The translations under genes were made by a program, and so were the position numbers. DNA of 63,937 nt, counting the filler, from Folioceros fuciformis (lineage: Eukaryota): the NCBI GenBank assembly GCA_049999805.1. It is 4 parts of 3 records of this genome, joined end to end, with 100 filler letters (N's around TTAATTAATTAA, not from the genome) between each part and the next. Parts side by side here need not be neighbours in the genome. Positions count along the whole stretch, not along the records: positions 29,285 to 54,526 come from JBNGIO010006328.1; 3 more parts are not named here. One strand, given 5' to 3'. The notes beneath the pieces were generated by a model, which was not told the DNA's origin, made no database searches, and was given only the letters and a program-made list of their open reading frames with translations. This document shows positions 1 to 63,937 of the stretch, piece by piece (the stretch's first letter is position 1; each line of letters begins with the position of its first letter).

Positions 1-141
1 AAAAATGACCAAGATAGGCAATAAGCCAAGCCCCATCTGCTCTTACACGGTTCACAAAAAATGACCAAGATAGGCAATAAGCCAAGCCCCATCTGCTCTT
101 ACACGGTTCACAAAAAATGACTAAGATAGGCAATAAGCCAA
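1..141. repeat. 56-bp tandem repeat, ~2.5 copies (cut by window edge)
   Basis: aaaaatgaccaagataggcaataagcc... recurs at 1, 57 and 113. Confidence 0.9.
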
Positions 142-271
142 CCTACAGCAACCTCCAGCACCTTCCACAAAACATCTACAGACTAGGGTCGCTATTGCTA
201 CAAGATTAGCCTACCAACAGAAAAACTATAGGAGTTCACCATCTCTACAGCACCAACGCTAGTGCCTCTAA

Positions 272-412
272 CCTGCCTACATATCCAGACCCTGCACTGC
301 CTACATATCCAGACCCTGCACGCCACATGCATCCTTATACCTCGCGATCCCTACCACAAGAGGCAGCCACATGCATCCTTATACCTCGCGATCTCTACCA
401 CAAGAGGCAGCC
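272..412. repeat. Two adjacent short tandem duplications (~25 bp and ~44 bp units)
   Basis: ctgcctacatatccagaccctgca x2, then ccacatgcatccttatacctcgcgatc(c/t)ctaccacaagaggcag x2. Confidence 0.85.
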
Positions 413-1112
413 TCCACATCTGCTGCACAGTTACGTATATTCGCCCTCAGCTTGCGCAAATTACTTTCCAGTGACTCCACCAACTCAAGGCTGTTGTGCA
501 AAGAATGCACCGCGTTCGCTAGGGTGTCCGTGACATTGCCTCTGTTGGTGCCTCCCGTTGTTGCGCGTCGCCCTAGTCTGCCGCGGGTGGCACCTCGCCG
601 TGGATGCACAGGCGTGTCCTTCTCCTCTCTAGAGGAGCACACCTTAGAGTAGGAGAGCTCGCGCAGCCGCTTCCGCACCCTTCTCGTTGGCGAGATGCTG
701 GACCCGGAACTTTGATCCACATCACCACCCCGTCGACCGTCCTACCCTCCACCACTACATGGGGTCCCCTGGGAACCTCCTCCGCTAGCTGCGGTGTGTC
801 TCTGGTGACCGCAAGGTCCCAGCTTCGCTTTAGAAGTGTTTTTGTTGTTGTCCTGCCCGTCTTTCGTCGTTTCTATGTTGAGCATATTGTTGTTATCTCA
901 CTATCCCAAATTTCAAACATACAGTACTGCGTTCGTATGTGGATCTTTTATATGCAAAGTGCTGAGCCGCCACTCGCACGAATGGGATTTATATCAAGAT
1001 GAAGGTCAACAGCAAGCAAGGATTCCCCGGCTCAAGTTGAGTCCTGTGTCCACGCAGCGTTGCATCCCGAATTCCACAGCGGTGAAATCAAGATGTCGTG
1101 CCTTGAATCGGG

Positions 1113-4100
1113 ATGGTAGCCCTGGACACTGTTCTGCGGAGAGCGCTTAGAGCAGGTGTGTCCTTGAACATGGAGTTGGCTCGACCTTGGCAACACGGGC
1201 GTGCTGTGGGGTCCAGGAACTACTCTCTGCTGCACCGCAGGGTGTGGGCGCGTCCTATCTCTGTTGCTGGTGTCAATCATCGGTATCTTCGCTGCAGTCC
1301 GTTGTGTTCTGTCAGACGGTTGGGGAATGGCCCGGTCCATTCTGCTGCCATTGAGGTGGAGCTGTGCCCGGAGTCTGCCTTGTCCACGGTGCCGCACAAA
1401 GGGCTTGGAGTTTTGAATCGCGAGCAGGTGGAGGCTGTAACCAGCAAGGCCAGCTGTGTGAGGGTACTGGCCGGTCCTGGATCAGGGAAGACACGCGTGC
1501 TCACGCACCGCATTGCTCATCTCATTCAGGATCTTGGTGTTTCGCCTTCCAACATTTTGGTAGGTTTCAGATTTTTTTTCGCGATATCGGGAAAGCTGTT
1601 GGACGATTTTGGAGATTGCGGTTGAAGTTCTGTTTTCGAAATAGTGCAGGGCATCACATTCACGAATAAAGCAGCTAATGAAATATGTGAAAGGCTGGAG
1701 ACCCTTCTGAAGAGTTTAGGTGGAAAGAAGCCCACGGTACACAGTCCTGGAACAACCCCCGGGTTGGTTTGAATAGTTCAGCCATTGTGGGGAGCATAAG
1801 CAGTTTTCTGATACCAGACCTTCAGTATCGACCGTCAGAGCGGGAGCCGATTTTTCTCGTTTGTAGACAGGAACCTTTCACTCAGTTTGTGGGAAAATCT
1901 TGCGGAGGGACATTGGCGAACTAAAAGCTGGGCTCACCCAAAATTTTGTAATATATGATGAAGGAGATTCTGAGAAGCTATTGCGGCAGATATGCATAGA
2001 GGTACTTGCGATCATTTTGTCTTTTCTGAATCTCTTCGTCGTCTAAAAAGTCTAACCGCCAGACCTAGTGTGAAATGGTCTAGGTGCTGGCAAAAGCAGG
2101 CTTGTGGTCACGAAGCTCTTCCAAGAGTGAGCAAGATCCTGTAAGAGATGTTCTTGTGAAGAGCAAGTATGCGGAAGGTGAAGAGGGGAAGAAGTTTGAA
2201 CTGGATTTTGCCAAAAAATTGCTGTACTGGATCACAGGCCCGATTCGAGAGAAGGCCAATCTGTCAGATTCTGTTTCAAGCGGATTAGAAGAAATCCTGA
2301 AGAAGGATGACATCGCTATTTCTTCGAAAAGGATGAAGGAGCTGTTGAAAAGGGTCCTAGACATCAAGACAGGAAAGTTACACCAGTTTATAGTCAAGCG
2401 GAGAGGGGGGTTTGCAGAACAAATCGCGGGAGATAACCTGTTTGGGCGGTTAGCCTCTCAGTATGAGGTAGTGTTTTCAAACTTTTTGTTAGAATCATGC
2501 GTCAGTCAGGAGTATGAAGCCTACGCCTGTGTGCCTGCTTGTAGCTGCCACGGTTATATTTTCGTTCTCCAGCTCTCAACAATTTCCTCTTCAAGTTAGG
2601 AAGGGTCCCTTATGCCAGGAAGGGTCTGTTGTGCTGACAAGTCCTACAGTTCATGCTAAAGTTTGTTCAATTCATGCAATTTCTTGTGCTTTGCAGGCTG
2701 GATTGAGAAGCTGCAATGCTATCGATTATGATGACATGCTTGGCTTGACTGTCAAGCTTTTACACTTGTACCCTTCTGTGCTTAAGGTACCGTTCCTATT
2801 GCACTTTAACAAGTCACTAGCCAGTCTTCTACCGCTACATAAACACGATGGATAGTCACGACGTCTATGCTGCAGTATTGGCAGAGCTGTTGGCAACATG
2901 TTCTGGTGGATGAGTTCCAAGATACAAACCAGGTTGGCATGTCATCGATTTTGCTAGCCGAGTTACATGTAGGTCATGAATACGTAAATTGTTGGAATAG
3001 ACCAAATGTTCGGAAAAGTGGATTTTGCAGGTTCAGTATGAATTTGTACGCCTATTATGCCAATCAAATAGAAACCTTTTTGTGGTCGGGGACGTTGATC
3101 AGGTATTCCAGCCATAGCTAACAGTGATGCAAGGGTTCTCTGTCGTGAGAATTTTGGTCCATCTGCACTGAAAGTCTATTTGCTATCACAAAACTCAAAT
3201 CTTTGCATTCTCCTGGACCTGTTACCACTCTTGTTGTGAGGCTGAGACTCAAATTATGCCTCACAGGCTATCTATGGGTGGCGTGGCGCTGATGTTCGCA
3301 ACATGCAGTCTTATCTACTAACACACTTTCCAGAAATGGTCACGTATGAGGTTAGCGATTACACCGGCTCACGTATTTCTGTTTGTGATTGTGACTCATC
3401 CTCTTAAGTTAATCTGGAGACCAATATTATCGGCCGTCTTTGGTTGCATATTTAGTGCGTTAGTTCACTATTTCCAAACTACTCACAAACGTGCCTTGGT
3501 TCAGCTGCGGAAGAATTACCGATCATCTGCAAACATCGTAAAGCTAGCTTCCTTCATAATCAGCCAAGGCAGAGCAAGAACTGAACAGACTAAAGAGAAG
3601 CCGTTGGAAGCAACGCTGGTATAAGCTCCTGGATTCCACTTGTTCTCACAACTCCTTTTTTCACTAGGTGCCTTCTTTAACGCCCATATTGTTTGACTGT
3701 AGCCTGCAGGCTTGCCGGTCGAAATTTCTGTGACAAAAGATGAAGAAGCTGAGGCGAAATATTGTGTACAGCGAATCTTAAGATATGTTGAAAATGGCGA
3801 AAGTAGTTGGGGAAGCTGTGCTGTTATGTATCGCGCTCGAGTCCAGGTAACCTTTTTGTTGTTGAACTACGTGGCTGATCAACCACAATGTTGACGTAAA
3901 GGAATTTTCTGACAAGGGTCTTGGCTGCATCAGCGAATTGCTGTTCAGGCAGCACTTCAGCAAGCTTGCATTCCTTTCAGAGTGTATGGAGAGACAGCGC
4001 TACTGCAACACAAAGTGAGTGTGTCAACGGCTGATTGCCAACTTGTCCTTGCTTTTGTAGCTGTACATGTCATTTTGTTTCTAACGGAAACTTTGTGGTA

Positions 4101-5771
4101 ATTGGCTTGTAGGAAACAAAGGATCTGCAAGCTTATTTGATCCTTCTTTTAAACTTAAACCATGAGGTCGCTCTGAGGCGTGTCATCAATACACCACCAC
4201 GAGGTATTGAATGGTCAGGACCATAAACCTGAGATCAGACAGCCTCTCATTCAGATGTTCGTGACTGGCGTTTGAGGTGGTTGACCTCCTTGCACGGCCT
4301 TCTGCAGGAATTGGTGAGAAGTCGCTTGATGCCATAAAGGAGTGGGGTTCCACAAAGGGGCTGCCTCTTCCAAAAGCCGTTGAGGCACGTCTGTCATCTA
4401 TGCTCATGCAAAGCTCGAGACAGTGACATATGTGGCTTGTGTTGAGTTCATGATTCTGACATTTGCACTCTTATATTTTGCATAATTTGCGTTTGTTATT
4501 GGACGACAGTCATTTGCTCATTTGAGTCCTTCTACAAAAGAAGTGAAGGTTGCCCCGAAGGCCAGGCAAGTTTTGGTTTGTCTCTGATTTTGAAGAGCAC
4601 GATTCTGCGTTGCTGGTGTTAGGCAGCTGTCAAAGAAGTCTTCTGCATGCCTGTGTATGTTCCTTACGTTGCCTGCTCCTCACAGGAGAGCGGTTTCAGA
4701 GTTTTGTGCAATCATCCAGGAGCTTCGTCTACTGAGAGAATCTTCTTCAGTTTCAGACATCATTGACGCAATCCTTGTTAGGTCCGTCACTCAGGTTATT
4801 AGAGTGCTCTAGAGAGACGAGTTTGAACGTATGGTCCTCATCTGGCTTTTGATGCTCCAGCAGATGTCATCTTTGTTTTGATAGTTTGTGAGTAATACTT
4901 TGCAGAACCAACTATGTTGAGTACTTAAAGGGCCAGGCGGGCAATGACCCTGGTGGCTTCGAGAAAAAACTCGAGCACATATCGCAATTCAAGGTATGAT
5001 TCTGTTAAGCACACACCCAGTTATGAGAGGGTGGTCTTCAATTTCGTTCGAAACGCAAGCTTTCCCAGCTGCGAGTCAAGCACTTTCGAGAAGGTCATCA
5101 TTTGTCTTGAATGTCGGAATTGGTCTCAAAGGCTCTGGCGGATTGCCCAAATGACTCTGACGAGGTGGAAGATAGTGTCACTCAGTTTTTGCAAAACTGC
5201 TCCCTGATGTGGGGTGATACGGACAATAAGGTGTGGATTCAATGGTCATGCACACTGCACGTTATGGAAAGGCGGGCGTTGGAGTAGGGCTCATGATCTC
5301 TTGCTTGTTTGCAGAATGTAGTGAAGCTGATGACACTTCACGCAGCCAAGGGTTTGGAGTTTAAATGTGTATTTCTGATTGGGCTTGAGGATGGAAATTT
5401 TCCTGTATATCGCTCGGGCGAGGAACTAGCTGAGGAGAGGCGTCTCTTTTACGTTGGTATCACTCGAGCTGAGAGGCAACTGTAAGTTCCAGCCTTTTAC
5501 GCATGAGGTTGGTGAATTGCTTATTAGAGGTTTGTTGGTAGGGGTTGGTCAAAAAAGAGAACTCACATATTTATCCGGTTATAACAGGCACTTGACGTAC
5601 AAGAAGAACTGTTACCTAATGGACAGGAGCAAACAGGTTGATGCGAAGCCGTCTCGGTTTCTTTCAGAACTGCTAGAGTCATCTCCGCTGCAGGGTGTCG
5701 AGATTCATGATCTTACCACTCCATCACCAATGAAATCATTGGGAAATTCAGTTCGGAGAAGGAGATTTTGA
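1113..5771 (+). CDS. uvrD: Multi-exon SF1 DNA helicase, UvrD/PcrA/Rep family, with a probable N-terminal organellar transit peptide
   Basis: Motifs in order across GT-AG exons: [111 protein letters not shown]. Stop TGA ends at 5771. The start codon is inferred. Confidence 0.9.
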
Positions 5772-5824
5772 CAGACCCAGCTGTTAAGTCCTCGAGAGGG
5801 GAAGGAAGAGTATGGTGCTCCAGG

Positions 5825-8800
5825 TTAGCAACATTCTCCTGTCCTTGCTGATCCGTTCCCTTCTGCAGACTTTTCTTTCTGCCTGGCAAGTCCTTCCTTA
5901 TCGTTTACTGACTTTCTGGGCTCTAGTCCCATGCTTCGCAGACATTGCACAACATCTGTCATGGCGGGCCTGTTCTGCCTGCTGGGTTGCACACATTGCA
6001 GAGCAAGTGCCACGAGTCGGGAGAACCGGCTTCTGCTGTAGTCACCTTCCAGCCTTGAATCTGCCAGATCTTCTGTTGTACCCGTGACCAAGGTGTGGCG
6101 CACCTGATTTGAGATGGGCAGACAGCTTCAGGAACAATGTTCCCCAGGACGTTGGGAACAAGGTTACTACTCCAGAATGTCATACGTACCAACTCTAGGA
6201 TGTGGACTTGCTCTGACTGTTTCACCGTTATTGGTGGTTTTCCAGTTATGATCTCCAGTAGGAGAATGCCGAAACTATAGACGTCGCTTTTATCAGTTAG
6301 CTTTTGTGACGTGTAGTATCTGCAGTTCAAGCATAGCCCATCAGAGAAAACAAGAACATAGAGCATGTCGGCAATATCTTGTTAATTAGGAATCCATACT
6401 CTGGGTCAAGATATCCTGTGGTCCCTTTCACTATAGTGGTTATGTGGGTTGCGTCTCCATCGTCCATACGGGAAAGCCCAAAGTCCGCTACTCTGGCGCA
6501 TCCGTCCTCCGTGAGAAGGATGTTGGTGCTTTTCACATCTCGATGAATGATACCGGGCTTGCATCCAGTGTGCAGATAACACAGTCCTGCGATGAAATCA
6601 ATAAAGCTCATGCTTGAAATGGAGTTGAACGAGGTTAGGGCTTGGCACACTCACCCTCTGCCACCTCCATTATTATGCTTGTTCGGTCCTTCCAGGTCAG
6701 TGGGGCAGAGCCTCCTGTCCCAGCTCCTACAACCAACGGAATCAGACACGGCCTTCCCCTTACATTTATTATGCGTGTAGCATACATTACCATGAAGTCT
6801 TCTGTGCAAATCCCCTCCCTTCAGGTACTCGTAAACCAAAATCTTGCGCCTCCATGCTTGACAATAGCCAACCAGGGAAACCAAGTGTTTGTGATGCACC
6901 AAGGACAGCAGCTCTATCTGTGCATGATGTAGGTGAGGTTAACCATGAAATCTGTGAAAGCTGTTTCCAAGGCTAAAACTTGCTGAAAACTGACTCGCCT
7001 CATTGAGGAATTCTTGTCTTCCTTGATGCGACTTGTGAGACATGACCTTGACAGCAACTTCTTGTCCGCTGGCCAGTCTACCGTGGTACACGGAGCCGAA
7101 TCCCCCTTCTCCTATTTGGTACTTGAACCCTTTGGTTGCTTTTCTCACCTTGGCTAGCGAATAAGGTTGAGCTTTGACTCCTTGCTTCCGCAGCCGTTCT
7201 TGGAGCTTTCGGTAGTCTCTGTCGAAGAGCCCTGAAGTCATGTGCACATCATGAGGAGTCAGATGGGATTGCAGTTCTAAGAAGCCAAACGATGGGATTG
7301 CAGTCCTTAAAAGCCGAACGATTCCTTGAGCACTAGCAGTACCAACCGTTGGTTGACGACGTGTAGAGAATGCAGACATAAGTGATTGGAAGAAGGAACA
7401 GAACAAAAAACACGCCAGCCACGACACAGGCAGCAATTAACCAGGAATGCGAACTTAGAGTCACGCGAGCTGGAGCAGGGCATCCCCTGCCGTCGAGATG
7501 GCACACACTGAGGCCGGGATTTCCCGAGAATCTAATGATCCAACGATGTTAGCGCGCATTGCTTAAAGAATTCAACTAGCTGTCGTCACATCCAGAGTAC
7601 AGCTTACTTGATGTTGTTTCTCCCCAATTTTTCGATAAGTGTTTCTGGAATGGAGCCCGTTAGTTGGTTGTTGGATACATCCCTGCAGTCCAGGAGGAAG
7701 TCAGCATGAATCAAGGGACTTGGTATTTGTCTGAAAGAAGAGCTCGTTGGGGAAGCAGCAATGGTTTCTGCTCTCTCACAAAGTTTGTAGGTTTTGAAGG
7801 CCATTGAGAACAGCTATCGGGAACTCGCCACTGATATTGTTGCTGGAAAGGTTCCTGAACACGAGAGCAGAGAGATTAAGCCGGGTTAATCAAGCGCTGG
7901 ATATCAATCAGACGAAAGAGCCTTACAAGCTGGTCAGCCTTGCCAGACTGGCAAAGCTTGAAGGAAGTGGTCCCGTCAGTTGGTTGTCTGATAAATCTCT
8001 GTGAATAGAATCAAGAGAGTTGCGATCAGCTCCAACATGTGACATATGAGCATGCAACCTTGCAGACGACATATGCACAGTGCTGATTACAGGATGGATA
8101 ACTTGGACAAATTCCCAATGGATTCGGGGACTGGGCCGCTGATGTTCCTGCCGGAGAGAATTCTGACATGTACGAGTGTCAACAATGGGTCAGGTAGATG
8201 TTGGTGTCTGTGTCCAATACAGTAAGTACCCCGCAGGTGCAAAAGGAGGACGTCCAACGATGTCTTACAAGGAAGAAACTTCGTGAAAGCTTCCTTCGGT
8301 GCATGTAATTTCGTCCCATGGTACAGGCAAACAAGGATCTCCTGTCCATTGAAGTAATTGCATGTCCCTCTTGATGCTTTGCAAGGCTTCCTCTGAGTTC
8401 AGCAGCACAACCAACTTCTGTCATGAATGCGGACTTGACACGTACGAGAGGTGGGCAAATAAAAAGCGCAGGAGATGATGTCATGACTGTGGCGCCATAA
8501 CCAAATTTATCTTACTGTCCGACGGCCTGGTGCCTTCTTCCACGGAGCGAAGAACAAACAACTCAGCCGCATTCAGTAGTGCGTCCCGAGTTGAGTTGAT
8601 CGTTCTGGAGAAGGTTACGTTGAGCGAAGGCACGTACACAGTGGAGTCGAAGCCCAAAGATGGAGCATACGCTACCACTGGCATGACGAAAGCAGAGAAT
8701 GGTGGCGCTCGATCGGTCAAGTTCAGCACAATGGAGACGTAGCCATCCAGAAGCCCCCTCTTTGCAAAATGCCCTTCCATCACACGCCTGCAGGCCGCAC

Positions 8801-10227
8801 AATCCAGGCTCGGATCAAACCATACCAGTTTACAACTTGCATGAATTACAAGAGGGTTGAGCTCATACTGGTCCGAAGTTGATGAGTTGAGGTCCGCAAA
8901 GTATAGAATGCTGTAGATGTATCCTGTGGATGCTGGCAGAGGAAATGCAAAGGAGATAGTGGGACTCTCGATTGCTGTAGACATGACTCTCTGTGGCGGA
9001 TCATAATGTTTGCCTTCTGCAATACGAATACGAGTAGGAGCAGTTTTCAGGTTTCTGAGCCCTCCCATATTTGGGAACGCTTGCACGTAGGGAAGCCATC
9101 TCCTGTCCCATGGATCGTGCGGATACCTTGCAATTTTCATACAGATAATTGTGAGCTGACACAAAAACCTTATGTTCACAGTTCTGTGGGCAAACCGGGG
9201 CATGGGATGGGCTCTCGTGAAACGATGTGAGGAAGACCGTCCTCACCTGTAAGTAAGGCGTTGCTCACCAAAGTTCACTCTGTTGGCCAGAAACAGATGG
9301 ACATTACTGACATAGAGAGAATAATCTTCAGGGCTGTAGAGGTCATTGCTCAGGATGCGAGACTCTAAGGAGTTGATGAAAGAAGCGTGCTTGTTGTCGA
9401 GACGAATCAAGCAAACACTGATGCTGCTGGAAGTGGCTTCTGCAGTGACTGCCTCAAAATACTGAGGTCCCCCTGCGCTTGAACTGTCGCAGGATACCGT
9501 GTTCCAGAATGTGCCATCTAACGAGATCTGCATCAACTCGAAGGACGAGCTTTACTTACGGAGCAAACTTGCTGCAGGTTTAGGAGCTCAAAAACGATTG
9601 CAACGGGTGGACATACATTGAATGCGGTATCCGGGTAGGTCGTGAACGTCTCGTAGGCATTGCATAGGAAGCCAGCTCGAATGAGGTAAACCTTACCAGG
9701 GTCCGTAGGAAGCCAATAGCAGTTCTTCCTTGGACTAGAAGATGCTGGAAAATATCTCACGTCCCGCATTTCTAGGGGCAAGACTTCCCGTAGACCAGGT
9801 GAGTCTGGACTCTCTCGAGTCTTCGTTTTCGTCCCTGTGAAAATGTAGTTGTCATCCGTCTGCCACGGGAAGCCGGTGCTTGGATCTGTGTGATTAAATC
9901 CTCCACAGTTGATGCTCACAAATCCTGTGCAGACAATTGATGCAGTTGAATTGCTGCATCTCAGGTATGCGTACGACATCTCACGTATTATATATAAACT
10001 ACTCGAAATACTCGCAATGTGGTCAGAACAACTTTCTCCCTTCTTCTGGGCACCGACCTGTAGGATACTTGCCAGATTGAGAAGAAGCGCAGTATCTCAA
10101 CCTGGTGAGGCTCAGGATTAGCAACAGAACTACCTGCAGCCACGGAGGCTCCATATGAAGTGGTATGTGTAACAATCATAACAGCAAATAAGATGGACCT
10201 GAGCAGGACAGAAAATCGACAGAACAT
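5825..10227 (-). CDS. Malectin-like domain / LRR receptor-like Ser/Thr kinase (LRR-I type), multi-exon
   Basis: Signal peptide [19 protein letters not shown]; malectin-like [45 protein letters not shown] exons ([23 protein letters not shown]); hydrophobic TM segment near 7400-7440; kinase [46 protein letters not shown]. Confidence 0.92.
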
Positions 10228-10879
10228 AAAACTCGATTAGTGTTTGTAGCCTAACGCTGCAAGGAAGCCATTATATTGTGCAAAAATGTCAGCCTGTAAA
10301 TGTCCTCAACTGAGGGGAACCGAAAGATTCCATGAGGATTCTCTCGGAAGCTGTCGCCCATGATCTTCGATCACCGTGATATTCGTCATTCGAAGCATAA
10401 CTGGAATCAACGTTTTTGTTGCCACATGGAATCGATGGACCTCATATGATTATCATCAGGGTTTGTACCTAAACGCCACTGCTTAGCTTATTACTTAGCA
10501 CACCTCTGATCGTCCACAAGGGAAGATATTTTGGCTCGGGACTGGTTCCGATGCAAGTTCAGAGTCTCTCCACTTGTCAGGCTTTCAGGCAAGTTGCCTT
10601 GCCGACACCAGGCTTCCACGCGTTTGCAATAAGAGACAAGGATTTTCTCCCGCTTGGGAATCTGGGAAAGCCCAGCAACACGCAAATCACAGGTCTGCTT
10701 TCGTTTTGCCCACCAGAACTGATGTTGTACAGAAGGTTCTACCCTACCAGAAGGTTCGATGCACAAACCTAAACTCCGCGAGGCATCCTCTGCAGCAATA
10801 AACTTAGCTAACCTTCCTCTTCATCCAACTCAGAGAAGATTTCCCCACTTCGATTTGTCGAGATCACATCCGAGCCGAA

Positions 10880-12235
10880 TTTCTTTACCTCTTGGGATGT
10901 TGTTCGACTGGATAAGGAAATTGGCATTTCCTTCCTCCGTTTGAGATGTTGTTGGACTGAATAAGGAGCTTGCCATTTCCCTCGTGCCATGTTTTGCGAC
11001 TTAAACTCTCTCTCTGAATAAGGAACGGGCAATCTCCTTATTCAATCCGCAACATCACGCATGCATAGCCCACGTGTTATGCCATTTCCTCTTGTGATGT
11101 TCTTCCATTTTTCTCTCACGATATTGTCCTCCTGAATAAGGAACTTGCCATTTCCTCCCTGTGATGTTACACAACTTCAACGTTTCGAAGTGAACATTCC
11201 TCTTGCGAAGTTGTCTCACCAGGAGCTTCAATTGCGTAACATCACAAGGCACTTGCCGTCTACTATGTGCAACATCACTGAGAGGGGGCTGCACAACTTC
11301 GAACATTCCCTCTTGCCATGTAGTCCCATTGAACAAGGGCCTTGCAAAAGGGGGCCTTCCTGCAGTTCAATCACACATCACATGACGGCAAGAAGCTACC
11401 TTGCTAGGGTTGTATGACTTGTACATTGGGACGTTTGCCAAACCAAACAAGGAGCTTGTTGCACATCACACAACTCCTTGTTAAATCGCACAACATCACA
11501 AGAGGGGAAGACAACATCACAAGAGGGGAAGACAACATCACAAGAGGGGAAGACAACATCACAAGAGGGGAAGAAGACGCCTTGCTCGGTCTCACAAGAG
11601 GGGAAGATGTCTTGCCCAAACTATAAGAAGCAGCCTTGCTTAGTCTCACAAGAGGGGAAGATGCTGCCTTGCCCAAACTTTACATATACAACTTGCCTAG
11701 GCTGTACATATACAACTTGAACATTCCCTCTTGTTGGTTAGCCCGACGCAATAAGGAGCTTACTACCAACTCCTTGTTGAATCGCAAGAGGGGAAGAAGC
11801 CACCATGCTCAAGCTCACAAGAGGGGACAAAGCCACCTTGCTTAGGCTCATAAGAGGGAGAAGAAGCCACCTTGCTCAAGCTCACAAGAGGGGATGAAGC
11901 CACCTTGCGTAGGCTCATAAGAGGGGAAGAAGCCACCTTGCTTGGGCTCATAAGAGGAAAGAAGCCGCCTAGCTGGGCTCATAAGAGGGGAAGAAGTTGC
12001 CTCGCTTGGGGTCTACATATACAACTTGAACATTCCCTCTTGAACATTCCTTCTTGTGGCGTTGTTCGACTCAATACGAAGCTTATTCCGAACTCTTTGT
12101 TGAATTGCACAACATCACAAGAGGGGAAGAAACCGCCACACTTGCTAGGGCTACTTATAGTAGGGAAAGAAGTGTCACACTTGCTAGGGTTACTTGTGGT
12201 AGGCAAAGTGTCACACTTGCTAGGGCCACTCGTAG
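10880..12235. repeat. Array of an (a)catcacaagagggga(ag) motif in direct and inverted orientation, probably transposon-derived
   Basis: 21-bp unit acaacatcacaagaggggaag x4 at ~11490-11573; ~39-bp degenerate units at ~11570-11670 and 11785-12010; reverse-complement forms (ttcctcttgtgatgtt) at ~10880-11170. Confidence 0.8.
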
Positions 12236-13186
12236 GACCTGTAGGGGCTTACAATCCTAGAAAATGTTAAGGTCATACTACTTAAAGCATGTATTAGGGC
12301 ACATCAAATACTACTTATGTACCACAATTATCAACAGACCCTAGAAAGAGGGCTTTTATGTAGCTACCTTACAACTCTCACTTTCTTCTCTTCTCTTCTC
12401 TTAGCTTATCTAATATTCACAAACAAGCACCACCTATTGTGGTCATTTGTGTCTTGAAAGGTCATGTACTATTCACAAACAAGCACTTTACAGGGCAGTT
12501 GCAATATAAGCTTCTATAGTACATATAACATCACACATTCATCTAATAAAGCATTTCCCGTAATCAAAAGTCATGTAGAAGACATAGAAAGCAAGCACAA
12601 GTACAATGCAATTGCAATGTAAGCTTCTAATACTATATTACATGTAACCTCACACATTAATCTAATGATACATTTTAAGCAATCAAAAGTTAACTCCAAG
12701 ACTACAAGAGATATTTATTTATTTAATAAAAACAAGATGGAAAAACCCATCTACCCCTTGAAGAGAGATAAATCATGATTGAGATCCCTAAGGGCTAACT
12801 CTCTAAAACCTAATGACTACCAATAACACCTAAAGACTAGAAGACTTGGAAAGCCACAACTGCAAATCTTCTCCTTGTTGTAGCACTTGGAGAAATGCCA
12901 TCGGAATGGCAACATCCTACTTTAATGAAATTAATAATCAGACAACAACCATTCAACCATTGTCTATGATTATCACATATAAAGCAAGCTTATAAGTTTA
13001 AGATGCAAAAATCCTTGTTTGAGTTAGAACATGAGATTAACCATCTTATCAAAGCTAGTACATCTTGCAATAATCTCAACAAACTTATCTGAAGGAAAGA
13101 TAAATATCTTACTTCAAATGATTGTTTGCCTAGAACTCCATGTGTTGAAGATGCACTCTCTAACTTAGCAATAGTTAATAGCATCT

Positions 13187-13450
13187 CAAGTCTAGACTCA
13201 TACTAGATAGAACACTAGGTCCCCTTAAATCAAGTCTAGACTCATACTAGATAGAACACTAGGTCCTCTTAGATCAAGTCTAGACTCATACTAGATAGAA
13301 CACTAGGTCCCCTTAAATCAAGTCTAGACTCATACTAGATAGAACACTAGGTCCCCTTAGATCAAGTCTAGACTCATACTAGATAGAACACTAGGTCCCC
13401 TTAAATCAAGTCTAGACTCATACTAGATAGAACACTAGGTCCCCTTAGAT
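13187..13450. repeat. 44-bp tandem repeat x6 with alternating variants (88-bp higher-order unit)
   Basis: caagtctagactcatactagatagaacactaggtccccttaRat starts at 13187, 13231, 13275, 13319, 13363, 13407; copy ends alternate aaat/agat. Confidence 0.95.
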
Positions 13451-13513
13451 GAAGTCTTTGTCTTATAGAATTATAGTTATTTAAAATTCAGAATAACCAC
13501 ACCACCACATAAC

Positions 13514-13935
13514 ATGGCTGAATTCCCATCCACTGCTACCATCAACAACATCATTGACATTTTGAAGAACTATCTAGGCTATGTGAATGCGGTCCTGACC
13601 TCTTGGCTTGTCATTGATGGCACTTATGTCAAGCGTGTAATTGCAAAGTCAAATTCAACATCAGCAGTAGATGTAGCAGTCTAAGATTCTAGATGAAGAC
13701 CAACAAGGAAGCACAAAATGTGATCTTATCTAAACTTATAGAACAAGTACTCACAATCATGGAATAGGAACTGCACAAAATGTGATCTTATCTAAACTCA
13801 TAGAACAAGTACTCACAATCATGGAATAGGAGCTGCACAAAATGTGATCTTATCTAAACTTGTAGAACAAGTACTCACAATCATAGAATAGGAGCTAGAG
13901 ATGCAGCCACAACGTGAACATATTTAAATGAATCC
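13514..13935 (+). pseudogene. Degenerate Ty1/copia gag N-terminal remnant containing a 62-bp x3 tandem repeat (13711-13896)
   Basis: Reads ...WLVIDGTY...KEAQNVILSKLIEQVLTIM...ARDAATT*TYL, resembling WSVVDGTY of the gag at 39991-40260. Repeat units start at 13711, 13773, 13835. Confidence 0.55.
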
Positions 13936-14269
13936 TCTAAGGGGTAGTGCATACAATGAGTGTGTGAAATGCAACATAGGCATTTTATCGGATGCATATA
14001 CCATTGGCTGAAAAACTAATCTATCTTGGAACACAGTCAGAAGTAGAGGGCAACACTTGCTCCATTAGCATCTTGTTGAGGGCAACAATTGCTCGATTAG
14101 CATCTTGCTGGACCACTTTGATCAAGGCTCAAGCAGCTATGTAAATGATAGTTTTACTACCTTCAAGTGGTTCTTCAAGGGAGCTCTTCCTAATGATAAG
14201 CTACCTGGCTATGGATTTATCTTCTTTTATCAAGAGTGAACTGGGCATTGCAAGTCAACCCAAGGACTC

Positions 14270-14488
14270 CATAACCACCAGGCATTGGTCACCTTCCCCT
14301 CGGAGCCCAAACGCTTGAGAACCACCAGGCCNNNNNNNNNNTTGGTCACCTTCCCCTCGGAGCCCAAACGCTTGAGAACCACCAGGCCTTGGTCACCTTC
14401 CCCTCGGAGCCCAAACGCTTGAGAACCATCAGACCTTGGTCACCTTCCCCTCGGAGCCCAAACGCTTGAGAACCATCAGACCTTGGTC
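14270..14488. repeat. 47-bp tandem repeat, at least 4 copies, spanning a 10-N gap
   Basis: ttggtcaccttcccctcggagcccaaacgcttgagaaccaYcagRcc at 14285, 14342, 14389, 14436. Confidence 0.9.
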
Positions 14489-15041
14489 CAGCACAACGTG
14501 ATTTGAACAATGGGTTTGTCTCCTTCAAGGACATTGCTTCGTGACAATCCCCTGCTAATCCCGAATTTATGGTGTAGGTGTAGAGGAGAACATTATAGGT
14601 CCATCCCAAGCGCTCTTTTCCAGCACGGATGATTTGTCTTCAAGCAAAGAGAAGAGCTTAGAATGATTTCGTTTTGTTGTAGCTGTATGACAGATTTATG
14701 CAGCATTAACACTGAGCAAGCCTTTGTGGACGACTTACAGACCTCATCTTCAACGAAATTGAATGCATCGCAGCACCAAAATTGACCTTTATTTTTATTT
14801 ACACGCTCGTGAACAGGAACAGGCAAACCGCATCACAAGCCTGAGCACACGTGTGGACACGACGTCCGCTGCAGCAACAGGCTTGGAGGGAACGCCACAA
14901 AACATCACGATACCACATACTGGTGGAAATGAACAGGGCTTTCAACCGCACCAGCAGAGGAAGGTACAGACAACACATCAACAAGCCGAGTGGATCAAAG
15001 AGCTGAAGCCCGGCGACAAGGGCTTTGCAGACGGACGGCTT

Positions 15042-15768
15042 TCAGACGGTCTCGATCTTCCACAGCTGGTTGGGGCCCTTGTTCCACTTGTACAGAGTGA
15101 CGAGGGTGCCATCGCGCACGCCACCGTGCTCGTCATCGGCCTTCCAGGCGTCAAGGTTCTGGGACGTGTTTTTGGCGTTACGCACAGCTTTGTACCCACC
15201 GTCGATGTCGTCGCTCAGGCTCCAGAGCACGCTCTCGTCGAGCTCCTCGGGGTTATACTCCGTGAGACGGACCTGCTGCCCGTCAGATGTGGCGTGCTGC
15301 AGGGCCAGGCCCGTGGCCTTGCTCACCAGTGCGAAGGCGGGGTGCCCGGCGTCGTCCTGCACGCGATTGCCCCAAGACTCGTGGCGAATCCAAACCTGGC
15401 AAGACAAGCCGTCAGAATCCCGTTCCAAGAACTCCGAATTACACCATATCCGGCACGGACTCTACGTTGCCCGCAATACTGACCTGACTGTCGTCATATG
15501 ATTCTCCGGGCGCCAAGACGACCTGATTGTCGCGGACTGTGAGACTGAAGCCGGGGTTGGCCTGGCTGAAGACCTTCACGGCCTGCCGGGAGCGGCGTGT
15601 CTTGCGGCGGGCCTGGCTTTCCCCTGCCGCGGCTTCCCCCCCGTGAGCCTCCTCACGCTCCTCGTCGGAGGAGGAAGACGAGTGCCCGCCTCCCAGACCG
15701 AACAGGCCCCTGGAGCGCTGCTTCGGCTCCTGGTCCTCACCTTTCTCGCGGTGCAAGAACCCAGACAT
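15042..15768 (-). CDS. Euonymus-related lectin (EUL / OSR40-type ricin-B-like lectin); exons 15768-15484 and 15395-15042
   Basis: VKVFSQANPGFSLTVRDNQVVLAP...Q|VW...PAFALVSKATGLALQH...DESVLWS...NLDAW...GGVRDGT...WNKGPNQLWKI; 88-nt GT-AG phase-0 intron; 212 aa. Confidence 0.93.
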
Positions 15769-15883
15769 GGTGCAAATGCAGTGGCGAAGTCACAGATGGA
15801 TTGAGGAAGAGAATGCAGATGAGACAGTAGCGGAGAAGAGCAGAGGAATGAGATCGCTTGTAGAGAGGTGGCGGCCTTGGCTG

Positions 15884-16200
15884 GTTATAAAACCTCATGT
15901 CAGTACGAATTTGGGCGAGAGTGTGGCGGCATCCAAGTGGCGCTCGTCCACGCGGCGGCTTGACGCTGGCTAGCAGCCCAGCACGCCAATTGAGGGCTCC
16001 CTTGTGTCATAGCCGTTTCAGACTGTCTTACGGGGATATGTAAAATACTCTAGATGTGATATACGTGTAAAGCCCTTCTCGCGTGGAGTCTGTCAACTTT
16101 CACTATGCTCTGTCCACATTCATTGTGGATGCCTCGATGGACTGGGGATTGTCGTGGAAGAGATGGACCAACATCCCAGAAACATGGTACACGTGTCCAG
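15884..16200 (-). promoter_or_regulatory. Putative EUL promoter with TATA-like element and ABRE/G-box-like motifs
   Basis: ttttataac (minus strand) near 15885; tacgtgt near 16062; acacgtgtc near 16189. EUL/OSR40 genes are typically ABA/stress induced. Confidence 0.4.
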
Positions 16201-16288
16201 CGACGTCGACGTTCTCTAGAGACTACGGGATGCGATGCTGATAGCTAGGCCCGAAGGTGAGGTCGGTGGCTACGTCTTGAACCATGAT

Positions 16289-18216
16289 TTAGCTGATGAG
16301 CTTGAGGGCACCCTGTGAACACATCCTGGTGGAGTTAGGTCTATGTGAGAGGGTCGTTCAAGGAATCCTGGGGTTCGAGGTGAGATGAATTACGTCTTGG
16401 ACAACGAAGGCATCAGCTTGATCTGTCGGGGGTTTGTCCCATTCGGCGATGAATATGGGAGCCAATCCTGATTTGTAGTTGGGAACTTCTGAGGAAACCA
16501 GCGGTGCAAAAGTTGATCAGAGAAAGTCGAGGGAGCACAGTTGCGAGTCCCAACGTGAGTATCAATTCAGCACTTCGAGGAAGAGGAGCATGACGAGGGG
16601 CACAGATGGAAAGGGAACCACGAAAGACTGTCTTTGCTTTGCTGTAAAGCTTGCCTGGATAGTACGGCCCTTGCAGGATCAGTCGGTGAGTGACAAACTT
16701 CTGTCAATACAACGACTTTATATCAGTAGAAGCCTACTTGAGCTGTGGGTGACTCTCATGTCTGCACGACTGGAAAATTTCTGGTGAGTGAGAGGTCTTG
16801 GATGTGGCAGAAACTAGCACTCACCTGCCAAGCAGGTGGCATGTACTCCCGATGTGATGGCTTCCCCGTCTTCTTATGCCTCTGCACGATTGGTAGTTGC
16901 AGCCGTTCATACAAATCCCTGCCAGCATAAGTCCTGCACAGAAGAGGCCACCCGTGAGAGGCTCCCCAGATAACGTACGAAGAAACGTAGCACTGATCCC
17001 GTCTTCCTTCACTCACCCATCATCCTCATCATCATCAGGGACATCAGCTTTGATTCCCGAGCAGTCGCCAGTTCCGCTGAACAGAAGTATTTTGGAAGCA
17101 ACAACCAGCATCCGGTGAATATGGAGGAGTTGCCGCAGTTCACGTACCACAGCTTCAGAGACAACCTGGAGGCTCAATGTAGATCTGCCAAAAAACACAG
17201 AATGCCGTGCCGTTGACGAGTGAGCAACAGCTTAGAAAGGATGGCAGCTACACATCTCAGGCACTCAAGCAGATGTTGAACATGGTACGCAGGCGGGACA
17301 CAGGGGCACTGCATTCGAACTGGTTCAAAGCAAATTGTATCAAGAATGAACTAAGCTTTGGTTCAAAAACTCACCCACCAGTTTGGGCCATGGCAGATGA
17401 AGTGGGCTGACATGCTCGATCAAGCCAGAAATACGCGCCAATGCTGTCGACACAAGTCAGGGACGGTCAACACCAGGAGCATTTCTACCACAAAAGAGGT
17501 GTATCAACAACATCAGGGCCTTGCTCACACCTGTCAATCAAAAACAGGCGAACACCGTTCTGAAACTTGTCTGTAACACCTTTGAGCCGGGGACCAATGG
17601 TCTGCCACCCATGCCCATCACTTCAGTCCATCGTCGCCAGTCACCTTCCCAAGCCATCTCAACACCAACCCTCCCGCCCAGTCTCCCTAACCTTCAAAGC
17701 AGCGAGCAGCTCAATGCTGTCGTAGCACCTAACGTAGCAAAACCGCTGAAGAGAAGCAGCAAGCAGCTCCTCCTCACTCCAATCCTCCTCCCCATCCCCG
17801 TCCTCAGCTGCCCTGGTCTTCACCAGCCGTGAGCGAACCACTGCCAAAAACCTCAACCTGTCGAACCGGCAGTCTAGATCAAACCAGACCACCACACTCT
17901 CCGCCCCTCCACAACCCTTGGGCACCACACACTCGACAGCCATCTACACACAAAACCCACCTCAAAATCAGTGGTAACATCCCACTCCAACGCAATCCCC
18001 TCCCGTCACATCCCGCCCCACTCCACAACCCACCTGCAACAAAAGCTCAGTCTTAGCCGACCCCGACGGCCCAGCCACCTCCAACACGTCCCCCGCATGC
18101 AGCGACACCCGGTACAGCGGCAAGAAGGACCCGAGCACAGGCATCCTCCCCTTGGTCACCCGCAGCAGCATCTGCTTGGCAGTCTCATCGACCTTCACCC
18201 ACTCCCGCACATCCAT
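16289..18216 (-). CDS. XRCC2: RAD51 paralog XRCC2, multi-exon
   Basis: MDVREWVKVDETAKQML...GDVLEVAGPSGSAKTELLLQ (Walker A); FDLDCRFD; VRCYDS; LFLIDSIGAYFWLDR (Walker B); REYMPPAWQ|KFVTHRLIL; IAEWDKP; terminal GALKLIS* with TAA at 16289-16291. Confidence 0.9.
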
Positions 18217-18546
18217 CACGGCTCTTGTCTCCCACCTCCCTTCCTTCTCCGTCCCGCATCACCTCCAATTCCCACCAAAAACGCCGTCCAGAACATGCTC
18301 GGTACGAGAGGTCTGACTGAATCTATTGCAATCCGGAGTTCTAGCACAGCCCCCCACACCCCCCACACCCCCCCACACCCTCCCGGCCCACTCGTACCCC
18401 TAACTTAGCAACTGACCACATAACTATGATAACTATGATGCAAGAGACAAGACTGACACATCTAGCAAATGCAATGGCACCCTCGCAGCCCAAAGCAACA
18501 ACGATATTGGATAATACCTTTGATCATAAATTTTTGGATATTGGTA

Positions 18547-19922
18547 CAGTCCACCCTCCCTAAATGTTACCTGTAGGGCATTGGGTACCATTTAAGGAGG
18601 TCTAACATATAGAGAAAATATTTAAAATATTTAAAATATATTATATATTATATATAAACATTATATATTTAATAATATATAAATTTAGAATAAAAAATGA
18701 AAAAAAATGAACTTCAAAATGGCTTAAAAAAACGGGTTATTTCTACTTGTATCAAAGAGGACCTAACTTGCTTTAAAACTTCTTTCTCGATTTGTTGCAA
18801 ATTCTTAATTGTAGACATCATATCATTTGGTTGTTGCTCCAAAAACATGCGTATCACCCCAAGTGCATCTTCTACTTGAGCACGACCTAAAATAGGCCTT
18901 TCTTCATAATATTCTTCAAAAGAATTTTCAACGTCGACAACTTCATTTTCGGGTGGAGGTTGAGTAGAAGCCCATATATCATCTGCATCCGGAGTAGAAA
19001 AGATAGCACATGCATTTGTCACCTCATAATCAACAAATTCTTCTGCAGACATAGTAGGGGTCAATCCTGTTGTGTCAAGTCCTAAATCCCTCAGCTGATA
19101 AAGAAGCATTTCTATTTCTGCGTAATCTCTATTGTAAAATCTTCACGTGTTGCTTGATTGTCTTGTTGTTGCTCATCATCACTGTTAGCATTCCATGTCT
19201 CAAAACTAAGTTGATTCAAGTCTATATCCGACACGCTACCACTTGCTCTCTCCTACCATAACCCCGAGTGTTTCCAACAATTTCTAATGATTTTCCCTTT
19301 AACATCGATACGCCAAGCTTTTTCCAACATAGTCACAACATGATATACATCAATAAGAGGAGAATTACTATTTTGAATCTCTTGGATTTGATGCTGAACA
19401 AGCCTTTTCCTGTAATTGGCCTTAAAAGACTGTATAATGCCTGCATCCATGGGTTGGTAGCGAGCCGTAACATTAAGAGGAAAAAATTCAACTCTTGTAA
19501 TTTGAAGCTTACTTTGTGTCTCAGCTGATAGTTTATGAATAGGAGCATTATGCAAAAGAAGCAAGACATTAATACGGCCCCTAACTCTCATGTTCGCATC
19601 AAAAAAGAGAATAAATTGCTCAAATAAAGCCACCGACATCCAAGCATTTGAGTTTGCTGACCAATGAATACCCCAATTCTCCACTCGTCCAATGTTGCGA
19701 CTAGTAAAAGCTCTAGGCCTAAAGAATTTGTTGATCACAAAGGGTGGTAATTTATAACTACCATCCATATTGGTTGTCAAAGCAACATTTAGCCTTTCCT
19801 TTCGAGTTTTCTTCCCACTCAGCCTCTTCGATGCCAATGTTTTGTTCGGTTCCAATCTGCAGAACAACCCTCTTTCATCCATGTTAAAAATATCATGAGG
19901 CTCGTATTCGCATGATACTTTA
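18547..19922 (-). mobile_element. 5'-truncated pogo/Tigger-like (DDE_1) DNA transposon
   Basis: IFNMDERGLF, KERLNVALTTNMDGS, NAWMS, YQPMDAGIIQSFKANYR, IRNCWKHSG; acidic tail ending QVEITRFFKPF; candidate terminal TA|CAGTCCACCCTCCCTAAAT at 18545-18565. Confidence 0.85.
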
Positions 19923-20212
19923 GGCGACACCCGGTACAGCGGCAAGAAGGACCTGAGCACGAGCATCCTCCCCTTGCTCACCCGCTGCAGCATCTGCTTG
20001 GCAGTCTCATCCACCTTCACCCACTCCCGTACCTCCATCACCGTTCTCGTCTCCCACGTCGCTTCCCTCCCGTCTCGTGGTTCCTCCAATTCCCAATACA
20101 AACGCCGTCCAAAACAAACGCCGTCTAAATCAAAGCCCGTCTAAACGCCAGTGGGCAGTAAGAGGTATCAGTCCGACCTCCATTCGCGACGAATCTATTT
20201 CAATCCGAAGTT
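19923..20212 (-). pseudogene. Duplicated XRCC2 upstream region and first 38 codons, in frame with the transposase (ORF 20038-19253, 261 aa)
   Basis: Aligns by eye with ~18102-18340; MEVREWVKVDETAKQMLQRVSKGRMLVLRSFLPLYRVS versus MDVREWVKVDETAKQMLLRVTKGRMPVLGSFLPLYRVS. Confidence 0.9.
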
Positions 20213-21234
20213 TCGTGGCCCGAGCTAGCGCGGGGCTAGCACACGCCTACACGAGCCCTGTACGCCAAGTGTGCAGACAGATGCCCGCCACGCTGGCACG
20301 GAGCTTGTGCCAGGCCGGTGCGAGCACGCGCTCACCCGCTTGGGGCGCGTGCCGGCTCTTTCGTGGGCCCGATCTGGGCACGGACACTTGTCCTTGTCGC
20401 CACGGGGGCCCACAGTTTATCCGCACTCAGCTTCTCGGTACTGGTTTTAACAAGACCCAAAAATATGCGACTCTTTCACAAACCGAAAACGAGCCCCTTG
20501 ATTCTAATTACATCCGATCAAACTCTATAGTATGTATGATATGTGAAATTTGTGTCTGCTCCTATTAGACCTTACTATCATTTCTTCACGATTCACGACG
20601 CAGTGGCTAAGCTTGTCGTAATCTCATGTTGTGGGAGAGATCTCATAGTTGAACGTTTCCTTTTCTGCTGATAAGCTGGAGCATTAAGCCGGACTGCAGT
20701 CCTGTCCTCCACCCCAAGCAGAGAGGAAGCTCTGCGTAAGCCGGAGGGTGGATCCCTGTGCCCCTGGCGGATACAAGGGAGTGTAAATCGTTGAAGGAGG
20801 CGGGAATAACTGACGCAATAAACAGGACAACGTCACGTTAGCAGAGGCCGGGCCAGAGGAACGAGCCTGCCCGAGAAGGGAGCGGGCCACGGGAGTTCCG
20901 AGTGGATACGTACCTATAAGAGGGTGAGTGCAAACAGGAAGCCGCCACGAAGAAGCCCTTTGGGCGGGGGGCCTCATAAATCGGTGCTCTTTCCGGGATC
21001 TATTCGCGTTGCAAGAATGTGGCTGCTTGCAGCGCAGCGTGCGGATGCGCGGCTGCTGTAAGGTGTGCCACGCCCTGGCCCCGGCGTGGTGTGGTGTGGT
21101 GTGGTGTGCTGTGCAGAGAGATTTGCATGCGGGAGGAAGCGGGTGCGCAATGGCTGGCCGGGACGGCGGCCAATTCGGAGCATGCACCAATTCTGACCGG
21201 GACCTGTGTGGGTGGTGGCGCAGGAAGGAGAAAC

Positions 21235-22679
21235 ATGGGAAGCGGCCATGATCCGCACGAGGAGCAGCACCACGCCACGCACTACACCGAAGCCAGGCTG
21301 CACGGCGGCCCCGTGCATGCAATTCAAGATGAGCTGGTGAAGATGTATCCGCAGGGGGATCCGCGACGCTTGCTTACGGCGGAGGGGGATTCGGTGGTGT
21401 TGTCGAAGGCGTATGATCCGGCGCAGGTGCGTGTTGGTGTTTTTGTGTGCGTGTGTGAGTGAGGGAGATGCTTTTTGTTGTTGAGTTCTGGAGGAATGGC
21501 GAATTTGGTTTTGTTTTTTATTGCCTTTTCTTTGTGGGCGGAGATCTGTGTTCTTGGTGCGGCTGCGGCCGGGGTTTGGCTGAATCTGATCGCTGCATTC
21601 TGGATGGCCAGAAGTGGTATAAGGACGATGCGGGAGCCGGGAGAGTGGTGCAGGACGAGGAGGCGCAGGCCGGACTTGTGAAGAAAGATGCGGCGGCCTA
21701 CGACGGGCTTAGCTTCAAGCAGCACATGATTGCGGGATCTGTTGCTGGGATGGTGGAACACATGGCCATGTTCCCTATCGACACGATCAAGACACGGATG
21801 CAAGTCCTGTCTACTCCCGGTAATCAAACTCACACCAAAGTGTTGCGAGCTTTCTCTTCCATTATGAAGAGTGAGGGTCCGTTAGGGCTTTACCGAGGGA
21901 TCGGAGCCATGGGGTTAGGAGCAGGACCAGCGCATGCTGTTTATTTTTCGGTTTACGAGGTGTGCAAGGAGAAATTGGGAGGCAACAGGGAGGGCCACCA
22001 TCCGTTTGCCCATGCTGTGGCAGGGGCGTGTGCAACCGTGGCTAGTGATGCAGTTCTGACACCTATGGATGTTGTAAAGCAGAGGTTGCAGCTGAGGCAG
22101 AGTCCTTACAATGGTATAGTGCACTGCATCAGACAGATGCTACAGCAGGAAGGAGTTAAGGCCTTTTATGCATCTTACAAGACCACTGTCATGATGAACG
22201 TGCCGTTCACGGCTGTCCACTTTGCATCCTATGAAGCAGCCAAAAAGTACCTTGCTCAAACAGATGATGACGAAAACTTTTTTACACACCTCACTGCCGG
22301 GGGACTGGCGGGAGCCCTTGCAAGTGCTGTTACCACGCCCTTGGACGTGGCCAAGACACGATTGCAATGCCAGGTACGATTTGCTTACACTTCACATTTC
22401 GAAAGCGTGTCTTTGAGGTTGATATGCTTTGTGCTGTTTAGGTCTTCTTGTCTCACTTGTCAGGCTTGATCACAGGGTGTTTGTGGGGGAGAACGGTTTC
22501 ATAATACCTCAATCATGGCCGTGCTACGAAAGATCGTTTCACAGGAGGGAGCTGGGGCTCTTTGGAAGGGTGTGAGGCCGCGTGTGATGTTTCACACCCC
22601 CGCAGCAGCCATCTGTTGGACAACATATGAAGCCAGTAAGCGCTTTCTGCAGCGTTGGAACGATGACATGGAGAACTGA
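21235..22679 (+). CDS. Mitoferrin-type mitochondrial carrier (MIT/MRS3-4-like) with an N-terminal partial EUL-lectin segment; exons 21235-21426, 21612-22373, 22476-22679
   Basis: DGLSFKQHMIAGSVAGMVEHMAMFPIDTIKTRMQ, GAGPAHAVYFSVYE, TPMDVVKQRLQ, MNVPFTAVHF, TPLDVAKTRLQCQ|GVCG, PRVMFHTPAAAICWTTYE. Three PxD/ExxK signatures are present. The carrier call is firm; exon 1 is inferred. Confidence 0.88.
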
Positions 22680-23262
22680 AGTCATAGCTTCAAATGGAAT
22701 GTGCTTCATCAAGGCGGCTTACTACATCTCAACGTTAGAAGATTAAGACACCGGATTACGGTAAATGAAACTGGTTCAAGTACTAGCTCAGTACTTGATT
22801 CAGTTCTGTAACATAGTAGCAGAGGTAGCAGTAGAATTAAAATACAGGTCCGGTAAAAAGTTATTCACCTTCCAGCAATCCTTCGAGTCAAAAAATGTTG
22901 GGTAGTAATGAAAGAAAAATAAAATAGCTGGAAAAGTTGACAATGTTTAAAAGTATTACGAATTTCATAACTATTCTCACAAATTGTGGAAGAAAACTTT
23001 GAGCAAAATTATCGCCACACTTCTATGTACACGCCAACCAAATCTCTCCTCCCCCAATAATGAAAGGAATAAAGTTGCTGGAGCAGTTTACGTTCAAACG
23101 TATTCCGAGTTTCACAACTTTTCTCACAATTGTGACAGGAGACTTCTGGCAATCTGCCACATTTCCGTGTGTATAATAACCAAACCCCTCCTGCCCCAAG
23201 TACCTGGTGCACCTCAGCAGATACATACTTTCGCGACGTCAGTTACAACAACTGTCCAGGTT

Positions 23263-24810
23263 TCAATAGAAACCTACCGGAGCATCAAGGGAACTATTGA
23301 CAATAGCCAATGCCAAATACTGAGAACCCATACCAGTAGCTTTTGCCGACGAGTTCGGGCTGTCTTCTTCAAGCCAAGGTGCCTCACCATCTCCAACCAG
23401 CCTCCAGTACCCTAACTGCAGCGCCTCGGCTTGGTCCTCGTTCGCAGACTTCAGTAAGTGCTCCAATCTGGTGTTGATTCCCAACATTCCCAGAAGTCGC
23501 GACTGAGTCACTGGACCGAATGCAGTGGCACCTGTTTTGGACTCCTCCACCGTGTGCTTCAAGGCAGCAAAGTCGACATGGGCACTTAGATCAGCTGTGC
23601 CTGGATCTTGAAAAACATTCACAAACTGGTGCTTCTGGATAGCTTGCAGACTGTCTGAGATCAGATGATCTTTGCCATAGTCAATGATCAAAGCCCCACC
23701 CCCATCTTCTCCAACCCGCCGAGCAATATCACGGATCACCTTCAAGGATTGGGGACAAACTTCCACCTGCTCTACTTTCCCTTTCTCCTCTGCAGTTGCC
23801 CACTTCAACCGAGGACCTAAAAAGATATAGGAAGCAGGAGTGGGATCTGGTGAGAGCACAAACTGCAGTCCAAGTTCGGAGTCCTCTGAAACATCTACTA
23901 GTTTCTCCCTCCATCCTATGTCAGTCCTCTGGAATTGATGGATAGGCAATGCATCAAAAAACTCGTGGGCAATAATAATTGTAGGGACGCCCTTAGGAAC
24001 CTGCTCAAGTTCCACATACCATGATATAGGAGCGCCTGTAATTTCAGAAACAGCGTTCACACGACCTGATTTTTCAATACCAACTCCTTCATTTGTTGAC
24101 ATTGTTGCTCCAGGATCTGATTCGCAAACAGGACGCGCCAGTTTCTCTCCTGCTGGTCTGCACTTGAGAATCTTATATTGCCGTTTCCTCAATGCGGGGC
24201 TACACTCAACAAGATGAACAGAAAGTGCCTGTGAAAATGCTGTGAAGTTCTCAGTGCCTCGCAGCAGGTCTGCCATTAGGGTTCCCCGGCCTGGCCCTAG
24301 CTCGACAAGGTTAACCTGCTTAGGTGCTCCCATTTGTTGCCAGAGACAAGTGGTCCAAACTCCCACCAGTTCCCCAAACATCTGGCTGATCTCGGGTGAC
24401 GTAACGAAATCTCCTTCACTGCCAAAAACATCCCGGTGCATGTAAAACCCGGCAGTTGGATTGGTGAGAACCTCACCCATGTACTCCGCGACGGTGATAG
24501 GTCCCCCTCGGAACCTAATCAGACTTTTGATATGCCTTGCCAAACAAGTTTCTTCACTCTTACCTGCAGCTCCTTCACGATGCTCATGCTGTTTCAACCC
24601 TGACCGATCCACAGCAATCGTGGAGTCTGTCTCTAGTTCAGTACTAGACATCCTTGGGCCAGAAGCAATCCATGGAAAGAAGCGCACATAGTTGTAAACA
24701 GATGAAACACCATATCTAGCACCCCAGCCAACCCCCTCGCAACCTCCCACTCCCTTGCTCCATGCTGATGCAAAAGGAACGCGGGAACAGGCTCGTTGCA
24801 AGAATGCCAT
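23263..24810 (-). CDS. NDUFAF7: Mitochondrial protein arginine methyltransferase, complex I assembly factor (MidA family), intronless
   Basis: GPITVAEYMGEVLTNP, GDFVTSPEISQMFGE, LVELGPGRGTLMADLLR, IAHEFFDALP, ALIIDYG, PGTADLSAHVDF; first ATG at 24810. Confidence 0.95.
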   Translation of the reverse strand: MAFLQRACSRVPFASAWSKGVGGCEGVGWGARYGVSSVYNYVRFFPWIASGPRMSSTELETDSTIAVDRSGLKQHEHREGAAGKSEETCLARHIKSLIRFRGGPITVAEYMGEVLTNPTAGFYMHRDVFGSEGDFVTSPEISQMFGELVGVWTTCLWQQMGAPKQVNLVELGPGRGTLMADLLRGTENFTAFSQALSVHLVECSPALRKRQYKILKCRPAGEKLARPVCESDPGATMSTNEGVGIEKSGRVNAVSEITGAPISWYVELEQVPKGVPTIIIAHEFFDALPIHQFQRTDIGWREKLVDVSEDSELGLQFVLSPDPTPASYIFLGPRLKWATAEEKGKVEQVEVCPQSLKVIRDIARRVGEDGGGALIIDYGKDHLISDSLQAIQKHQFVNVFQDPGTADLSAHVDFAALKHTVEESKTGATAFGPVTQSRLLGMLGINTRLEHLLKSANEDQAEALQLGYWRLVGDGEAPWLEEDSPNSSAKATGMGSQYLALAIVNSSLDAPVGFY

Positions 24811-25052
24811 CGATCCCTCCAAGTAAATCCGGAGCCACAGAAATCATCAGCTGCTCTGGGCTGAAAGAACCACCAAGCTGAGCTACCACCCAAAGTCAGG
24901 CAAGGGGTACGAAAAAGCACCTCGCATAGCTCAAAACCCTACTCAGATGTCATTAGATAATTGAAAGAGTACAATCGGACCAACAAAAGCCGTAGATCCG
25001 GCAACAGCGGACAACCTCGTCTCCGTCTCCCACGACTCTCCAAGCACCAAAA

Positions 25053-25286
25053 CTAGCCCATGAACACCTTCCACAGAATGGTGACAAAGTTGACAATAAC
25101 CAGAGGCACTCGGAGGTATTGCACAGCGTGCACAAACCCGATGATCTGCCCTTTCACGGTCTTCTTGCCGCCGACCGTTGCCTCGGCAAGGCCCCAACCA
25201 TTTGGAGACAGAAACCGATCCTCGTTCAGTATTGCCAGGGCATTCAATATGAGCAGCACGCCTTCCATCAAACGCCACACGCCCAT
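25053..25286 (-). CDS. YOS1: Yos1/IER3IP1-like ER-Golgi transport membrane protein, 77 aa, intronless
   Basis: MGVWRLMEGVLLILNALAILNEDRFLSPNGW...KGQIIGFVHAVQYLRVPLVIVN; the NALAILNEDRFL signature and two TM segments. Confidence 0.92.
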   Translation of the reverse strand: MGVWRLMEGVLLILNALAILNEDRFLSPNGWGLAEATVGGKKTVKGQIIGFVHAVQYLRVPLVIVNFVTILWKVFMG

Positions 25287-25496
25287 ACTTTCTCCCCAGC
25301 CTCCTCTCCGGCTGCACGAGTCACCGTAACTCTGCGACAACAGAACGCAGGAAACCTAAGATTCCGTCGCAAGCCTTTATATTGCCTGGTTCCGTCTCTT
25401 AGTTGCCTTTACCAGACAGCACCTTTGTACTAATGTAACTTTCACAACGAACCGTTTATATTTTGCGGGCCTACTTGTCGGACCTGGCGGCTAACA

Positions 25497-26379
25497 ATGG
25501 CTGCGCACCAGATCGATGACACGGCGACGCGGTTGTATCGCATCCGGAAAACTGTGATGCAGATGCTCAAGGACCGCGAGTATCTGGTGGCCGACTTCGA
25601 GCTGAGCATGACTAAGGAGCAGTTTCGGGAGAAATATGGGGACGAACCTAAGCGCGATGACATGGTCATCAGCAAGGCCCGCCGCTCTAACAACAAGGAG
25701 CTGGTATGAATTCGATTCTCTTTGGTGCGCAATTGCTGGTCAGGTTCCTCCTGCAGACTGAGCTTGATTTCTGTTTGTGACAGATTTTTGTCTTCTTCCC
25801 GGAGGAAGCCAAGGTTGGAGTGAAAACTATCAAGACCTACGCGGAGCGTATGAAGGCCGAGAACGTGCACAGGGCTATTCTCGTGGTCCAGCAAAATCTT
25901 ACTCCTTTCGCCAAGCAATGCTTGTCGGAGATGTCCGGGAAGTATCATCTTGAGGTGTTTCAGGTAAATTGAATTGGAGGAGAGCATTGCGTTTGTTTTG
26001 TGGTTTCATGCTTCTTCCTTCTTCTAAGAGTTTGTCCTGAGATTGAGTTGCTCTCAGGAAGCCGAGCTGCTCGTGAACATAAAGGAGCATGTGCTGGTGC
26101 CTGAGCATCAGATTCTCACCCCTGAGGAGAAAAAAACCCTTCTGGAGCGCTATACCGTGAAGGACACTCAGGTATGCACAGCTGTTTGGAGGCCAGGGCT
26201 CTTTCCGACTCGTCAACTACTTGCTTTCCTGAGCTCCTTGCCTGGTTGCGCAGCTGCCGAGGATGCAGGAGAACGATCCAGTTTCCAGATATTATGGTCT
26301 CAAGCGTGGCCAAGTGGTGAAGATCATCCGCCCTAGTGAGACGGCCGGGCGGTATGTGACTTATCGGTTCGTGGTCTGA
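25497..26379 (+). CDS. RPB5: RNA polymerase common subunit RPB5, 4 exons
   Basis: [92 protein letters not shown] ends at 26379. Confidence 0.96.
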
Positions 26380-28037
26380 GCCTACCTACTTTGGCACGTG
26401 CTACAGGGTTGAAGACGGCTCCGTTTTCATCTTTTTTGTAACGGGGAGACGCCAGAGTGAGTTCTGGCTACGGAGGATCACTTAGGGCTGGCCAGGACTG
26501 GGTTAATAGCAGGGCTGGTGTACAAGACTTTGTAATTGAGCAGTTTATTAACTGTAAGACCACTATAGGGCAGTGATAGTTGGGTTGGACAGCTTGTGGG
26601 TAGCAGCTTCTCGGAATGCCGTGCTTGGATGTCATCCGAAAGGGGGGACATTTTCTTTCCTCCATTTGAAGACGTACGGGGATGAGAGGAGCAAGAGCAG
26701 CTGCCACGGAGGATCCTGGTGAAGCCATGGGATGATGGGGTGTGAATTGGTTCCAGTCCATGCGCGGGCGAAATTTTTCAGACCAAAATTCGCGGCTGAG
26801 CGGTACTTTTCAGATCCAAATGCCTTCAATTTGAGACCTTTTTGCTACAAATCTCTTCGTTCCACCTCTGATCTTAGCCGAGCTTCTCCATCGTGTACAA
26901 AAGAGACTAGAAGAGTTCTTTTTCATTATTTTTACAAGGGGAATCATGGGGCATACACCGTAAGCGGCTGCGACCTAAACCAATTATTTGTCTTATTTAT
27001 TAACCTACATTAATAGCCAAATTAAGTACCAAGCGCGCCCTGGTAGGGGACCATCCACGTCCGTAGCTCGCGAGAAAAGAAAAAAACAAACCAAAATAAC
27101 ATGAAGGAACTCACAAATGAAAACAAAAGGAAACATCTACGTTAAAATAAATTCTGCCTAGTTACCTGTGGGAGCCATGCCCAAAAATCCACTAGCAATA
27201 ATTTCCTTGCATAGAGTGGAAGAAGCAGAAAACTTTCATTAGAGTTCGTTAAGGACATATGTCTACCTAGCTTCTTGTTAGAGCCATTCCCAAAAATCCA
27301 CATGCAGTAATTTCCTTGTGAGAGTACACAACGAAGAAAACATCTATTAGAGTCCACTAAGGACAGATTTCCACCTTGAGACTTGGTACTTAACAACTTA
27401 GACCATGGTATACCTAGCTAGCTACTTGCTCCAAAGGGCATCCTTCCATTTAGGCATCTCATCTAACTACTGAGCTGAGCACAAGATGTTAAATCCCAAG
27501 GTTCTTATAAACTTCTAGAAAAATTCTATGAGAGTCCACCGAGAGCGGTTCTATCATGGGACTTTGTACTTAGCAGCTTTTACCATGGTGTACCTGACTA
27601 CTTGCTGCAGAGGGCATCCTTTCCTTCAGGCATCTCATCTAAGTGATCTAAGAGCAAGATTCTTAATTCCAGAGCTTTTATAAACTTATGACCATTTGGC
27701 CTGCCATTTCGAGCAGCATGGTCATGAAAACGTGAGGACAATAAGTCTTCTTCCTGATTGTGCACAAAGGAGGCAGAAAAGTATGATCCTATCATGTACA
27801 AAAGCAGACAGTCTTGCACAAAAAGGCATGCAACCAAGGATCTAATTTGAAAGCTTTATACGAGTGGTAGCAAGACTTAGCTTAGAGCTCAAGAGATACT
27901 TGCTTTAGGCAGTTACTTTAGAAGTAATATAAGCCTTCATATAAAAGGGCCCTAGGCTGAAAGATCATAGCCTCATCATTTTGGAGCCTAGTGGTACGAT
28001 CAAGGATGCAAGTGAAGTATAAACGACATTTCAGAAT

Positions 28038-28913
28038 ATGCCTGGTATCATTCCAGATTGGCTTGCACCATTGGTGAGTAACATATCACAATATTTTGTT
28101 CCTTCTGAATCATCAAGCTCAGTGAGAAAAAAGCCGATTCTTTGTGGTCGCCATGATAATGACTCTCATGTGAAGTCTAATGGCAAAGACAGATGTCTTC
28201 AAGAATTTTGTATTACTTGTCATGAGGGACCACTTTGCAGCATATGTGTGAAGGAGAATCATAAAGATCATGAAGTACTTCACCTTCGATCAGCTTGTAG
28301 GAAGGCAGCAATTGATTATAAGGAGAATGCAAAAGTTCTAGATACTCAACTTATTGATTTTTCACTCATCGACACTGTTACTTGTAATGGTCTTGAAGTA
28401 TATTTTGTGGTCACCAATAATCAAGATGCTCACCCTAAAGGCAAGCCTCACTTATGCAAATTTTGCATGAGAACACTACCAAAGCAATATATCGATCAGC
28501 CAGCTTGGTTTTGTTCAATTTATTGCAAAGCTCAAGCTATTGCAAGTGGAGAGCCTCAATATGCAAATATGACATTGGTAAAAATAATTCCTACTATATC
28601 TGAGACGAAAGATGATAATAATAATCTACGCACAACTTCTTTATCAAGAGAATCACCTAAGCTTAGAACATCCACAACAAAAGATCATGGTCATAATTGC
28701 ATGATTGATGTATTACCGCAATCTGCTCCTACATCCATGACAAAAGGTGATCATATGTGCACACATTTATCACCACGATCACCTTCAATCTCAATGGCAG
28801 AGCCATCTACAAGTGAAAGGGTTGCAATTGAAAATAGATCTTCTAACTCAAAAAGAAGGAAATGTAAACATCCTAATCGAGCAGCAGGAGTTGGGATCCA
28901 ACCATATTATTGA
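28038..28913 (+). CDS. Divergent intronless PLATZ-family zinc-dependent DNA-binding protein
   Basis: PDWLAPLV; C-x2-H...FCITC...LCSIC...H-x2-H; C-x2-C-x-R-x-L...FCSIYCK; C-terminal KRRKCKHPNRA, like the PLATZ RRKGxPxRA motif. Confidence 0.8.
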   Translation: MPGIIPDWLAPLVSNISQYFVPSESSSSVRKKPILCGRHDNDSHVKSNGKDRCLQEFCITCHEGPLCSICVKENHKDHEVLHLRSACRKAAIDYKENAKVLDTQLIDFSLIDTVTCNGLEVYFVVTNNQDAHPKGKPHLCKFCMRTLPKQYIDQPAWFCSIYCKAQAIASGEPQYANMTLVKIIPTISETKDDNNNLRTTSLSRESPKLRTSTTKDHGHNCMIDVLPQSAPTSMTKGDHMCTHLSPRSPSISMAEPSTSERVAIENRSSNSKRRKCKHPNRAAGVGIQPYY

Positions 28914-29595
28914 GTTTATAATATTTAATTATATTCTCAATATTATTTTATTTATTATTTTTATTTTGATAGGATGACTAGGTTCATGCGAAGTGCGGGT
29001 GGAAACAACTTAAGTTGGCATCTAATTTAGAAATGAAGGTAGGCTAGTATTGAAGTTGATTTTAAAATGGATGCAAGCTAGGTTGCTAATCCATTTTACA
29101 ATGGAGGTTAGCTAGGTTGGCAATCTATTTCAAAATGGAGCCATGGTTGGAGGGCTACCAATTCTAAAATGGACACATTCTAAGNNNNNNNNNNNNNNNN
29201 NNNNNNNNNNNNNNNNNNNNNNNNNNNNTTAATTAATTAANNNNNNNNNNNNNNNNNNNNNNNNNNNNNNNNNNNNNNNNNNNNGTCCCATGATTGTGCC
29301 ATAGCGAATGCCTCCACACTACAAGCTGAGCTTCTGCTTTAGAAAGAACGTGAAGTCTCGAGATTTGGTGATTGCTGGGAGAGGACGACTTTAAGCTACG
29401 CAGCCCAATCCGGATAAAGCCCTATTCTGGTCGGACAATTGACGTTGACTTCAGATATTCGGACGCTGTCCCACCTTCTTCGGATTTGCATTGTCTTTCT
29501 GAGTCTTTCGTAGTAGAGAGAACGAGCAACTGTGAAGGTACTCTACAGAGATAGACCAGTTACCTGGTGAAGCAGTAGCCCGATTCTGCCCGATC

Positions 29596-32500
29596 ATGGA
29601 TTCAGAAGATCTGATGGAAAGCTTCCAAGTCGATGAAAGAACGGTGAGCTAAGCACGTGCACACACACTTGCCCTGCTTTGCATTTTGTTTTTTGCAAAT
29701 GCCAATCGATCCCTGTGAGTGCAGCTCTTAATACACGTGCCAAATGAGGAAGAAGCCTTAGCTCGTAAACTAGGACAAGCGGCGCTGGTATCCAATGCTC
29801 TGGAAACCAAGCTAAAACAGTTGGCGAGCAGAGCAATTTCAGCCAAGCAGTCTCGGAGTTGGTCAGAAGCCGTTTTCGGGTATGAGAAGTTTCTGAAAGT
29901 TGTCCGGAGGGAGGGCCAGGGTCTCTCAAATCAGTTGCGTGTTTGGTTGATCACATGGGCGTCAGTGGAGGTTGCTCATCTCAGACACCTGAGGTTCCCC
30001 AGCCATGGTATAGCAATAGACATTTATGATCACCTGCTGTTTTGCTTGGAATCATCAGACAACAGGCACAGTTCGTTTGCAAATGTTGTTAAGGATCTGC
30101 GGAGGATGGTGTTATTTGATTGGGGTCGACACATCATCGTTGGTCCTCGTCAGCTTTTTGGTGTTCAAATGGAGGACTTCAATGTTGTTTGTCTTAGACA
30201 TGGTGAGCACTTCAACCGTGAAGATCCAACACTAATCGACATTTCGAGATTGCTAGCCTTGCAACACCAAGCTTGTGGGCAATACGACAAGGCTTTAGCT
30301 TGGGCTGGCGTCAGCAGGAAGCTGCTTGAGTATTTTTTCGAACGATGTGCTGCACTAAGGCAAGCTGGGTCTGATCTGGACTTCACTGCCGTGTACGAGA
30401 CGTTCTTTCTTGATAAGCTGGTGGACTGCCGCGTCATTCAAGCTGATTTGTTGTCTCGAATAGGAGACTATGAACAGGGTAAAAAGGATCTTCTGGATTT
30501 GAAGGACGAGTTGGATGCGATGGTAGATACTGAGGAATCTCTTGAATTGTCTCAAAGAAAGTTAAATAGTGCTATTCGTCATGTGAACACAGCTCTCGTT
30601 TCTATATACCTCCAGCTCCCTGATGATGCTGAAGTCAGGTCTGCCATCGAATCCCTGGATACGGAGTGCAGGGATCTGTTGGAAATTGTCCCTCCTGCAG
30701 AAAATGATGAAGCCTCCTACATAGCCCAGCAAATTCACAGATCCGATGAGTATCGCAAATCTACCAGGTCAGCAACTGTACTCATTTATGTCGTAGGCTT
30801 ACTTGCATGATTGAAGTTGGCTGGCATTCTCTCCCTAAAGAGGTATTAACCTCTGGACGTTTTGTTGGTTGTGCAGGGTTCAAGAAGCGATTGAATGTCT
30901 GCAAGCTGCTTTCCTCAAGATTAAAGGCAGTAGCGATCACTCTATTCGTCGTAGATATGGGCTTGACAGTGCAAATTTACTGGCTGTTATGTTCGAAGAT
31001 GCAAGCAAGTCCGATGATGCTGTGGAGTGCCTCCAAACTGCCTGCAAATATCGAAAGGAAGCTTGTTACTTTGCAAGTGAAAGAGGAAACTTGTATGAGA
31101 TAGCAGATGCCTGTTTTAAATTGGGCAGAATATTATCCTGCCTACTCGAACACCGAGTTGACAAGCAAGACAAGTCACTTATCCCAGTGCAGGTTGCGAC
31201 ATGGCTGAAAGGTACAGGTTTGTTTCTCATTCCAAGGTTTTGCAGTAAGGCTTGACCTTAACCGTCCAAATCTATTCTGGTATCAGCTCCTTGCTGATCA
31301 CGCGCATTCTCAGCAGATGCACCAAAAATGTCTGCGCCTGCACTCCTACTCCAAGATGAATTGGATTGGCTTTCAGCATGGATATCAGCAGCCTCGTTCT
31401 ACAGGTTATCAGCCTCGTTGTATTCTGAGGTTCTTTATAATATAAGGGATAGGAGCACCTCTTGGATGAAAGTGATGAACCATAGCCAGCACAGGCAACA
31501 ATATCTTTCCTTGCAGGTCATGATGGGCATTATGTTAAAACACCTTGATGAAGTTATACATCGTGATCTTGTTGGCGAAATAAGCAAGATGGGACTGCTG
31601 TGGGCTGAGAGAGGGCGAACTAGAACATTGGTTTACCAGCTGGGGCCAGGATGGTTATATAATCTAGCACCCACTGCAACGATGGGCGAGTATCTCGAGT
31701 TTGATTTACAAGACCAGGTAGAGACCTCATGACCACATGTTTGCATGCCAGCAGACATGACGATCAGGTCATTAGTAGCATGTCTTTGATTTCCGTGACT
31801 TCACTAAGCCGCTCTGATTCAGGTGGCATGGATTGCCTTAAGAGAGGGCCAAAGTGCATGTGGTGCTGGAGCGGTGTTCATTGAGTATACGCTCAGCAAG
31901 ACTGCAATTATTGCCTATGCGGTCACCAAGGTGAGAGTGCTGGAGCGGTTATTGTTATATGCAACCGACGAAGCTGTGCAAAAGTTTGTCTGCTTACATA
32001 ACCACCATTGCTGAGTGATTTTCCTCGATCAGGATGGGAATGCCAGTATGCATATAGTCCCAACACCGGGGAAGGAGGGTGAGCCCTTGGAGCAACTTCT
32101 AGATACTCTGATGGCTGCAATGTCCAATGAAAAGGATTATCACGAACCACAGGTTCTGCGTCAACTGGAGGTTTTATATGCTCTCTTCCTCGGCCCCTTC
32201 GCCAACGTGCTTGCTGACATGGAAGTAGCCGACAAGCTGGTGTTTTGTCCCCACGAGGTATATGCTCCTCCCTTCAATAATCGCCTGGTGAGGAGCGTGT
32301 TTGGTAGCATAGATGGAGGAAGATATCGCAGTGTAAAAAAATTGTCTAGCGGTAGAGACTGCCTTGAGCTATCTTAGCACAGTACCATCGCACCCAATCA
32401 GAAGCAGGCTCCAGTGACAACCGGTCGGGGTTTTGATTCAGGAAATTGCTCGTGTCCCATTTGCTCTCCTTCGCAATCCTGAAACCAAGAGGTTTCTTTT

Positions 32501-33626
32501 TGAAGAGCACACAGTATCGCTTACTCCATCCCTTCGGGTCCTTTACAGTTGCCATGGTCGGCATTCATACTTGAGAAGTCTGGGCACAGACTCTGTTTCT
32601 GGCAAACTGGCGGTGGCAATCGGAGACCCAGCCTATGAAAGGAAACGCATAGAGAAAACACTGCTGGAGGTGAAGGCACTGGAATCGTTGTTTGGGGACC
32701 AATGTGCCAGTCTTACGGGCACAGATGCGACAGTGGAGAGGTTCTTACAGCTCGTCGAGCAGCCATCACTGGGCGCAACGACACCCTACCATGGAGTCAT
32801 TCACCTGGCTGTGCATGGTCATGTGAATAGTAGTTTCAAGCAAGGAGCTTTACAATTTGCGGCTCCTCAACCAGCTTCAGAGGATGGACAGCAAAAAAAT
32901 TTTGGGGGTCCTATACGACCTGCAACCGCCCAGCCACAGGATGGCACCTCTACGCTTGCTCCACCGGTTTCAGTCGATGCATATGGACACAACGGTTTTC
33001 ATAGAGGTCCTATTGAAGGTGAAACCTCCCAGCTACAGGATGGCACCTTTGCAGAAGTTGGTCATCTGGTCAGGAGGGGGAGAGGAGGAACCTATGCTAA
33101 GAAGACATATCTCCGATCAGAGGACATCACCAACTGCGGATTTGACTGGCGTGCCTTCATGGTTGTGCTGAGTGCCTGCAATACGTCGCAAGGAGAGGTA
33201 TTTTGCTAGCCATTGTGAAGCTTTGGAAGGGTTTTGAGCTTGCTACTGGCATCACTAGGAAACTGCATTCTGCAGCCAGCTTACTTTTGGTCAGGCAGCT
33301 TAATTGCTGGTGGCCTTGCGCAGGTACTTGCAGAGGGAATACTAAACATGCCTCGTGCATTGACAACAGTCGGAGTACCTTGTACGGTCATGTCACAGTG
33401 GAAGTGCGTTGATGAGTCCACTGCGGAGCTCATGGTTCAGTTTTATGGGAATATGAAGGCAGGGGATGACGCAGCAACAGCATTACGAAGGTCTATGCTT
33501 TTGTTGCTGGACAACAAGAGGAAGGAGGAAATCCTCGAAATATATCGATGGGGTGCTTTCATCCTGTGGGGCCTGCCAACAGTTCGACTACCTGCCGCTA
33601 TGCTTCATGAAAACGTCGATAGTTGA
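29596..33626 (+). CDS. TPR-like helical / CHAT-domain (caspase-related clan CD) protease, ~1072 aa; exons 29596-29643, 29725-30767, 30877-31211, 31317-31717, 31823-31930, 32033-32257, 32442-33197, 33324-33626
   Basis: All 7 GT-AG introns keep frame. LLWAERGRTRTL, LVFCPHE|EIARVPFALL, SLTPSLRVL, VAIGDP, IHLAVHG, VVLSACNT, EGILNMPRAL, SQWKCVDEST, WGAFILWG. More 5' exons may lie upstream or in the gap at 29185-29284. Confidence 0.88.
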
Positions 33627-33791
33627 TTAAACAGAGTAGAGCTCTATCTTAGGGTTTTTCCGATTTCATAAGACGGCTCTCATGAGAATCGTCATCAACA
33701 TGCAGAACATACCATGGATGCCACAAGCCTTAGAACTTGCAGTAAAGTAGTCAAGCTTGTAGGTGTATGAGCTCCAACCTCCCACTTAGTC

Positions 33792-33904
33792 ATATCGCTT
33801 GGGTTCTTTCAGCCTGTAGGGCCTGCCAACAGTTCGACTTGCTGCAGCTAGGTTTCATGAAAACGTCCATAGTCCATTAACCAGAGTTGAGTTCTATCTT
33901 AGGA
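33792..33904 (+). pseudogene. Diverged duplicate of the 3' end of the CHAT gene
   Basis: gggcctgccaacagttcgact...ttcatgaaaacgtc...ctatcttagg repeats ~33541-33653. Confidence 0.8.
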
Positions 33905-36900
33905 CCCTCACGCACTGAGTTATCGGTGGGAATCACGAACCTGCCAGCAAGGCGTTTTGGTACCAAAATCATGTGACAGGTTATTGCGGTTTTGAGCTCT
34001 AAATCTAGGACCTTTCCACACTGAGCGTTGGGATGAGCGTAGTTTTCAGCCACGTAGGCAGTTTCCGCGTTTTTGGGTTCGGCCCGTTTTCTACGCAATC
34101 CCTAATAATTGTGCCAAAACACATGTGTCTGAGCGGGCAAAGATGCAATCCTCGACGTACACAGCAAGGATGCAGAAGGCAGAGCCATCAGTCAAACAAT
34201 AAACAAATGAGTCTGCTGTACTTTGCACAAACCCTAATGCCTTGAGTTCTTCATTTAATTTCTGATTCCATCGCACAGCACTCTGTTTGAGCCCGTACAG
34301 GGCTTTAAGCAATTTAAGTACCTTTTGAGGGTAGCGTTTATCCACATATCCCTGTGGTTATTCCATATAAATGTCCTCTTGAATCTCGCCGTGTAGAAAA
34401 GCTGTGCACACATCCATTTGATGTAATTCAAGGTTTTGTTCAGCCGAAATTGCTAGCAGCACCCTAATAGATTGTGCTTTGACTACAGGGGAAAACGTCT
34501 CTTGACAGTCCAAGCTAGGGACTTGAGTGAAGTTGTGGGCATAGAGGCGGGCCTTATACCTGGCAATTTCACCTTCTGCATTTAGTTTGGTCTTAAAGAC
34601 CCATTTACATGTAACAGCCTTCCTACCAGGTGGCAAGTCTGTAAGTAACCAAGTTTTATTCTTTAGGATGGACTGATATTCCTCCTCTACTGTAGCTTGC
34701 CAATGGTGTGCATCAAGACCTGTATATGCTTCATCCATGGAAACAAGGTCGAGGAGGAGAGGTGAACTGCCAGAAGTGGCAAAATGGGCATAGTGCCGAA
34801 AATCTAGAGAAGCGTATGGGGGTTCTATCCACTAAGAAGGGGGTGGCCGTGCTCGAGCGGGACTACGTCTTGGTGCTGAGATCATAGGAGGGAGTGGAAG
34901 ATCCTCCTCTACTTCTGACAAGTCTGGATCAGGGTCAGGAAGAGAAAGAGGTTCTATCACTGAGTCAGGCACAGGATCTTGGGTATTGTCTAAGGGATCC
35001 AGATGAGGATCAGCAAGAGGATCTAGGTCATCTGGATGCGGATCAAGATATATAGGTTGCTGCACTGTTATCTAAGGAGGGAGTTGTTCAGTAGGAGTAG
35101 AAACTGCATTGGGTTGAGTCGCAAGAGTTCCTTGTGGAAACTAAACTGGGTGAGTGTCAAAGCCAGCCTGGTATGAGGTGGTATCCTTATCCTTAGATGT
35201 GTCAGAATCAACATGTATTCCAAATGTAATAGAGGATCCTGTATCGACAAGCTCTTTCAAAACGACACTACGAGCTAAGACTGGAGCAAAGGTTAGAGGA
35301 TTAATTAATTTGTATGCTTGTGCCTCTTCACTATAGCCTATAAAAAGGAGGGCTCTAGATCTATTATCTAACTTTTGACGTTTAGCTTGTGGGATGTAGG
35401 CAAAGGCAGGAGATCCAAAAACTCTGAAGTGCAGGATACTGGGCTTGCAACCCCAGAACAGTTGAAAGGGAGTCTTGTCCGCTAAGGAGGTAGTGAGCAG
35501 CCAATTGAGGATATACATTGAAGTAACCACTGCCTCAGCCCAATACTCTTCAGTTAAGTTTGCCCAGTTCAGCATACTTCTGGTCATGCCCATGAGGATC
35601 TGATTCTTACGCTCGGCCACATTGTTCTGTTGTGGGGTGTATGGCACTGTGAGCTGGCGTATGATCCTACGCTCCTGTAGGCACTGGTCAAACAATTTGT
35701 TGCAGAACTCCGTGCCATTGTCTGAACGGATGCACTTGAGAGTATGACCAGACTGTCTTTGTGCCATTGGTAACCACTCCTAGAAATAGGTAAGTGTATC
35801 ACTTTTCTTTGTCATTGGATAGGTCCATGTATAACGACTAAAATCGTCGGTGATGGTCAGATAGTAGGATGAGCCACCAATGGACTTAACCTGCAACTTG
35901 CCAGAGATGTCAGCATGAATTAGATCAAGAACTATGGGAGTACGGAAACCAGCATGTGGAAAGGGTTTCTCCCGTTGTTTGGCGAGCAGGTAGGCCTCAC
36001 ATATGGGTAAATCCTTGAAACAAGATGGAAGTGGTTCAACATAGCAGTTTGCAGTTGACATCTTAATTAATGAATTTTTGTTGACATGGCCGAGTTAGGC
36101 ATGCCACAACTTGGCTTGTTCAGTTGTAGATAAGTGTACGGGTGTGGTTGATGTAGCAACAGGAGTTGGTGTTACTTCACATGGTACATCCAGACGACAA
36201 AGATCAGAATCAGGTATTCCTCGACCAATACATTGTGTGTTAGAAGCTCGTCTGAATATTTCACAAGTGGTGTCAAAAAACCAAAACTCCAGGTTGTAAT
36301 AGGAAGCGAGAAGTCTCACAAAGAGGAGATTCTTCGCCATGCCTGGTACGTACAAGATTCCTGGCACATGCAGACTGAATTGTCAGTCATCAAAAATCGA
36401 CAAGTACCATAGCCTTTGATGGGCAAGCTCGTGGATTGCTTTTCATCCCCAAGCAAGACAGCTTGTTTGGAGTTGGACATATCCTTATAGGAGCTGAATA
36501 GTTCTTTGTCTTTGCAGATATGGGTGGTAGCACCAGAGTCTAAGTACCAATTGCCAAGATCACTTGAAGAGGAAGAAAGACATATGGTGTATATCTTCAC
36601 CACAGCCTTGCCTCCTTCAGTCGAAGATCTCTCCTTAGTAACTGAATTGGCCTCTGGCCTCTAGTTTGGGACGACGAGGCTTGCCAGCCTTCTTACGTCG
36701 GCAGTCCCTCTCCCAATGGCTTGGTGTGTTGCACCAGTTGCAGCTACTAGGCTTCTTTGAAGTCAATGAAGATGCTCCAGTAGTGGAGGTTTGTTGTTGT
36801 CGACCTTGAAATGGAGGTCTTCTCCCTCTACCTCGCCCTCTCCCGTAACCTCCATGCTGAGATGAGGTATATAGATCTCGGTCAATTCAAATTTTGCCAG

Positions 36901-39900
36901 AGCCTCTTGAACTGTGTCTAAGCCGGCTCTGCTCCTCCTGATTAGAGTGCAGCTATTACACTGTCCAAGGTGATGGCAGCCGGATTGCCAACTGCTACAA
37001 TCTGACCTGCTACAGCGAGAGGCCCATTCTGAAGTGACACAAATATTTGATATGATGCTGGTAAGCTGAGTAAAAGCTGAGCTATGGCGTCCTCTTTCGT
37101 CATTATCGAGTTCAACTAAGCAAGGCGGGAGCGAAGATGACAGAACTTGCTAGTGTGGGAAGCCACACTCTCACCCTCCCGCATTTTCAAGGTATAGGGC
37201 AACACACTTCGAAAGCATTGTTTTCACAGCATATGTATTCGTAAGCTGATTCCAAAATTCATGTGCTTTTGTCAGAGACTCCACGTTAGGAATCAGGACT
37301 TCATGTGGGGTTAAAATATGGTACCCGGGGGTACCGCGAGGTCCATACAAGCCCTCTATGTCGTTGTAGCTCTGGGATTCGATCCCAAGGGAATGATTTG
37401 TGTTAAACTACACAGGTTAGCTTCTAAAGTCAATTAGCACCTAAAGCTCGACTGACCCACGCACACACGTCCAGTGCTCGGACCTTACCAAGCCCCCTTA
37501 CTTCCCCACCAGACGACCCCTCAACCACCCGGTTGCCCTAGGGGCTACCACCCCCTGGACTACCCTTGGTTGCCCATCGGGCTACCTACGTCGCCTTTCG
37601 GGCGACGGTCTATCGCTCGTGGGTCCCACTCTCTCTCTCTCTCTTAGTTCCCTCTCTCTAGGATTTTCTCTTCCACCGGGTCGTTCCTACCCGACTGATT
37701 ACCTCCTGCCCACGCATCCCCTTTGGCGCTTCTCTTCCTTGGTTCACCATGAACCGGCTCACTCACCTCAGAAACAAGCGCACGCACACATGAACAGCAG
37801 CAATCTGTTAAACGCCTTCCACCCGCGTGATCTCCCACCTTAGATACACCCCCTGCGGTCTCCATTCAGCTTCTTCACAGTCTCTCCAGTCCCATCGCGA
37901 CCAGTCACTCATACACGCCATGTCTCGTTACACCCCACACATTACCCACCTCGCCTCCGGGGTCTCCCCAGCTTTGTTCTCCCTTACCCCACTACTCGGC
38001 CACCCGCTCCTTCTCCTTCTCACACACGCGCACTCTCGCGCTCTCCTTTCTCTGGCTCTTCAGTCTTGTTTCTTAGCGATGCCCCCTCTTGGGCTCCAAT
38101 TAACGTTGAGGAATGGTGAGGAACTGGAGCTAAGGGAAGAGAAGTCCCTTCCACTCCGCACTCGCAGATTCGGCTCCGACACCCACACCACCCCATGTGA
38201 CCACCTCGAGGATAGCTGGGGAGCTTCTCTCCCACTCGGCGAGGCTCCTCGATTCGTCCCCGGACCTGATCACGGAGCGCCCACCACCTACACCCGCACC
38301 CCAGTTTGCTACGTGAGCTCGCTTGCCTGGACCTCCTGTCCAGCAACAGCCATCGCTAGGTCCCTGCAAGGTCGACTGCTCGGCTGGTGCTTGTTGATTT
38401 CTTAGGCCTCCAAACCGGCCTCTTGTACACGGTGATTTCGGTTTTTCCGCCATAAAGTCTGTGAGGCAGGGGAGTTGCGCTCTTAAATTCTGAGCGACTT
38501 ACGTCCAAATAAAGCACGCTAAAAAAAACCTATTCTAGCCTGCATTTACTATCGCCGTTTCCCACGCCGCTGGCGGATTCCTCTTGGCCTTCGCGTGTCA
38601 CCCCTTGCTGTTCCTCCTCTCGCTCTTCTGCCCCTCCGTTGGTCCGGCAGATCCTCCCAGAGGATCTCCACATCACTGCTGCTACTGGACCTGGCTGGCG
38701 GCTCAGGTGGGTCCCGTCGCTGTGGTCCACCACCCCTCCTTCTTCTCTGGTTGCTAAGGACAGCCACACGCCCCCGTTCTACCCAGCGCTGGGCCTCCTC
38801 TTCAGTCAGTTCCTCCAGAACTGCCTCTGCATAGCAGTGGGGCAGTCCTGTCACCCACCATTTGTAGTGGTAGAGTCCCAGGCACGTCCTCAGCTGTAGG
38901 ACGTAGCCCCGCGTCCCTCCTGTGCCCATACGTACATACAGAAACAGCTTCAGAACTCTGGCCCCTTCTACATACAGGCTTGCCACATAGGAGGCCTCCT
39001 CCTCATACTGCAGCACAATCCGACCTTTTGTCATAACAGAGGTGCTTACCCCGTCCTCCCTTGGGCTACCTCGGGTTGCCTGCTCCCCCTCCTGCTGGGG
39101 TACCTGAAGGTTCTCTGCCTGCCCAGCTGTTGCCTCCTCCGGCTCTATCCTCCTGGTACGGGTCACCCTCCTGGAGCGCCTAGGGGCAGGCGCCCTTACT
39201 GCTTCCTCCTTCGTTTTCAGGGCTGGTTCTTCAGCTATCCTGGGCCTTGCTGGGCCACCGGTAGCCCCGTCGACTACCCGACTACCGGTAGTCCCCTCAA
39301 CTACCGTTCCCCTGGTTCGGCTACCGGTAGCCCCTTCTGCTACTGGGGTCATCGACTGACTCGGGCGACCAGCCTTGCTCTTCTCCTTCACTCTCTCTCT
39401 GGCCTCATCCCGCTCCCACTTGTATCTGTCAGCCAACTTCTGAGCCTGCTCCACAACGGCTATCTCCAACTCCTGTGCCCTGGCCATTTCCTGTTGCATC
39501 TTTAGGTTAGTCTCGTGAGCCTCCCTCACCTGAGCTAGCAGGGTCCCCTGTTGCTCTTTCAGCGCCTGCACTTTAGCCCTCGCCTCGCACGCCTCTTCCT
39601 CAGCTTGAGCCTTCTCCCTATCTAGGACCCGCTACTTCTCCTCCAGCAGTTGCCGCGCCATCTCCGACTCCGCTAGTTGCCTCCTTGCTTCAGCCTCTCG
39701 CTCACGAGCCTTCTCCTCCTTTCCCCAAACCTCGGCCTCTCGCTCCACTTGTACACTTAACAAGGTTAGGGCCCTAGCAACCTAATCCAGGAGGTCTGCT
39801 TGGGCCTGCACCATCGCAGCAATCAGCTCGGGTAGGTCCACTTCCTGCACCCCAAAGCCCAAGAGGGACTTTGGGCATAAACGCCCTGGTCTTATTTACC

Positions 39901-40440
39901 TACAAAGCCGATTCGCCTGTCCCTTCATGAAAAAAATCACAGCCTACTCATTTCGTCGCTCAAAATGGGGGTTCTAAAAGTTTTTTTCGTTCACACTTCA
40001 TCAAGTCCGTTGATTAGGAGAGCCACAGCCATGCTATTAAGCGTGTTCCAAGCATCAACATCAGCTTGGGTGATTAGAGTCCCTGTTGTTGCAGCGCCGG
40101 CAGCTGGGAGAACAAGCTCAGGATAAGTACCATCTACCACTGACCAGACACCTCGTGCACACAAGGTTGTTGTCATGCATACTCGCCATAGTTCAAACTT
40201 AGTTTTATTAAACCTGTCCTTGTCCTTAACTTCTGTTGTGTAAGTTGGAATTGACATCATGACAGGTGGTATTGGAAGTAGGTTATGAGGTACAGGAGGT
40301 ACAAGTGGTGGAATCGGAGGGGGATTAGGAGATGGAGTAGAAGGTCTCGGTGGACTAGCGGGGGGGGCTAGGATGAGGTGTCAAGAAACCTTGACCTCTT
40401 CTACGGATGATGTAGGGGGACAATGGAAAATTAAGGAGGT
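33905..40440 (-). mobile_element. Decayed Ty1/copia element 1 (gag-PR-IN-RT, 3'-truncated), with gag split by a nested insertion
   Basis: Gag KDKDRF...WSVVDGTY; zinc-knuckle remnant; protease WYLDSGATTHI; integrase IRSDNGTEF, PQQNNVAER; RT KWVFKTK, QMDVCTAFLHG, LYGLKQS, VYVED. Many stops; no RNase H or LTRs recognised; ends approximate. Confidence 0.88.
37304..39995. mobile_element. 2692-bp solo-LTR-like insertion (TGTG...CACA) with 5-bp TSD CTTCA, containing a long minus-strand ORF (38549-39571)
   Basis: CTTCA at 37299-37303 and 39996-40000; removing the insert restores gag ...INGLDEVLIPNVES... Confidence 0.85.
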
Positions 40441-40749
40441 GATCCCTATCTGACATGTAAAGGGGAGACCTCCTACCAGGAAGGTATGCAGTTATTTATA
40501 AACAGAGCTCATTTTAGGGTTTCATGTTTGTTTCAGCAGAAAACTAACTTGCTGACTTTCTTCCTACGGTAGAGAAATTCAAAAAACGGTTATTAACCGC
40601 TTGTACTGGGACAACAAAAGCTATATGGGCAGAGGTATCAAGAGAAACAACACTATCCATGGAAATTTCTCCATCTAAAGATCCCTAGGCACGAACTTGG
40701 TAAGTTAAGTCAATCTTTTAATACATTTTAAAAAAAATTTGAGAAAATC

Positions 40750-40916
40750 ATGTTATCGAGATTAAATCATGAGTTATTGAGATTATGTCAAATTAAAGGC
40801 TATCGAGATTATATCATAAAACTTAAAACTTAAAGGCTANNNNNNNNNNTTAAAGGCTATCGAGATTATATCATAAAACTTAAAACTTAAAGGCTATCGA
40901 GATTATATCATAAAAC
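40750..40916. repeat. 37-bp tandem repeat and degenerate tatcgagatta motifs across a 10-N gap
   Basis: taaaggctatcgagattatatcataaaacttaaaact repeated; possibly subterminal repeats of the downstream pogo element. Confidence 0.75.
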
Positions 40917-40984
40917 ATAGACAGTCATCGAGAGTGGGCCTATATATATATATGTAGTAGTTCTATACACTATGCTTTGTGATC

Positions 40985-43900
40985 TATTAAATAATGGGTT
41001 TATTATTTAAAGGGTCCATTCCTAACTTATTAATTAAATTAGGGTTAGAGGTCAAGTTGAAACGTTGTTTTAAGTTTTTTTTTAGGGTTATGAATGGTTA
41101 CGACCCTTCACACACTTTCTTGTACCTTGCCAACCCCTTTTTTTAATAATCATTCTCTTATGTGCTAATTGCTATGGCTTCTACCTATGCAAACTAATGA
41201 ACCATTCTTGTTTATGGTATCAGAGCAGGAATTGTTTCCATGCTTGGTGTGACGTATAATTGACCCTCTAACATCCAAATTTCATGGATATACAACAGGG
41301 CCAAATTAAAGACGTCCACCACTTGCAATTATACATAAAATGTGTATCGGTCCTTTATAATCGCTAACTATTTTGCTATTCTAACCCCACAGACCTCCAA
41401 ATCATGAAGAGGCGCTCTTTCTCCAATCACTTGTGATCTCTCCAGTGACTGCACACAAGGAAACCTACCATAAATCAGTAAATGATGCTTAAATTTAATA
41501 AATTGTGCCCTTAAGTTCAGCAATTATGCTTATTAACTAACCCAGTAGTGGAAATGACAAGGAAACATCATAAGTCACAATCTTGTAGATGCCATTCACC
41601 TCAGACATCATAAGTCATAATCTTGTAGATGCCATTCACCTCAGACATCTACATGTGTCATTAGATGTTGTAATTGTCATCCTATAGCTTGTCATTTTCC
41701 ACAATCCAGATCATACCTAAATACAAATAATATAGGTAAGTCAGATACTAGAAAATATAGCAAGTTAATCTAGAATCACCTCACACCTGCACTATACAAA
41801 ATTAAGTTACTACAGAAGGAAATTCTTGAATTGAAGCGCAAAACAAAATATGATACAAATATGCTACTTTGGCAATTTGGTCAATTAGCATGTAAGCAAA
41901 CCTGGCTAGAAAACAAATTTGATCTGGTAGATACAAAAACACATATTTTGCAACCTACAGCCAAGCCAGTTTACTCACGTTGTGATCCAGTAGTTTCCTC
42001 CATACCTAGTAACAGTCCATATCAACCTCAACCTGAACCGGTAGGTTTGACCACTAGTAAAATGTCACAATTGCTAGAGCCAACTGACATAATACTTAGC
42101 AGCATTGCTAACCCTTTTAAACTGAATATAACCACCCTGTAGGATACCTACACAAGACAGGTCGACTAATCCTCGGCTTAGCACCCACTTCAAGGTAGGG
42201 ATCAACCTTTTTTTAAGCACCACAATATGGGTACTAATCCACCCATAATAACACAAGTACATACTACAAAAGTTGAAATCAAAGATAGGGACAGATTTAA
42301 AGCAATCTGGCGAATGCGAATGGAATCAATATTCGAGGAACATGACCTGATGGATATTGTCTCTAGAGCTCTAGCTCAGCTGACAGTTCCCACTCCAGCA
42401 CCTGCAGTAGGATCTTCATCAGCCCTTGTCATTACAGCATGGCACAAGAAGGATAAACGGGCTCGGAGCATCCTCTTATCAGCACTTGATAAGAACATGA
42501 TACATCACACCCAAGGCCAGCATACTGCTGCAGCCGTTTGGCGTGTATTCCTTGACATGTTTGCTGCCAAGGACCCAATGTCCTTGGTCAACTCTACACG
42601 CCTCTTTTATACCCTACGTATGAAAGAGTCTGATACTGTGGAACATTATGTTAACAAGTTCCGCACCCTCCGTGCTAAATTATCCTCTGCAGGACATGAC
42701 ATTACAGAATCAGCAGCTGCAACCACACTGTTGACTTCATTACCAGGCAGCTACCGGAGTTTCGTAAGCACACAAGCTGCATTGATGAGGAAATCATCAA
42801 ATTATACCTTATCTGAGCTCATAGGGGCTCTACTTGAAGAAGAATCCAGTAGGGTGAATATGGGACGGATCTCTAATCACCCACAACAACATGTGATATA
42901 TACCTCCAGAGGCAGAGGCCGTGGAGGATACAAACCTTTTTCTAATCCACGACGTCCATATTCAGGACCAGGCAATACCTCAACTACACCACGTAGGGTG
43001 AAAGGCCCCTGTAATTGGTGTTGAATTCCGGGTAATTTTGAGAATGAGTGCCGGAAGAAATAGGCAAGGGAACCTAGACGCCTTGCGGATACGAATGTGG
43101 CTGTTAGACAATGTAACAGCAGCTCAAAAGCACCAGCCATATTAGCTGTTTGCCTCTCACTAACCAGGGCGGATAAACATATGTGGTTTCTAGATTCTGG
43201 GGCAACTAATCATATTTGTCAGTCCCGTGACATGTTTATAACTTATATTACAACAACTACCAGTCAATTCGTCCTCCTAGGAGATGATAGTGGACTGGCT
43301 ATGCATGGGAAAGGAGACATTAAATTGCAGCCTAACCATGGTCACCAGATCATTTTGAAGGATGTCCTGCATGTCCCAAAGATGACCAAAAATTTACTTT
43401 CAGTTCATAAGCTAATTTCAGATCATAGCTTACAAATTACCTTTACACCTACGTCGTGTTTTGTCACTCCTGTCGATGATTGCCAGATAGTCTCAGCTTC
43501 AGGAGTACCTTATCATGACCCGTACAGCCTGCAAATTACAGCAACAAAGCAAGCTTTAGTCTCAGATGCTAAACCTGGAGTAAGTCCAACTTTTCTTTGG
43601 CACAACAGATTATGCCACCCTAGCCATGGATATTTACAGCAAGTCCTACGAGATGTAGACTTATATAAGGATGGACTTACCTTTGAAGCTGATGATGACT
43701 TGTTTTGTGAGAGCTACCAATTTGGGAAGCTTTCTCAAAAACCTTATAATGATCCATCTCCTACTAGGGCTAGACAATTACTGGAAGTAGTCCATTTAGA
43801 CATATGTGGACCAATGTCCACTCAGTCTTTTGGTGGATCAATATATTTTCTATCTTTCCTGGATGAGTGGAGTCATTACTGCCAGCTATATTTTTTACAT

Positions 43901-46457
43901 AGCCGTAGTGAGAACTTTACCAAGTTTGTTGAATATGCAGCAATGGCAAAAGCTCAAACAGGGCATGTAATTAAAAGGCTGCGCAGTGACAACGGCAAGG
44001 AGTACCTTAGCGCTGAGTTCACAAATTTCTGCAAGCAAAAAGGGATTATACATCATCTAACTGTCACTTATCCACCACAAAACCCATTTGCAGAAAGATA
44101 TAACAGAACAATTTAGGAAAGAACAAGGGCAACACTTACAGCAGCTGGACTTACAAGGGGATATTTGGCTCAAGCAGTGGATACAGTCAATTATGTGGCT
44201 AACAGATTGCCTCTGAAACCACTGTATGATACCACTTCCTATCAAAGGTGGAAAGGCAATAAGCCGAGGATTAGTCATCTAAGAACCTTTGGTGCATCAG
44301 CATATGCATTTGTACCAGAGGACAAAAGAAGAAAAATGGACAACAAGGCAACAAAGCATATTTTTGTAGGATACTCAGACATTGTGAAGGGATATAAACT
44401 TTCAGCCCCGTCGTCAAACCAACATCCATGCGTATCTTGTTGTGTTATGCTATTCAGAATCATTTGCTAGTCCACCAAATGGACGTTAAGATGGCTTTCT
44501 TGAATGGTCCACTGGATGCAGTTATTTATATGCAGCAGCCCGAAGGGTACATATTGGACCCCTCACTAGTCTGCGAACTGCTCAAATCCATATATGGGCT
44601 CAAACAATCTGCCCGCATATGGAATGGCAGGGCTGCAACAAAACTCAAGGCATTAGGTTTCGAACAACTAACTGCAGATACGAGTGTTTTCATTCTGCGC
44701 AAAGATAATGAGCTGTGCATCATTGCCCTCTATGTTGATGACAATTTTATTTTTGCTATCAGCCAGGAAGTTCTGACTAGGATCAAGAAGCACTTATCTG
44801 ATGAATGGGACATGACTGATGTAGGCCCTCTTCGTTTCGCACTTGGGATACAGTTTAATTTCAATCATGTAGGCTCCTCAGTCACTCTACACCAGGAACA
44901 CTTCATTAGGCAGATCCTTACAAAGTTCAAGCTAGAGGACATCAATCCAGTAGTAACTCCTATAGCTGCAGGTGAGAAATTATCTTTAGAGGATTGTCCA
45001 ATCACAGCAGAAGATAAACATGAAATGTCCATTTTACCTTATCGCGAGGTAGTTGGCAGTCTTCTTTACTTGGCTGGATGGACACGACCTGATATATCAC
45101 AAGCCACTGGGATTGTGTCAAGATATCTTTCAAATCCAAGAAAACGTCACTGGACAGCAGTGAAAAGAATTCTACGCTATTTAAAAGGCACTTGGTATTT
45201 ATCTTTGAGGTACACCAAGGCCACAGACCTCACTCTAACCTGCTACTCGGATGCTGATTGGGCAGGGGACATAGGTGGAAGAAAATCAATTGCAGCCTAC
45301 TGCACCTTACTTTGTGGATTTGCTGTGAGTTAGCAAAGTAAGAAACTCTCAACTATCAGCCTTTCCTCAACAAAGGCTGAATACAGTGCCCTGTCACTTG
45401 CAGCAAGAGAGATCAGCTGGTTGAGACAGTTTCTTACTGATATTCACATCCAACAACACACTCCTACCACACTGCAATGTGATAATCAATCGGCTATAGC
45501 TCTATCAGCTAACCCTATCTTGCATGCTCGGTCTAAACATATCGAAATACAGTTCCATTATATACGCTAGGTTGTAGAGCAAAAGGTAATCAAGCTTATT
45601 TATGTACCTACTGCCTAGAACGTGGCCGGTCTTCTAACAAAAGGCCTCTCTAAAGCACTACACGAACAACACAGACTATCAATGGGTTTGGTTCAGAATG
45701 TTGTTCAGTTGAAGAAAAGCAATGATGTAGCTCAAGCCTTGCTAGCACGCTATTCTCATGTCACCTGCAGACAAAGGGAATAGCATCAGGAGTTTAAATG
45801 GACATTAGAATTACACGGAGCCAGCTATTAGCAGCGTGGCCAGCATAAGTTCAGCACAAGACGTAGCAGCAACACCCTGGATGAAGCCCTTACTCCAGAT
45901 CAAATCAGTGTGCAGTTGCAGCAAATCCTTTTCCCTCTCCACCAGCCAGCGGCATCAAGCAAGTTGTTTTTGGACGCGGAGTAGCTCCATGTCTGTAATG
46001 GACAGATCCATGTGGGTCTTCTGGTGCCGTTCCCCTTTCACAGCAGCGTGTGCTGCAATCCACTATCTCGCGCTCATAAGAGATTTGCGCATGCGGCCAT
46101 CTGCAAGGAAATGAGGCTACACGGCCTCACTCCGTGAACAGGCAACGCACGTTTTTCCTTTTTAGGGCTACTTAGTATTTAATTTAATTATCTAAATTAG
46201 GCCTGAGAGGGGGTATTAAATAATGGGTTTACTATTTAAAGGGTCCATTCCTAACTTATTAATTAAATTAGGGTTAGAGGTCAAGTTGAAACGTTGGTTT
46301 AAGTTTTTTTTAGGGTTACGAATGGTTATGACCCTTCACACACTTTCTTGTACCTTGCGAACCCCTTTTTTTAATAATCATTCTCTTATGTGCTGATTGC
46401 TATGGCTTCTACCTATGCAAACTAATGAACCACAAACTAATGAGCCATTCTTGTTTA
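40985..46457 (+). mobile_element. Ty1/copia element 2, both LTRs present, non-autonomous; LTRs 40985-41214 and 46214-46457; TSD TGATC
   Basis: Near-identical LTRs; PBS tggtatcagagc (tRNA-iMet) at 41215; PPT tgagaggggg before 46214; TGATC at 40980-40984 and 46458-46462; gag, FLDSGAT, LRSDNGKEY, LYVDD, YSDADWAG; stops and an internal IN-RT deletion near 44400. Confidence 0.95.
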
Positions 46458-46586
46458 TGATCAGAAGCATTGTTCCTAGTACATAAGTTGTTTCATTATA
46501 CAAGTTGTGTTATGGTGTTGTAAGTTGTCTTGCTGTGAGATATTTTGTATGTGTTTCTTACCCATTCTCTTTAACATGTAGGAACA

Positions 46587-48393
46587 ATGCTGCGCAAGCT
46601 ACCGCGCAAGCATGCTACCCTAACAAAGCAACAAAAGAAAGAGGTTTGCGAATATTATGTCCAACACTCTTGCACACTTAAGGAGTTGACTAGATGGACA
46701 ACAAAGAAGTTTTCAGTAGCAGCTTCTAAAAGTGCATTGTCTAGGATTGTAAATGACAAAGACAAATGGTTGGACCCTGCCATTGGTCCAATAACTATTA
46801 TGGCAGGAATGAGGGATAGACCAGTCGTATGCCCACAGGTTGACCATGCAGTACACATTTGGGCTCTTGCAATCCATGAGGGATAGACCAGTCATATGCC
46901 CACACGTTGACCACGCATTACACATTTGGGCTCTTGCAATCCATGAGGGATAGACCAGTCATATGCCCACAGGTTGACCACGCATTACACATTTGGGCTC
47001 TTGCAATCCATGAGGGATAGACCAGTCATATGCCCACAGGTTGACCACGCAGTACACATTTGGGCTCTTGCAATCNNNNNNNNNNNNNNNNNNNNNNNNN
47101 NNNNNNNNNNNNNNNNNNNNNNNNNNNNNNNNNNNNNNNNNNNNNNNNNNNNNNNNNNNNNNNNNNNNNNNNNNNTGCCCACAGGTTGACCACGCAGTAC
47201 ACATTTGGGCTCTTGCAATCCAAGCTCAAGGTGCCACAATTTCAAATGACTTGCTTTGTGAGATGGCTTCCAAATTCCACGAGAGAATTTCTGAAGATGA
47301 GATACCAAAAATGACATACCATAGAGGTTGGGTTGCTCGCTGGAAGAAAAGGTATAATTTTAAATCAGTTGTTAGACATGGAGAGGCAAGGAGTGTTGAC
47401 AATACAGAAGCAGTGAAGGCAGCTATTAGAGAGCTGCAACTTCAAGTTCTTGATTATGGAGCTGCAAATGTTTTTAATATGGATGAGACTGGTCTTTTCT
47501 TCAGATCATCGCCGAACAGGATACTTGCAACAATGCGTGTTGCAGGACGGAAGTAGTTTAAGGACCGGTTGACAATTGGACTGACAACAAATGTTGATGG
47601 ATCTTGCAAGTTGCCACCTTTTGTGATTGACAGATATCTTAGGCCTCATGTTTTTTCCGTCAGGAATGTTCAAAATTCCGAGAATTTGAATATTATGTAG
47701 TCTGCAAACCAAAAGGCATGGATGACAATAGAGCTGTTTGAGAGGTTTTTGCTAGATTTTGACCAGAGGATGGTTGCATCAGGGCGGACTAGAGTGCTAC
47801 TTATAGTGGATACTTGTCCTGGGCATCGATTTGGTAATGCAGCTCAATTGCAAGTTACAAAGGTGGTTTTCTTTCCACCCAATGTGACAAGCATATATCA
47901 ACCTTTGGACCAGGGGATCATCCGTTCTTTCAAGGCTCAACATTGCAAGTTGATGATTTCGTACCAATGCAACCAAATCATAGACAATGCGGCTACAACT
48001 ATCAATGTATATCAAGCAATGGTTATGCTGGTAAAAGCTTGGACTTCATTTGTGAGTCCTCATACCATACACAATTGTTGGAGGCATAGCACTTTGGATG
48101 CGGAATTGCGTGCACAAGATGTTCGGTTCCGTGAGTCTTTGGATCTAAACAGCGCACCGCATGATCCATTGTCGGATCCTCAAAATCACTCTAATTCGTT
48201 GGAAACGCAGGTAGAAGAGCTACAACAGTCCATGCGAAGCTGAGCATTATTAACATATGAGGATATAATAGGAATTGCTGATGTTGGATATCCAACGATG
48301 ACAGTTGAAGAGTATCTGAACTTTGAGGAGGATGAAGGATTGGAGACTACGTATATTCCTACAGAGGACGAAATATGGCAAGCATTGATCCCG
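46587..48393 (+). mobile_element. Decayed pogo/Tigger-like transposase (CENP-B HTH plus DDE_1)
   Basis: LTKQQKKEVC...SALSRIV; GWVARWKKRY...HGEA; VFNMDETGLFF; AWMT; LIVDTCPGH; YQPLDQGIIRSFK; IHNCWRHS. Stops present; 3' end truncated. Confidence 0.9.
46809..47220. repeat. 67-bp tandem expansion inside the transposase HTH region, at least 5 copies, spanning a gap
   Basis: atgagggatagaccagtc...gggctcttgcaatcc at 46809, 46876, 46943, 47010, plus a partial copy after the gap. Confidence 0.92.
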
Positions 48394-51300
48394 ACAAGAT
48401 CTTGTAGCCCTTTCTCTCTACAGAAAGCCATAAAGGCTTAATAGCTATGACTACCAATCCAGGATGATTGTAGCTTGGTAGTCATAGCTCAACTTGGTAT
48501 TGGAACTATACTAGGGTTCTAAGCAGATGGTTGCTTTGCATTGTTGGGCAGCCATTACCTGTGGGTGGTTTCTTGGTAGAGAGGCACCCAATGACTGTAC
48601 TCTTTTCATTAGGAACAACGTGATCTCCCAATTCAATAACATTGAAGACATCATAAGGCTATAAGCTCATGATGTTTAAAAATAGATAGCTTCATGTTTA
48701 AGTCTTGGTCCTATAGTTCTTTGTATAACGCTTTGGCTATTAGCAACCTTTAGACAAAACTTAAGACGAAACCATATACATGAGGCTGCTTGTTAGTGTG
48801 GTTGCTCTTAATCCTTCCATTGCATGTACATTCTAAGACCCAAAGTAGTAAAACAGGGACAATGAAGCCAAAGAAGATACGCTAATTTATCGCACGCACG
48901 CTTTGGGCCGGCTTCCTCAGCACACGGCTGACATCCCACCGACACATGTGTCACCTGCTGTTGCTCTTGATACCTGGATCCGATACCGGATCTCCACAAA
49001 ACACGCAGTGACAATATGGAATGAATGCACTGCAAAATGCGAGTGTTAAAAGCCAAGCCAAGTCAGCATAACACGGTGCTTTCAAGACAACTCTCTTACC
49101 TTATGGTCATGTCATATTCCTCTCAGCATGAGGCTTACAGATTCCTGTCGGAACGGAGTGCGTTTGATGTTACTCTCAGCATCAGCCTACTCAAGGCTCA
49201 CAGATTCTTGTCCGGAGGCAATGCAGACATGAGTGAATCGGCGTCTACTCTTAACAGCTCTTTTGTCATCATTCGAGGTGCACCCAAGGTTGATCCAAAT
49301 CAGGTGCAAAGAAAAATTTCCAACATGTTCGTCCTTGTTGAGCAGCTCCAAACAGACGAATCTCATTAAATGCTTGTGAATATCAGAAGCTGTGGACGTG
49401 TAACAGTAGATGACCATTCCACTACACAGCTTCATGGATAACTGTTTGGGTCTCGTAGTGCTCTGTAATGCCTTTGCTATTAATGGTATTAGAGTAGATC
49501 AGGGAGCTAATCCTGGTCTACATCAGGCTGGTCGTTGGCAGGGTTGTTCTCAATACTGACCCTCAGAGACATGGCCATTGAGGAGACAGAGAAGAAGTGG
49601 CATCATTAGGCTCGACCCTCTCTTGCTACAAATCTCTTGACAGCGCCGAATTGCTGTTGTGCTGTTAATCTGCTGTCTTAGCCATTCGCATCTCCTTCCA
49701 TGTCTCCACGTTTTGTGTCGAGGCTAATGTGTCACAGCACCAATGGGGCACGTTCTGAGCTTCACTTCACACCGCAACAACGAGGCGCATGGGAACATTG
49801 GGTCATGGCCTCTATAGGATCTTTCAGAGCCGGAATCTGAGAAGGTTAGATTGTCAGCCATGTGGTGCAGCATCCAGCCAAAACCGTTTGTAGAAAACGA
49901 GGAAATCTTCTTTAGCTTTATTGCGGCTATTTTGCTATGTCGGTTTCGAACTAGCTAGATCCACCCCGATAAGGCTGAAAGCATGCTGGAAACTTTGCTG
50001 CTTCAGAACCATGTAGTGAAATGGACGTCACTGCGAAGCGCCTGCAGAGAGCACAGAGTGATACATATCCAGCGTCCAATCCGACCTTTTGACTGTCTGT
50101 CACAGGAATCTCGAACTCGCATCGCAGTTTCTCAAATCATAAAAGCTAAGTTCAAACAAAGAGGATTCTCTCAAATAACGTCGAACGTCCTTCTTAGCAT
50201 TTCCCTTTCATTCCTGAAGCCAAGAAAGGAGAAGGCTCCAGATCATCAGAAGTGTAGAGGTTTGAATTTGACGACCGACTGTCCATCTTTTCCTAAATGT
50301 CTTACAGACCTCTGCGGTTAACATCCATCCAGCATCCCTTTGCCTCTTATCTGGTGCCATCCACGGAGTCGCCCGTCGCCGCACGCCTTCTCCTCTAGAG
50401 ACCAGAGGCAGAAGGATACAGATTCATGAGCCTCCTGTAATGGATCGCGATGGAGGCAAGGGTGGCCCTGATGCTGGAGGCGATGAACAATGTAGTACGA
50501 GTCATCCTGCAATTCACGATGAAAGTGATTGTTCCGGTTATTTAGGTATTGCTCGGTGATTCATCAGTTCTTTCGTCAGGTGATGTTTGAGTTGAGTGAT
50601 CCAGGTGATTCTGTCAGAGCGGTTCAGCTGATTCTACGAGTGCATCAGGTGATAATTCGTCGTATGAATTAGCTGATTGTTCGGGTGGATCAGGTGATTC
50701 TTCGGGCAGTTCAGTTGATTCTTCGGGCAGTTCAGTTGATTATTACGGTGGAGCAGGTGATTCTACCGGTGATCTAGGTGGTTCTTCGGATGCTTTAAAG
50801 TATTATTGGGAAGAATCACGCCGTCGTTCCCGCGAAGATGAAAAGCAGCCCGATCCAGGGCCCCCGAACCCTGATGAAGTTGTACGCGCTCAAGTATTTA
50901 GGCGTAACCATACCAGCGCATTCTTGCCGGTGGTGATTATCAAAGTAAGTAAGTAAATAAATAAGTCGTGTGCAAGCAAGCCATGACACACCCCACTGCA
51001 CGCACGCTGGTGCAGAGCTGCTAAATGATAGCCAGCCTTTGTGTAGTTTGTTTGCTAACTTTTCAATTCCCTCCATACGTCAATGATAGCCAGACTTTCG
51101 GAAGTTTGATTGCTGACTTTTCCATGTCCTCATATATGTCAGGAGGACCCTCTCCCTGAGCCACCAAAATGCTTCCAAACCTGGAATTCTTCCAAGACCA
51201 AGGAGCTTTGAATCGCACAATATGGGTTGCACACAAACATAGATATGTAGGGAGTTTTTGAGAAGTTTAGGATGATGGATAGTTGTAAGGTTGATGTACA

Positions 51301-52175
51301 GCCGGTTCGTTTAACATCTATAAATTAATGCTTATCATCTTATTTGTCTGTAAAAGATCTTGTAGTGCTTTGTTGCATTTTTTTCCAGCTCGTGGGGCTT
51401 CATGAATCACACAAGATCTTGTAGCCCTTCCTCTCTACAGAAAGCCATAAAGGCTTTGTAGCTATGACTACCAATCTAGGATGATTGTAGCCTAGTAGTC
51501 ATAGCTATAAAGCCTAAACATGTGATTTATAGCCATGACTACCAGGCTGTAATCATGCTTGATTGGTAGTCATAGCTAAGCATGGCATTGGAACTATGCT
51601 AGGGTGCTAAGCAGATGGTTGCTTTGCAGTGTTGGGGCAGCCATTACATGTAGGTGGTTTCTTGGTAGAGAGGCACCCAATGACTATACTCTTTCATTAG
51701 GAACAACGTGATCTCCCAATTCAACAACATTGAAGACATCAAAACGCCATAAGCTCATGATGTTTAAAAATAGATAGCTTCATGTTTAAGTATTGATCCT
51801 ATAGTGCTTTGTATAACGCTTTGGCTATTAGCAACCTTAAGACAAAACTTAAGACGAAACCATATACATGAGGCTGCTTGTTAGTGGGGTTGCTCTTAAT
51901 CCTTCCATTGCATGTACATTCTAAGACCCAAAATAGTAAAACAGGGGCAATGAAGCCAAAGAAGATACGCTAATTTTTCGCACGAGCGCTTTGGGCTGGC
52001 TGCCTCAGCACACGGCTGACATCCCACCGACACACTGTGCCACCTGCTGTTGCTCTTGATACGTGGATCCGATACCGGATCTCCACAAAAACACGCTGTG
52101 ACAATATGGAATGAATGCACTGCAAAATGCGAGTGCTAAAAGCTAAGCCGAGTCAGCATAACACAGTGCTTTCAA
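48394..52175. repeat. ~0.7-kb direct duplication (~48394-49086 and ~51412-52175)
   Basis: Shared acaagatcttgtagccc...cagcataacacRgtgctttcaag; paired ORFs both end LAYLLWLHCPCFTxLGLRMYMQWKD. Confidence 0.9.
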
Positions 52176-54626
52176 GCGATTGTAGCAAGAGGGGTTCAGC
52201 CCAACGATGCCACTGTCTTCTGTATCCCAGTGGCATGCAGTCAGAATGGCTGTTTCCATGAGGGTCACTGTGCCCCATGCCCGACTCACGGTAGGGAAGG
52301 AAGTATTTCCAACTGATAAGCCGGAGGAACCAGCCCTGGCGGAATCTGATAGCACAGGCAGGGAGAAGGTAACCTCGCGGAACTGCCTGATGAGGCGTCA
52401 TGACTCCATGCATATGGGCCCGTTGGTCCTCAGGTGCTCAGCTACAGGATAGCTTCCACGCCAGTTCTTTGCCACTTCTACCCCAGGTTTTATGAATCTG
52501 AATCTGAGAAGATGCCTCCAGGGTAACTGAAGTAGTTTTGTTTGCCCCAACTGTCGGTAGCGAGGCTGTTCGCGGTAAGGATTACATTAGTGATGGCACG
52601 CTGAGCTTAGCCTTCAGCAGGATGGTATGCCTGCTTCCCATTTGGGGCATCCTCCATCTCCGCAGGTCAATACTCTGCGCTCAACACTTGACAACCCCTG
52701 ATTGGTCTGCTGACGTTTTCCTGGCCACCCTGAACTAGCTTTGCACCGTGAGCACTACTTTCCCAGTGGGCGCGGGCGCTTTCCTACGGAATCTTGAGGC
52801 CCTTACTCTCTACAGTGCAGTGTAGTGGGAACTCCTCCTACAAGCATGGCCGATGTGGCATCTTAGCACGGACGAGAGCCAATCTCGAAACGCAGTTCCT
52901 GGATGTGGGTCATGCCTCAGGAAGCTATTGTCTTTTGTGCAAGTGTTGGTTTCCCGTATTCGGGTTAGGGCAGGAAGCTCCCTGTTCAGACCTCCAAGCA
53001 CCGCACGTCAGTACCAATCCAGGCGCAGGACCTACGGTATAGTACCGATCGAAACCGAAGGATTCCTGTCAGCCATGGTCTTCTGAATGTCTCCATTTGA
53101 CCTAAGCCATTTGCGAACATCTTAATGAGGACCTGGCATGACCTGGCACGTACGGGGGCGGTGGCCATGACCTTCAGCAACCATGTCTTCAACTGAACCC
53201 GTCCGTTGAAGCAGAGGCAAACGAGGAGGGTGACCCTGGCCTTCAGCAACCATGACTTCATCTGCTCTCAATGTCGGTTCCATTCCAGGGCCTGTGCCAT
53301 AGGTGCCTTGACTCGTTGAGTCGTTGCCGAAGCTGCTGTTTGACGTGCGGAAATTATTTACGAAAGCCGTGTGACTTGTCGCTGAATCTCATCCTCTATT
53401 GTCGTTTCAGCTGTAAATCTTCAAAGCTGTCCAAGTAACAACAAGAGTGATCAGGAATCTTCTTTCGTTAGCGACCGCTTAGGTCGTGCTCGCTCGTGTC
53501 CCTCGCCTTTGTGGCAGGGCATGAGACACAAACACAGTTGGGACTCACCTATTGGTAACCCCCCTGTGACAGTGAAAGGGTTGACGTGACAGCTGACGCC
53601 GATGCATTCAATAAAGTTGAAGGAAAGCACTTTACCAAGAAATGGAAACTACATTAGCAAAGTCCAAACTGAGCAATCCAGAAGTTGAAGCGTGTTCATG
53701 TAAACGTGCTCCACATAAATCATAGAATGGCGGAAAGGTCTGACCCGTACTTGCGACGAAGGAACCGGGCTTGAAGAAGAAGCCAAGCCTCCACTGAGAA
53801 AATTAGAACCCCTTAGAGGACTGCAGTCTTGACCTACACTTTCCAAATGTTCAGGAGCATGCAGTAGCAGCGTACACGTAACGTGCATCACATGTGTGGC
53901 CAAAACTTCCCACACGAGTAACGGCCTTCCTTACATACAGCCTCGTGAATCCGTCCATACCTCGCTGAACTTCCGCACTCACTTTGGCCACCTCCCAGAG
54001 CTTCCCTTCACGGGTGCACCAAAGCCCGAGATCTGACCCGCCATCGGCTTCAAACAATTCACGAGATTGTCAACCTGGATCCACATCCACCCACTCTGCC
54101 TGTGTTCAAATATTTTGGACAGCCGCTGCTCTCTGTCCCCAAAGGAAGTCTTCGTGCCCACAGACTTGTCTGCTTCCGACACGGTCGACCGACGTCCAGC
54201 GCTGAGGCCATGTAGCAACAGCGACCACGCGACGCGCACTCGGATTGCCATGTCACCGACTGAGCAAGGCCAAAACTAGATATCCCGTGATGATGCAGAC
54301 GGCAAACACGATTTCTTTCTTCCCTACCTCAATCAGCTCAACTTCAGGCCTCCTCCAAGGTCCAAGAAACAAACTCAGTGGCATTTCCCATCCCTGCCAA
54401 ATACAAACACAAGTTGTCAATTCCCGTGAAGCAGATCACTTCCATTTTCTTTCCCTTTCCCTTTCCCTGCTCGGGAAGGACGTGTTCTCTTCTCATATAA
54501 TCTGCACACACAACTCTGCGCAAGCANNNNNNNNNNNNNNNNNNNNNNNNNNNNNNNNNNNNNNNNNNNNTTAATTAATTAANNNNNNNNNNNNNNNNNN
54601 NNNNNNNNNNNNNNNNNNNNNNNNNN

Positions 54627-57600
54627 TACTTTCATTGAACCTTTAACTATTACTTCTTTCTGTGTGCTCTCACGCGTGCCTTTGCTCAGCTCTCAGATCG
54701 TTCTCGTTCATTGCTAAATGTCTTTATGGTATCAGAGCCATGGAGCGCATCATGCCTTATGGCAATAATTCAGCCAAATATAAAAGGCAGCCAGCGTTCT
54801 CAATCCTGGATGTCAATAGGATCGACTCCAATCTACGTGCAAGTGTAGGAGAGGAGAGGAGAGAAGAGAGGGTGGTATTGGTGATCACAACCATGAAAAC
54901 AATACACATCACCACTGTCTTACTATGGAGGTCCGAGGTCTCCATTTAAGTAGTACATTTAGGGCTACACAACTTCCAGGTTCAATATGGGATAATCTAC
55001 ACTATCCTAAGTTCACTAATAACTAGAACTAGTCTAGTATGAACCCAACTGGGATAACTAACACCACATGAGTTTAGCTCATATAGAGCTCGATAACTCA
55101 ACACTGGAGGCATTGCAATCCCTATTTCAATCAATCTGGAATTTGGTGTGCTAATCGCCAGATTTTTGAATGGACAGTGTCCAAGCACCATGCCCAGTGT
55201 GGAATCCACCACACATCAGCACTCCCTGGACAGAGGACGAGAAGGAGAATTATAGAACCCTTTTGAGACAACATTGGCAAGCACTCAGCAAATGGAAGCG
55301 TGCTATAAGGCACAATAACAGAGTTTCTTCTTAAATCAACATGACAGGGAGGAAGAAGAATAAACCAGTCTTTTGTACAGGCTGTTTATCATAGACCCCT
55401 GTCTATTGTCCCAAGCATGCCTTAATTTTCTCTTAGCAGATCAATTCCCTAGGCCAGAACACGCCAATTTGCCGTCCATCTCCATTCACCTCACAGCCAG
55501 TGTCTCACATTTCCCCATATGAACTTCGAGACTTGAAATTTCAGATAGCATTAATAGACGACCAATCATATCACGACAAGGTACAACATAGGAAGGACAT
55601 AGCATGCATTAGTGCACAAATCAGTATCTTGAACTTCAAATTGCTACAATTAAGAGCAAAATTCGATCTTTACCTTGACAGTACATCAGATACAGCACCC
55701 AAGAACCTAGATGTATCCCGTTGCGATCCAATTTTTGGTTTAATGATTATCCCAGAACCTGTAGAACAGATTTTAGAATCTATTTCCAGCTTGTTTAGGG
55801 AAGACCCCCAGGCCCTCTAATCCCTGATAGTTGTAGGTAGGTGTAGTCGTACCACATACGTGGTCACCACCACATAGATTACCCCGTTATCCACGTCGTC
55901 ATAACCCTCTAGCTGTCCTGCACACATCAACACACAGCATGTCAGGAGTTGGAGGAGGCGGTGGAGGCGGCTCGGGTGGTGGTGGCGGAGGTGGTTTTGG
56001 TACACCATCCAACACCATCATTAACAACACCACAAAAATCGACTTCAAATACAGAGATCGTTTTAATGGTATGGATTACCCAGTTTGGGAGATGCGATTA
56101 CAGCGTTACTCGAGGAGCACGATCTCATGGAGATGGTACTTGGGAAAGTCGCCAAGCCAACAGATGCCGATAAATTATCCATCTGGAACAAACAGGATAA
56201 AAGGGCAAGGAGCATTATCCTCACAGCTTTGGATAAAAATATGGTTCAACACACTCAGGAACAGAGCACGTCAGCTGCAGTGTGGGCAGTATTCAAAAAT
56301 ATGTTTGCTGCAAAGGACTCTATGTCCTTGATGAACGCAACAAGGCTTTTCTATGCACTTAGGATGAAAGACTCTGATAGTGTGGAACACCATGTTCATA
56401 AGTTTCGTACGTTGAGGGCGAAACTCTCCTCTTGCGGAACCGATATTCCGGAATTGCAGGCTGCAATAATTCTCTTAACATCTCTCCCACCTAGTTACAG
56501 AGCTTTTGTTAGCTCACAAAATTCAATTATAAGACAAGCTATCCAATCAACATCAACAGGGGCACCACCCGCCATTACACTTTCAGAGGTAATCGGTGCA
56601 TTGCTCGAAGAAGAGTCGAGCAGGACTGCAACAGGAAGGGGGCAACAACATTCTACACAAGTTCTCTTTACCTCGAGAGGGCGAGGTAGGGGACGTGGCC
56701 CTTACAGGCCACCAGCAGGTCCAAGGAGACCTTACACATCCCCATCTTATCCCCAACAGCAGAGGAAGACAAAGGGAACTTGCCACTGGTGTCGGATACC
56801 AGGGCATTTTGAAAGTGAATGTCGAAAGAAGAGTGCCAGCGAGCCCCGGTGTGAAGCCCCTCCTGGAGCAGAATCACATGCTGTGACTCGTGGACAGTCA
56901 AGCAACACACAAGGCATAAAACCACCAACTATCCTTGCAATCTGCCTATCTTTAACCAAAGCTGATGCAAACATGTGGTTTCTCGACTCCGGTGCGACGA
57001 ATCACATATGCCAGTCTAGAGACAAGTTTATTACCTACTTGGATGCTCCAACTAATCAGTTCGTCTTGCTGGGAGACGATAGTGGTCTATCAATCGCCGG
57101 ATGTGGAACAGTGGTGGCGTTAAATGCTGGACAGAAGGTCCATCTGAAGGACGTTCTGCATGTACCGAGCATGACGAAAAATCTCTTATCAGTCCATAAG
57201 CTTATTTCAGATCATGCCCTGCAAGTGAATTTTACACCCTCAGGTTGCTATGTTACATCTGCAGAATATCCCTCAATTGTCCTTGGAATGGGTGTCACTT
57301 TCAATGATTTGTATCGTTTTGAGCTGACCTCTAGAGAATCTAGAGCCATGGTTGTAGATTCACGTCCCGATGTAGACAAAGTATTTTTATGGCATAGCCG
57401 GCTCTGTCATCCAAGCATAACATACATCAGACAGCTTGTAAATAAGCCTGAACTGTATAAGGACCCTATATCTTTCAAAGTACCTGATCATCTCTTTTGT
57501 GAGAACTGCCAAGTAGGTAAAATGGCGCAGCTGCCATATGCTGATCCTCAGCCAACCAAGGCTGCCGGACTCTTGGACGTAATTCATATCGACATATGCG

Positions 57601-60600
57601 GACCTATGTCGACAGTCTCCTTTGGTGGAGCAATTTATTTCCTGACATTTTTAGACGAATGGAGTCACTATTGCTGCATTTATTTTCTGCACAATAGACA
57701 TCAAACATATGAGAAGTTCTTAGACTATATCTGGATGGCTGAAAAGCAAACTGGACAAGTAGTTAAGAAGCTTCGCAGCGATAATGCAAAAGAATATTTG
57801 AGTCAGGATTTTCAGGCTTACCTACGTTAGCATGGCATTATCCACCAGCTTACTGTCCCCTTTCATCCAGCCCAAAATTCCTATGCGGAAAGATATAACA
57901 GGATATTACAGGAACGGTCCCGAGCAACACTATCACTTGCTGGCCTCACTCGAGGTTATTGGGCTGAGGCAGTATCAGCCGTTAATTATGTCCAGAATAG
58001 GCTTCCTGTTAAACCTTTTTTTTCCTATACACCTTTTGAAAGATGGAGTGGGCATAAGCCCAGAATCAGTCATCTTCGAACTTTCGGTGCAGCAGCTTAT
58101 GCATATATCCCAAAAGATAAGCGCGGCAAGATGGACAACCGTGCAACCAAACATGTCTTTGTTGGATATTCAGAACAGTCAAAGGGATACAAATTATACA
58201 ATCCCTACACCAGGCAGTTAACTTTGGCTCGCAGTGTCAGTTTTAATGAAAGCTTCATCCTTGCACGTCATCTTCAGTCTGTTTCAAGTCATATGCCCTT
58301 GTCTGAACCATCAGCTTTTGGACACACACCAACAAATTCAGCTGCAGATGATACAGAAAATATTGACACTGTTACTTTCATTCCAGACATCCTTCTAGAT
58401 GCTGTACAGCCTGATGTAGCAGTGCATAATCAAGCAGCTATTCAACCTCCCCTAGTAGCTGCACCAGCCCCTGCAGGTCAACATGTAGCACCTCTAGCAC
58501 CAGCCCCAATTCCTATTCTAGACGATTTAGATCCAGACATTTTAGATGAACCTGAACCTGAATTTATCGAACCAACAGAACCTCTAGACCCGATCGCTGA
58601 TTTAGATTTAGTGCAAGACACCATACCTTTGAGAAGGTCAGCCCGCACACATCGCCCTCCACCTGAATGGCTCAATCCACCCTATCAACCTGGTGATACC
58701 CTCGTCTCTAGGTCCCATGAGAATCAACCCACCAATGCACCACGTTCAAGTCATGCAGTTTTTGCCAGTTCTGTTGCCTCCACAATCATGGAACCACCTG
58801 ACACACCTGCTACATACCGTGAAGCATTGTCAGGCCCCCCCAAAAGGCTGAGTGGCAAAAAGCAATTGATTCTGAATACAACAGTTTGATATCAAATGGA
58901 ACCTGGAAATTAGTGGACCTACCACCCGGAAGGAAAGCAATTACCTCTAAGTGGGTATTTAAATTGAAATTGAACCCGGATGGATCAGTGGCTCGCTATA
59001 AAGCCCGATTAGTCGCAAGGGGCTATACCCAGATTCAAGGGCTGGACTATAACGAAACGTTCAGTCCCGTCGTAAAACCTACCTCAATGAGAATATTACT
59101 CTGCTATGCAGTGGCCAACAAGTTTTTGGTCCATCAAATGGATGTCAAGACGGCCTTTTTGAACGGGCCTTTGGACGAGATTATTTTCATGCACCAACCT
59201 GAAGGGTACATCATTGACAAAGACAAGGTATGTGAGCTGTTAAAGTCTCTCTATGGACTAAAACAATCTGCACGTATTTGGAATGCACGGGCACATGAAA
59301 AGTTGAAGGTTTTGGATTTCGAACCTCTTGACGCTGATAGTAGCGTATATGTTTTGAAGAGGAAGAATCAGATATGCATTATAGCACTTTACGTTGATGA
59401 TAACTTCCTTTTCGCCAGTGATGAGCAGATTTCGCAAGAAATCAAGCAAGCCTTATCCCAAGAATGAGACATGACTAATGTGGGACCCCTTAAATTTGCC
59501 TTAGGGATCCAGTTTCTCTTTGATCCTGCAGCAGATAGTGTTACAATACATCAGTCCCACTTCATCCGTCAATTGTTAACCAAGTTTAACCTAGTTGATC
59601 TTAACCCTGTTTCAACACCTGTATCAGCTGGAGAAAAACTCTCTTTGGAGGATTGCCCAAGGACTGAATCAGAAAAAGAGGACATGTCTACTATTCCCTA
59701 TACAGAAGCCGTAGGCAGTCTCCTTTACCTGGCTGAATGGACCCGTCCAGACATTTCCCAGGCCGTTGGTCTTGTTTCCCGTTTTCTCTCTAACCCTGGT
59801 CGCAAACATTGGCAGGCTGTTAAGAGAATTCTCCGATACCTTAAGGGCACTCAGCATTTTAGCCTTAAGTATTCATCAGCCAACAGCACCACCCTTACCT
59901 CATACTCTGATGCAGATTGGGCAGGGAACATTGACTCTAGAAAATCCATAGCAGCCTATTGTCTCATTCTGTGTGGGTCAGCCATAAGCTGGCAATCTAA
60001 AAAGCTCACTACTGTAAGCCTCTCATCAACCGAAGTTGAATATGGGGCCTTATCCCTAGCTGCACGTGAGATTTTATGGGTTAGACAATTCCTTGAGGGC
60101 ATCCACTGGTCACAGCCAAACCCAACAATCCTTCAGTGCGATAATCAATCAGCCATCGCAGTCACAGCTAATCCTATTCTACACGCTAGGTCTAAACACA
60201 TAGAGATACAGTTTCATTTTATTAGACAAGCCGTAGCTATGGGCGCCATACTGCTGAAATATGTGCACACAGCATCGAATGTAGCTGATGTCCTGACCAA
60301 AGGGCTTCCCAAGACAACACATGATCAGCATCGAGGGTCCCTCGGCCTACAGAACACTTCTCTTGAGGGGGCGACCAGTAAAACTTCTTCAAAGACTTCA
60401 GTTCCTTGAAGCATCAGTCTCCAGCAGCATTAGGGCACCCTCTTATCGCGCAGCTCCTGTGTGTAACGCACATGATCACCTCGGGCGCTCCAACTGCAAG
60501 CAACATGCAACAGGATCACAATCAGCCCTGGATGAATCATCATGCGAATCTAATCAGGGAAACTAGCACGGGCTGAGGCGGGAGCAGAATCCATACAGCT

Positions 60601-61103
60601 AGCATTAGTGCTACAACGAACTCTAGCAGGTGAGCTGCCATCAGGGTGTATGCATCTGTGATCGTCGAGTGCCTGAGACAATGGGATTCTGAAATTTGGA
60701 GATGGCGCGCTACCTTTCAACCTAGCCTCTAGCCTGTTTCTTGTGTACACCCGTTTTTATACGAGTAGGTCTGAGGGGGCGTATTGGAAACCCGTTTTAG
60801 GTCATACCTACTCGGGGTTTATCAATATTTAATTAATTGCTTCTAGGGCTAGGTAGCCAAAAACCTATTAGCACTTCATTAGGTTAAGCAAGTTTATAAT
60901 AATTTAATAATGTTTTCAGTTAGGTCATAGGCGGTTACTTCTCTACACACTTGGTTCATGTACTTTCATTGAACCTTTAACTATTACTTCTTTCTGTGTG
61001 CTCTACTTTCATTGAACCTTTAACTATTACTTCTTTCTGTGTGCTCTCACGCGTGCCTTTGCTCAGCTCTCAGATCGTTCTCGTTCATTGCTAAATGTCT
61101 TTA
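54627..61103 (+). mobile_element. Ty1/copia element 3 (same lineage as element 2), nearly intact gag-pol; 3' LTR 60782-61103, 5' LTR cut by gap
   Basis: PBS at 54727; gag with CHWCRIPGHFESEC; FLDSGAT; LRSDNAKEY; RT LYVDD; RNase H SDADWAG...RSKHIE...ADVLTKGL; PPT before 60782; stops at 57828 and 59465, frameshifts near 56090 and 58840. Confidence 0.93.
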
Positions 61104-61935
61104 TGGTATCAGAGCCATGGAGCGCATCATGCCTTATGGCAATAATTCAGCCAAATATAAAAGGCAGCCAGCGTTCTCAATCCTGGATGTCAATAGGATC
61201 GACTCCAATCTACGTGCAAGTGTAGGAGAGGAGAGGAGAGAAGAGAGGGTGGTATTGGTGATCACAACCATGAAAACAATACACATCACCACTGTCTTAC
61301 TATGGAGGTCCGAGGTCTCCATTTAAGTAGTACATTTAGGGCTACACAACTTCCAGGTTCAATATGGGATAATCTACACTATCCTAAGTTCACTAATAAC
61401 TAGAACTAGTCTAGTATGAACCCAACTGGGATAACTAACACCACATGAGTTTAGCTCATATAGAGCTCGATAACTCAACACTGGAGGCATTGCAATCCCT
61501 ATTTCAATCAATCTGGAATTTGGTGTGCTAATCGCCAGATTTTTGAATGGACAGTGTCCAAGCACCATGCCCAGTGTGGAATCCACCACACATCAGCACT
61601 CCCTGGACAGAGGACGAGAAGGAGAATTATAGAACCCTTTTGAGACAACATTGGCAAGCACTCAGCAAATGGAAGCGTGCTATAAGGCACAATAACAGAG
61701 TTTCTTCTTAAATCAACATGACAGGGAGGAAGAAGAATAAACCAGTCTTTTGTACAGGCTGTTTATCATAGACCCCTGTCTATTGTCCCAAGCATGCCTT
61801 AATTTTCTCTTAGCAGATCAATTCCCTAGGCCAGAACACGCCAATTTGCCGTCCATCTCCATTCACCTCACAGCCAGTGTCTCACATTTCCCCATATGAA
61901 CTTCGAGACTTGAAATTTCAGATAGCATTAATAGA
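61104..61935 (+). mobile_element. Second PBS and leader of element 3 directly after its 3' LTR
   Basis: 61004-61935 repeats 54627-55558 (offset 6377); the ORF translations are identical. Confidence 0.85.
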
Positions 61936-62035
61936 NNNNNNNNNNNNNNNNNNNNNNNNNNNNNNNNNNNNNNNNNNNNTTAATTAATTAANNNNNNNNN
62001 NNNNNNNNNNNNNNNNNNNNNNNNNNNNNNNNNNN

Positions 62036-63937
62036 CAGTTTATGTGCAGGCTTGAGACGCCGCCGCTGGACCCTACTGTGTTCTCCCAGATTGGCCTGCC
62101 GGATGCTGAGCGCAAGCCCATGCCGAAGGAGTGCTGCAGGTGCTTGACCTTGCTCAGGGCTTTAGTGAGCACATCTGCTGTCATCAGATCCGTAGGACAG
62201 TAGATCACTTGCACTAATCCACTTGCTACCTGTTCTCTTATAAAATGATGTTGCACCTCCAGGTGCTTGGTCCTTGCATGGTAACGCGGATTCTGGGATA
62301 GCGCTATTGCGCTCTGGTTATCACACATCAAGCTGAGTGGTAGCGGTTGTGGAGATCCCAGCTCGGTGAGTGCTCCTACTGCCCAAATTGCCTCTTTGCA
62401 AGCTTCTGTTAATGACCTATATTCTGCCTCCGTGGATGACAGGGCCACGGTGGGCTGACGCTTGCTACTCCAAGAGATTGCACTCCCTGCGAGAAGGAAC
62501 ACATGACTAGAGATGTTACGCCTACTATCCGTATCCCTAGCCCAATCAGCATCGCTGAATGCAGTAAGTGTTAATGCTCCAGGTGCATCTCCGCTATAGA
62601 GTAGACCCCAGTCTTCAGTTGCCTTGATATACCTGAACAGCCTGCGCATGGCATGCCAATGGGCCATGGCTGGATTTGCCAGGAATTGTGAAAGCAGGCC
62701 AACTGAATATGCAAGATCTGGGTGGCTCCCTAGCATGAGATACATTACACTGCCACTGAGGGATGCATACGGGAACTCAGCCATGAGGTATGCCTCTTCC
62801 GCAGTGAGTTCAACTTCTCCCACTTGTGCCTTGTATTTTACATTTTGCTCAAGAGGGGTAGAGACTAGCTTACAGTTGGACATTTGGAAGCGTGCAAGAA
62901 TCTATCTTATGTATTTTGCTTGATGTAAGAAAATGGTTCGCCTCTTTCTATCTCGATTGATCTGCATGCCTAGGCAAAAGGCGAGGGCTCCAGCATCCGT
63001 CATCTTGAATGCTGACCGCAGCTGGGCTTTCAACTCTTCAATTATACTCCAGCTATTGGACATAATTATGATGTCATCTACGTAAATGGCCAGGGCCAAA
63101 AAATCCTTTCCTTCACCTCTTTTTACGTATACATTAGTGTCAGCATGCAGTGGCACATAGCCATGGGAGATCAGAAAATTATGGATGCGTGCAAACCATG
63201 CACGTGGACTCTGCTTGAGTCCATAGAGTGTTTTCTTCAATTTGCAAACATACTGATGGTTGTCCTCTTGGGCTACAAGACCAGCTGGAGGCTCCATATA
63301 TATTTCTTCATGCAGCTGACCATATAAGAAGGCCATTGTCACATCCAGTTGTTCTAATTCGTAGTCATGGACTGCTGACAAGGCAAGGAAAAGCCTAAGT
63401 GTACTCATCTTCACTACCGGACTAAAGGTGTCCGTGTAGTCTACTCCAGCAACTTGGGAGTAGCCTTTGGCTACCACTCTTCCCTTGTATCGATCTATAC
63501 TTCCATCAGATTTCAGTTTAACCTTGAAGACCCACTTGCTGCCTACCGCTTTCCTACCAGGGGGCAGCTGGGTTAACTCCCATGTTTCATTTTCCTTCAA
63601 AGATGCTAGCTCGGACGCAATGGCTACCTTCCAATGCTCAGCGTCAGGACAGGTAAGAGCTTCTTCATATGTCTGTGGTTCAAAATGTTCAGTAGCAGCT
63701 GCTAGACAATAAGTCAAATTAGACTTGGAGTGACTTGCGTCCTTCTTAGGGTGACGCCAATCATGAACGTGATATAGATCTAGTCGTGGATTTTTCCCAG
63801 CTGTACGTCTAATTGGCCTGTCCCGTGGTGGCATAGGTACTGTTGCAGCTTTCGTCTTCTTCCGATGCACTACGCCAGGGGTTGAGACATGCTGATAATC
63901 GGAGGGTGTATCAAATAATCCTCCAGGTGAAACCACT
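62036..63937 (-). mobile_element. Ty1/copia element 4, RT-RNase H fragment running off the window
   Basis: SKWVFKVK, LYGLKQSPRAW, AIYVDD, FSDADWA, RTKHLEVQHHFIRE, ADVLTKAL; in-frame stop at 62902. Confidence 0.93.

Follow-up and report, generated by a model that had tools for sequence, protein, structure and literature searches.

A mitoferrin-type carrier gene with an EUL lectin-derived head in Folioceros fuciformis

Has an iron carrier gene of Folioceros fuciformis acquired the head of its protein from a lectin? The question is raised by a gene at positions 21235 to 22679 of a stretch of 63,937 nucleotides, filler included, in which 4 parts of 3 records of assembly GCA_049999805.1 are joined; positions 1 to 29,184 come from JBNGIO010006328.1, and we refer to the whole stretch as the window. 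According to the original prediction, the gene is chimeric, with a truncated piece of an EUL lectin standing in frame before a mitoferrin iron carrier. A profile search, the position of an intron, and the transcripts of related organisms all agree with this description. We therefore examined the two halves of the gene, their junction, and the readings that could be given to the head. We consider it likely that the gene is an expressed fusion of narrow lineage distribution that combines the 5' half of an EUL gene with a complete, probably working carrier of the mitoferrin type, that the donor resembled P0162, a complete 285-aa EUL protein from the transcriptome of the hornwort Nothoceros aenigmaticus, and that the head is no lectin.

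The coding sequence of the fusion gene lies on the plus strand, as do all its parts described here, and extends from the ATG at 21235 to the TGA stop at 22677-22679. Exon 1 (21235-21426, 64 codons) begins with a His-rich, acidic tail in codons 1-31 (21235..21327; 7 His among 31 residues, pI 6.1). Codons 32-64 (21328..21426) are EUL-derived and represent strands beta1 to beta3, ending with the Q of the first QxW motif; they correspond to positions 2-36 of the EUL profile described below. Intron 1 (21427..21611) has GT..AG borders, with the AG at 21610-21611, and is 185 nt long and in phase 0. Exon 2 (21612-22373, 254 codons) opens with another EUL-derived segment, codons 65-89 (21612..21686), which contains the xW of the motif, strand beta4 (WYKDD), and what may be a decayed remnant of beta5; residues 65-82 match profile positions 37-53, whereas the assignment of residues 83-89 to P0162 strand FALVNK was made by eye alone. 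It is followed by a short linker (21687..21701) that matches neither the EUL profile nor Mito_carr; the fusion junction falls within exon 2. The remainder of exon 2 (21702..22373) encodes carrier repeats 1 and 2 and the first half of repeat 3, as recognized by Pfam Mito_carr and by named mitoferrin homologs. Intron 2 (22374..22475, GT..AG, 102 nt) separates it from the last coding exon (22476..22679), which encodes the second half of repeat 3. The phase-0 splice from exon 1 to exon 2 had been placed with its GT at 21427 and its AG at 21611, and both the coordinates and the frames proved correct. The claim that no in-frame ATG lies between the acceptor and the carrier also stood: the first Met of exon 2 sits within the first carrier helix, so that no alternative start is available between the acceptor and the carrier.

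Within exon 2, Pfam PF00153 (Mito_carr) recognized three stretches (E = 5.6e-65), and it matched the sequence of exon 3 at E = 5.3e-13. In a word-indexed search with exon 2, 2841 proteins among 5356 candidates reached E <= 0.001, and the comparisons that follow use the best 120 of these 2841. The named matches among them were land-plant mitoferrins or SLC25A28/37, with identities of 58-73%. The top match, P0004, is an unnamed ORF cut at its first Met, with 77% identity; the exact protein of the fusion gene was not among the best 120. At columns where at least 95% of these homologs share one residue, the fusion protein keeps 97 of 98, the sole change being D to H at residue 235. In a FastTree phylogeny of 121 sequences, the fusion carrier paired with P0004 (support of 99) amid basal land-plant mitoferrins. 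The carrier is, as judged from its residues, intact and of the mitoferrin type, and because it is intact, the protein has most likely kept the ordinary function of an iron importer in the inner mitochondrial membrane. No second carrier gene was found within the window.

The region before the carrier is unusual in length and kind. Ahead of the DGLxF motif, the fusion protein has 94 residues, compared with a median of 33 and a maximum of 106 in the 105 of the 120 homologs that contain the motif. The starts of 16 homologs were either of the common MAE..ELRER type or short and unrelated. A search of all six frames of the window for a relic of the canonical mitoferrin head returned best E values of 0.22 and 0.99, at 8.2-8.5 kb and 50.6-50.7 kb. 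The 19 residues that precede YDGLSF in P0004 are collinear with fusion residues 77-90, with an alignment score of 28 that was reached by 1 of 5000 shuffles; the best of 84 other mitoferrins scored 24. This likeness gives only a hint that the fusion may be older than the split from P0004.

Transcripts from other organisms bear directly on the splice between the two halves. We looked up the region 21100-22800 in public sequencing runs; run X1 contained 60% of its words and others 8-9%. Contigs of four runs (X1, X2, X3, and X7) were aligned to 19500-23500 at 85% likeness. We infer that these runs are RNA: the contigs of X2, X3, and X7 lack three genomic stretches, of which two are cleanly bordered by GT..AG, and thus derive from spliced RNA. 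X2, X3, and X7 represent three organisms from three studies. They differ from the window at about 6% of positions in exon 2 (44-46 of 762) and at about 8% in exon 1 (14-15 of 176), the exons overall being about 92-94% identical. Each supplied one contig that joins 21426 to 21612, thereby skipping intron 1, joins 22373 to 22476, both at GT..AG, and extends into the 3' region. The remaining run, X1, shows 0 differences from the window over 1780 nt and has intron 2 spliced, so that intron 2 is absent from the contigs of all four runs. Its contig begins at 21619 and leaves exon 1 without cover, and the first splice is thus seen in relatives only. Accordingly, the transcript check of the 21426/21612 joint that had been proposed for this gene came out in favor of the splice in all three relatives and blank in the identical organism, and the accompanying search for the same fusion in relatives found it in three related organisms.

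The contigs of the relatives also reach into the 5' UTR, with starts at 20956, 20973, and 21006, and they outline a 5' UTR exon at 20956..21062, the start of which is a lower bound. Beyond it, they contain a further jump from 21063 to 21230 with 5 letters between. The jump fits a probable 5' UTR intron of 161 nt at 21063..21223 (AAG|GT ... CAG|G), which would hold a (GTGTG)n run and be followed by 3 substitutions past the acceptor; the alternative is a 166-nt indel between species. A short upstream ORF within the 5' UTR exon opens with an ATG at 21017 and closes with a TAA at 21059-21061.

We next asked how far the head resembles EUL proteins. The window contains a complete EUL gene of two exons, encoding 212 aa, on the minus strand at 15042..15768, head-to-head with the fusion gene. 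Using phmmer, we compared exon 2 of this neighboring gene with 1.84 billion representatives, which yielded 330 matches at E <= 0.001, 150 of them listed. From the listed matches, we built an EUL profile of 153 positions based on 104 whole-length domains in 86 proteins, all from other organisms; the window's own EUL was left out to avoid circularity. The spliced head scored 24.0 bits against this profile (E = 1.3e-9, Z = 1), its residues 32-82 aligning with positions 2-53. None of 5000 shuffled heads reached 10 bits (maximum of 9.7), and none of the other mitoferrins, among the best 120 of 2841, exceeded 0.1 bits. The neighboring EUL protein itself scored 203.1 bits. Pairwise comparisons likewise lay far above chance. 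Specifically, blastp of fusion residues 1-100 against the neighboring EUL aligned 47 residues at 34% identity (31.2 bits, E = 1.2e-6), and the Smith-Waterman score of the fusion N-terminus against the same protein was 76, compared with 31.1 +/- 5.1 for shuffles (maximum of 58; 0 of 2000 reached 76). A profile search of the N-terminus against EUL models had been named as a check on the prediction, and the match was significant.

When the exon pieces were scored singly, as six-frame ORFs, they reached only 5.8 and 3.4 bits. The EUL match therefore needs the splice, and this constitutes support for the splice that is independent of the transcripts. Searches by other routes were blank. Pfam returned no family, at E values up to 10, either for exon 1 or for the 35 residues that open exon 2, a word-indexed protein search with exon 1 (35-112 aa) returned no candidate, and the best score for exon 1 in the ESM Atlas (0.83) was under the useful range. 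No further EUL piece was present in the six frames of the window.

The position of intron 1 carries the same message. In the neighboring EUL gene, exon 1 (15768-15484) and exon 2 (15395-15042, RicinB_lectin_2 with E = 9.6e-8) are separated by a phase-0 intron that lies after Q and before xW. In the fusion gene, intron 1 is likewise in phase 0 within the first QxW (Q|xW), at profile position 36|37, and the profile places the intron of the neighbor at 36|37 as well, as expected from the predicted correspondence of the two introns. The first intron of the EUL domain, about 35-40 residues in, is described in the available text of Fouquaert et al. (2009, PMC2788552) as conserved in position from dicots to Selaginella and Physcomitrella. 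By position and phase, intron 1 of the fusion gene is the EUL intron. Since the Q|xW position is family-wide, it does not point to the neighboring EUL as the donor.

The identity of the donor was approached by ranking. Among the matches listed, we scored the head locally against 105 EUL domains, each cut to its first 65 residues. P0162 ranked first with 124, the neighboring EUL ninth with 72, and the median was 54. Over fusion residues 30-80, P0162 is identical at 29 of 53 positions (55%; 53.5 bits, E = 2e-14) and has in common with the head the unusual variants VVLSKA and WYKDD; its identity to the neighboring EUL is 46%. A word-indexed search with P0162 residues 125-192 gave 20 candidates, of which P0162 alone was a match. 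It thus appears that the donor was an EUL of the Nothoceros P0162 type and not the gene now next door. The closeness to P0162, together with the place of the carrier in the phylogeny, indicates a hornwort origin for the window. The alignment with the EUL gene 5.5 kb away, on which the original prediction had been based, holds as a similarity; what did not hold is the neighbor as the closest relative of the head.

A DDE_1 transposase ORF (19256..20140, minus strand; Pfam DDE_1, E = 3.2e-33) lies between the EUL and fusion genes, so part of the 5.5-kb spacing would be a later insertion. All four runs contain a contig piece about 90% identical to 19924-20066, inside this ORF. The original prediction also proposed that the carrier may have received a lectin-derived promoter. 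Between the 5' regions of the fusion and EUL genes we found no DNA similarity, the best blastn match being 17 nt (E = 0.71). ABRE-like ACGTGKC motifs occur 7 times in the window, with 7.7 expected; one precedes the EUL gene by about 420 nt, and none lies upstream of the fusion gene.

What, then, might the head do? The likeliest of the alternatives to our reading starts from the tail, which the prediction had called possibly metal binding. On this account, the head is a working module for metal binding or sensing, and the His tail, turned toward the intermembrane space, would supply the carrier with captured Fe2+ or another metal, or would gate it. The 7 His within the first 31 residues are in keeping with such a role, as is the location of the head on an iron carrier and its retention in at least three related organisms. 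The tail of the relatives differs by an in-frame 18-nt deletion (six codons) at 21274 and by G25H; one His is lost through the deletion and one gained through the replacement, so His-richness persists. Analogies can be drawn to the EF-hand heads that regulate Ca-dependent SLC25 carriers and to the action of His-rich loops in other transporters of metals. Against this account, His-rich regions are common in free EULs, and the trait would predate the fusion without any need for a link to iron. We measured the His content of the N-terminal region in 62 EUL proteins whose domain is preceded by at least 25 residues: the median was 8.5%, with 10% or more in 26 of the 62 and a highest value of 33%. 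Because His-rich heads are common in EUL proteins, the tail probably came along with the lectin exon, which is the simplest view and needs no acquisition for the sake of iron. A direct comparison of tail residues 1-31 with the N-terminal region of P0162 was not significant (215 of 2000 shuffles reached the score). Two further points weigh against a metal module, namely, the indel variation of the tail among close relatives and the lack of any metal-binding family matching the tail in Pfam. Metal binding by the tail is possible, its main argument having been lost, and we regard a working metal module as unlikely.

We then considered what remains of the lectin fold. An AlphaFold2 model of P0162, computed with 40 other EULs, had pLDDT > 90 over the domain and contained 12 strands; the EUL profile gave weak matches to solved beta-trefoils of the ricin-B/CBM13 type (best E = 5e-9). 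The fused piece aligns with P0162 residues 132-184, which in the model form the first four strands, in lobe 1. Codons 32-64 correspond to P0162 132-168, with model strands E135-141, E147-152, and E155-160, and codons 65-89 align with strand E170-173; the decayed fifth strand was recognized by eye only. Of a complete EUL domain, a beta-trefoil with three lobes and about 150 residues, the head matches no more than profile positions 2-53 of 153. The sugar-binding site of EUL proteins is placed at the C-terminal end, at approximately residues 112-149 of the domain, in the available text of PMC4030858, with validation by mutagenesis of the rice protein. This C-terminal part is absent from the head, and with one lobe only and no sugar-binding site, the retained EUL piece is, on the model, not a lectin.

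The N-terminus of SLC25 carriers faces the intermembrane space, and the same side would be expected for the N-terminus of the fusion protein, as across the family. The head is acidic (pI of 5.4, with 17 Asp/Glu versus 10 Lys/Arg), which is not the character of a matrix presequence. It could be imagined as a selected, working module of the intermembrane space rather than a relic, in which the tail senses or hands over metal and the lone lobe folds with copies of itself or with a partner. A single beta-trefoil lobe cannot close the barrel alone. We judge a selected module of this kind to be quite improbable.

The opposite view is that exon 1 lies outside the functional protein, either as a decaying piece of an EUL pseudogene included in some transcripts or as a presequence-like extension removed after import, in the manner of plant ADP/ATP carriers. 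It draws on the X1 contig, identical in sequence to the window, which starts 7 nt inside exon 2, and on the N-terminal extension of about 60 residues in plant ADP/ATP carriers, reported in the available text of PMC3355725 to be inessential for targeting. The linker also appears to evolve fast: among the differences listed for codons 79-92, 2 are silent and 4 are replacements. Against this view, 5 of the 6 changes listed for the EUL-like core (codons 32-78) are silent, the sole replacement being M37I. These counts cover the listed differences only, which are 10-11 of 14-15 in the exon 1 piece, with 64 overall outside the list. Although numbers from such a partial list are small, they suggest purifying selection on the EUL-like core and a linker free to vary. 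Moreover, the reading frame is open in all three relatives, the 18-nt deletion being in frame, and neither the lack of an in-frame Met from the acceptor to the first helix nor the acidic character of the head, unlike a matrix presequence, fits a dispensable exon 1. We hold this view to be very unlikely. Lastly, that the EUL likeness arose by chance or convergence within a low-complexity extension, for which one could cite the Pfam blank for exon 1 and the linker and the insignificance of the exon pieces scored alone, is for practical purposes ruled out by the profile E value with no shuffle at 10 bits, by the match to P0162 with its rare motif variants, and by an intron equal to that of EUL genes in position and phase.

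We thus return to a fusion of an EUL 5' half with a mitoferrin-type carrier. What was captured would begin with the His-rich N-terminal region and the first 33 or so residues of the EUL domain, continue with the conserved intron of EUL genes, and close with roughly 18-25 more codons. The origin would be explained most economically by an event, either a deletion or a partial duplication, through which an EUL gene became joined to a carrier gene lying downstream of it. The junction would then lie within the present exon 2, and the usual MAE..ELRER-type head of the carrier would have been replaced. The consequence may have been a changed 5' region and a changed head rather than new sugar binding. 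An effect of the head on expression, import, or turnover, or a head that is merely tolerated, seems more likely than sugar recognition.

The original prediction knew of no described fusion of this kind, and our searches agree. Literature on EUL-carrier fusions, hornwort mitoferrin, mitoferrin N-terminal extensions, and hornwort gene fusions, supplementary tables being outside its scope, contained no such fusion, and no protein with an EUL-type head on a carrier was found among the best 120 of 2841 matches to exon 2 or in the searches with exon 1 and P0162. What is new here, as read from the gene and its relatives, is a mitoferrin with a traceable lectin-derived head, and the fusion is real. 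The available text of PMC6362431 describes the EUL family as never combined with another recognized domain; the present gene would be an exception to that statement, though only a fragment of the domain survives. The case shows the stepwise origin of a new protein head, with exon 1 of a lectin, the intron, and part of exon 2 captured whole, and the origin of the head can still be read, as from a fossil, in the conserved position of the intron. If the head is functional, it would represent a new way to regulate or feed a mitochondrial iron importer. Should the reading as a selected module be true, the activity or assembly of an iron carrier would be controlled by a recycled lectin domain, a form of carrier regulation undescribed so far. 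If the head is not functional, the gene offers a clean natural example of a fold fragment tolerated on an essential membrane protein.

Comparison with known systems places the fusion between two families. Like plant mitoferrins/MIT (SLC25A28/37, yeast Mrs3/Mrs4), it has three Mito_carr repeats, and it is 66-77% identical to named mitoferrins. Unlike plant mitoferrins, which usually have a MAE..ELRER-type start and a median of 33 residues ahead of the DGLxF motif, it has an EUL-derived head of 94 residues. As in EUL lectins (ArathEULS3, P0162), the first exon takes in an N-terminal region together with the opening 35-40 residues of the domain and is followed by the conserved intron, and a lobe 1 sequence with the first QxW and a His-rich N-terminal region are common to both. 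EUL lectins have 12 strands, whereas the fusion keeps 4 (perhaps 5) and lacks the C-terminal sugar-binding site. Among SLC25 carriers, aralar/citrin and SCaMC/APC have N-terminal heads with EF-hands. They resemble the fusion in having a sizeable extra N-terminal module expected in the intermembrane space; in contrast to their EF-hands, the fusion head is a fold fragment without an EF-hand or any other Pfam family at E values up to 10. Plant ADP/ATP carriers, according to the available text of PMC3355725, also carry a long, nonconserved N-terminal extension of about 60 residues. That extension does not stem from another known domain, whereas the head of the fusion protein can be traced to a lectin gene.

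In the fusion gene (21235..22679, plus strand), which joins an EUL-lectin-derived head to a mitoferrin-type carrier, the 5' untranslated region (UTR) exon contains an upstream open reading frame (ORF) of 14 codons (21017-21061, plus strand). A second upstream ATG lies at 21045. Contigs from three public runs, presumed to be RNA, that represent organisms about 94% identical to the window (the relatives) lack the stretch at 21063-21223 (plus strand), which includes a (GTGTG)n tract (about 21088-21115). This stretch is probably a 5' UTR intron, although it may instead be a species-specific insertion. With the probable intron spliced out, the frame opened at 21045 would cross the main start codon at 21235 out of frame. 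The upstream ORF and the ATG at 21045 could possibly exert translational control over the fusion gene.

At the other end of the gene, the relatives' contigs diverge from the window at 22663 (plus strand), four to five codons 5' of the carrier stop, and return to it at 22747. Because these contigs carry 236 different letters in place of window positions 22664-22746, the species differ in the extreme C-terminus of the carrier and in the first part of the 3' UTR. Just downstream, and convergent with the carrier gene, is a 526-amino-acid ORF (23266-24843, minus strand) matching Methyltransf_28 (E = 2e-66), an NDUFAF7-like methyltransferase family. Since a contig from X1, the run identical in sequence to the window, continues from the carrier gene into the methyltransferase gene, the 3' ends of the two genes probably overlap or lie very close together. 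Farther along, an ORF at 28023-28910 (plus strand) has a PLATZ transcription-factor domain (E = 1.5e-5, marginally above Pfam's cut-off).

Between the fusion gene and the neighboring EUL gene (15042..15768, minus strand) sits a pogo/Tc1-type DDE_1 transposase ORF of 295 amino acids (19256-20140, minus strand; Pfam DDE_1, E = 3.2e-33). This element is probably multicopy and transcribed in the relatives, because all four runs yielded contig pieces about 90% identical to positions 19924-20066 within the ORF and loose-ended on both sides.

Downstream of the EUL gene, at 14300-14500, is a tandem repeat of an approximately 48-nt unit (ggttctcaagcgtttgggctccgaggggaaggtgaccaagg...), whose copies adjoin an assembly gap (N run, 14332-14341). 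In the EUL gene itself, the remainder of the EUL domain is encoded by a single exon (15042-15395, minus strand). In contrast, S3-type EUL genes are described as having a conserved second intron within the domain (PMC2788552), which the neighboring gene lacks.

Follow-up and report, generated by a model that had tools for sequence, protein, structure and literature searches.

The window analysed here, a 63,937-nucleotide stretch of DNA from Folioceros fuciformis, contains on its plus strand, at 29596-33626, a gene of eight exons that join into an open coding sequence of 3222 nt, encoding a predicted protein of 1073 amino acids when the acceptor of intron 7 is placed at 33323. Its flanking genes are of plant type, namely PLATZ, malectin-like kinase and NDUFAF7 (61-65% identity to bryophyte and lycophyte proteins), and Copia elements begin ~450 nt downstream of it. 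The Copia pieces below come from a Pfam scan that covered every window ORF of at least 130 aa (46 other ORFs together with the gene's own exons); the last line gives a relic copy of the gene's 3' end.

34358-35779, minus strand: Copia piece
42182-45333, plus strand: Copia piece
56067-60409, plus strand: Copia piece
61984-63936, minus strand: Copia piece
33792-33903, plus strand: relic copy of the gene's 3' end, comprising the last 85 coding bases and 27 bases of 3' flank, 86% identical to 33542-33653 over 112 nt

At the relic, tblastn aligned 27 aa with 70% identity, with no match upstream of it. The gene lies at the edge of a transposon nest beside a relic of its own 3' end, as the initial annotation had described; for the ‘dynamic gene family’ that this setting was taken to suggest, no second copy was found within the window. 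A transposon-borne gene fragment was also considered as the identity of the gene, and was rejected.

The exons and the residues that they encode are as follows.

29596-29643, plus strand: exon 1, aa 1-16; start ATG at 29596, donor acg/GTGAGC
29725-30767, plus strand: exon 2, aa 17-364; divergent N-terminal region, inside an open frame at 29719-30810
30877-31211, plus strand: exon 3, aa 364-476; sub-threshold TPR-like signals
31314-31717, plus strand: exon 4, aa 476-610; AERGRTR at 31604-31624, aligned with Ceratodon relatives from ~aa 475
31823-31930, plus strand: exon 5, aa 611-646; canonical splice sites, unbroken alignment with eight relatives across both junctions
32033-32257, plus strand: exon 6, aa 647-721; start of the CHAT domain, aligned with relatives
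32442-33197, plus strand: exon 7, aa 722-973; CHAT core, with the codons of His846 at 32814-32816 and Cys967 at 33177-33179
32904-33077, plus strand: low-complexity insert between His and Cys, ~aa 876-933, rich in G, A, P, Q and T
33324-33626, plus strand: exon 8, aa 974-1073; C-terminal part of the CHAT domain, with a PF12770 match

All seven introns have GT...AG boundaries, six of them being 81-184 nt long and intron 7, by the coordinates of its revised acceptor, 126 nt. The frame ends with a TGA stop at 33624-33626 and is preceded by an in-frame stop 20 codons before the ATG at 29596. As no homolog covers exon 1, its support comes solely from the open reading frame and splice-site logic, while the acceptor of exon 4 is of the NAGNAG type (31313 or 31316), with the frame kept by either choice and the products differing by one residue. 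A run of N at 29185-29284 lies ~310 nt upstream of the ATG, and a further upstream exon is therefore possible.

A first model placed the intron 7 acceptor at 33275, which gave a protein of 1089 aa with 16 extra residues directly after the catalytic Cys; we rejected it in favour of 33323 because this insert is missing from all eight aligned relatives. The shorter exon 8 aligns to them without gaps, and the PF12770 match begins at residue 18 of the longer version, just beyond the 16 extra residues. Since either acceptor keeps the frame, the two may be used as splice alternatives. Homology runs unbroken over four exon junctions, from 4/5 to 7/8, in the alignment with the eight relatives, and of 32 short database matches (<300 aa), 15 begin at the start of exon 7 and eight finish at its end. 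A 3.2-kb predicted frame that stays open over eight exons, with homology across four junctions, is far beyond chance, and the intact, intron-containing gene of the initial annotation is borne out at 1073 aa (~1072 had been claimed), with AERGRTR located at aa 573-579, IHLAVHG at 841-847 and VLSACNT at 963-969.

From sequence comparison, the C-terminal ~415 aa is a CHAT domain, a predicted cysteine protease of the clan CD caspase fold, with both residues of the putative catalytic dyad in place. Run exon by exon on the unspliced window sequence, Pfam gave matches to PF12770, which has a gathering cut-off of 24 bits, in exon 7 (E 6.4e-15, 55.8 bits) and in exon 8 (E 1.3e-16, 61.3 bits), jointly spanning profile positions 35-171 and 207-288 of 289. 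A locally built CHAT HMM recovered a single envelope (258 bits) that runs from aa 659 to the end of the protein, and CHAT clusters made up 29 of the 30 matches in a protein-atlas feature search. In an alignment of a CHAT-only profile (A4) to PDB sequences, His846 and Cys967 fall on H862 and C907 of DdvA (PDB 8ROT); the profile A1 had proved unusable for this part of the protein, its 206 PDB matches being swamped by TPR proteins, and A4 was substituted for it. The His and Cys are invariant in alignments A1 (14 sequences), A2 (six) and A4 (13), and both are kept in 16 of the 17 CHAT domain rows listed, the exception being the second domain of protein P0007, which lacks the His. The catalytic His and Cys that had been read from IHLAVHG and VLSACNT are thus upheld by a PF12770 match above the cut-off and by the alignment to DdvA.

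An AF2 model of exon 7 alone, built with 62 homologs, reached a mean pLDDT of 74.5, with 88-97 in the core, and contained strands at 117-122 and 238-243 that just precede H125 and C246 (exon 7 numbering). A Foldseek search with this partial model gave weak matches (best E 0.033, TM 0.27; none reaching E 0.001), of which, among the 35 listed, 34 are caspase-fold chains, MALT1, caspase-9, DdvA, metacaspases and Craspase among them, and the remaining one, 3bij, is a structural-genomics protein of unstated fold. A phmmer search of exon 7 against PDB sequences returned no match at E up to 0.1. Between the His and the Cys, pLDDT falls below 50 at exon 7 residues 155-157, 162-168 and 170-212. The low-complexity insert itself holds an internal 99-nt duplication (direct repeat 32907-32949 / 33006-33048, 81% identical); an insert at this place is of variable length in the plant relatives and absent from the bacterial ones.

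Ahead of the CHAT domain, the region of aa ~475-650 that contains WAERGRTR is common to the plant relatives and to bacterial TPR-CHAT proteins, and the consensus of A1, which combines plant and bacterial proteins, carries ‘ALExAERGRARAF’, so that an AERGRxR-type motif is present before CHAT. The first ~470 aa are lineage-specific and could not be aligned with the named plant relatives. Against 185 collected CHAT proteins, phmmer with aa 1-560 found one weak match, in the unnamed protein P0183 (aa 48-124, E 4.8e-6). The initial annotation had called the N-terminus ‘TPR-like’, a description that was not sustained: exon 2 matched no Pfam family at its cut-off, TPR models in exon 3 stayed below theirs (TPR_11, E 0.0077, 16.3 bits against 26.8; TPR_1, E 0.01; TPR_2, E 0.011), and hhalign to the TPR part of the bacterial TPR-CHAT profile A1 gave probabilities of 0.3% for exon 2 and 6.5% for exon 3. 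Atlas feature matches to TPR clusters score 0.93-0.94, but with a low recognition of 1831. On the accompanying claim of a long helical region, a single-sequence AF2 fold of exon 2 is mostly helices, at a low-confidence mean pLDDT of 46 and for that exon alone. The N-terminal region may be a very divergent helical repeat. No transmembrane segment was found in the predicted protein, the highest 19-aa hydropathy being 1.42.

The closest relatives are ‘CHAT domain-containing’ or hypothetical proteins of Ceratodon purpureus (KC19_8G146300, M758_8G142700 and M758_N021900), Sphagnum compactum (an unnamed product), Riccia sorocarpa (R1sor_001044) and Adiantum capillus-veneris (GOP47_0007083), whose identity to the window protein is 26-34% across the C-terminal half and at most 43% within the CHAT domain; by BLASTP, aa 475-1086 of the 1089-aa model are 32% identical to P0003. 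The protein search gave 63 matches, for 23 of which names were established, and no identical or near-identical protein was present in the protein collections, the best match being 39% identical. The embryophyte proteins share WAERGRxR, VFVEY, VPFALLR, HLxVH, VVLSACN, a WGLPTVxLP C-terminus and the insert between His and Cys. Unlike the window protein, the Ceratodon proteins continue at the C-terminus far beyond the CHAT domain, one of them with TPRs in that part, and the protein P0005 carries a PP2 lectin domain.

In an IQ-TREE phylogeny of 66 rows and 294 columns, from which animal and fungal CHAT sequences were left out and whose bootstrap was not fully settled (correlation 0.96), the window gene falls in a clade of 12 plant-like rows with the Ceratodon, Riccia and Adiantum proteins (UFBoot 99 / SH-aLRT 98), with bacterial CHAT proteins outside. 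Cyanobacterial-type TPR-CHAT proteins lie on the plant side of a 92/93 branch, the plant clade being nearer to these than to those of Acidobacteriota; in a separate search for related loci with a three-row profile (A3), nine of 11 loci came from Acidobacteriota-type MAGs. By these comparisons the gene belongs to a small, unstudied CHAT family whose members to date come from mosses, a liverwort and a fern. As evidence against its candidate sensor-protease, the initial annotation had named membership of a conserved plant orthogroup that is already characterised; a conserved clade of bryophytes and a fern does exist, but a literature search found no paper on plant CHAT proteins.

Work on caspase-fold proteases in plants centres on metacaspases, VPEs and separase, which belong to the classes C14, C13 and C50 and share the caspase-hemoglobinase fold class with CHAT. 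Arabidopsis metacaspase 4 and a yeast metacaspase were among the weak Foldseek matches, and separase among weak profile matches (E 0.002-0.003), but the domain of the window gene is CHAT, a separate family, and its exons gave no Pfam match to Peptidase_C14, C50 or C13 in a listing to E up to 1. CHAT proteases are reported to act in RNA-triggered CRISPR proteolysis (PMC9729208), in anti-sigma signalling (PMC11506125) and in fungal gasdermin activation (PMC8851545). For the first of these, Csx29 of the type III-E CRISPR system (Craspase), the report describes a dyad of H585 and C627, activity abolished by C627A, and latency until a signal is sensed by the TPR part of the protein (PMC9729208). 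With Csx29 and the cyanobacterial TPR-CHAT proteins the window gene shares the predicted CHAT fold and the His-Cys dyad, and with the cyanobacterial consensus an AERGRxR-type motif ahead of CHAT. It differs from bacterial TPR-CHAT proteins in being a eukaryotic, intron-containing gene outside any CRISPR or defence-island context, with an N-terminus not recognisable as TPR and a long disordered insert that separates His from Cys, and Pfam found no Cas domain in any scanned window ORF.

Among solved structures, the best sequence match is DdvA (PDB 8ROT / 8RW5; E 9.5e-11 with profile A4) of Myxococcus xanthus, for which H862 and C907 are named as the dyad in the report (PMC11506125). DdvA is a transmembrane, periplasmic, dimeric anti-sigma factor, whereas the plant protein has neither a predicted transmembrane segment nor a sigma-binding domain. 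In Podospora anserina, the HET-Q2-like TPR-CHAT protease Q2L-6 is reported to cleave the gasdermin Q1-6 (PMC8851545); among eukaryotes, no clearer precedent stands for cell death set off by a CHAT protease. Like the window gene's product, Q2L-6 is a multidomain eukaryotic protein that ends in a CHAT domain, its N-terminus being a repeat or sensor region; the likeness is one of architecture, with fungal sequences outside the searches and the tree. The fungal genes sit in clusters with a gasdermin gene, whereas Pfam found none among the scanned ORFs of this window. Animal TTC28 and the coral proteins are likewise built as a long N-terminal region with one CHAT domain at the C-terminus, but the animal proteins contain clear TPR arrays, and none was present among the named search matches. 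The coral TPR-CHAT family is described as expanding by tandem duplication in variable, TE-rich regions (PMC12314368).

Taken together, the locus is probably a nuclear gene, functional in appearance, from a land plant outside the seed plants, and it encodes a predicted soluble protein of ~1073 aa, probably a latent CHAT endopeptidase. In such a protein, the N-terminal region would hold the dyad in a resting geometry until a ligand or partner binds, whereupon the thiolate of Cys967, helped by His846, would cleave either a particular substrate or its own chain. The latent state, its activation, the substrate and a part in immunity or cell death are here inferred from Csx29, DdvA, separase and fungal Q2L-6. 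The ‘sensor-protease for immunity or cell death’ proposed in the initial annotation would likewise be drawn from bacterial, fungal and animal analogues, and Pfam found no gasdermin-like partner gene among the 46 other window ORFs of at least 130 aa.

A different reading of the same domain is that the CHAT fold has been kept for binding, and that the protein acts as a non-catalytic scaffold through its helical region and disordered insert, without proteolysis. Degenerate CHAT domains do exist near the family, as the loss of the His from the second domain of P0007 illustrates, and for some CHAT proteins protease activity has yet to be demonstrated; the TPR and CHAT functions of animal TTC28 are described as poorly understood (PMC12314368), and DdvA dyad mutants are reported to be without phenotype in resting cells (PMC11506125). 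Against this stands the retention of His and Cys in every aligned relative and in all but one of the domain rows, and a dyad conserved where overall identity is no more than 26-43% points to selection on catalysis, so that we consider a scaffold unlikely. Less likely still is an unexpressed or decaying recent duplicate beside retrotransposons, its frame open by chance of youth. The Copia fragments and the relic 3' end beside the gene, the N run in its putative promoter and the want of a near-identical protein in the collections would suit such a history, but there is not one frameshift or stop in 1073 codons, every intron is GT-AG, and all conserved family motifs are retained even though CHAT-domain identity to the nearest relative is no more than 43%, a combination that implies long-term purifying selection, not recent decay.

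Outside the bryophytes and the fern, the proteins that come nearest are TPR-CHAT proteins from Cyanobacteria and Acidobacteriota, which could point to bacterial contamination or to a very recent bacterial transfer. This is scarcely credible for a gene with seven spliceosomal-type introns that is flanked on one contig by PLATZ, NDUFAF7, malectin-like kinase and Copia and that sits inside the 99/98 clade with named moss, liverwort and fern proteins; in our view the introns and plant flanking genes refute it. Under the preferred reading, of a latent CHAT endopeptidase encoded by a plant nuclear gene, a wider history can be sketched, which we regard as doubtful. The bryophyte and fern clade would derive from a bacterial conflict-system protease of the cyanobacterial TPR-CHAT type, acquired by a land-plant ancestor; seed plants would later have lost it, or changed it past recognition. 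Proteins of this clade would be non-NLR intracellular sensor-proteases built with exchangeable sensor or adaptor modules (here the lineage-specific N-terminus, in P0005 the PP2 lectin domain, in Ceratodon the TPRs at the C-terminus), which would set free a latent caspase-like protease and so trigger defence or cell death.

Whether early-diverging plants use a caspase-like sensor-protease is the question that this clade raises. Its conservation in bryophytes and a fern, with the dyad intact, makes it a tractable place to start, and liverworts of the Marchantia type and mosses are easily transformed. The gene itself is an ordinary member of an unstudied clade; what it contributes is a clearly delimited gene model in which the predicted catalytic residues to be mutated are already named. 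The land-plant setting given in the initial annotation is supported by the neighbouring NDUFAF7 gene, for which mosses, a lycophyte, liverworts and ferns stand at a like distance (56-65% identity) and seed plants further off (52-57%), with the exception of Cryptomeria at 61% over 83% of the query.

Reading the region 29400-33950, listing all stop-to-stop frames and joining candidate exons by their coordinates with a script yields one open frame on the + strand, which runs through eight exons from the ATG at 29596 to the TGA at 33624-33626, with an in-frame stop 20 codons 5' of this ATG and GT...AG borders in all seven introns. The CHAT gene is real and intact: the 1073-aa product bears out the intact, intron-containing gene of about 1072 aa proposed in the initial annotation, and it carries the three motifs named there, AERGRTR (aa 573), IHLAVHG (aa 841) and VLSACNT (aa 963). 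No transmembrane segment is predicted in the protein.

Two points of the model allow a choice. Intron 7 (33198-33323) has two in-frame acceptors, 33275 and 33323, the former placing 16 aa directly behind the catalytic Cys loop. The 33275 model (1089 aa) was dropped because these 16 residues, which follow the exon 7/8 junction, are missing from all eight aligned relatives and count as inserted in a local CHAT profile. The homologues favour the next acceptor in frame, 33323, giving the 1073-aa protein from which the insert is gone and which aligns without a break to relatives over junctions 4/5, 5/6, 6/7 and 7/8. Alternative splicing at this point could tune the active site. At intron 3 the acceptor is a NAGNAG, and sequence alone does not choose between 31313 and 31316, which differ by one residue.

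The CHAT assignment and the catalytic dyad are solid. A search with PF12770, as had been proposed with the claim of a C-terminal CHAT domain retaining His and Cys, gave matches above the cut-off of 24 bits to both exon 7 (E 6.4e-15, 55.8 bits, profile 35-171) and exon 8 (E 1.3e-16, 61.3 bits, profile 207-288), and CHAT clusters made up 29 of 30 matches in a protein-atlas feature search. His846, the second His of IHLAVHG, and Cys967 of VLSACNT do not vary in any of three alignments, which hold 14, 6 and 13 sequences. When a CHAT-only profile was compared with solved structures, the top match was Myxococcus DdvA (8ROT chain B, E 9.5e-11), followed by the CHAT protein 8TL0 and then Csx29 chains and separase; counted along the profile alignment, the dyad columns land on H862 and C907 of DdvA, which its authors name as the catalytic dyad (PMC11506125). 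The corresponding dyad of Csx29 is H585/C627, with cleavage abolished by C627A or C627S (PMC9729208).

A fold prediction for exon 7 alone, from an alignment of 62 homologues, has a mean pLDDT of 74.5 (core 88-97), with strands that stop just ahead of the His and just ahead of the Cys, and falls below 50 at residues 155-157, 162-168 and 170-212. Foldseek returned no match to the PDB at E <= 0.001 for this model (best E 0.033, TM 0.27), and 34 of the 35 matches listed are caspase-fold proteases, including MALT1, Dronc, caspase-9, DdvA, metacaspases and a Craspase, the remaining one being the structural-genomics protein 3bij, for which no fold is given; the predicted model is thus consistent, if weakly, with a caspase fold. 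In all plant-like rows of the alignment a low-complexity, variable insert separates His from Cys, and the bacterial rows have none. In the window gene it spans about 58-75 aa, is predicted to be disordered and contains a 99-nt (33-aa) duplication (32907-32949 and 33006-33048, 81% identical over 43 nt), which suggests that the loop between His846 and Cys967 grew recently.

The N-terminal region had been labelled TPR-like, a label that the searches do not support. No TPR model reaches its cut-off (top TPR_11 in exon 3, 16.3 bits vs 26.8), and when exons 2 and 3 were aligned by hhalign to a profile that includes TPR arrays from bacterial TPR-CHAT proteins, the probabilities were 0.3% and 6.5%. 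Folded as a single sequence, exon 2 gives a poor model (pLDDT 46) that is mostly helical, and atlas feature matches of the N-terminus lean to TPR clusters (0.93-0.94) at low recognition. Alignment with the Ceratodon proteins holds from about aa 475 onwards, and among 185 collected CHAT proteins the unnamed P0183 alone has weak similarity to aa 48-124. AERGRTR, described initially as a linker, is more than that, since the plant relatives retain it and it also appears in the consensus built with bacterial TPR-CHAT proteins.

With exon 7 as the query, a word-indexed search restricted to longer proteins found only two, led by Ceratodon purpureus KC19_8G146300 (35%). The CHAT half of that protein gave 437 matches, and among the best 120 listed the plant-named ones are three Ceratodon proteins and one Sphagnum protein, followed by an unnamed PP2+CHAT protein, an unnamed 2112-aa protein and a remainder of mostly cyanobacterial TPR-CHAT proteins. 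Scanning 1.84 billion representatives exhaustively with exon 7 by HMMER gave 63 matches at E <= 0.001, 18 at <= 1e-10 and none at <= 1e-30, the best being from Ceratodon (39%); of the 20 looked up, two carry organism names, fern Adiantum capillus-veneris GOP47_0007083 and liverwort Riccia sorocarpa R1sor_001044, both annotated as 'hypothetical / CHAT domain-containing'. Among matches shorter than 300 aa, 15 of 32 begin at the exon 7 start and 8 of 32 stop at its end, a pattern that fits related genes with introns at conserved positions, whose single exons were called as separate ORFs. Two peptide patterns shared with the bacterial-like P0002 were also scanned against prokaryote genomes, where 11 loci were confirmed from 166 pattern matches, nine of them in Acidobacteriota or Thermoanaerobaculia-type MAGs (by title; 25-33% identity).

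Architecture is not uniform among the relatives that belong to the plant clade or lie close to it. In P0005 the CHAT domain is preceded by a PP2 lectin, in Ceratodon P0004 it is followed by TPRs, and in P0007 it occurs twice, with the His missing from the second copy. To the eye, repeats in the tail at the C-terminus of Ceratodon P0001 resemble ubiquitin-interacting motifs, but Pfam gives no such match at E <= 0.01.

For a tree, 157 CHAT-domain rows with near-full coverage were collected with a local HMM; plant-like rows were kept, P0001 and P0124 being removed as near-copies of P0003 and P0183, and the others were thinned at 55% identity, leaving 66 rows by 294 match columns for a careful IQ-TREE run. 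The window gene pairs with P0183 (100/73), then with Adiantum, the collected protein P0142 and Ceratodon, in a 12-row clade (99/98) that also includes Riccia. A 92/93 branch separates this clade, P0007 and cyanobacterial-type TPR-CHAT proteins from Acidobacteriota-type proteins. The bootstrap stopped short of full convergence (correlation 0.96), and the tree has no established root and no animal or fungal CHAT proteins; a possible bacterial origin of the plant clade is therefore a lead and not an established finding.

Reasoning from Csx29, DdvA, separase and fungal Q2L-6, we infer that the protein is probably a latent endopeptidase, whose N-terminal part, itself non-catalytic, would govern how the His846/Cys967 dyad is reached or aligned. 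The immune role proposed initially is unproven. In titles and abstract starts, with subscription journals thinly covered, we found no study of a plant CHAT protein, and the PF12770 literature among the matches listed concerns corals, bacteria and fungi; the gene belongs to an unstudied, database-visible clade of bryophyte and fern CHAT proteins.

Besides the gene's own exons, all 46 other stop-to-stop ORFs of at least 130 aa in the window were compared with Pfam, and the features recognised around the gene are as follows.

Features recognised around the CHAT gene
Upstream of the CHAT gene: UvrD-type helicase piece
5959-10096, -: malectin-like receptor kinase pieces (malectin-like 8481-9242 and 9533-10096; kinase 5959-6381 and 6939-7436)
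15042-15461, -: ricin-type beta-trefoil lectin ORF (RicinB_lectin_2, E 2.8e-7)
19253-20140, -, and 47014-48243, +: pogo/Tc5-type DNA transposon (transposase) pieces (DDE_1; HTH_Tnp_Tc5)
21468-22469, +: mitochondrial carrier ORF (three Mito_carr repeats)
23263-24810, -: intronless NDUFAF7-like methyltransferase, 515 aa (Methyltransf_28, E 2e-66)
28023-28913: PLATZ gene

The malectin and kinase pieces are probably one multi-exon gene, and the ends of the carrier ORF look non-homologous by eye, which suggests unrecognised introns or another start. Opposite-strand ORFs overlapping the ricin-type ORF have no match. The plant origin of the CHAT gene is solid, the identities of the NDUFAF7-like protein indicating a land-plant genome that has no near relation in the collection and is probably from a deep non-seed lineage: its best matches are moss and lycophyte proteins at 61-65% (61% to Physcomitrium and Diphasiastrum, 64% to Sphagnum over 78% of the query), followed by 56-59% to liverworts, 58-59% to ferns and 52-57% to the seed plants listed, but 61% to Cryptomeria japonica over 83% of the query. 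Its exact sequence has no entry in the protein collection searched.

Downstream of the CHAT gene, at least four Copia-type retrotransposon pieces recur from about 34.1 kb to the window end. The relic of the gene's own 3' end described initially is genuine, though small (112 nt, 86% identity); no further CHAT copy occurs in the window, and the idea of a dynamic family is unproven. The run of N's at 29185-29284, where two parts of JBNGIO010006328.1 are joined, lies about 310 nt 5' of the CHAT ATG, so the promoter region is incomplete. A 34-nt unit in five tandem copies (29025-29182) reaches this run, which we read as an assembly gap.
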